32,000 nucleotides of DNA from Geobacter sulfurreducens PCA (GCF_000007985.2 NC_002939.5:1920001-1952000); one strand, 5' to 3'; shown: positions 1-32,000, counted from the first letter of the stretch. The notes: generated from the letters alone by a model not told the origin. A program made the numbers and translations.

Positions 1-239
1 GCACCGATGCCCTGCCCGCGGAAATCCCGGCGCACGGCCACGTCGAGTATCTCGCCCTCGTCGAAAAGGAGTGTCGGACAGATATACCCCACGATGAGTC
101 CGCCCGGCGACCGGGCAACAACGGGGAAAGAACGGGGGGATGCGAGTTCTGCGACGAAGTGATCCCTGGTCCAGGGGCGGGGGAACGAGTCGGATTCGAT
201 CTGCAGAACCTCGTCCAGGTCGCCTTCGGTCATGGGCAT
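1..239 (-). CDS. rimI: GNAT N-acetyltransferase, RimI-like (N-terminal part only; gene runs off the left edge)
   Basis: Absent from the ORF track because it is open at the window edge. Reverse translation from ATG 239-237 gives MPMTEGDLDEVLQIESDSFPRPWTRDHFVAEL...GEILDVAVRRDFRGQGIG. This shows the RimI-type FP.PW segment and GNAT motif A (R..RGQGIG). Divergent from purM. Confidence 0.6.
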   Translation of the reverse strand, partial: MPMTEGDLDEVLQIESDSFPRPWTRDHFVAELASPRSFPVVARSPGGLIVGYICPTLLFDEGEILDVAVRRDFRGQGIG

Positions 240-342
240 TATTGTCGGGCAATCTGCGGTATTCATCGAGCGTACGCATCATAGGCGAAGGACACCCCCT
301 TGTAAACCCTTTTTTCAGGCCTCAAACCGCGCCAGATAGGGT

Positions 343-371
343 TTGACATTTACCGGTTCATGCGATAAATT
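343..371 (+). promoter_or_regulatory. Candidate sigma70 promoter of purM-purN
   Basis: TTGACA (343-348), 17-nt spacer, TAAATT (366-371). Followed by GGGAGG (387-392) and GTG at 400. Confidence 0.4.
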
Positions 372-399
372 TTCACTTCTTTTAACGGGAGGAAACGTA

Positions 400-1446
400 G
401 TGACAAAGAGAGGTTTTACCTATAAGGACGCCGGTGTCGACATCGATGCCGGCAACACGTTTGTGGGGCTCATCAAACCGTTCGTGAAAGCCACTTCCAG
501 GCCCGAGGTCATCTCGGACATCGGCGGCTTCGGCGGGCTCTTTTCCCTGAACACCAACAAGTACCGCAACCCCGTCCTGGTTTCGGGAACCGACGGCGTC
601 GGCACCAAGCTCAAGATCGCCATGATGGCCGACCGGCATGATACCGTCGGCATCGACTTGGTGGCCATGTGCGTCAACGACATCATCGTCCAGGGTGCCG
701 AGCCGCTCTTTTTCCTCGACTATTTCGCCACGGGCAAACTGGACCCCCAGCGGGGAGCTGCCGTGGTTAAAGGTATCTCGGAGGGATGCGTCCAGGCCGG
801 CTGTGCCCTTATCGGTGGCGAGACGGCGGAGATGCCCGGCTTCTATCAGCCTGGTGAATACGACCTTGCCGGGTTCACTGTAGGCGTAGTCGAGCGCGAC
901 AACATCATCGACGGATCATCCATCACCGTGGGAAACCGTCTCGTGGGCATCGCCTCCAGCGGCCTCCACAGTAACGGCTATTCGCTCGCCCGCAAGATTA
1001 TCTTTGAATCCATGGGACTCGGCATAGACTCCATTCTGCCAGGACTCGGCATGTCCGCGGCAGACGCCCTGCTTACCCCTACCAAAATCTACGTCAAGAC
1101 CATTCTCAACCTGCTGAGGGACTTCCACGTGAACGGCATCGCGCACATTACCGGCGGCGGCCTGCTGGAAAACGTCCCCCGCGTCTTGCCCAACGGCTGC
1201 AAGGCTTTGGTGCATCTGGACAGCTGCCCGCTTCCGCCCCTCTTCTCCCTGCTTCAAGAGGCAGGATCCGTTGAGCGGGACGAAATGTACCGCACGTTCA
1301 ACTGTGGAATCGGCATGGTGCTGGCAGTACCCGAAAACGAGGCCGACGAGATACTTATCCGCCTTTCGGGACTTCAGGAGAAGGCCTTCATCATCGGCGA
1401 AATCGCCAAGTGCGAGCCCGGCGCCGAGATGGTCGAACTCGTATAA
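400..1446 (+). CDS. purM: Phosphoribosylformylglycinamidine cyclo-ligase (AIR synthetase)
   Basis: ORF 343..1446. Typical PurM segments: [44 protein letters not shown]. Start placed at GTG 400 because it has GGGAGG 7 nt upstream, whereas TTG 343 coincides with the -35 hexamer. Confidence 0.93.
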
Positions 1447-1473
1447 ACGGGACGTGGCACCATGGGAGCCCCT

Positions 1474-2094
1474 ATGATTCAACCGCTTGCAGTTGGTGTT
1501 CTCGTTTCGGGCAATGGCTCGAATCTCCAGGCGATCATCGACCGGATCGAGGATGGCTCGCTCCCGGCGAGAATAGTCTGCGTGATCAGCAACAAAGCTG
1601 ATGCCTTTGGCCTTGAGCGCGCTAGAAAGCACGGCGTACCCGCCATCCATATCGATCACAGGGCCCACGGCGGCCGTGAATCCTACGATGCGGCCCTAGT
1701 GGAAACCCTGCGCTCCCACGGGGTGCAACTCGTCGTCCTGGCAGGCTTCATGCGCATCGTTACGCCGGTGTTGCTTGACGCCTTCCCCAATGCGGTCATG
1801 AATATCCATCCCGCCCTCCTGCCCGCCTTTCCCGGGCTCCACGCCCAGGCTCAGGCGCTCCGGTACGGAGTCAAGTTCTCCGGTTGCACTGTCCACTTTG
1901 TTGATGAAGGGACCGACACAGGACCGATCATCATCCAGGCAGCCGTCCCGGTCATGGATGATGACGATGAAGCCTCCCTTTCGGCCCGTATCCAGAGAGA
2001 AGAGCACCGGGCCTATCCCGAGGCTATCCGGCTGTTTGCCGCGAAACGCCTCAGGATCGAAGGAAGAAAGGTATCCATACTTCAGGGGGCATGA
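1474..2094 (+). CDS. purN: Phosphoribosylglycinamide formyltransferase
   Basis: VLVSGNGSNLQAIID, NIHPALLPAFPG and GCTVHFVDEGTDTGPII are PurN hallmarks. ATG 1474 has GGGAG 5 nt upstream. The ORF-track start at 1462 is the alternative. Confidence 0.92.
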   Translation: MIQPLAVGVLVSGNGSNLQAIIDRIEDGSLPARIVCVISNKADAFGLERARKHGVPAIHIDHRAHGGRESYDAALVETLRSHGVQLVVLAGFMRIVTPVLLDAFPNAVMNIHPALLPAFPGLHAQAQALRYGVKFSGCTVHFVDEGTDTGPIIIQAAVPVMDDDDEASLSARIQREEHRAYPEAIRLFAAKRLRIEGRKVSILQGA

Positions 2095-2140
2095 CCACGC
2101 AACATGCTCTCCGGTTATTCCGCGATCGAGGAACGGTGCC

Positions 2141-2413
2141 ATGAAACGAACGGTCATTTTATTCGCTGCCATGATTCTAACCGCCTCTGTCGGCCTTGCA
2201 GCTGATGTTATCCTGTTCCCGTCCAAAAACGGTGCCGTCACCTTCACCCACAAACGACACTCTGAATTTGTAAGGGAATGCAGGAGCTGTCACGAGAAAA
2301 CCCCTGGTAAAATAAGAAATTTCGGCAAGGATTACGCCCACAAGACCTGCAAGGGGTGCCACGAAGTGCGGGGCGCTGGACCTACAAAATGCAAGCTCTG
2401 CCACACGGGCTAG
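2141..2413 (+). CDS. ppcE: Periplasmic triheme cytochrome c7 (PpcA family; sequence recalled as PpcE)
   Basis: 90 aa: 20-aa signal peptide (MKRTVILFAAMILTASVGLA) plus a 70-aa mature domain ADVILFPSKNGAVTFTHKRH... with three CXXCH motifs (CRSCH, CKGCH, CKLCH). Size and heme spacing fit cytochrome c7. The ORF-track start at 1898 is an upstream over-extension overlapping purN. Confidence 0.9.
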   Translation: MKRTVILFAAMILTASVGLAADVILFPSKNGAVTFTHKRHSEFVRECRSCHEKTPGKIRNFGKDYAHKTCKGCHEVRGAGPTKCKLCHTG

Positions 2414-2440
2414 CACAGCGCGCAAAACAATTCAGACGCG

Positions 2441-2476
2441 AAGCCGGTTACCCTTCGGATGACCGGCTTTTTTGTT
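2441..2476 (+). terminator. Rho-independent terminator after ppcE
   Basis: Stem AAGCCGGT (2441-2448) pairs with ACCGGCTT (2462-2469) and runs into a T-tract (TTTTTTG). Confidence 0.85.
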
Positions 2477-2589
2477 GCTAAAGAGGAAAACTCAGGGTTG
2501 TCTCCGACAAACCTAAACCAAAATGCAGCCCACAACATGCTGCAACAATTAACTATTTCAAAATGGTAACACCCGTAAAACATTTTGTG

Positions 2590-2618
2590 TTGACATTCAG
2601 ATACAAGGTTTGTTAGTT
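2590..2618 (+). promoter_or_regulatory. Candidate pgcA promoter (weak -10)
   Basis: Perfect TTGACA at 2590-2595, 17-nt spacer, TTAGTT at 2613-2618. The better hexamer TATAGT (2620-2625) is 24 nt from the -35, which is too far. AT-rich region just upstream of the riboswitch. Confidence 0.3.
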
Positions 2619-2649
2619 CTATAGTCAGCAATTCACCAAACAAATCAGA

Positions 2650-2724
2650 TACACGACAATACTAAACCATCCGCGAGGATGGGGCGGAAAGCCTAAGGGT
2701 CTCCCTGAGACAGCCGGGTCGCCG
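2650..2724 (+). ncRNA. GEMM-I class cyclic-dinucleotide riboswitch aptamer (probably the 3',3'-cGAMP-selective GEMM-Ib subtype described in Geobacter)
   Basis: ACUAAACCAUCCGCGAGGAUGGGGCGGAAAGCCUAAGGG aligns with the recalled V. cholerae Vc2 core CAAACCAUUCGAAAGAGUGGGACGCAAAGCCUCCGG. P2 hairpin CCAUCC-GCGA-GGAUGG has a GNRA loop. The conserved ACGCAAAGCC junction appears here as GCGGAAAGCC. Sits in the 5' UTR of pgcA. Confidence 0.85.
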
Positions 2725-2758
2725 AAATATCTGAACGATATCAGGCCCCGGCTTTTTT
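2713..2758 (+). terminator. Riboswitch expression platform: intrinsic terminator overlapping the aptamer 3' strand
   Basis: GCCGGGUCGCC (2713-2723) pairs with GGCCCCGGC (2744-2752), enclosing an inner AUAUC/GAUAU hairpin, and is followed by U6 (2753-2758). The 5' arm overlaps the aptamer closing helix, so ligand binding should prevent termination (ON switch). Confidence 0.75.
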
Positions 2759-2784
2759 GTGCCCGGGCTGCCGGATCGTTCTGA

Positions 2785-4356
<1,572 letters not shown>

Positions 4357-4376
4357 TCAACTCTGATCTCCAACGG

Positions 4377-4404
4377 AAAACGGCCTGCTTTTGCAGGCCG
4401 TTTT
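4377..4404. terminator. Bidirectional rho-independent terminator between convergent pgcA and the TPR/zincin gene
   Basis: AAAACGGCCTGC-TTTT-GCAGGCCGTTTT. Perfect 8-bp GC-rich stem flanked by an A-run on one side and a T-run on the other. Confidence 0.85.
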
Positions 4405-4424
4405 CTATTTTCCCCGAACTCGGA

Positions 4425-5714
4425 TTATCGTTCCGGCGTGCCTCCGCCACCCACCTCTCTCAGTACATGATCGCGCCATCGGCCGAACAGGCCGTCATAA
4501 TCGAGGCCCACATCGGCGAACGCCCGGTTCATTGCCTCGCCGAGCGACAGGCCACTTCCCAGATCTTCGAGGACCATCCGAAGCCGGTGCCATCCATGGG
4601 CGGAAACGATAAAATCGACGAGGGAGTAGCTTTGCTCATAGGCAAGACGAACCTCACCTCCTTCGAGCCCGGCGAATGATCCTTCAAGGCGTTTCAACGG
4701 CAAGAACTCACCACGTTTAGCCGCTTTTTCCAACTCACCGAGAGGGGGATTGTACTCCAGGCGCCCCTGTATTTCGGCAATCCCCTCGTTCAGCCAGGTG
4801 GGGCAATTACCGCGAGTCAGGTCGATGACAACGGCGTGGACATATTCATGGCGCAAAGTTGCCCTGATATCCGGCGTGATCTCTGTTATGCCGCCGACAG
4901 GGAGGCGGATTTTGCCGTCATACAATCCGCCCGACCAGTGGGGCGATCGGGTTACCTCCCGGTAGTCCTGGCGAGTGTAGAGTATGACCGGGATTCGTGA
5001 GGCGGGGAAGAATCCTAAGTCGGTGCCGACCGAATTATAGAACTCCTCAAGCAGATCAAGAATTGCCAGGGCATTGTCAGTCTTCGTCCCGCTGTCGTAC
5101 GAAACAATGAAGCGCGAACTATGCCCGCGTTCCATCCTCTCCTCGACCGACTGCTCACGCCGCACCTTTTCCAGCAGTCCGGCCAGGGAGGACTCGGAGG
5201 GGGCAAGGGTCGCAGCCTTTTCCCAAAGGGCCATGGCCTGGTCGGTCTCACCCGCGTCGTAATATGTCTTGCCCAGGAAATACAGGCCTTCGGCCGTATC
5301 TCCACCGAGGGACCGGGCCAGGGAAAGCTCGTGACGGGCCATTTCTTCATTCTTGGCCAAAGAAAAGGCGATCCCTCTCAAAAGATGAAAACGGGGTTCG
5401 TCGGGATAGAGTTCGCTGCCGCGCCCGAAGTGCTTTGCCGCCTCCTCGTAGGATTTGCTCTCCAGCAGTTTCCGCCCGAGAAGGGCATGGGCTGTGGCGA
5501 GATTATCCCTCAGCGTCGGGTCCAGGGAAAACAGAGAGAACGCCTGCTCCAGCTGCTCTATGCCCTTTTCCAACTCGCCGAGATCAATGGACTGGACACC
5601 GTATTTTTTCTGGGCGACCGGGTCGGCGCCGGTTGCCGGCGGGGCGGCAACCACGAGGCAGCCGAGCAGCAGGGGAAGGGTAAACAACAGAGGGCGTTTC
5701 AGGAAGACGTTCAA
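4425..5714 (-). CDS. Lipoprotein with TPR repeats and a C-terminal peptidase MA-like (gluzincin) domain
   Basis: N-terminus MNVFLKRPLLFTLPLLLGC (lipobox). TPR-like A..Y...A helices in the first half. HEYVH encoded at 4836-4850 and NEGIAE at 4773-4790 (HEXXH...NEG.AE zincin signature). TTG start overlaps the upstream stop (TTGA). Confidence 0.75.
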   Translation of the reverse strand: MNVFLKRPLLFTLPLLLGCLVVAAPPATGADPVAQKKYGVQSIDLGELEKGIEQLEQAFSLFSLDPTLRDNLATAHALLGRKLLESKSYEEAAKHFGRGSELYPDEPRFHLLRGIAFSLAKNEEMARHELSLARSLGGDTAEGLYFLGKTYYDAGETDQAMALWEKAATLAPSESSLAGLLEKVRREQSVEERMERGHSSRFIVSYDSGTKTDNALAILDLLEEFYNSVGTDLGFFPASRIPVILYTRQDYREVTRSPHWSGGLYDGKIRLPVGGITEITPDIRATLRHEYVHAVVIDLTRGNCPTWLNEGIAEIQGRLEYNPPLGELEKAAKRGEFLPLKRLEGSFAGLEGGEVRLAYEQSYSLVDFIVSAHGWHRLRMVLEDLGSGLSLGEAMNRAFADVGLDYDGLFGRWRDHVLREVGGGGTPER

Positions 5715-6001
5715 CGCATACCCCAGAGAGGAGCATCTTCGAACTGCATCCGCAGCCGCTCGTCGGGGTTCTGCTCATAGAACTCCTCTTCGGAGAAGGA
5801 GAGGCGATAGGCGTCGGTGTACTCGCGAAGCAGGGCATAGGCTGCATTGATGAGTCGGATTCGCTCCGGGTCGCCCTCTTCTCCGGTGTCGGGATGATGG
5901 CGCCGCACGAGTTCCCGGTGGCGGGCCTTGATCTCCCGTAGTGTCACCCGGTCTGACAATCCAAATATTTCAAGAGATTTGACGAGATCTACGTATTTCA
6001 T
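5711..6001 (-). CDS. Small J-domain (DnaJ-like) protein
   Basis: 96 aa. LREIKARHRELVRRHHPDTGE contains the HPD tripeptide in a J-domain helix II/III context. No Zn-finger or C-terminal substrate domain. Confidence 0.75.
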   Translation of the reverse strand: MKYVDLVKSLEIFGLSDRVTLREIKARHRELVRRHHPDTGEEGDPERIRLINAAYALLREYTDAYRLSFSEEEFYEQNPDERLRMQFEDAPLWGMR

Positions 6002-6079
6002 CGGCTGCCCCCATAGATGGTGGCCCTAAACGCATGGTCAGCCCAACCGTTGTTCCCGGTAGGAGAAATTGATCCGCAT

Positions 6080-7963
6080 CTAGCGCGCGGACAACGTCCT
6101 GATCCGTCCGGCAATCCCCTCGGCATCGAGGCCGTAGCGTGACCGCAGTTCATGTTGTTCACCCTGCTCCACATACCGGTCGGGGTAGCCGAACCGGTGC
6201 ACGGCAACGCCTCCTACTCCTTCATCGGCAAGCAGTTCGAGCACGGCTGAACCAAAGCCCCCTTGAAGGACGTTTTCCTCAATAGTCACCAGCGTTCCGG
6301 CCCGGCCGACGTACGACAGGATAAGCTCCCGGTCGAGGGGTTTCACAAAACGGACGTTGACCACGGTCAGGTCAATGCCCTCGCCTTCAAGGGTGTTAGC
6401 CGCTTCGAGGGCGGGCCCGACCATGGCGCCGACCGCCAGAACCACACAGGTGCCGCTGCCGGCACGCAGCACTTCCGACGTGCCCAGGGGGATCGGAGCC
6501 AGCGACTGGTCAAGGGGCACGCCGAGCCCATTGCCGCGGGGATAGCGGACCGCTGCGGGGCCATTATGGTCGATGGCGGTCTTGAGCATGTGTTGCAGCT
6601 CGTTTTCATCCTTGGGGGCCATTACGACCATGTTGGGCAGGGTACGCAGGTAGGACAGGTCAAAGAGCCCGTGGTGGGTCGGACCATCGCTTCCCACGAC
6701 CCCGGACCGGTCAATGGCAAAGGTCACCGGCAGGTTCATGAGGCAGACATCGTGGAAAAGCTGGTCATAGGCCCGCTGCAGGAACGAAGAGTAAATGGCG
6801 AAAACCGGCCGGTACCCCTCGGCCGCGAGGCCGGCGGCAAAGGTTACGCCATGCTGCTCCGCGATCCCCACATCGAAGAAGCGACCGGGGTGGCGAGCCG
6901 AGAAGGAGCCGAGGCCCGTACCGTCGGGCATGGCCGCAGTGATGGCGACTACCCGCTCGTCTTCATCGGCAATCCGCGTCAGGGCCTGGCCGAAGACTCC
7001 CGTGTAGGAGGTGGCCCCGCCCTTTCCTTTTACGATTTCGCCGCTGACAGGGTCAAAGGGGCCGACCCCGTGGAAAAGCGACGGTTTGGCTTCGGCCGGG
7101 GCAAACCCCTTTCCCTTTTTGGTCAGAACGTGGATCAGGACCGCATCATCGAACCGCTTGACCTTTTCGAAGGTTTCCGTGAGGCGGCCGATGTCGTGTC
7201 CGTCGATGGGGCCGATATACTCGAACCCGAAGGCTTCGAAGAGCATTCCCGGCGTAAAGAGTCCCTTGAGAGACTCTTCCGCCCGTTTGGCCACCTTGAG
7301 GACGTTCCGGCCGATCCGGTCGAGCCCCCCGAGAAAGGTTTCCACATCCTTCTTCAGGGTATGAACGAACTCGCTGGTAACGGTACGGCTCAGAAAATTG
7401 GACAGAGCGCCCACGTTCTCGGCGATGGACATCTCGTTGTCGTTCAGAACCACGACCAGATCACGGTTCAGGTGCCCCGCGTGGTTGAGCCCTTCATAGG
7501 CGATACCGCCGGTCATGGAGCCGTCGCCGATGACCGCCACTACCTTGTTGTTCCTGCCGGCGAGGTCACGGGCCGCCGCAAGCCCCAGGGCGGCGGATAT
7601 GGAAGTGGAGGCATGGCCGGCGTCAAACACGTCGTGGGGCGACTCGGCCCGCTTGAGGAAGCCGCTGATCCCTCCAAGGGTCCGCAGGGTTGCGAACCGG
7701 TCCCGGCGGCCGGTCACGAGTTTGTGGGCATAGGCTTGGTGTCCCACGTCCCAGACGATTTTATCCTCAGGCGAGGTGAATACCCTATGCAGGGCCAGAG
7801 TAAGCTCCACCACGCCGAGACTCGGCGCCAGGTGACCGCCGTTGCGGGAGCAGACGGTTATGATTTCCTGCCGTATCTCCTCTGCAAGGATGCCCAACTC
7901 GGCCGTAGTGAGCCCCTTCAGGTCAGAGGGAGAATCTACCCTGTCGAGAATACGAGACATCAT
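6080..7963 (-). CDS. dxs: 1-deoxy-D-xylulose-5-phosphate synthase
   Basis: 627 aa. [14 protein letters not shown], the ThDP motif IGDGSMTGG...LNDNEMSI and [12 protein letters not shown] are typical Dxs segments. Stop/start overlap with ispA. Confidence 0.95.
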
Positions 7964-8853
7964 GATTTCCGTGACACGATGTACCGGGCGATTTCCCGAA
8001 GGGGGTCAGCCCGGTGGTCAAAGGGCGAAAGGGCCTCAATGGCGAGATCGAGAAGTTCCTGGGCGCGCCGCTTGGATTCAGCCAGGCCCAGCACGGCCGG
8101 ATAGGTGGCTTTCCCCCGAGCTTCATCACTGCCCGCGTCCTTGCCGATCTGCTCGGTTGTTCCCTCGATATCGAGGATATCGTCGGCGATCTGGAACGCC
8201 AGGCCAATGGCTTCGCCGTAGCGTGTCACGGCCTTGACCGCGTCCGCGTTGGCTCCCCCCAGTACTGCTCCCGCCTTGATGGAGGCCTTGATCAGCGCAC
8301 CGGTCTTGCGGGTGTGGATATATTGGACTGTTGCCAGATCGATCTCTTTGTTCCCCTCGCTCTCCATGTCGACCACCTGCCCGCCGACCATTCCCCGCGA
8401 ACCGGCACAGAGGGCGATCTCGTGAATAACCGGCAGGAGTCGATCGCTTCCAACCGCGGCAGCATAGGAGGGAGAGCTGATGAGGATGAACGCCTCGGTA
8501 AGCAGGGCATCGCCGGCAAGGATGGCAATGGCTTCGCCGAATACCTTGTGGTTCGTCGGCCGCCCGCGGCGGAAATCATCGTCATCCATTGCCGGCAGGT
8601 CATCGTGGATGAGAGAGTAGGTATGGATCATCTCCATGGCGCAGGCCGCCGGCAGGGCCAGCGCCGTATCGCCGCCCACGGCATCGCAGGCTGCCAGCAT
8701 CAGGATCGGGCGGACCCGTTTCCCACCGGCAAATACCGAATAACGCATGGCGCGGTGCACCGAAGACGGGAGCTCGTCTTCAGCCGGCAGATGGCGCTCC
8801 AGAGCCTCGTCCACCAAGGCACAGCGTTCTTTAAGATAACCTTTCAGATCCAT
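7960..8853 (-). CDS. ispA: Farnesyl/geranyl diphosphate synthase
   Basis: 297 aa. First and second Asp-rich motifs [17 protein letters not shown] and FQIADDILD. Classical xseB-ispA-dxs neighbourhood. Confidence 0.93.
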
Positions 8854-8896
8854 CGGACCATCCTTTCACGTAAAAATGCACGCACGCGGAACCGGA

Positions 8897-9127
8897 CTAT
8901 TCGTCATCCAGCCGGAAGTCTTCGCGCACGAACGTGCCGTCCTTCTTTTTGAGAAGGAGTTCGACCTTTTTCTCCGCCTCGTCCAGTTTCTTTGTGCAGA
9001 AAGAGGCCATCTTGACCCCCTCTTCAAAGGCCTTGAGCGAATCGTCGAGGGAAAGATCTCCCCCCTCCAGCTTTCTGACCACGTCTTCCAGCTTTTTCAG
9101 TGCGGTTTCAAATTTTTCAACAGCCAT
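8897..9127 (-). CDS. xseB: Exodeoxyribonuclease VII small subunit
   Basis: 76 aa. FETALKKLEDVVRKLEGGDLSLDDSLKAFEEGVKM is the canonical XseB helix pattern. Confidence 0.9.
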   Translation of the reverse strand: MAVEKFETALKKLEDVVRKLEGGDLSLDDSLKAFEEGVKMASFCTKKLDEAEKKVELLLKKKDGTFVREDFRLDDE

Positions 9128-9193
9128 AGATTTATCCCGAATATGAAAATGAAGGGGTCATTATAGCGCCCGGACAGGGTGAGTCAAGGTTTG

Positions 9194-10537
9194 TCACGTG
9201 TCGCTGCTGGATTCCACGCAACAGCCGGCCCGGCCGCGACGAAGGCACAACTCCACCCGGTCTCCCGGCGCGAGTCGGGCGCTGTCGGTAACGAGACACC
9301 GCTCGGGAAGCTTCAGCACGATGCTGTATCCCCGGGCCATGGTGGCCAGCGGCGAAAGCGTATCGAGCCGCGCTGCGGCCACGAGCGTTTTCTCTCTGAG
9401 GTGGTCCAGGAAACGGCGGAGCAGCGTCTCGTTGCGCCCGGCAAGGGCTATGACCCTTTCCCTGGCTCGCTCGAGCCTGACGGCGGGATTGGTAAGGCGC
9501 AAATTGGTGGTCAGCAGATCAAGGCTACCGCGATGACGTCGGACACTGTTCGCTGTCCCTCGCTCCAACCGGGCCGAGAGGTCATCGACCCGCTGTGACA
9601 GGTGCCCCACCAGCATGGACGGATCACGAAGGGAACGGTTGAGACTGTCGAGCTCGCCCCTCCTCTCGGCCAGGACCTGCCGTCCCCCCTGAACCAGCCG
9701 ATGCCTGAGAAATTCAAGACGGGCGGCTAGTTCCTCTTTGCTCTTCACCACCAGTTCGGCCGCTGCCGACGGCGTAGGAGCCCGCAGGTCGGCAACAAAA
9801 TCAGCAATGGTGAAGTCCACTTCGTGCCCAACAGCAGAAATCACCGGGATGCGCGAACGATGGATTGCCCGAGCAACCATTTCCTCGTTGAATGCCCATA
9901 GATCCTCGAGCGATCCGCCCCCCCGCCCGACGATCATCACGTCGATGACGCCGTAGCGGTTGAAGTCGTCAATCGCCGCGGCGATTTCCTCCGCAGCCCC
10001 CTCACCCTGGACTTTTACCGGCCGGATGAGGATCTCCACGTTGGCGAAGCGGCGGTTCAGCACGGTAAGGATGTCGTGAATTGCCGCCCCCGTGGCCGAG
10101 GTGACCACTCCAATCTTCTGAGGCAACGGTGGAATAGGTTTCTTGTGCTCGTCAGCGAACAGCCCTTCCCGGGCCAATTGCTCCTTCAGCTGAATGAAGG
10201 CCAGTTGCAAGGCTCCGATCCCGCGGGGCTCGAGGTATTCCACCAGCAGTTGGTACTCACCCCGCTGATCGTACACCGTGACTCTCCCGCGGACGATGAG
10301 GCCCATCCCGTCGCGGGGACGAAATTTCAGTGCCCTGGATGATGCCCTGAACATGACGCAACGGATCTGGGCCGCTCCGTCCTTCAGCGTGAAGTAGAGG
10401 TGGCCGGAGGCCGGCGTGGCCAGGTTCGACACCTCCCCTTCCACCCACACGTGCTCGAAGTTTTCCTCAAGCACCCCGCGAATCAGCGAGGTGAGCTGGG
10501 ACACGGTCAGGATTCGTTTTTCAGAAAAGATATCCAC
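9194..10537 (-). CDS. xseA: Exodeoxyribonuclease VII large subunit
   Basis: 447 aa, GTG start. N-terminal OB-fold segment [29 protein letters not shown]. Also [14 protein letters not shown] and [16 protein letters not shown]. Confidence 0.93.
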
Positions 10538-10607
10538 GGGAACCCCGGGTTAAAGTTATTTAGTATCAAATAGATATAATTCAGGGGCAACGGCCTGTCA
10601 AACCGGG

Positions 10608-10637
10608 TTGACCGCTGTCAGGCGGACAGTGTAGTAT
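10608..10637 (+). promoter_or_regulatory. Candidate sigma70 promoter of the ParA-like gene
   Basis: TTGACC (10608-10613), 18-nt spacer, TAGTAT (10632-10637). The -10 hexamer overlaps the first ATG (10636) and lies 7 nt before the second ATG (10645). Confidence 0.4.
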
Positions 10638-12036
10638 GTGCCCCATGCAGAATTACCCTTATGTTATCACTGTCTCCTCGGAAAAGGGAGGGGTCGGCAA
10701 GACCACTCTCGCCACCAACCTGGCAATCTATCTGAAGGCCCTCGACGAGAATCTGCCGGTTACCATCTTTTCCTTCGACAACCACTTCACCGTGGACCGG
10801 ATGTTCGAGATCAGGGGGCAGAGGCTGACCGGCAGCGTGGCCGACCTGCTCATGGAATCTCCGCCCCGCGACCTGATCCACACCGGTCAGTACGGAGTCG
10901 GCTACATCCCTTCGTCCGCCAGCCTCAACGACCTCAAAGGATCCATTCGTGGGCCCATGGTCCTGGCACGGCTTCTGGCCGCCTCACGTATTCCCGGAGT
11001 TCTCATCATCGACACGAGGCCCGACTTGGACATGCTCACCCAGAATGCCCTGTTCGCGGCAGATCGGGCCATCATCCCAGTCAAGGACATGCCGAGTCTG
11101 GAGAATTGCCGCAACATTTTCGCGTTGTTCGAACAGCGGGGTCTCGACCGCAAGAGTCTCAGCCTCATTCCCTGCCTCGTGGACGAACGAATCAAGTTCG
11201 ACGGCCCCTTCAACGACCAGAAAACACTGCTCAAAGCTTACGCCATAAATCGCGGCTACCGTTGCCTCGATGTGTATATCTCCAAGAGTCCCAAGGTAGA
11301 GAGCCTCAATACCAACCCCGACGGGAAAATTTATCCGATTCTGACCCATGCCAAGTGGACTGAAGTCCATGGTCAGTTCGCGCAGTTGGCCCAGATTCTC
11401 ATCAATGAGTACAACGCCACCACGGAGCCTCGCTCACTCCTCTTCCATAAGTGGCTTCAGACCGAGGAAAGCCGCAAGAAGGAAGAGTTTTTCGCTCGGC
11501 TTTCAGGGATCAAGAGCCAGTGCCTGCTTTGCGGCAAACCGGTGAGCGATGATGGAGACGGCCGTCACTCGTTCTACTTCGAGGTGTCCGACGGCAGCGC
11601 GGCCGGTTTCTTTGAGGAAGAGTGCTTCCTCACCATGCTCATGACCAACATCTACAACATGGACGTGAGTATGGTGGATGACGCCCCGACGGTTCATCTC
11701 ATGCGCGATTCGTCCAGAGAGTCGGCCTTTGTCTTCCGGCCGGCGTCGAACGGCGGTGCCGTGGAGTTCCATCGGTTCAGTCTCGACGGTACGCTCCTGA
11801 TCAAGAAGAATTACCCCCTCAGAGAATACGAAGGAGGGCTGCTGCGACGGGAACGCAGCAGGCTTTACACCCTCATGACCGAAGCTCTGGGAACAGCGGG
11901 CGCCGGAAGCTCCGATCGTTTCATCCTTGTTCACCCGGTAACGCGGGACAATCCCCAGGGGATTCTGCGGGACGAGAGCTACCGGGGTCTCACCAAGCTC
12001 AAACAGCACATCGCGGCCCAGATTGCTTCATCGTAA
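10636..12036 (+). CDS. ParA/MinD-family ATPase with an uncharacterised ~220-aa C-terminal extension
   Basis: Deviant Walker A in VITVSSEKGGVGKTTLATNLA. The ParA-like core ends around residue 240. The remainder (...CLLCGKPV...FYFEVSDGS...) matches no family I recognise. Alternative start at ATG 10645. Confidence 0.8.
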   Translation: MCPMQNYPYVITVSSEKGGVGKTTLATNLAIYLKALDENLPVTIFSFDNHFTVDRMFEIRGQRLTGSVADLLMESPPRDLIHTGQYGVGYIPSSASLNDLKGSIRGPMVLARLLAASRIPGVLIIDTRPDLDMLTQNALFAADRAIIPVKDMPSLENCRNIFALFEQRGLDRKSLSLIPCLVDERIKFDGPFNDQKTLLKAYAINRGYRCLDVYISKSPKVESLNTNPDGKIYPILTHAKWTEVHGQFAQLAQILINEYNATTEPRSLLFHKWLQTEESRKKEEFFARLSGIKSQCLLCGKPVSDDGDGRHSFYFEVSDGSAAGFFEEECFLTMLMTNIYNMDVSMVDDAPTVHLMRDSSRESAFVFRPASNGGAVEFHRFSLDGTLLIKKNYPLREYEGGLLRRERSRLYTLMTEALGTAGAGSSDRFILVHPVTRDNPQGILRDESYRGLTKLKQHIAAQIASS

Positions 12037-12044
12037 CGCCCCTG

Positions 12045-12989
12045 CTACCTGACCAGCCTCGACACCGTCACAAAGGTGATCCCCTCGTCCCGCAGACGCG
12101 GTAACTCGACGGCAAGGGTCTGGATGGTGGCAGGATGCGGGTGGCAAATCGCTATGGCATTGCCCCGCTTTCGGGCGATCGAAGCGGCCTGACGGAGTTG
12201 GTTCGTGATGTAGCCCGATTCCTGGATATTGTCGAGGAAGACGTTCCGCACCGCCGTGCGCACCCCCATTTCCCGCGCCACGGCATCACCCACCGAGACA
12301 GGGGATGTCTTACTGTCTACAAAGAACAGCCCCCTTTCCTTCAGTACCCCCATCACCACAGCCATTTTCTGACGGTTCTCGGTAAACCCGGAGCCCATGT
12401 GATTGTTCGCCCCGACTGCCTGGGGAATCTCGTTCAGGTAACCGTTTACCCGGCCGGCAATCTCATCGTCGCCCTGTGAGAGGAGGAGTCCGTTCGCCTC
12501 AAGCCGCCTTTCGGGATATCCTTTGGGCTCCATGGGCAGATGTACCATTACCTCAATTCCCCGCTGCCGGGCCTCCTCGGCAACCCGTCTGACCTTCGGC
12601 AGTCCCGGAATGATGGCAAAGGTGAGCGGAATACCGATATCCATCAGGGCACGCGCCTCAGGAAGCCCCTTCCCCATGTCGTCGATGATGACGGCAAGGG
12701 TTCCCGGCCCCGTTGGACGCTGCGCGCGCTGTGGTTCGGCCGGGTGGTGGATAACCCCCGTGTAGTCTTCGTGGGCAACTGGTTGTTCCGGCTCTCGGGG
12801 AGGAAGCTTGTGACGCTCCACCACGGGAGGTGGGGTCTGCTGCACGACCGGTTGTTTGCGGTACGCGCGATCAAGAAAAAAAACAGCGGCGATTACCGCT
12901 ATGACGACCAGAGCCATGCCAATGAGTGGCACGCGGGAAGAATTCCGTTTTCTGCGGTTCGTTCTGACAGTTTTACGTGGTGAGGCCAC
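12045..12989 (-). CDS. Divergent polysaccharide deacetylase family protein (YibQ-like), membrane anchored
   Basis: GTG start with AGGAG 5 nt upstream. N-terminal TM helix (LIGMALVVIAVIAAVFF). YibQ-type segments LAVIIDDMG, MVHLPMEP, NNHMGS and FFVDSKTS. Confidence 0.8.
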   Translation of the reverse strand: MASPRKTVRTNRRKRNSSRVPLIGMALVVIAVIAAVFFLDRAYRKQPVVQQTPPPVVERHKLPPREPEQPVAHEDYTGVIHHPAEPQRAQRPTGPGTLAVIIDDMGKGLPEARALMDIGIPLTFAIIPGLPKVRRVAEEARQRGIEVMVHLPMEPKGYPERRLEANGLLLSQGDDEIAGRVNGYLNEIPQAVGANNHMGSGFTENRQKMAVVMGVLKERGLFFVDSKTSPVSVGDAVAREMGVRTAVRNVFLDNIQESGYITNQLRQAASIARKRGNAIAICHPHPATIQTLAVELPRLRDEGITFVTVSRLVR

Positions 12990-13021
12990 AGAGGCTCCTT
13001 GTTTGAGAGATTCGGTCCTTC

Positions 13022-13050
13022 ATAGTACCATAGCTCAGTCGGGGGGCAAA
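13022..13050 (-). promoter_or_regulatory. Candidate extended -10 promoter for the deacetylase gene
   Basis: On the minus strand: TTTGCC (13050-13045), 17-nt spacer, TG-n-TACTAT (-10 hexamer at 13027-13022). Confidence 0.35.
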
Positions 13051-13070
13051 CCGTATCCTGACGAACGAGC

Positions 13071-13101
13071 AAAGCCCGTCGGACAGCTCACGACGGGCTT
13101 T
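13071..13101 (-). terminator. Hairpin (probable terminator) after the cohesin/dockerin gene
   Basis: 11-bp stem AAAGCCCGTCG / CGACGGGCTTT with a 9-nt loop, 22 nt downstream of the stop at 13124. The U-tract is weak (CUUUGCUCGUU). Confidence 0.5.
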
Positions 13102-13123
13102 GCTGAAGCATGGGGATTACGCT

Positions 13124-14482
13124 CTAGTTCCGCGTTTTTTTCTCATCCGCGGCCGTAAGATAGTTAGCCGTATAAATGTAATCATCGAGATAGTCGACCT
13201 TGCCGTCGCCGTTCAGATCAAATGGGCGGGCCGGTCCAACCGATTTCCGGGCGAGGAAAAGCAGGAAATCTGCCTCTGTCACGCGTCCCTTGCCGTCCAC
13301 GTTGACGTCTGCCCGCGGTGCGACGGTGAGCGGATACTCCATGATTTTCCGGCCGGTTACGATAATGAGGGTTGCTTCCACGGCACCGGCCTCCGGCAGC
13401 GCTTCCACCAGCCAGCGGTTTCCCTCCCCCTTTTTAAGCGACTTGAGCGCCGCGCCTCTCAGTGCGAAGTTGGGCGCGGTCTTCCCTCCTTCGGCAAGAT
13501 TCACGGTGATGCGAACGGCTGTTTTGCCGTCAGTAAGGCAGATAGCCGGGTCCTGGCTGATGCTATCCGCCACGGGTTTCTTGAACAGTGCCATGAGTGC
13601 CTTGGGGGTTTTGGCCCCCGTGTAGTCGCGGAACCGGGCAGCCACGCCGCCAAGGACGGCATACCCTTCCTGCGTCACAGGTGCGGGTTTCTCTTCCGGC
13701 TCAGAAACCGGCCGCTCGGCTTCCGGGAGCGGAGCGTGCTGTTCTTCGGTCTCGTTCGCGCCGTTCGCTTGCGACTGTGGAGACTCTTCAGCCGACGCGG
13801 TCTGCTCCGCGACAGGCGGCTTCCCTGCTGAAACACTCGCATCGTTATCAACAGCCCCAGACGTTATCATCCCTGGCAATACGACGGTTCCTCGATGGGT
13901 AGCGTCACCCGACGTTGCGCCGGCTGAAGGCGTCTGAGCAGTTCCATCCATTGCGGAAGCACCTGAACCGTCTGCAAGGTTCTCTCCCTGACCCGTATTT
14001 ACGGGAGACTCTGTCGGTTGCGACGTGGAGGGCTCAGTGGATTGGGTTGTCCCGCTATTGAGGGTAACTCTGAGGTTCCCCTTCTGGGAAGTATCCCCAC
14101 TAATAATCTGGTAAACGATAGTTACCCCGGTTGCCCCCTTCCCCCCCTGTGAAAAGCTTATCTTTGCGAGCGGACCTGAACCGGACAATGGCGCAGTGTT
14201 AAGCATGGCAAGACGAATGGTGCCGGCAGTGGCTGCATTGGGGAGAAACATAGCCCAGCGGAATCCGCTGAGCTGCATTGCTTGGGCGTTACTCAACGCT
14301 TGTGGGTCATAGGTCACGGTTATGTCTATTGCATCTACATTGGACAACCCTGTGGCGGAGATCAGCACATCGTTTCCCGATGGATACGCTGAAAGGCTGC
14401 CGCCGGCGCCGAACGCAAACGTATTGACAACAAGGACGAAAAACGCACTGGTAAGAACGCCGAGAATTGCGGGCTTCTTCAT
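13124..14482 (-). CDS. Secreted protein with N-terminal cohesin-like module, low-complexity S/T/P/E linker, central domain and C-terminal dockerin-like module
   Basis: Signal peptide MKKPAILGVLTSAFFVLVVNTFAFG. Cohesin-like VDAIDITVTYDPQAL...GTIRLAML...GSGPLAKISFS (about 14063-14401). Dockerin-like duplicated Ca-loop DVNVDGKGRVTEADFLLFL / DLNGDGKVDYLDDYIYTANYL (13157-13309). GAGGAA RBS. Confidence 0.75.
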   Translation of the reverse strand: MKKPAILGVLTSAFFVLVVNTFAFGAGGSLSAYPSGNDVLISATGLSNVDAIDITVTYDPQALSNAQAMQLSGFRWAMFLPNAATAGTIRLAMLNTAPLSGSGPLAKISFSQGGKGATGVTIVYQIISGDTSQKGNLRVTLNSGTTQSTEPSTSQPTESPVNTGQGENLADGSGASAMDGTAQTPSAGATSGDATHRGTVVLPGMITSGAVDNDASVSAGKPPVAEQTASAEESPQSQANGANETEEQHAPLPEAERPVSEPEEKPAPVTQEGYAVLGGVAARFRDYTGAKTPKALMALFKKPVADSISQDPAICLTDGKTAVRITVNLAEGGKTAPNFALRGAALKSLKKGEGNRWLVEALPEAGAVEATLIIVTGRKIMEYPLTVAPRADVNVDGKGRVTEADFLLFLARKSVGPARPFDLNGDGKVDYLDDYIYTANYLTAADEKKTRN

Positions 14483-14862
14483 TGCGATTCCTCATAATCA
14501 GGAGGTAAGGTCATATATATGTGTCATCGTACCACAAAACAGCCCAACAGCTTTCCATAAAATCTGCACAGTCCAGTACACAGGGGTGTCACGGCTGCTC
14601 GACATCCCGGTGGGACGCGTCGCCTTCCCTCACGGGCTGGCCAAGCGCCGGGATGTTGAAAACATCAAACTGTGGATGCTGTCGAAAGATGCAACGATAC
14701 GGTTAGATGTGTCATCAAAGGGAATCGGAAGAAAGTCCGTACGAATGGGGAATAAAAAGGCACAACAGTTGCAAAATGAGACGAGGGGAACGGAGTCGGC
14801 GAGACCTGTTGAGTGTTGAATATTCAGTCAATACTTACAGATATACTGCATGAGACGGCTCA

Positions 14863-15510
14863 TCAAGATTGATGAGCCATCCCCGCAACATTCTTCAGGA
14901 GAGTTATAGCCTCGACGGCATCCTGATTCCCTTCAATTTGATATACCTTTTCAAGTGAAGACAGAACGGACGCGTGAAGTTTCTCCAGTTCATTGCGTTC
15001 CGCGGTAATATAGGGATCAAATGGTTCTTCAGGCAAAAAGGGCCCACTGTAAAGATCCTGGGCAGTTTCCAGATACTTTCTTGCCACGGAAATCTCGCCG
15101 CGGGCCAGCATTTTTATCCCTGAAGAGGCATGATATTTAAACTGGCTGGAATCAAGCGAGAAAACGGAGTAATCGAGCCGAATGGCCTCTCCCAAGCTCA
15201 ACACGGGATTCACGGTGCGAGGACCGGAAAATGACTTGCGCAGCCTGCTCAGGGTAGTCTTGAAGTTCTTGGCACCGGAGGAAAGATCACATCCGGGCCA
15301 AATCATTTCAATCAGTTTGTCCCTGTGCAGCCACTGATCATAAGAGATAAGGAGATAACAGAAAAGTATCCTGGCTTTCTGGCTTTCCCAGACAATGCTT
15401 ATGGGAGCGCCGTGGTAAGAAATGGAAAGACCGCCAAACGAGTTGATATGTAAAGCAGGCCCCTCTTCTCCCCTCTCATCTGTCGTCGTTATTTTTCTAT
15501 GTGCAACCAT
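14863..15510 (-). CDS. SARP-family transcriptional regulator (winged-helix DNA-binding plus BTAD domain); recalled as G. sulfurreducens GSU1771
   Basis: 215 aa. LHINSFGGLSISYHGAPI...KARILFCYLL...HRDKLIEMIWP...LSRLRKSF follows the AfsR/DnrI/EmbR winged-helix pattern. The C-terminal A..YLETAQDLYSGPFL segment is BTAD-like. Confidence 0.8.
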   Translation of the reverse strand: MVAHRKITTTDERGEEGPALHINSFGGLSISYHGAPISIVWESQKARILFCYLLISYDQWLHRDKLIEMIWPGCDLSSGAKNFKTTLSRLRKSFSGPRTVNPVLSLGEAIRLDYSVFSLDSSQFKYHASSGIKMLARGEISVARKYLETAQDLYSGPFLPEEPFDPYITAERNELEKLHASVLSSLEKVYQIEGNQDAVEAITLLKNVAGMAHQS

Positions 15511-15550
15511 CGCGATACACCCTTACCTTAACTGTGATTAATTTACCTAC

Positions 15551-15579
15551 TGAATACTACATCGTTACGGGAGTGTCAA
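15551..15579 (-). promoter_or_regulatory. Candidate sigma70 promoter of the SARP gene
   Basis: On the minus strand: TTGACA (15579-15574), 17-nt spacer, TATTCA (15556-15551). Lies about 40 nt upstream of ATG 15510. Confidence 0.4.
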
Positions 15580-15608
15580 TACAAATATAGAACTTATCGG
15601 ATTTACAT

Positions 15609-15639
15609 AAAAAAAGGGGGGGCCCGAGCCCCCCCTTTT
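15609..15639 (-). terminator. Strong intrinsic terminator ending the long minus-strand transcription unit (after ctpA)
   Basis: GGGGGGGC-ccga-GCCCCCCC stem (15616-15635), flanked by A7 (15609-15615) and T4 (15636-15639). On the minus strand the stem is followed by U7. Lies 17 nt after the ctpA stop. Confidence 0.9.
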
Positions 15640-15655
15640 GGCGTAAGTCATCCTC

Positions 15656-16987
15656 TCATTTGCTTATTGTTTTCAGGATTTCCCACCCTTTCAGGAGATC
15701 CAGCGCGCGCATCACCTGATAATCGCTCTTCAACTGCTCATCGACCTTGGATGCTGCCGAAGCACCTTTATCTGTTCCTTTTTGTTTGTTGTCCGATCCG
15801 TCCTTCGAGTCGGAATCGAAATGATTCTCAAGGTCTTTCTCGCGGATATGGCCTTCCATCTTCTCTGTAGACTGGATTTCCGCGCGCTCCACAACGATGT
15901 CCGGCGTTATGCCCTTGGCTTGGATGGAACGACCGCTCGGCGTGAAATACCGTGCCGTGGTGAGTCGGAGACCAGACTCATCGGAGAGGGGGATGATTGT
16001 CTGGACCGAGCCTTTCCCGAAACTCTGGGTCCCCATGACAACGGCACGCTTATGATCCTGCAGCGCACCAGCGACAATTTCAGAAGCACTGGCGCTTCCG
16101 CTGTTGATCAGCACAACCATCGGGTAGTTGGGTTCAGTGCCGGACTTGCGGGCGGTAAACTGCATCCGCGACTCCTTCTCACGCCCCTCCGTGTACACAA
16201 TGAGTCCATCTTCGACAAAGTGATCGGCAACCTTGACAGCCTGATCGAGAAGTCCGCCCGGATCGTTACGGAGGTCGAGGACGAGTCCCCTCAAATCTCC
16301 GCCATTCTCTTCCTTGAGTGCCTTGAGCGCCTTGACCAGGTCATCGTCCGTCTTTTCCTGGAACTGTGCGATTCTTATGTAACCATACCCCTGATCCATC
16401 GATTTGAACCGCACGCTCTTGACCTGAATGGTATCGCGAACGAGCGTAAATTCCTTCGGTTTGTCGAAACCTTCACGCATAATGGTAAGGGTTACTTTCG
16501 TCCCCTTGGGGCCCCGCATTCTCTTGACCGCATCCATGATGGTCATGTCCTTGGTAAAGCGGTCTTCGATTTTCAAGATTTGATCTCCCGCCTTGATGCC
16601 GGCCTTGAAGGCAGGAGTGTCCTCTATGGGGGATATTACCGTGAGGAGTCCATCCTTGATCGTAATCTCGATACCCAGGCCGCCGAAAGACCCCTTCGTA
16701 TCGATCTTCATCTCCTTGTACATGTCGGGAGGCATGAAGGAGCTGTGTGGATCAAGTGAAGCAAGCATACCGTTGATGGCTCCGTAGATGAGCTTCTTGG
16801 TGTCCACCTCTTCAACATAGCTTTTCTTGACGATCGCCAACACATCAGTGAAGAGCTCGATGGACTCGTAATCGTTCCCTCCCTCAGCTGCGCACCGCTT
16901 CTGAACGGCACCGGCACCGAGCACGGCAACAACACAAAGCGAGGCAAGCAACAGTGCGACGCGTTTACCTTTGATGGTCTTGAACAT
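15656..16987 (-). CDS. ctpA: Carboxy-terminal processing protease (peptidase S41, PDZ-containing)
   Basis: S41 catalytic segments INSGSASASEI and SFGKGSVQT. PDZ segment GDQILKIEDRFTKDMT. Start set at ATG 16987 (GGGAGGAG 2-4 nt upstream), giving the signal/anchor MFKTIKGKRVALLLASLCVVAVLGAG. The ORF-track start at 17026 overlaps the envC-like gene. Confidence 0.9.
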   Translation of the reverse strand: MFKTIKGKRVALLLASLCVVAVLGAGAVQKRCAAEGGNDYESIELFTDVLAIVKKSYVEEVDTKKLIYGAINGMLASLDPHSSFMPPDMYKEMKIDTKGSFGGLGIEITIKDGLLTVISPIEDTPAFKAGIKAGDQILKIEDRFTKDMTIMDAVKRMRGPKGTKVTLTIMREGFDKPKEFTLVRDTIQVKSVRFKSMDQGYGYIRIAQFQEKTDDDLVKALKALKEENGGDLRGLVLDLRNDPGGLLDQAVKVADHFVEDGLIVYTEGREKESRMQFTARKSGTEPNYPMVVLINSGSASASEIVAGALQDHKRAVVMGTQSFGKGSVQTIIPLSDESGLRLTTARYFTPSGRSIQAKGITPDIVVERAEIQSTEKMEGHIREKDLENHFDSDSKDGSDNKQKGTDKGASAASKVDEQLKSDYQVMRALDLLKGWEILKTISK

Positions 16988-17013
16988 TACTCCTCCCAGA
17001 GTTGAGAAACAGA

Positions 17014-18189
17014 CTACCTGAACCATGGAGACGGATCAACCGGCCGTCCCTGATACCGAATCTCGAAGTACAACATCGGGCCGCGAGGTGAATCAACATC
17101 GCCGACAGTGGCGACCACCTCATTGCGGTTAACCTGCGCGCCAACCCGTTTGGAGATGCGTGACGCGTGGGCATAGAGGCTGAAAAAACCACCTCCATGA
17201 TCAATAATGATCATATTGCCGTAACCTTTGAAATAGTCCGCAAAGAGGACCTTGCCCTCATAGACCGACCTGATATCCGAACCAGCCGGTGCTGCGATGG
17301 AAATACCGTTGCTGACTGTATAAGAGTTGAACTCGGGATGCTTGTGCCGTCCGAATCTTCCAACAATATCACCGGAAGTCGGCAGGGATAGCCTCCCCCG
17401 CTGGGAGCCGAATCCTGAGTCAGGCAAAGGCGGGAGACCTGGCGGAAGTCCTTTCTTTTCGCGTGACTGAGTATAGCTCTTTCTACTCTGTGCTTCAAGT
17501 TTTTCCACCATGGACTGCAACCTGCGCGCATTGGCCTGGAGGTCCCTGAGAGAGGAGAGATATTCCTTCTTGTCCTGCTTAACCTTGGTGAGATAGGCCG
17601 CTTTTTTGTCTTTTTCGGCCTCGATTTCACGTTTCTTGTTCGCTATCCCGGCCACGATCCGTTCTTTTCGCTGCACCTCATTTTCCAGTTTTCGCTTGAG
17701 GTTTGATAATTCAACAATCTTGTCCGAGTACTCGTTGAAAAGGCGGCGATCGTTCCCGATGACAGCACTCATGTAACGCAGGCTTTCAACCATTTGGGGA
17801 AATGATTCGGAGGAGAATACGACCCGAAGATTACCGATCTCGCCAGCTTTATACACCGAAACAAGCCGCTTCTGAATCTCCTGTTTCTTCCGTTCGGTTT
17901 CGCCCTTGACACGATCAATCTCGTTGGTCGTGCTGGATAGATCCCGTTCGACGCCATGGAGTTCGTTGTTCAATGACGCAAGCTGGGTCTGCTTCTCCTT
18001 CAGGCTCTGATCGATCACCAGCAATTCACCGGTGACCTGCTTTTCAACCTTTGCGGTTTTTCGAAGAAGGCGCTTTTTCTCGCTGATTTCCTTCTTCACG
18101 CCCTTGAGTTGATCGTGCACATCAGCGGCAAGCGCTACGGAAACGCAGATCGTCAGAAATACTATGGGTACCCAAAAACTTCGCATCAT
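17014..18189 (-). CDS. EnvC-like murein hydrolase activator (coiled coil plus degenerate LytM/M23 domain)
   Basis: Signal peptide, about 230 aa of heptad-rich coiled coil, then a C-terminal M23 fold. The catalytic HxH site reads GPMLYFEIR where active enzymes have GPHLHFE, as in E. coli EnvC (ALYFEIR). Directly downstream of ftsEX. Confidence 0.85.
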   Translation of the reverse strand: MMRSFWVPIVFLTICVSVALAADVHDQLKGVKKEISEKKRLLRKTAKVEKQVTGELLVIDQSLKEKQTQLASLNNELHGVERDLSSTTNEIDRVKGETERKKQEIQKRLVSVYKAGEIGNLRVVFSSESFPQMVESLRYMSAVIGNDRRLFNEYSDKIVELSNLKRKLENEVQRKERIVAGIANKKREIEAEKDKKAAYLTKVKQDKKEYLSSLRDLQANARRLQSMVEKLEAQSRKSYTQSREKKGLPPGLPPLPDSGFGSQRGRLSLPTSGDIVGRFGRHKHPEFNSYTVSNGISIAAPAGSDIRSVYEGKVLFADYFKGYGNMIIIDHGGGFFSLYAHASRISKRVGAQVNRNEVVATVGDVDSPRGPMLYFEIRYQGRPVDPSPWFR

Positions 18190-19136
18190 GACTGATTGTC
18201 GCTGAAACGCCTGAGCGAGGTGAGACTGCCAAGAAGCCCGAGCACGATGCCGCCGATGAAAATACCGGCAATATGTACCGGGGGCAGGAAAGAGAACCCG
18301 GTAAAGGTACCTGATATGGGGATAAAGTTAGGTACACCGTGCAAGAAGCCAAAGTAGGCGGCAACAAGAATGATAAGTGTGCAAATTGAACCGGCAGCGC
18401 CCTGAATCATCCCTTCCACGAGAAACGGCGCCTTGATAAAAAACCGCGTGGCACCTACCAGTTCCATAACCTCCAGTTCATCCTTCCGGGCGTAGATGGT
18501 AAGTCTGATCGTATTGGAAACGATGAACAGTACCGCCAGCACAAGGAACGCCCCTAAAAGCGCTCCGAGAAAACGGAGAAAATTCATAAAGGCATTGAAA
18601 CGGCGGACCCATTCTTCCCCATATTGCACCTCATTGATTCCGGGGACCTTTTTAAGCTGGGCAACGTAGTGTTCAATTGCACCTTCCTGGCGGCTGGACC
18701 GTTTAAGGGCAATCTCCACCGAAGCAGGCAACACGTCGGCAGGTACGCCGTCCAGGAGGGTTTCCTGCCCCTTCAGTCTGGATCTGAACCGCTTCATCGC
18801 CTCGTTCTTATTCACGTAGGAAACGCGTGAAGTCCCTTCAATCGCTTTGATGCGATTCATGAGCTGGTTTAGCTCCTGGGGGGGCAGTTCCTGGTCGAAA
18901 TAGGCGGTAACCTGGATCTTGCCGCTCCACTCCTCGGCAGTTGACTCGAGGTTTACGAACACCAGCAGAAACAGTGAGACGATAAGCAGAGCCAGCGATA
19001 TGGTGCCGATTGTCAACACGTTCACCATGACATTCTGACGAAGATTGAGGATCGCCCTGCCGAGAAAATAGCCGAGCCGCCCCCCGGGAGCATCGCCGGA
19101 AAGGGTGGGCCGCTTAGAGTTCTTGTTTCGGGACAT
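18186..19136 (-). CDS. ftsX: Cell division ABC transporter permease FtsX
   Basis: 316 aa. One TM helix, a large periplasmic loop, then three C-terminal TM helices (FtsX topology). Coding overlap with ftsE (19114-19136) and stop/start overlap with the envC-like gene. Confidence 0.85.
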   Translation of the reverse strand: MSRNKNSKRPTLSGDAPGGRLGYFLGRAILNLRQNVMVNVLTIGTISLALLIVSLFLLVFVNLESTAEEWSGKIQVTAYFDQELPPQELNQLMNRIKAIEGTSRVSYVNKNEAMKRFRSRLKGQETLLDGVPADVLPASVEIALKRSSRQEGAIEHYVAQLKKVPGINEVQYGEEWVRRFNAFMNFLRFLGALLGAFLVLAVLFIVSNTIRLTIYARKDELEVMELVGATRFFIKAPFLVEGMIQGAAGSICTLIILVAAYFGFLHGVPNFIPISGTFTGFSFLPPVHIAGIFIGGIVLGLLGSLTSLRRFSDNQS

Positions 19137-19794
19137 CGTTATCCTCCACCAGGCGCCCCTTATCCAGGATGATCACCCGCTTGTGGCTGTTTTCGATCAC
19201 TCGCCGGTCGTGAGTCGCAACCATGACGGTCGTACCGCGGATGTTGGCTTCCCGGAAAATGGCCAAGATCTGCTCCTTGTTCTCATCATCGAGGTTTCCC
19301 GTCGGCTCGTCGGCCAGCAGAATTTTCGGATCGTTCACCAAAGCCCGGGCAAGGGCAACCCGTTGCTGTTCGCCGCCCGACAGCCTGAGGGGGGTAGCGT
19401 TAATCTTGTGCTCCATCCCCATGAGCCTGAGAATATGGTGAACTTTCTTGCCGATATCCCGTTTCCCCCAACCGAGAACCTCAAGGGTAATTGCCACGTT
19501 TTCGAGCACCGTTCGGTTCGGAAGCAGCTTGAAATCCTGGAAAACCACCCCGACGGAGCGCCTCAGTAAGGGGATCTGCGAACGAGTCATTCGCGTGACG
19601 TTCTGGCCGTCGACGATCACCTGGCCCTTGCTCGGGCTGAGGGCTGCGTAGACAAGTTTCAGGAGGGTCGACTTCCCCGCCCCTGACGGGCCGGTAACAA
19701 AAACAAAGTCCCCTTTGGGGACCTTGAGAGTTACGTCGTTAAGGGCAGCCATGTCGCGCTGGTATGACATGGATACATTGTGGAACTGGATCAT
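19114..19794 (-). CDS. ftsE: Cell division ABC transporter ATP-binding protein FtsE
   Basis: Walker [10 protein letters not shown], signature [15 protein letters not shown], Walker [13 protein letters not shown]. 226 aa. Confidence 0.92.
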
Positions 19795-19848
19795 TGTGTC
19801 CCTTCTTCCTACCGGCTGATACCCGCTTGATATTGTCCCTATCCCCTG

Positions 19849-20262
19849 TCACCAGTCCTTGTACGGAGTACCTTTTGAACTGACAAGGTCTGAGCCGCTG
19901 TGCACATCCGCCACATTACCCTTGATCTCCTCGGTAGTATGAATTTCGCCGGTGGGCTCAATAGGCTTTACGGTAACCCATGTGTCATTCTTACCGGTAA
20001 ACGGGTCATTGGGGATTGATTTGACATACCGTTTTTCCGCCAACTCGTCAAGGGTGTCGGGATATTTCCCCTGATCCGCATAGTACTGATCTATGGCACT
20101 GCGCATGGTGTAGAGGTTTTCCTGCAGGACAGCCTCACGAGCCCTGATGAGCCCCCACCTGTAGTTGGGGACGGCAATTGCCGCGAGAATGCCGATGATG
20201 GTCACGACGATCATCAGCTCAATGAGGGTAAACCCCTTGCGGTTACGAAAACGTTTCAGCAT
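19849..20262 (-). CDS. oxpG: GspG-type major pseudopilin (type II secretion / type IV pilin-like); recalled as OxpG of G. sulfurreducens
   Basis: Prepilin leader MLKRFRNRKG followed by FTLIELMIVVTIIGILAAIAVPNY (G-1, F+1, E+5). GspG-like LYTMRSAIDQYYADQGKYPDTLDEL...IPNDPF. Ends in YKDW. Confidence 0.8.
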   Translation of the reverse strand: MLKRFRNRKGFTLIELMIVVTIIGILAAIAVPNYRWGLIRAREAVLQENLYTMRSAIDQYYADQGKYPDTLDELAEKRYVKSIPNDPFTGKNDTWVTVKPIEPTGEIHTTEEIKGNVADVHSGSDLVSSKGTPYKDW

Positions 20263-20268
20263 CCGCTT

Positions 20269-20802
20269 CTACCAGTCCTTGTATTTGCTTCCGTCAATGG
20301 CAATCCCGTCACTCAAGGAATACACGTCGTAGAGGTCTTCACCACCCCAGAGATCGCTCTCGGGATCGTCCACAGAAGAACGCATTCCCCACTTGGGCGG
20401 CTCACCCACTTCGGGAGGATGAAACGGGTCAACGGGAATCCGACGAAGGTACTTTTTCTTGTAGGCATAGAGGCCGCCGAAATCCTCTCCCTCGATCAGT
20501 TTTTCGAATGATTCGGGATAACCGGACCTGTTGGCAACATCCATGATTTTCTTGTCTTTGATCGCCTTGTCGTAATCCTTCTTGTAGTCGTCGATGGCAG
20601 TGCGTATTACCCTCAAATTACGTCTCAGTTCAATCTCTTTGCTCCGTTTGGCCGCCATTTGGGTAAACGGGACAACGGCCATGGCCAGAATCCCGAGGAT
20701 TGCCACGGTAAAAACGAGTTCAATGAGACTCAGCCCCCGGCTGTCACCCCGGAACCGTCTGTCGATGCGCAAGATCAGAGCCGTCACACTACTTGACTTC
20801 AA
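20269..20802 (-). CDS. Second GspG-like pseudopilin (paralog with a longer leader and insertions)
   Basis: ...RGDSRG then LSLIELVFTVAILGILAMAVVPF (G-1, L+1, E+5). LRVIRTAIDDYKKDY...IPVDPF. Ends in YKDW. The start is TTG 20802 (overlapping the secretin stop) or GTG 20787. Confidence 0.75.
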   Translation of the reverse strand: MKSSSVTALILRIDRRFRGDSRGLSLIELVFTVAILGILAMAVVPFTQMAAKRSKEIELRRNLRVIRTAIDDYKKDYDKAIKDKKIMDVANRSGYPESFEKLIEGEDFGGLYAYKKKYLRRIPVDPFHPPEVGEPPKWGMRSSVDDPESDLWGGEDLYDVYSLSDGIAIDGSKYKDW

Positions 20803-23257
20803 CCACCGTGTTGTAAGGAATTATATCCAGAGGCCTGTTCGCTTGGTCAACGAACTTTACATTCTGGAGGCCGAGGCTGGCCGGTCCCTTGTTTTTTGCC
20901 TTGAAGGTGGCACTTAGGAGCGTTCCCGAGCCGTCGACCCCCTCACCGGCAGCACTGCGATCCATCGTGATGACTACTCGCCCAGCCGCTTTGTCCGCCA
21001 GTGCGTTGAAGATCGTCGGCTTGCCATCCCGATTTAGAAAGTTCCCTTCCGCCGCCCCGACATACTCGATGAAAATGGGGTCATAGAGCAGAGTGAACGG
21101 TGCCTTGGCAAGCCCTTTGACGTCAGTCACCTTGACTTCAACCTTGAACTGACCGCCAAGATCAACGCCGGCCGGTGCGGCGATATTGAGGCTTCCGCGC
21201 ATGGCGGGCTGAACAGGTGCCACGCTAGCTTGAACTCCTGCTGCTGATGCGGCAGCCGGTGTCGCAGCCGGTTGCACCACAGCGGCCGGTGCGTCGGCCG
21301 CTGTCGCCGGCTGCCCGGCAGGAGCCGCGCTGCCGGGCTTGGCCGAAGGCACTGCGGGCGCGCCTTTGGCCGGCGCGCCGGCCGGTTGGGCTGCGAAGTC
21401 GGGTTCCAGTTCAAAGGAAGAAAACGGCTTAACGGCTGTCGGGTCATCTTCCTTGCCCGACCAGAAGGCCGCTACATCAGCCTCGGGGACGGATACTGCC
21501 CGGACAATGCGCGGCGTAATGGCAAGCACCAGCTCACTCTTATCATACCTGTCATTGTGGCTGGACAGCAGGCTGCCAATGAGGGGAATATCGCCCAGGA
21601 GCCAGATCTTCTGCTTGCTCTTGCTTTTTGTGTCCTCGATGAGACCGCCGATGATGCTGGTTTCCCCGTCTTTCAAGTTGAGAACCGTATCCACGTTGCG
21701 GGTGCCGATGGTCACGACCGAACTAATGGCATCGCCGCTGCCGACTGTCTTCTCGCCGATAATGGAACTGACCTCGACCCCAAGCTTTATGGTGACCTCG
21801 TTGTTCAACTGAATCACCGGCTCCGCATTGAGTTTGACCCCGACGTCCACGTACTGGACGTTCACGGTAACCCCGCCGACGGAACCGGTACTGGACGTAG
21901 TGGTGATAGGCACCCTCGTGCCCACGGTAAACTTGGACTTTTCCCGGTTTTTGACGCGAATCTTCGGATTCGACAGGACCTCAGCGTTGGACAACTGTTT
22001 GCTGAAATTGTACGTGGCGCTGGGAACGGTCAGGAACCCCTGGTAACCATTCCAGTTGAAGAGATTGAGGAGGTTCTTCACCTGGGTAGTGGTCACCGTG
22101 GTCGTATCGTTCGACGTTGTGGTTACCTTCGGATCAAAGGTATCAGAAAAGAAATCGCCACCCGACCCGGGAGTGCGGGCGTTGAGGGATACGGCATACC
22201 GGCTCAGTCCCAGGCCGAACAACTCTGAATTGTTTTTCGAAACCTGAATAACCTCAACTTCCAGCAACACTTCGGCATCGGGCACATCGTTGGCTTCGAG
22301 AATCTTCCCCGCCACATCGATCAGTTCCGGGTTATCCCTGATGACGAGGGCATTCAGTTCCTCGTTCACGTAGATCTTCTTGACCTGAAGCATCGTCCGC
22401 AAAAGGTTGACGGCCTTCTTGGCATCAAGGCTGTTCAGATAGAACGTCTTCACCATCAGATCTTCATACTGTTTGGCCTTTTCCGGTGTCTTGGGGAAAA
22501 TGAGAATAGTGCTCTCATTGAGGACTTTGCGTCCCAGCTTGTTCATGCTCGTAAGTAGATCGAGAGCTTGATTGAAAGTTGCATTTTCAAGGAAAACGGT
22601 GACGTTTTGTTCCTTAACGCCCTCGTCAAAGATGAAATTAATCCCTGAAAGTTGGGACAGAATATAGAAAACGTCCTTGAGCTTAGCTTCCTTGAACTTA
22701 AGGGTTATCGGCTTGGTCGATTTGAGATTGAGTTCAAAGCCTTCCAGCTTGGTGCGTCTGGTCTGGAGCAGCTTTTCAAGGGCTTCTTTTATTTCCTTGT
22801 TCCCGGGATTGAGATCCAGAGCCTTGCGATAGGCCTGAAGGGCTTCGCGAGGCTTGTTCGATTTTTCAAACTCGAGTCCTTCGCGATAGTAGGTCAGTGA
22901 ATTACGCACCCGGATCAACTCGTCGCTGCGCTGCTTTGCCCGCGCCAGAGCAGGGTTGAGCGAAACTGCCGACTGATATTCCCGCAGAGCTTCGTCTAGC
23001 AGCTGCTGCTCATAGGCCGTATCCCCATTTTTGAGGTGCTCGAACGCGGCTTTTTCGCTCGCCTTGAGGAGTCTCATGCGGTACTCGGTCTGTTGAGGAT
23101 TGGTTGAAGCAGCCTCGGCAAACTTCATGACCGCCTCGTCAAGCTTACCTTCCTCTTCAAGCTTTTCAGCCTTGTTGAACGCGGTCAGGCCGGCAGTGCA
23201 CCCGGCGAGAAAAGTCAGTACTACCGCGGCAATGGCCATGTTCGCTATGGTTCTCAT
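20789..23257 (-). CDS. gspD: Secretin (GspD/PilQ family) fused to an N-terminal lipobox plus TPR module and a C-terminal cohesin-like module
   Basis: 822 aa. GAGGAG RBS. Lipobox LTFLAGC. TPR region about 22733-23200. Secretin core with LLGDIPLIGSLL and ELVLAITPRIV. Ala/Pro-rich linker about 21194-21410. Cohesin-like C-terminus FKVEVKV...FTLLYDPIFIEYV...GSGTLLSATFKAKNKG (20792-21193). Confidence 0.85.
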   Translation of the reverse strand: MRTIANMAIAAVVLTFLAGCTAGLTAFNKAEKLEEEGKLDEAVMKFAEAASTNPQQTEYRMRLLKASEKAAFEHLKNGDTAYEQQLLDEALREYQSAVSLNPALARAKQRSDELIRVRNSLTYYREGLEFEKSNKPREALQAYRKALDLNPGNKEIKEALEKLLQTRRTKLEGFELNLKSTKPITLKFKEAKLKDVFYILSQLSGINFIFDEGVKEQNVTVFLENATFNQALDLLTSMNKLGRKVLNESTILIFPKTPEKAKQYEDLMVKTFYLNSLDAKKAVNLLRTMLQVKKIYVNEELNALVIRDNPELIDVAGKILEANDVPDAEVLLEVEVIQVSKNNSELFGLGLSRYAVSLNARTPGSGGDFFSDTFDPKVTTTSNDTTTVTTTQVKNLLNLFNWNGYQGFLTVPSATYNFSKQLSNAEVLSNPKIRVKNREKSKFTVGTRVPITTTSSTGSVGGVTVNVQYVDVGVKLNAEPVIQLNNEVTIKLGVEVSSIIGEKTVGSGDAISSVVTIGTRNVDTVLNLKDGETSIIGGLIEDTKSKSKQKIWLLGDIPLIGSLLSSHNDRYDKSELVLAITPRIVRAVSVPEADVAAFWSGKEDDPTAVKPFSSFELEPDFAAQPAGAPAKGAPAVPSAKPGSAAPAGQPATAADAPAAVVQPAATPAAASAAGVQASVAPVQPAMRGSLNIAAPAGVDLGGQFKVEVKVTDVKGLAKAPFTLLYDPIFIEYVGAAEGNFLNRDGKPTIFNALADKAAGRVVITMDRSAAGEGVDGSGTLLSATFKAKNKGPASLGLQNVKFVDQANRPLDIIPYNTVVEVK

Positions 23258-23285
23258 GGAACTGCTCCTCGAGTTATCGTTGCGT

Positions 23286-23906
23286 TCAGCGGATCTGCCC
23301 GCTCAGCGGGCGATTTTCAACAAGCGGGATGACGATCTCACTGCCGTCGGTGGTCGAACGAATCGACAAGGCTTCATCCGTTATGTTGACAGCCTCGTAA
23401 ATCCCGGCGATCTTGTCGCCCTGGCGTACGAGAATAATCTCTTTGTCCTTGGCCAGAAAAATAGTTTTCCGGTTCTCCTTTTTGAGAAAACCCAGGAAGG
23501 TAAAACGGGCCATGTCACGAACTACCGGTGGCGGCTGGGGAGGCACCACGGACGGAGGCGGTGACGGCAGAACCGGCCGGGGCGGCAATGGCGGCGGTAT
23601 GGGCCTCGGCAGAACTGGCGGTGCGGGAGGCACTTTAGTTTCGTCGTGGAAAATGGGTCGGAAGATATTTCTTCGGAAACCGGCAAAACGCCCCTTGCTA
23701 CACTCTAGGAGATCAAGCCTCACGCGCGTCTCATCGGTCACAGGCTTGGCGGGAGCCGCTTTCCTGTCGCGGGATGGAGCCTTGGTACTGGTCGTCGAAG
23801 GCAATGAGGTAACGGTTTGCTGGCGGGGCGACCTGACGTAGCTGTAAATCAGGGACAGACCCAGTACGACCAGGAGAATTGCCAGTATGAGCCGTTGACG
23901 GTTCAT
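23286..23906 (-). CDS. Bitopic inner-membrane protein with poly-proline spacer and PilP/GspC-HR-like C-terminal domain
   Basis: N-terminal TM helix (LILAILLVVLGLSLIY). PPAPPVLPRPIPPPLPPRPVLPSPPPSVVPPQPPP spacer. C-terminal FTFLGFLKKENRKTIFLAKDKEIILVRQGDKI resembles the PilP/GspC secretin-contacting beta domain. ATG 23906 has GGAGGAG upstream and overlaps the preceding stop by 1 nt. Confidence 0.6.
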   Translation of the reverse strand: MNRQRLILAILLVVLGLSLIYSYVRSPRQQTVTSLPSTTSTKAPSRDRKAAPAKPVTDETRVRLDLLECSKGRFAGFRRNIFRPIFHDETKVPPAPPVLPRPIPPPLPPRPVLPSPPPSVVPPQPPPVVRDMARFTFLGFLKKENRKTIFLAKDKEIILVRQGDKIAGIYEAVNITDEALSIRSTTDGSEIVIPLVENRPLSGQIR

Positions 23907-24451
23907 CACTCCTCCGTCCGGAGGTAGGCAGTAAGCTGAACTTTCAGTGCAACCGCCTCCTCCACGGCACTGCCGCTGTTGAGGGAAAGAGATTCAACCA
24001 CAAGCATTGACCTGTGACACTGGAGATCAGAGAGGAAGCTCTTGATACCGGCGTAGGTACCTCCAAGAGAGAGGACCACATCATATACCACGAGTTTTTG
24101 ATCCGGCACCTGCTTCGGCTTGTATGTGACGCCCTTGACCGTGAGCCCGTTGTCAGCAGCGGTTTCAAAAACTTCCATCATGAGGGCGGTGAACCCCCGT
24201 TTGGGGGTAAGGCGCTCGCGGTACACCTTCAGATCTTCTGTCCCTTGCCGGTAGATGGAGGATACATCACGCCTGGCACCCGTATTGAGCGACCTCTTGG
24301 ATGTCCACTCATCCCTCAGCTCGGCAATGCGCGGCTCTTGATACACGCCTTTGAACACCGCCAGGATGATATTCACCGTTGCCAAGGCAAGAAGGACGAC
24401 CACAGTCCGCTTCCTGGACGTAATAAGTTGTATGAGTTGCTGCTTCGTCAT
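23906..24451 (-). CDS. PilO/GspM-like bitopic assembly protein
   Basis: 181 aa. Short cytoplasmic N-terminus, one TM helix (VVVLLALATVNIILAVF), then a coiled segment and ferredoxin-like C-terminal domain. Position between the PilN-like and PilP-like genes. ATGA overlap with the upstream gene. Confidence 0.55.
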   Translation of the reverse strand: MTKQQLIQLITSRKRTVVVLLALATVNIILAVFKGVYQEPRIAELRDEWTSKRSLNTGARRDVSSIYRQGTEDLKVYRERLTPKRGFTALMMEVFETAADNGLTVKGVTYKPKQVPDQKLVVYDVVLSLGGTYAGIKSFLSDLQCHRSMLVVESLSLNSGSAVEEAVALKVQLTAYLRTEE

Positions 24452-24987
24452 GTAAAGTCGACCTTGCAGGTGACGGTAAAGGAAATACCCTTCTGCTTTT
24501 CTCCGACACTGAGCTGTCCCTGATTCAACAGGAGAACATCGGTAAAGTGGGTTGATGACTCCAGGTTCTCCATCAGCGACCTGAGTGCGCCGAACGAGCG
24601 GGCAGCACCGGAAAGTTTAAGGGTTCCGTCCTTCAGGCTGGGATCTATGGCCCCGAGTGCAACCCCCTCGGGCACTACTTCTTCAAGGCGGTTCAGAAGA
24701 AGCAACCAGTCAAAGGCCTTTTTGCCGATTACGGCGTTGACTTCGGCAATCTTCTTGAGCAGATCCCGATACTGCTTTTCGGTAATTCCTTTGGCAGACT
24801 CATCAAAACGGGCCTGCAAAATCCCCATGTCCTTCTTGAGCGCCCGCTCCGTGGAAACATTCGCCACAAGCGATGCGATGTTGTACGCCAGTAGAAGAAG
24901 AAGCCCCAGGATCACTGCGGCAATCGCCGTGTTCACCTTCCTTGTGTTATAGAAATAGCGGGTGGCAAGGTTTATCCGGATATCCAT
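24448..24987 (-). CDS. PilN-like bitopic assembly protein
   Basis: N-terminus MDIRINLATRYFY (compare the PilN INLLP motif), followed by a TM helix (AIAAVILGLLLLLAYNI). About 180 aa. Immediately downstream of the PilM-like gene. Confidence 0.6.
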   Translation of the reverse strand: MDIRINLATRYFYNTRKVNTAIAAVILGLLLLLAYNIASLVANVSTERALKKDMGILQARFDESAKGITEKQYRDLLKKIAEVNAVIGKKAFDWLLLLNRLEEVVPEGVALGAIDPSLKDGTLKLSGAARSFGALRSLMENLESSTHFTDVLLLNQGQLSVGEKQKGISFTVTCKVDFT

Positions 24988-25910
24988 CAAAGATTCCTCG
25001 TGGCCGCGCCAATGGCTGCCGCCAAGTCATGGAGTAACGCTGGGTCGGTCGCTGTCCCGTTATTGCCCATGACCGCCTGCGGATTGAACATGACCGGGTC
25101 AATGCCGCTCGCCTCCGCAACGATGCCGGCGAAGGACTCCCCCCCATCCGGAGGCGCCAGACAGAACACGCTCTTGACCTCGCGGCCGGGGTTTTTGTCA
25201 CGGTAGACAAGGAGTGAACTATTGATCTCCATGAAAATCCGGTTCGGATCAACGACTTCTCTGCCCATCTCTTTGACGCGATAGAAATCGATGAGTCCGT
25301 CGGTTAGAGCGAGCATACTCAGCACGCCCCCGTGGAAGGCCACAAAGAGCGAGGTATCCTCAGACGGAATACGTTTGGCCGCCACGCGATAGAGGTTAAA
25401 TGTGTTGAAATCGATCCGGTTCGGCTGAATTCCCGCCTCTAGGAGCAAGTCCTCGTACTGGGTCACGACCTGTCGCGCCACAACGGCAATCAGCACCGAA
25501 AGGCTCCCATTATCACGCTCACGCAGAGTCTGGTAGTCCAGATGCATGTCCCCTGCATCAAATGGCAAGCTCTTCTTGAGCTTCCAGCGGATCATGTCGC
25601 GCCCCTCTTCCCTGTTTTTGAAGCGCGTATCAAAATCCATGATCATTACACGGCCAACTGCGTCGGGTAGCGTAACCGATACGAGGTCCGTCCGAACGAG
25701 CAGCTTGCAATACTCCTCGCGCACCGTGCCGACAAAGGCCTTGGGATCTACGACATTGGGCTCGCGGTGGAGAATCCGCACTATCCCCGGTGCAAAGGAG
25801 GCACCACCGTGCGTCACGAGACGCGGCGCACCCTTGCCGCCACCCAGCACGACAAAGCGGACCCCGTGCTGCGACACTTCCATACCTATGGCGTTCTGGG
25901 CGAAAAGCAT
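24987..25910 (-). CDS. PilM-like actin-fold cytoplasmic assembly protein (GspL cytoplasmic-domain equivalent)
   Basis: About 307 aa with no TM helix. N-terminus AIGMEVSQHGVRFVVL resembles the PilM iGlDiG..s.k.v.l pattern. Gene order is M-N-O-P-secretin. ATG 25910 has GGAG 5 nt upstream. GTG 25916 is the alternative. Confidence 0.6.
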   Translation of the reverse strand: MLFAQNAIGMEVSQHGVRFVVLGGGKGAPRLVTHGGASFAPGIVRILHREPNVVDPKAFVGTVREEYCKLLVRTDLVSVTLPDAVGRVMIMDFDTRFKNREEGRDMIRWKLKKSLPFDAGDMHLDYQTLRERDNGSLSVLIAVVARQVVTQYEDLLLEAGIQPNRIDFNTFNLYRVAAKRIPSEDTSLFVAFHGGVLSMLALTDGLIDFYRVKEMGREVVDPNRIFMEINSSLLVYRDKNPGREVKSVFCLAPPDGGESFAGIVAEASGIDPVMFNPQAVMGNNGTATDPALLHDLAAAIGAATRNL

Positions 25911-25912
25911 GC

Positions 25913-27637
25913 TCACTCCACGAAGGTGACCCGGTTGATTTCACGCAAGGTCGTTTCCCCTGCAAAGACCTTTTCAATGGCAGATTCGCGCAGGAATACC
26001 GTGCCGGACTCACGGGCGGCCGCCTTGAGCTGGGCTGCAGGAGCCTTCGCCATGATCAGCTCCCGCATCTGGTCATTCAGATCAAGAAGTTCAATGATGG
26101 CTGATCGTCCGCGATATCCCGTCCCATTGCACTCCTCGCAGCCACGACTCTCATAGAACGTTACGTCGCGACACTCCTCCGGGTCAAGTCCCGATTCGAT
26201 AAGGACCGAATCCGAATGCTCCACCGGATATTTGCAGTGCGGACACGCCTTGCGTACCAGACGCTGGGCCATGACACAGTTGAGACACGAAACGAAGTTG
26301 TAGGGATCGATCCCCATGTGAATGAAGCGGCCAAGAACGTCAAAAGCGTTGTTCGCGTGAACCGTCGTAAAGACCAAGTGCCCGGTGAGGGCCGATTGGA
26401 CGGCGATTTGTGCCGTTTCAGGGTCCCGGATCTCGCCGACCATGATCTTGTCCGGGTCGTGCCGAAGAATCGACCGGAGACCGCGGGCAAAGGTGAGGCC
26501 CTTTTTCTCGTTCACCGGTATCTGGACGATACCGCGCAACACGTATTCGACCGGGTCTTCAATGGTAATGATCTTCTCTTCGCCCGTATGAATCTCGGTG
26601 AGAGCGGCGTAGAGGGTAGTCGTCTTGCCCGAACCGGTCGGCCCCGTTACGAGGACCATGCCGTAAGGCTCGCGAATTTTCCTTCTCAGACGCTTCATTT
26701 CCCGCGGATGCATGCCGAGCGTCTCAAGCGTAAGCCCCTTCAGGTCGGAAGCGATGCTCTCCTTGTCAAGGATACGGATAACCGCGTCCTCTCCAAAGGC
26801 GCTCGGCATGATCGATACGCGAAAATCAATGGCCTTGTCATTGAGCCTGACCTTGAAGCGACCGTCCTGAGGGATGCGTCGCTCGGAAATGTCGAGCTCA
26901 CTCATGACCTTGAGGCGAGAAATGATAGGAGCCTGAAAGTGAATATCGAGGGGTTCGGTGGCCCGGTATAGCACCCCGTCGATCCGGTATTTGATGATAA
27001 CCCCTTCCAGGGCGGTTTCGATGTGAATATCGCTTGCCCGACGGGTCAGCGCGTCCATGACGGTTGAGTTGACGAGCTTGATGATGGGGCTCGTGTCGGC
27101 CGAGATCTTCTCCATGGAGAGTATCTCTTCGCCTTTTTCATTCTCCTTGACCAGTTGCAGCATGAAGTCCTCGGAAACTTCCTTGAGGACCCTACTGGTG
27201 GCCTCCCCTTTCTTGAGGATAGTGGCAATGGCCGTTTCCGTCGCCAGTTTGACGATAAAAGGCCGGTCCAGCAGAAGCTCCAACTCGTCCAGCTTCAGAA
27301 CATCTGTCGGATCGGCAATAAGAACGACCAGGGTCCCGTCTTCCTCTTCCAACGGGACGAACTGGTAGCGATAGATCGCATCCGGTGGCAGTGTAGCCAG
27401 GAGCGACTCATTGAGCCGCACGCCGCGGGCATCAACATAGTCGAGGCCGAACTGCTCGGCAAGAGCCCGTGCCAGGTTCTCCTCGGTAATGAGTCCGTCC
27501 CCAACGCAGACCTCCCCGAAACGCTTTGTGGACGCATTTCTCTTCTCGACCAGATAGGGGATCTGATCAGGATTGAGGCTTCCCTGTTGAACAAGGATCT
27601 GGCCGATGGTTTTTCGTTTGAAAGATTGCTTTTCCAT
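25913..27637 (-). CDS. gspE: Type II secretion / type IV pilus assembly ATPase (GspE/PilB family) with an MshEN-type N-terminal domain
   Basis: Walker A GPTGSGKTTTLYA, Asp box, Walker B, His box, and tetracysteine CPHC...CEEC. N-terminus has two 24-residue MshEN-like motifs. Start is ATG 27637 (MEKQSFKRK...) or TTG 27682, which lies directly after the gspF stop. Confidence 0.9.
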   Translation of the reverse strand: MEKQSFKRKTIGQILVQQGSLNPDQIPYLVEKRNASTKRFGEVCVGDGLITEENLARALAEQFGLDYVDARGVRLNESLLATLPPDAIYRYQFVPLEEEDGTLVVLIADPTDVLKLDELELLLDRPFIVKLATETAIATILKKGEATSRVLKEVSEDFMLQLVKENEKGEEILSMEKISADTSPIIKLVNSTVMDALTRRASDIHIETALEGVIIKYRIDGVLYRATEPLDIHFQAPIISRLKVMSELDISERRIPQDGRFKVRLNDKAIDFRVSIMPSAFGEDAVIRILDKESIASDLKGLTLETLGMHPREMKRLRRKIREPYGMVLVTGPTGSGKTTTLYAALTEIHTGEEKIITIEDPVEYVLRGIVQIPVNEKKGLTFARGLRSILRHDPDKIMVGEIRDPETAQIAVQSALTGHLVFTTVHANNAFDVLGRFIHMGIDPYNFVSCLNCVMAQRLVRKACPHCKYPVEHSDSVLIESGLDPEECRDVTFYESRGCEECNGTGYRGRSAIIELLDLNDQMRELIMAKAPAAQLKAAARESGTVFLRESAIEKVFAGETTLREINRVTFVE

Positions 27638-27682
27638 TGCTTCGTTCCAAGCCGGGCCGTTGAATGGGCTGCGCCGCGACAA

Positions 27683-28891
27683 TCATCCTACAGTGCCGGC
27701 AATTTTGAACACCGGCAGGTACATGGTTACGATAATAACGCCAACAACCAGCCCCATGACGATCATGATCGCGGGTTCAATGGCAGTTGTCAGCAGGTGG
27801 AGGCGGGCATCGATTTCCCCCTCGAAGTATTCGGCAATATCACTCAGCATCTCCTCAAGGGAACCGGTCGACTCCCCCACGCCGAGCATCCGGAGCGCGA
27901 GAGGCGGCATGATCCTCGCCGACTCGATGGCACCCGACAGACTCATTCCCTCCTCGATCTTGACCACGGCTTCGAGCATCCGTCTTTCGAGCACGCGATT
28001 ATTCAATGTGCCCACCGACATCTTGAGCGATTCGACAATAGGTATGCCGCTACCGATGACTGTTGCCAATGTCCGTGTAAACGAGCTGACGGCGAATTTG
28101 GAAAAGACATCACCGATAAAGGGTATTCGTATCTTTATATCATCAACCCGATACCGCCCGCTCTCGGTAGCGGCCCATCGCCTGAAAAAGAATACAGCAC
28201 CGATAACTGCCGCTATAATCAGGGGGAAAAGCTGCTTCAATGATGTGGAAAACGCTATGAGTATCCTGGTGGGAAGTGGAAGCTGGGAACCGGCATCCGC
28301 ATAAACCTGGCTGAAGGTCGGAACCACGTAGACCAGGAGAAAAGTGATGGCCAACGTTGCAACGGTAACAAGGATTGCGGGATAGACCAGCGCGGAAATG
28401 AATCGTTTCCGTACTTCTTCCACCCGTTTGAGAAACGCGATGTAGCGCCGGATGGTGAGCTGCAGGTCCCCGGTCCGCTCGCCAGCTCGCACCGAAGCTA
28501 CGTAGAGATGGGGAAAGACCTTGGTGTGCTTTTCCAGGGCATCGGAGAGAGCCATCCCACCCTTTACGTCCTCGCGAACAACCGCCAGCACGTCAAATAG
28601 AGTTCCCCGCTCAACCCGCTCCAGTACCGTGTCAAGCGCCTGGATAATCGGCAAGCCGGCCTTGATCAGAACGAGAAGCTCCTGGTTGAGGGTAAGGAGG
28701 GCCTTGTTGTCTACCTTGCGTCGCCCTCCCCCTTTGTCCCAGAGAAACTGCAGGGGCTTTTTTTTTATCTCGAAAACAAAAAAACCCTGCTCTTCCAAAC
28801 TGGTGCGAAGCATTTCAGGGTTTGCTGCTTCCAGTTCCCTGGTGATGATTCGCCCCTCCGAGGAGCCGAGCTTACAGTGGTATAGGGCCAT
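27683..28891 (-). CDS. gspF: Type II secretion / type IV pilus platform protein (GspF/PilC family)
   Basis: 402 aa. Duplicated T2SF domain architecture with three TM helices. Typical segments L.TLL.AGLPI..AL (here LVLIKAGLPIIQAL) and the C-terminal EPAIMIVMGLVVGVIIVTMYLPVFKI. Confidence 0.9.
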   Translation of the reverse strand: MALYHCKLGSSEGRIITRELEAANPEMLRTSLEEQGFFVFEIKKKPLQFLWDKGGGRRKVDNKALLTLNQELLVLIKAGLPIIQALDTVLERVERGTLFDVLAVVREDVKGGMALSDALEKHTKVFPHLYVASVRAGERTGDLQLTIRRYIAFLKRVEEVRKRFISALVYPAILVTVATLAITFLLVYVVPTFSQVYADAGSQLPLPTRILIAFSTSLKQLFPLIIAAVIGAVFFFRRWAATESGRYRVDDIKIRIPFIGDVFSKFAVSSFTRTLATVIGSGIPIVESLKMSVGTLNNRVLERRMLEAVVKIEEGMSLSGAIESARIMPPLALRMLGVGESTGSLEEMLSDIAEYFEGEIDARLHLLTTAIEPAIMIVMGLVVGVIIVTMYLPVFKIAGTVG

Positions 28892-28960
28892 TAGATTTTC
28901 TTAGCACAAAATGGGTAAAATTAAAAATAAAAACAAGCAGAAACATGACCGCAACACCAT

Positions 28961-28983
28961 CACAACACACCCACCACAACACA
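28961..28983. repeat. Direct repeat CACAACACA - 5 nt - CACAACACA in the only sizeable intergenic gap of the cluster
   Basis: CACAACACA occurs at 28961-28969 and 28975-28983 (14-nt period), with a related CAACACCA at 28952-28959. Read on the minus strand as TGTGTTGTG, it lies 70-92 nt upstream of the gspF ATG. Confidence 0.6.
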
Positions 28984-28993
28984 ATAGTCACTG

Positions 28994-29437
28994 CTATCGG
29001 TCGTGGCAGGAAAAGCAGAGATCCTCCACAGGGATGCGAAGATGGTACGCTTTCTGGTGAGGGTTTTCCGCGGCAACCACATGCATGTCGTGACATGTGA
29101 TGGCACAGGCAATCAATCCGTCTCCATCGAGCGGCAGCCCCTTGCGGTTCATTTCCGGCTTTTTGCCGACACCATGTCCGAAATCAATGCCGTGACACTG
29201 AAGACATACCCCGTTAGCATCTGATTTTAGCTGACTTTTCCCATCACCAGACAAGCGGTCGGATCTCAGATCCCGTTCCGTGGCAATGTGACATGAAAGA
29301 CACGCCCCCTGTGCATCGTGCGGCGATACACGTTCAGCCGCCGAAACGGACTGCGCGTTTAGTGTTGCCCACAGCGACACAGCCACAAACGCATTGAAAA
29401 ATACTAGTTTCCGGCTGCCCGGCGCGTACAGGCTCAT
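28994..29437 (-). CDS. Small multihaem c-type cytochrome (3 CXXCH plus 1 CX3CH)
   Basis: Signal peptide (..VAVSLWATLNAQSVSAAE). CLSCH, CLQCH, CFSCH, plus CAITCH encoded at 29090-29107. Confidence 0.85.
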   Translation of the reverse strand: MSLYAPGSRKLVFFNAFVAVSLWATLNAQSVSAAERVSPHDAQGACLSCHIATERDLRSDRLSGDGKSQLKSDANGVCLQCHGIDFGHGVGKKPEMNRKGLPLDGDGLIACAITCHDMHVVAAENPHQKAYHLRIPVEDLCFSCHDR

Positions 29438-29440
29438 GGC

Positions 29441-30532
29441 TCAGTATACCCTCGGATTATGGTCCACACCGTGGCAGGAAAGATAGCACTCCCCCCTGAA
29501 CGTGGATATCCCCTTTTCGACAAACTTGAGCTGGCCCTGCGAATTAGGAGAAACCACCGACCTGTTAAACCGGATCAGGTATTTGTACTCGACGCTGCCG
29601 TGGGAATTGTGGCAGGTATAGCAGGAGGTGCCGTTCGAGCCGGCAATTCCGCCAGTACCCTGAATATGCTTTGCATGAAATTTGAAGCTTTCATTGCCGA
29701 GGATACTGCTGCGATCGTGGCACCGGTAACAGAGGGCATATACATGAGGGCTTTCCGGTTGGTTGTCGCGTGTCGAGTAGTTCTCGACGAGGATGTGCTC
29801 GTTAAGTGAGCCGTGAGGTCCCCGGGGCCCGGAAGAAGACTCGCTGCCGTGGCAGTCGCCACAGGAAATAATTGAGACGTCACCCGGAGTTACCTTCCTT
29901 TCCTTATATGGATGGATGAGACTGACAACCGCCGTGTTTTTCCCCTCAGCTTCCACCGGATGAAACGACGGGTTGGTGGAAGCAAGCTCGGCCCTCTTAT
30001 TATTAAAACGGCCGGGAAGATTAGCACTTTCAGCGTGGCATCTGTAGCAAAGTTCGAACTCCGCCGTGACGGTCGAGATCAGATTGCCCACCCTGCGCCC
30101 TTTGATTCCTGCAAATTTATTGGCGGGAGAAACATGATGAGGGTTGTGGCAATCCACGCAGACGGCGTGGCGAGGCATTCGCGGGTCCGCCTCCGGCAGG
30201 GTCTCCCCACCCCGGTGGACCCCACGGACATCAAACGTTGGGTGCCGGAAAGGCTTGCGGAATTCATCCTCAATGTTCTTCATATCGGATTCACGGGGAG
30301 CGAAACCTCTGGGCATGCCGGCATATTGACGGGTCAGCCGGGAAGGATCACCATGACAGACAATGCAGGTCTCGGGTCCACCTCCGTCTTTGAAATTGAA
30401 CTTGAGGTGGCAGGTTGAACACCCTCGGGGCACTTTACTTCGATCGAGATGGACTCCCCCCGTGTAATCGGCAGCAAAGGCCGGCATGACCGAGAGCAGC
30501 ACCAAGCAAATGAGAACTGCGGCTACCGGCAT
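29441..30532 (-). CDS. Multihaem c-type cytochrome (7 CXXCH plus 1 CX3CH)
   Basis: CSTCH, CIVCH, CVDCH, CYRCH, CGDCH, CYRCH, CYTCH, plus CYLSCH encoded at 29471-29488. Start set at ATG 30532 (AGGAG 5 nt upstream), giving the signal peptide MPVAAVLICLVLLSVMPAFA. The ORF-track start at 30571 would overlap the upstream gene by 31 nt. Confidence 0.85.
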   Translation of the reverse strand: MPVAAVLICLVLLSVMPAFAADYTGGVHLDRSKVPRGCSTCHLKFNFKDGGGPETCIVCHGDPSRLTRQYAGMPRGFAPRESDMKNIEDEFRKPFRHPTFDVRGVHRGGETLPEADPRMPRHAVCVDCHNPHHVSPANKFAGIKGRRVGNLISTVTAEFELCYRCHAESANLPGRFNNKRAELASTNPSFHPVEAEGKNTAVVSLIHPYKERKVTPGDVSIISCGDCHGSESSSGPRGPHGSLNEHILVENYSTRDNQPESPHVYALCYRCHDRSSILGNESFKFHAKHIQGTGGIAGSNGTSCYTCHNSHGSVEYKYLIRFNRSVVSPNSQGQLKFVEKGISTFRGECYLSCHGVDHNPRVY

Positions 30533-30540
30533 TGCATCTC

Positions 30541-31380
30541 CTAAGGATTTGGCGTCTTGAAACTGTGGCATGCGTAGCAGACTTCATCGTGAACGGTATC
30601 GGCATTCACGGTTGATAGCCCCCGTCCGTCATAGGCCCAAAACGGTGTCAACGGGGGGGTATTTGTGTCGTAAAACTGACTCTGATGAGGATCATGACAG
30701 GTGGTGCACTGCATGCGCTTTTCCTTGTCAAGTCTGACGAATTGCCTGGCCTTGTTGGTACCGGGCGCGCCCGGGCTTTCCTGGGACGGAGCGTCGGCCG
30801 GCAACCAGTAATCTGATACCGGATTTTCCAGAGTTTTTAGGCGTGCAACCACTTCTGCGGTGTACTTGAATGAAACCGGGTGATGTGAATTGGTTATCTT
30901 GGCGCGATCAAAGACATGGTCGCCGGTCATCTTCGTGTACATGCTGCCGTTGACCTCGATCGGTACCCCGGCAAGCACGGCCCCAAGAGCCGTGACCCCG
31001 TCGTGGCAGCTGAGGCAAAGTCTGGATGAGCCATTGGGCTCCGCAGCATAATCGCTGGCCGTGCGGGCGGTTGCATCCAGGTGGAGAGACAAGCTGCTCG
31101 ATGAATAGTGGCCGAAACTCTGGGTTGTGTCGCTGCGGTTCCAGAGCGTGGTCTGCGGGCGTGCATTATGGGGCGTGTGACAAAAGATACAGATCTGCCT
31201 GGCCCGCATATCGGTTGAATTGGTAGCTTTGAAATTAACGTTTGTGTTGGAATAGGAAAGGTTATGCTTGTTTCCGCCACCTGAATCGGTAAATTTGGGC
31301 CCGGGTGCCCCGTAATTCAGGCGGGCACTGCCCATGACGAGCGCTGTCACGAACATGACCCAAAAGATCCTCGTCATCAT
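30541..31380 (-). CDS. Tetrahaem c-type cytochrome (paired CXXCH...H type)
   Basis: Signal peptide MMTRIFWVMFVTALVMGSA. CIFCHTPH, CLSCHDG, CTTCHDPH and CYACH. ATGA overlap with the NHL gene. Confidence 0.85.
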   Translation of the reverse strand: MMTRIFWVMFVTALVMGSARLNYGAPGPKFTDSGGGNKHNLSYSNTNVNFKATNSTDMRARQICIFCHTPHNARPQTTLWNRSDTTQSFGHYSSSSLSLHLDATARTASDYAAEPNGSSRLCLSCHDGVTALGAVLAGVPIEVNGSMYTKMTGDHVFDRAKITNSHHPVSFKYTAEVVARLKTLENPVSDYWLPADAPSQESPGAPGTNKARQFVRLDKEKRMQCTTCHDPHQSQFYDTNTPPLTPFWAYDGRGLSTVNADTVHDEVCYACHSFKTPNP

Positions 31381-32000
31381 CGATTTTCCTCTTTCAGGTA
31401 TTCGAATACCTGGACCCGCCGGTTGTACGAATCAGAGATGAAGATTCGATCGTTGCGATCGATATGAATGCCGCTCGGCATGTAAAACTCACCGCTTTTC
31501 TTGCCGGGTTTTCCAACGAAAAGGAGCAATTGCCCCTCCTGATTAAAAATCTGAAAATTGTCAAACGCGGCATCGATCACGTACACATTGAGGTCACTGT
31601 CGACTGCAACGCCACGGGGCCTCGCGAAAGAACCGGGAGCATCTCCTATTTCACCGATACTTCGGAGATAGCGACCGGCTGAATCATACACCTTGACCGT
31701 AAAATTCAAGGCATCGGTAACATAGACTTTATCGTCCTTATCAACGGCCACATGGGAGGGAAGGTTTAATTTACCCCCAATATCATCAGGGGGGAAATCT
31801 CCCAAGAAACGCCCACTCACGTTAAAAACTTTCAATTTATGTGCCAACACATCAACAACAAAAAGAACGCCTTTACTGTTCACGGCCAAACCGGCCGGTC
31901 TCTTGAAGTCGACCTGGCCATCAGCCAGGACACGCAAAAACTCTCCGTCACGGGAAAAAACGTACACTTTGGCATTGACCGAATCGCTGACGTACAGATC
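31377..32000 (-). CDS. NHL-repeat beta-propeller protein (C-terminal part; gene continues beyond the right edge)
   Basis: Repeating units such as LNLPSHVAVDKDDKVYVTDALNFTVKVY, FARPRGVAVDSDLNVYVIDAAFDNFQIF and FYMPSGIHIDRNDRIFISDSYNRRVQVF. The reading frame stays open through 32000 (..DLYVSDSVNAKVYVF), so Met 31967 is not the true start. Confidence 0.8.
   Translation of the reverse strand, partial: DLYVSDSVNAKVYVFSRDGEFLRVLADGQVDFKRPAGLAVNSKGVLFVVDVLAHKLKVFNVSGRFLGDFPPDDIGGKLNLPSHVAVDKDDKVYVTDALNFTVKVYDSAGRYLRSIGEIGDAPGSFARPRGVAVDSDLNVYVIDAAFDNFQIFNQEGQLLLFVGKPGKKSGEFYMPSGIHIDRNDRIFISDSYNRRVQVFEYLKEENR

What the first reader, a model, noticed from the sequence alone, without database searches (positions are those of the whole stretch)
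20789..23257. Triple-fusion secretin: lipobox plus TPR pilotin-like module, secretin core, Ala/Pro linker and C-terminal cohesin
**Seen in sequence.** The 822-aa secretin has four parts:

- A lipoprotein signal (LTFLAGC).
- About 155 residues of TPR repeats (22733-23200).
- The N-domains and secretin core.
- A ~70-residue Ala/Pro-rich linker and a 134-residue cohesin-like module (20792-21193).

**From established knowledge.** In type IVa pilus systems a separate TPR lipoprotein (PilF/PilW/Tgl) acts as pilotin for PilQ. Self-piloting lipidated secretins (HxcQ type) also exist.

**Inference.**

- Here the pilotin-like module appears fused in cis.
- The C-terminal cohesin replaces the usual S-domain or pilotin-binding tail. 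It provides a protein-docking socket on a flexible tether at the outer-membrane portal.
- The dockerin-bearing protein at 13124..14482 is a candidate ligand.
- Whether the cohesin faces the periplasm or the cell surface cannot be decided from sequence.

I am not aware of a functional description of such a secretin-cohesin docking platform.
Basis: partly seen in the sequence, partly recalled or inferred. Interest (0 to 1): 0.75.

Follow-up and report, generated by a model that had tools for sequence, protein, structure and literature searches.

The report
Geobacter PulQ secretin with tethered cohesin
This gene is pulQ (GSU1778), the outer-membrane pore of a known Geobacter sulfurreducens protein-secretion system; it really does carry a lipid-anchored TPR module at one end and a tethered cohesin (a protein-docking domain) at the other. 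Both additions are conserved across its whole bacterial order, but nobody has reported what they do.

Summary
ORF 20789..23257 (-) encodes an 822-aa protein with these parts:
- a conserved lipobox (LAGC);
- about 4 TPR repeats;
- an N0 domain, one Secretin_N domain and a secretin core;
- a variable Pro/Ala spacer;
- a C-terminal cohesin (Pfam 36.9 bits; AF2 pLDDT 96; top 50 PDB fold matches are all cohesins).

By exact sequence match it is G. sulfurreducens PCA GSU1778, which UniProt names "secretin lipoprotein PulQ". It belongs to the atypical Pul type II secretion operon (pulF-E-M-N-O-P-Q-G-oxpG). The literature links this operon to OmpB secretion and to repression by GSU1771.

The architecture is therefore already annotated in public databases. 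All 76 evaluable species loci of Geobacterales/Desulfuromonadales have it. I found no paper that discusses the cohesin.

The core is PilQ-like, a type that has no S-domain. The cohesin is therefore an addition, not a replacement.

The proposed ligand, GSU1770, is a conserved exported protein with a cohesin-like N-terminus and a divergent dockerin-like tail. Its tail has F-hand topology but only borderline scores. It is syntenic in only 30 of 59 loci.

Most likely function: a self-piloting secretin ringed by periplasmic cohesins that capture dockerin-tagged proteins. This function is inferred, not shown.

The parts
20789..23257 (-). pulQ (GSU1778): 822-aa secretin lipoprotein of the Pul type II secretion system
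   Evidence: ORF. Exact match to AAR35155.1, 'Type II secretion system secretin lipoprotein PulQ'. GSU1778 = pulQ in the supplement of PMC10599522.
23198..23257 (-). Lipoprotein signal peptide, aa 1-20 (MRTIANMAIAAVVLTFLAGC); lipobox LAGC at 23198-23209
   Evidence: Read from the sequence. G19 and C20 are invariant in A4, and the Cys is conserved in the homologues. Lipidation itself was not tested.
22733..23197 (-). TPR module, aa 21-175, about 4 repeats; begins about 6 residues after the lipidated Cys
   Evidence: Pfam TPR_2, TPR_1, TPR_11 and TPR_14 above cut-off. Only generic TPR hits in PDB. Median 48% identity across species.
22490..22702 (-). N0 (STN) domain, aa 186-256
   Evidence: Pfam STN 32.5 bits, with weaker FecR_C and GspD N0 hits. 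Aligns with the N0 of PilQ structures 6W6M and 4AV2.
22274..22453 (-). Single Secretin_N (N1/N3-type) domain, aa 269-328
   Evidence: Pfam Secretin_N 34.7 bits. PilQ-like two-N-domain layout.
21500..22000 (-). Secretin core (Pfam domain), aa 420-586
   Evidence: Pfam Secretin E 2e-39. Best PDB sequence matches are the PilQ structures 6W6M (1.7e-26) and 4AV2.
21338..21499 (-). Conserved post-secretin segment, aa 587-640 (…VPEADVAAFWSGKEDDPTAVKPFSSFELEP…), at the position where an S-domain would lie; ligand unknown
   Evidence: W599 nearly invariant and S600, G601, E603, D604, F615 invariant in A4. PDB secretin alignments end just before it.
21203..21337 (-). Pro/Ala-rich spacer, aa 641-685 (low-complexity character begins at about aa 625)
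   Evidence: Length 11-138 aa (median 56), 27% Pro and 26% Ala, not conserved in sequence.
20792..21202 (-). C-terminal cohesin module, aa 686-822
   Evidence: Pfam Cohesin 36.9 bits. Profile against PDB hits cohesins only at the top. AF2 pLDDT 96.1. Top 50 Foldseek hits are all cohesins. Present in 120 of 120 homologues and 76 of 76 evaluable loci.
23286..28891 (-). Upstream operon genes: pulF (27683-28891), pulE with MshEN domain (25913-27682), pilM-like (24987-25916), pilN-like (24448-24990), pilO/GspM_b-like (23906-24451), Pro-rich pulP (23286-23909)
   Evidence: Pfam. Overlapping or near-abutting genes. pulP = GSU1779 and pulF = GSU1784.
19849..20802 (-). Pseudopilins pulG (GSU1777; ORF 20269-20802, annotated start shorter) and oxpG (GSU1776; 19849-20262)
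   Evidence: Pfam N_methyl. Exact or cluster matches named PulG and OxpG.
13124..14482 (-). GSU1770, the candidate ligand: signal peptide, cohesin-like module (aa ~26-150; nt 14033-14407), low-complexity linker, conserved middle domain, dockerin-like tail (aa 389-445; nt 13148-13318)
   Evidence: Exact match to AAR35147.1. Cohesin 21.2 bits, below cut-off. hhalign against the PulQ cohesin profile E 5e-5. Tail: Dockerin_1 23.2-23.8 bits against a cut-off of 22.9, AF2 loop-helix x2, Foldseek not significant.
14863..15510 (-). GSU1771, a SARP/BTAD regulator that represses the pul operon
   Evidence: Pfam BTAD. Exact match to AAR35148.1. EMSA on the pulF promoter, and pulGPQF up-regulated in the mutant (PMC10599522).

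Best explanation
The gene is pulQ (GSU1778), the outer-membrane secretin of the Geobacteraceae 'Pul' type II secretion system. This is a hybrid machine: it has a GspE/GspF motor, two pseudopilins (PulG, OxpG) and a type-IV-pilus-like PilM/N/O/P platform, with a PilQ-like secretin core.

Shown:
- the identity of the gene;
- its four-part architecture;
- the cohesin fold;
- conservation of the whole architecture across the order.

Inferred:
1. The N-terminal lipobox plus TPR module makes the secretin self-piloting. The Lol pathway carries the lipid-anchored protein to the outer membrane, and the TPR chaperones or stabilises the secretin protomer in cis, as the separate lipoproteins PilF/PilW/Tgl do in trans.
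2. After the secretin core, a conserved ~50-residue segment and a variable Pro/Ala spacer hold a cohesin on the periplasmic side. The assembled multimer would therefore carry a ring of tethered cohesins.
3. These cohesins bind dockerin-type Ca-loop modules on exported proteins. Candidates are GSU1770-family proteins, which carry a dockerin-like tail plus their own cohesin-like module, and/or dockerin-tagged exoproteins. Binding would concentrate these proteins at the secretion portal, as accessory factors or as cargo.
For: Identity:
- The secretin and its neighbours match PulQ, PulG, OxpG, GSU1770 and GSU1771 by exact sequence or cluster.
- The supplement of PMC10599522 gives the same locus tags and gene names.
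- The Pul system is required for OmpB secretion (PMC3543383, citing Mehta 2006).
- The nine pul genes overlap or nearly abut, which fits one operon.

Architecture: Pfam, lipobox conservation and spacer statistics.

PilQ-type core and PilMNOP-like platform. NCBIfam PilQ and GspD scores are far below their cut-offs, so this is a distinct subfamily.

Cis-pilotin precedent: T4aP pilotins are lipidated TPR proteins that act on PilQ monomers (PMC10653833).

Cohesin: sequence profile, AF2 and Foldseek.

Selection on the module: it is present in 120 of 120 homologues and 76 of 76 evaluable species loci, from Geobacter to Desulfuromonas, even though it evolves fast (median 44% identity, against 70% for the core).

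This cohesin subfamily pairs with true dockerins elsewhere:
- Lipoprotein-cohesin P0202 lies directly downstream of a FN3/Ig/Dockerin_1 protein.
- A FN3 + Dockerin_1 protein lies 8 kb downstream of a pulQ orthologue in L080.
- 78 of the top 150 relatives are multi-cohesin, scaffoldin-like proteins.

Candidate ligand: GSU1770 is the only ORF in the window with paired Ca loops. Its family tail has loop-helix-loop-helix topology with no entering helices. 14 of 33 family tails hit Dockerin_1. It is syntenic in three genera and in 30 of 59 loci.
Against: - No binding, lipidation or topology data exist.
- The TPR shows no specific similarity to PilF/PilW/Tgl. It sits where PilQ has AMIN domains and joins N0 through a short conserved connector. 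This is geometrically awkward if the lipid is in the outer membrane.
- The dockerin assignment for GSU1770 is weak. The profile against PDB gives nothing significant. Foldseek E-values are above 5. hhalign to a canonical dockerin gives probability 10%. Loop 1 is degenerate in some orthologues.
- GSU1770 is absent from the 10-kb neighbourhood in 29 of 59 loci.
- Cohesin-dockerin distance matrices correlate no better than a TPR-dockerin control.
- The periplasmic location of the cohesin is inferred from other secretin structures, not tested here.
Confidence: 0.45

Rival explanations
1. The cohesin is a structural or assembly module with no dockerin partner. This tethered beta-sandwich would bind another part of the machine and act as a built-in clamp replacing a pilotin/S-domain pair. 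Candidate partners are the fused TPR of the same or a neighbouring protomer, the conserved post-secretin segment, PulP, or peptidoglycan.
For: - The N-terminal lipid/TPR and the C-terminal tail are both expected near the outer wall of the secretin barrel (established secretin structures).
- TPR and cohesin are the two fast-evolving modules, and their divergence is the most tightly correlated (partial r 0.76).
- A stand-alone TPR + cohesin protein without a secretin exists (P0219).
- The proposed dockerin partner is weak and not always syntenic.
Against: - Every characterised cohesin, including non-cellulosomal ones (2XDH, 2OZN), binds a dockerin.
- Close relatives of this cohesin are encoded next to true dockerin proteins.
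- A spacer of 11-138 residues with variable length fits a reach-out tether better than a fixed intramolecular clamp.
- The mirror-tree correlations are dominated by shared phylogeny and rate, so they are not specific evidence.
Confidence: 0.25
2. The platform is on the cell surface. The C-terminal spacer would cross the outer membrane or exit through the channel, so that the cohesins decorate the extracellular rim and hold secreted dockerin proteins at the portal. Such proteins could be OmpB-type oxidases or matrix and electron-transfer components.
For: - Cellulosomal anchoring cohesins work on the cell surface.
- Cohesin/dockerin proteins in other electron-transferring syntrophs are interpreted as extracellular adhesins (PMC10553843).
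- By my recollection of Mehta 2006, which I could not open, OmpB is loosely surface-associated.
Against: - No known secretin exposes its C-terminus outside the cell. S-domains and pilotins lie on the periplasmic face (PMC3542185, and established structures).
- Nothing in the tail resembles a membrane-crossing segment.
Confidence: 0.08
3. The TPR module is not a pilotin. It would be a replacement for the AMIN domains of PilQ: a periplasmic or membrane-proximal adaptor that positions the machine or binds another partner. The lipid anchor alone (HxcQ-style), or even an inner-membrane anchor, would handle targeting. This rival concerns only the N-terminal part and is compatible with either reading of the cohesin.
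For: - The TPR occupies exactly the pre-N0 position that AMIN domains hold in PilQ.
- A short conserved connector leads from it to N0.
- Only about 4 generic TPRs are present.
- The Tgl model scores 16 bits against a cut-off of 225.
- HxcQ shows that a lipid anchor alone can pilot a secretin (Viarre 2009, cited).
Against: - T4aP pilotin sequences are known to be poorly conserved (PMC10653833), so lack of specific similarity is weak evidence.
- Lipobox and TPR are strictly co-conserved with the secretin in every locus.
Confidence: 0.2

Closest known systems
Type IVa pilus secretin PilQ with its lipidated TPR pilotin (PilF in P. aeruginosa, PilW in Neisseria, Tgl in M. xanthus)
   Same: The N0-N1-secretin core aligns best, and over its full length, with PilQ structures (6W6M, 4AV2). 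It has no S-domain. PilM/N/O/P-like partners are encoded upstream. A lipidated TPR element is associated with the secretin.
   Different: - The TPR lipoprotein is fused in cis to the N-terminus instead of being a separate gene.
- It has about 4 repeats rather than 6, with no specific sequence similarity.
- There are no AMIN domains.
- A C-terminal cohesin is added.
- The system works with pseudopilins as a T2SS (OmpB secretion) rather than making a pilus.
- The TIGR02515 score is 154, against a cut-off of 284.
[quoted passage not shown]
   Same: The secretin is itself a lipoprotein, so no separate pilotin is needed for Lol-dependent targeting. It also belongs to a second, 'atypical' T2SS.
   Different: It is GspD-type, not PilQ-type.
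S-domain/pilotin pairs of classical T2SS secretins (PulD-PulS, GspD-AspS)
   Same: [quoted passage not shown]
   Different: An S-domain is about 60 natively disordered residues that fold on the pilotin and serve secretin targeting. PulQ instead has a conserved ~50-aa segment, then a long variable spacer and an autonomously folded 137-aa cohesin. The cohesin's expected ligand class is a dockerin, not a pilotin.
Non-cellulosomal cohesin-dockerin pairs (A. fulgidus AF2375/2376, PDB 2XDH; C. perfringens NagJ-NagH, PDB 2OZN) and cell-anchored cellulosomal cohesins (e.g. OlpA/OlpC)
   Same: The fold is the same: TM 0.85 to 2XDH and 0.79 to OlpC cohesin 4DH2. A single cohesin is attached to a cell-envelope anchor as a socket for dockerin-bearing proteins. 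GSU1770 carries both a cohesin-like and a dockerin-like module; the A. fulgidus proteins do too, by my recollection.
   Different: The anchor here is a secretin of a diderm bacterium rather than an SLH domain, sortase site or soluble enzyme. The organism is not cellulolytic. The putative dockerin is divergent and unverified.

Membership tests
Secretin superfamily (PF00263) | C-terminal secretin domain preceded by N0 and Secretin_N domains | tested here: met
   Secretin E 2e-39, STN 32.5 bits and Secretin_N 34.7 bits, all above cut-off. Aligns to 21 solved secretins.
T2SS secretin GspD (TIGR02517 equivalog) | Whole-protein score above the curated cut-off; N0-N1-N2-N3 layout; C-terminal S-domain | tested here: not met
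   164.7 bits against a cut-off of 351. GspD structures align only from the last N-domain onward, and no S-domain aligns.
T4P secretin PilQ (TIGR02515 subfamily) | Whole-protein score above the curated cut-off; AMIN domains N-terminal to N0 | tested here: not met
   154 bits against a cut-off of 284. The best PDB matches are PilQ over N0 to the secretin domain, but a TPR replaces the AMIN region. It works like a PilQ core but is not a member of the curated subfamily.
Geobacteraceae Pul type II secretion system | Secretin encoded in an operon with GspE, GspF and pseudopilins; genetic link to protein secretion | tested here: met
   Operon content. Exact identity to PulQ, PulG and OxpG. The literature links the system to OmpB secretion. 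No pulQ mutant phenotype was found.
Bacterial lipoprotein / liposecretin | Signal peptide ending in a lipobox [LVI][ASTVI][GAS]C | tested here: met
   LAGC at aa 17-20, with G19 and C20 invariant. UniProt names the protein 'secretin lipoprotein'.
Bacterial lipoprotein / liposecretin | Actual acylation, and which membrane holds the anchor | not testable with these tools
   Needs palmitate labelling or globomycin treatment, plus membrane fractionation.
T4aP TPR pilotins (PilF/PilW/Tgl) | Lipoprotein with six TPR motifs; family model NF033762 (Tgl) | tested here: not met
   About 4 TPRs. Tgl model 16.1 bits against a cut-off of 225. PDB hits are generic or designed TPRs only. Pilotin sequences are known to be poorly conserved, so functional analogy stays open.
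T4aP TPR pilotins (PilF/PilW/Tgl) | Required for secretin outer-membrane localisation and multimerisation | not testable with these tools
   Needs TPR-deletion and C20A alleles.
Cohesin (PF00963) | Sequence match above the curated cut-off | tested here: met
   36.9 bits against a cut-off of 24.1. The family profile hits cellulosomal cohesins in PDB at E 1.8e-5 to 1e-3.
Cohesin (PF00963) | Nine-stranded beta-sandwich (jelly-roll) cohesin fold | tested here: met
   AF2 pLDDT 96.1, all-beta. Top 50 Foldseek PDB hits are all cohesins with TM 0.73-0.85.
Cohesin (PF00963) | Ca2+-dependent binding of a dockerin | not testable with these tools
   No multimer prediction or binding assay was available. 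Indirect support only: close relatives are encoded next to Dockerin_1 proteins.
Dockerin (PF00404), applied to the GSU1770 tail | Duplicated ~22-residue segment, each a Ca-binding loop followed by a helix (F-hand), scoring above the Pfam cut-off | tested here: inconclusive
   - Isolated tail: 23.2-23.8 bits against a cut-off of 22.9, and below cut-off in a longer context.
- 14 of 33 family tails hit Dockerin_1, and 13 of 33 hit EF-hand.
- AF2 (pLDDT 84.6) gives loop-helix-loop-helix without entering helices.
- Foldseek: 3 of 4 hits are dockerins, but E > 5.
- Profile against PDB is not significant.
- hhalign to a canonical dockerin gives probability 10%.

The most novel reading that the evidence does not exclude
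A type II secretion secretin uses a ring of tethered periplasmic cohesins as a modular receptor. Dockerin-type tags on exported proteins would be the address label that brings cargo or adaptor proteins to the portal. Candidates are the GSU1770 family, which could daisy-chain through its own cohesin, and dockerin-bearing exoenzymes. This would be the first sequence-readable targeting signal for a T2SS, and the first cohesin-dockerin system shown to work inside a diderm cell envelope, in a genetically tractable electroactive bacterium.
Probability: 0.2. Interest if true: 0.8.

Novelty: new variant of a known kind. Interest (0 to 1): 0.55.

Why it matters
How T2SS substrates and accessory proteins are recognised at the secretin is a long-standing open problem, and no linear secretion signal is known.

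PulQ carries a domain whose only known biochemical function is high-affinity docking of a small, recognisable partner module. That makes the question directly testable in G. sulfurreducens, a model organism with genetics, secretome assays and clear phenotypes (OmpB secretion, Fe(III)/Mn(IV) oxide reduction, electrode biofilms).

The cis-fused lipidated TPR also offers a natural single-chain version of the pilotin-secretin pair for structural work.

If the cohesin has no dockerin ligand, the result still matters: it would be the first cohesin recruited for a structural role in an envelope machine.

The practical caveat is that the gene and its domain composition are already in public annotation. 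What is new is the functional question, not the existence of the protein.

Tried and rejected
1. The cohesin-only query in the word-index homologue search found only 3 fragments. This spent one search; the exhaustive representative search replaced it.
2. The mirror-tree test of cohesin against GSU1770 dockerin gave partial r 0.41. That is not above the TPR-dockerin control (0.49) and is well below cohesin-TPR (0.76). It reflects phylogeny and rate, not specific co-evolution.
3. The profile of the GSU1770 tail against PDB sequences, and hhalign to a canonical dockerin, gave nothing significant.
4. Foldseek on the 64-residue tail model gave only 4 hits, all with E > 5.
5. The GSU1770 middle domain has no relatives among PDB sequences.
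6. Literature searches for secretin + cohesin + Geobacter, for PulQ, and for GSU1778/1770/1776/1777 found no functional description of the cohesin.
7. Mehta 2006, Viarre 2009 and Peer 2009 (the survey of non-cellulosomal cohesins) could not be opened. Peer 2009 may already list this protein.
8. I rejected the idea of a vestigial or chance domain accretion, because the architecture is present in 76 of 76 evaluable loci.
9. I rejected reading the tail as a canonical EF-hand pair, because neither loop is preceded by an entering helix and prolines precede loop 1.
10. I did not attempt a chimeric single-chain cohesin-linker-dockerin AF2 run.

Full report
**1. Observation**

The ORF at 20789..23257 (-) is real and encodes 822 aa. 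Pfam gives the following hits, all above their gathering cut-offs:
- TPR_2/TPR_1/TPR_11/TPR_14 in roughly aa 24-160
- STN/N0 at aa 206-256
- one Secretin_N at aa 269-328
- Secretin at aa 420-586 (E 2e-39)
- Cohesin at aa 691-794 (36.9 bits against a cut-off of 24.1)

The N-terminus, MRTIANMAIAAVVLTFLAGC, ends in a canonical lipobox. G19 and C20 are invariant in an alignment of 19 diverse orthologues, and the Cys is present in essentially all 120 homologues.

**2. Cohesin and tether**

All 120 full-length homologues keep the module at the extreme C-terminus, at 36-96% identity. Three further lines support the cohesin call:
- A 40-sequence profile hits only cohesins at the top of the PDB sequence list (3L8Q 1.8e-5, 1AOH 8e-5).
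- AF2 gives a confident all-beta model with pLDDT 96.1.
- The top 50 Foldseek PDB matches are all cohesins with TM 0.73-0.85, led by the non-cellulosomal Archaeoglobus cohesin 2XDH.

The spacer between the secretin tail and the cohesin is 11-138 aa long (median 56). It is 27% Pro and 26% Ala and is not conserved in sequence. "Cohesin on a flexible tether" is therefore correct.

**3. Identity**

Exact-sequence look-up shows that the window is Geobacter sulfurreducens PCA:

| Window gene | Accession | Name |
|---|---|---|
| secretin | AAR35155.1 | "Type II secretion system secretin lipoprotein PulQ" (UniProt); "tetratricopeptide repeat protein" (NCBI) |
| downstream pseudopilins | – | PulG and OxpG |
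| 452-aa protein | AAR35147.1 (GSU1770) | "Cohesin domain-containing protein" (UniProt) |
| 215-aa BTAD protein | AAR35148.1 (GSU1771) | – |

The supplement of PMC10599522 confirms the locus tags GSU1778 = pulQ, GSU1779 = pulP, GSU1777 = pulG and GSU1784 = pulF.

PMC3543383 describes this as the Geobacteraceae Pul system, required for secretion of the multicopper oxidase OmpB (citing Mehta 2006). It also notes the system's characteristic proximity to cell-division genes. That matches the ftsE-ftsX-envC-ctpA genes downstream here.

The nine pul genes overlap or nearly abut, so they form one operon.

PMC10599522 further shows that GSU1771, encoded 5 kb downstream in this window, binds the pulF promoter. 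It also shows that pulGPQF are up-regulated in its mutant.

**4. What kind of secretin**

The best PDB sequence matches are type IV pilus PilQ secretins: V. cholerae 6W6M (1.7e-26) and Neisseria 4AV2. They align from N0 through the secretin domain. GspD structures align only from the last N-domain onward, and all alignments stop at "ITPRIV", about aa 590.

The upstream platform genes are PilM/PilN/PilO-like, plus the Pro-rich PulP.

Curated NCBIfam models for GspD and PilQ score far below their cut-offs.

PulQ is thus a distinct, PilQ-like secretin working in a T2SS. PilQ-type secretins have no S-domain, so the cohesin is an addition and not a replacement. A conserved segment, aa ~590-640 (VPExDVAxFWSGxEDxP…SSFxxEP), lies where an S-domain would be. 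Its ligand is unknown.

**5. TPR module**

The TPR begins about 6 residues after the lipidated Cys. It spans about 4 repeats and joins N0 through a short conserved connector.

It resembles only generic or designed TPRs in PDB. It scores 16 bits on the Tgl model, whose cut-off is 225.

T4aP pilotins are lipidated six-TPR proteins with poorly conserved sequences. They are modelled to hold the unfolded beta-lip of monomeric PilQ (PMC10653833).

A cis pilotin is therefore a reasonable inference, but it rests on analogy. The module also sits exactly where PilQ carries AMIN domains, so an adaptor or positioning role is a live alternative. Which membrane holds the lipid cannot be decided here.

**6. 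Distribution**

A scan of GTDB species genomes found 225 relatives. The best 80 are all from Geobacterales/Desulfuromonadales: Geobacter, Geotalea, Geomonas, Geomobilimonas, Geomesophilobacter, Pelotalea and Desulfuromonadaceae. One locus is labelled Dongiaceae; I suspect a binning artefact.

All 76 loci that are not cut by contig ends carry TPR + secretin + cohesin. The fusion also occurs in Desulfuromonas sp. KJ2020, where NCBI labels it "cohesin domain-containing protein".

The accessory modules evolve faster than the core. Median identity to the window is 44% for the cohesin and 48% for the TPR, against 67% for the N-domains and 70% for the secretin.

**7. Relatives of the cohesin**

An exhaustive HMMER search found 2,717 representatives at E <= 1e-3. 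The top 150 divide as follows:
- 78 multi-cohesin, scaffoldin-like proteins
- 15 recognisable secretin fusions
- 57 single-cohesin proteins, many of which are fragments of secretin C-termini

One small lipoprotein-cohesin, P0202, is encoded immediately downstream of a FN3/He_PIG/Dockerin_1 protein (28.8 bits) and of another cohesin-like protein.

A stand-alone TPR + cohesin protein also exists (P0219).

In L080, a FN3x2 + Dockerin_1 protein (29.1 bits) lies 8 kb downstream of the pulQ orthologue.

This cohesin subfamily therefore does travel with genuine dockerins in diderm, lipoprotein-anchored settings.

**8. Candidate ligand GSU1770**

GSU1770 has these parts:
- a Sec-type signal peptide;
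- an N-terminal cohesin-like module (Pfam 21.2 bits, below cut-off; hhalign against the PulQ cohesin profile E 5e-5);
- a low-complexity linker;
- a conserved middle domain with no relatives among PDB sequences;
- a tail with two Ca-type loops, each followed by a helix.

Across 48 homologues, loop 2 (DLNGDGKRDYLDDYIFTANYL) is nearly invariant. Loop 1 is often DLDKSGKVTEADF but is degenerate in some orthologues.

The evidence on the tail is mixed:
- Pfam Dockerin_1 is borderline at 23.2-23.8 bits against a cut-off of 22.9. 14 of 33 family tails hit Dockerin_1 and 13 of 33 hit EF-hand.
- AF2 (pLDDT 84.6) gives loop-helix-linker-loop-helix with no entering helices. That is the dockerin F-hand layout, not an EF-hand.
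- In Foldseek, 3 of only 4 hits are dockerins from cohesin-dockerin complexes, but all have E > 5.
- The profile against PDB and hhalign to a canonical dockerin are not significant.

GSU1770 is the only ORF in the window with such motifs. It is syntenic in Geotalea and Geomonas. However, it lies within 10 kb downstream in only 30 of 59 loci with enough flank. A mirror-tree test shows no specific cohesin-dockerin signal.

Verdict on the ligand: plausible but unproven.

**9. Mechanism**

*Shown.* PulQ is the secretin of a known, regulated secretion operon. It is a lipobox-bearing, TPR-fused, PilQ-like secretin with a genuine cohesin on a variable spacer. The whole architecture is under selection across an order.

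*Inferred.* The protein pilots itself through its lipid anchor and cis TPR. The cohesins sit on the periplasmic side, because secretin C-termini, S-domains and pilotins lie on that face in all solved systems (established knowledge; PMC3542185). They form a ring of tethered sockets that capture dockerin-type modules on exported proteins.

*Rivals.*
- A purely structural or assembly role for the cohesin (0.25).
- Surface exposure of the cohesin (0.08).
- A non-pilotin role for the TPR (0.2; this is compatible with either reading of the cohesin).

**10. Novelty**

The protein, its name and its domains are already in public annotation, and the operon has been studied genetically and transcriptionally.

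I found no paper that discusses the cohesin or the cis TPR. I could not open Peer et al. 2009, a survey of non-cellulosomal cohesins that may list the protein.

I rate it a new variant of a known kind, with moderate-to-good interest. It gives a concrete, testable handle on partner or substrate recruitment at a secretin in a tractable organism.

Noticed in passing
window 14863-15510 (-): GSU1771, a SARP/BTAD transcriptional regulator, is encoded 5 kb downstream of pulQ. Published EMSA and RNA-seq data (PMC10599522) show that it binds the pulF promoter and represses pulGPQF. The secretin operon and its repressor therefore share this window. GSU1770 is the next gene downstream of GSU1771.
   Followed up: partly
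window 25913-27682 (-), N-terminal ~100 aa of PulE: The ATPase PulE has an MshEN domain. It carries a tandem motif, TIGQILVQQGSLNPDQIPYLVEK followed by RFGEVCVGDGLITEENLARALAEQ. As I recall it, this closely resembles the c-di-GMP-binding MshEN signature, which would suggest c-di-GMP control of this secretion system.
   Followed up: no
window 28994-31967 (-): Three multihaem c-type cytochromes (147, 376 and 279 aa; MtrC/MtrF-like and paired-CXXCH hits) and an NHL-repeat beta-propeller protein lie directly upstream of pulF on the same strand. This block is syntenic in Geotalea uraniireducens (L002) but absent in Geomonas sp. RF6 (L003).
   Followed up: partly
L084 1-3196 (Logan SRR27730044): Three genes lie in a row: a FN3 + He_PIG + canonical Dockerin_1 protein, a 187-aa cohesin-like protein, and a 260-aa lipoprotein-cohesin (P0202). 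P0202's cohesin is among the closest non-secretin relatives of the PulQ cohesin. This looks like a compact cohesin-dockerin system anchored by a lipoprotein in an unidentified diderm bacterium.
   Followed up: partly
L086 999-2048 (protein P0219): A 349-aa protein combines TPR repeats with a C-terminal cohesin (57 bits) but has no secretin domain. It looks like the two accessory modules of PulQ without the pore. The contig is too short to show the gene context.
   Followed up: partly
L080 20962-22752 (Desulfuromonadales MAG): A 596-aa protein with two FN3 domains, a weak reprolysin-like metallopeptidase hit and a canonical C-terminal Dockerin_1 (29.1 bits) lies about 8 kb downstream of the pulQ orthologue on the same strand. 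This locus has no GSU1770-like gene.
   Followed up: partly
window 21338-21499 (-), PulQ aa 587-640: A conserved post-secretin segment (FWSGxEDxP…SSFxxEP, with several invariant residues) lies between the secretin core and the Pro/Ala spacer, at the position of an S-domain. Its binding partner is unknown; the fused TPR is one candidate.
   Followed up: no
window 20269-20802 (-): The mechanical ORF for pulG starts at a TTG that overlaps the pulQ stop by 14 nt and gives 177 aa. Database versions of PulG are 167 or 172 aa, so the true start is probably further downstream.
   Followed up: no
window 4425-5714 (-) and 2821-4356 (+): Two further envelope-type proteins are unrelated to the finding: a TPR + Peptidase_MA_2 protein (429 aa) and a 511-aa multi-domain c-type cytochrome. 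The rest of the left half of the window is housekeeping (purM, purN, dxs, ispA, xseA).
   Followed up: no
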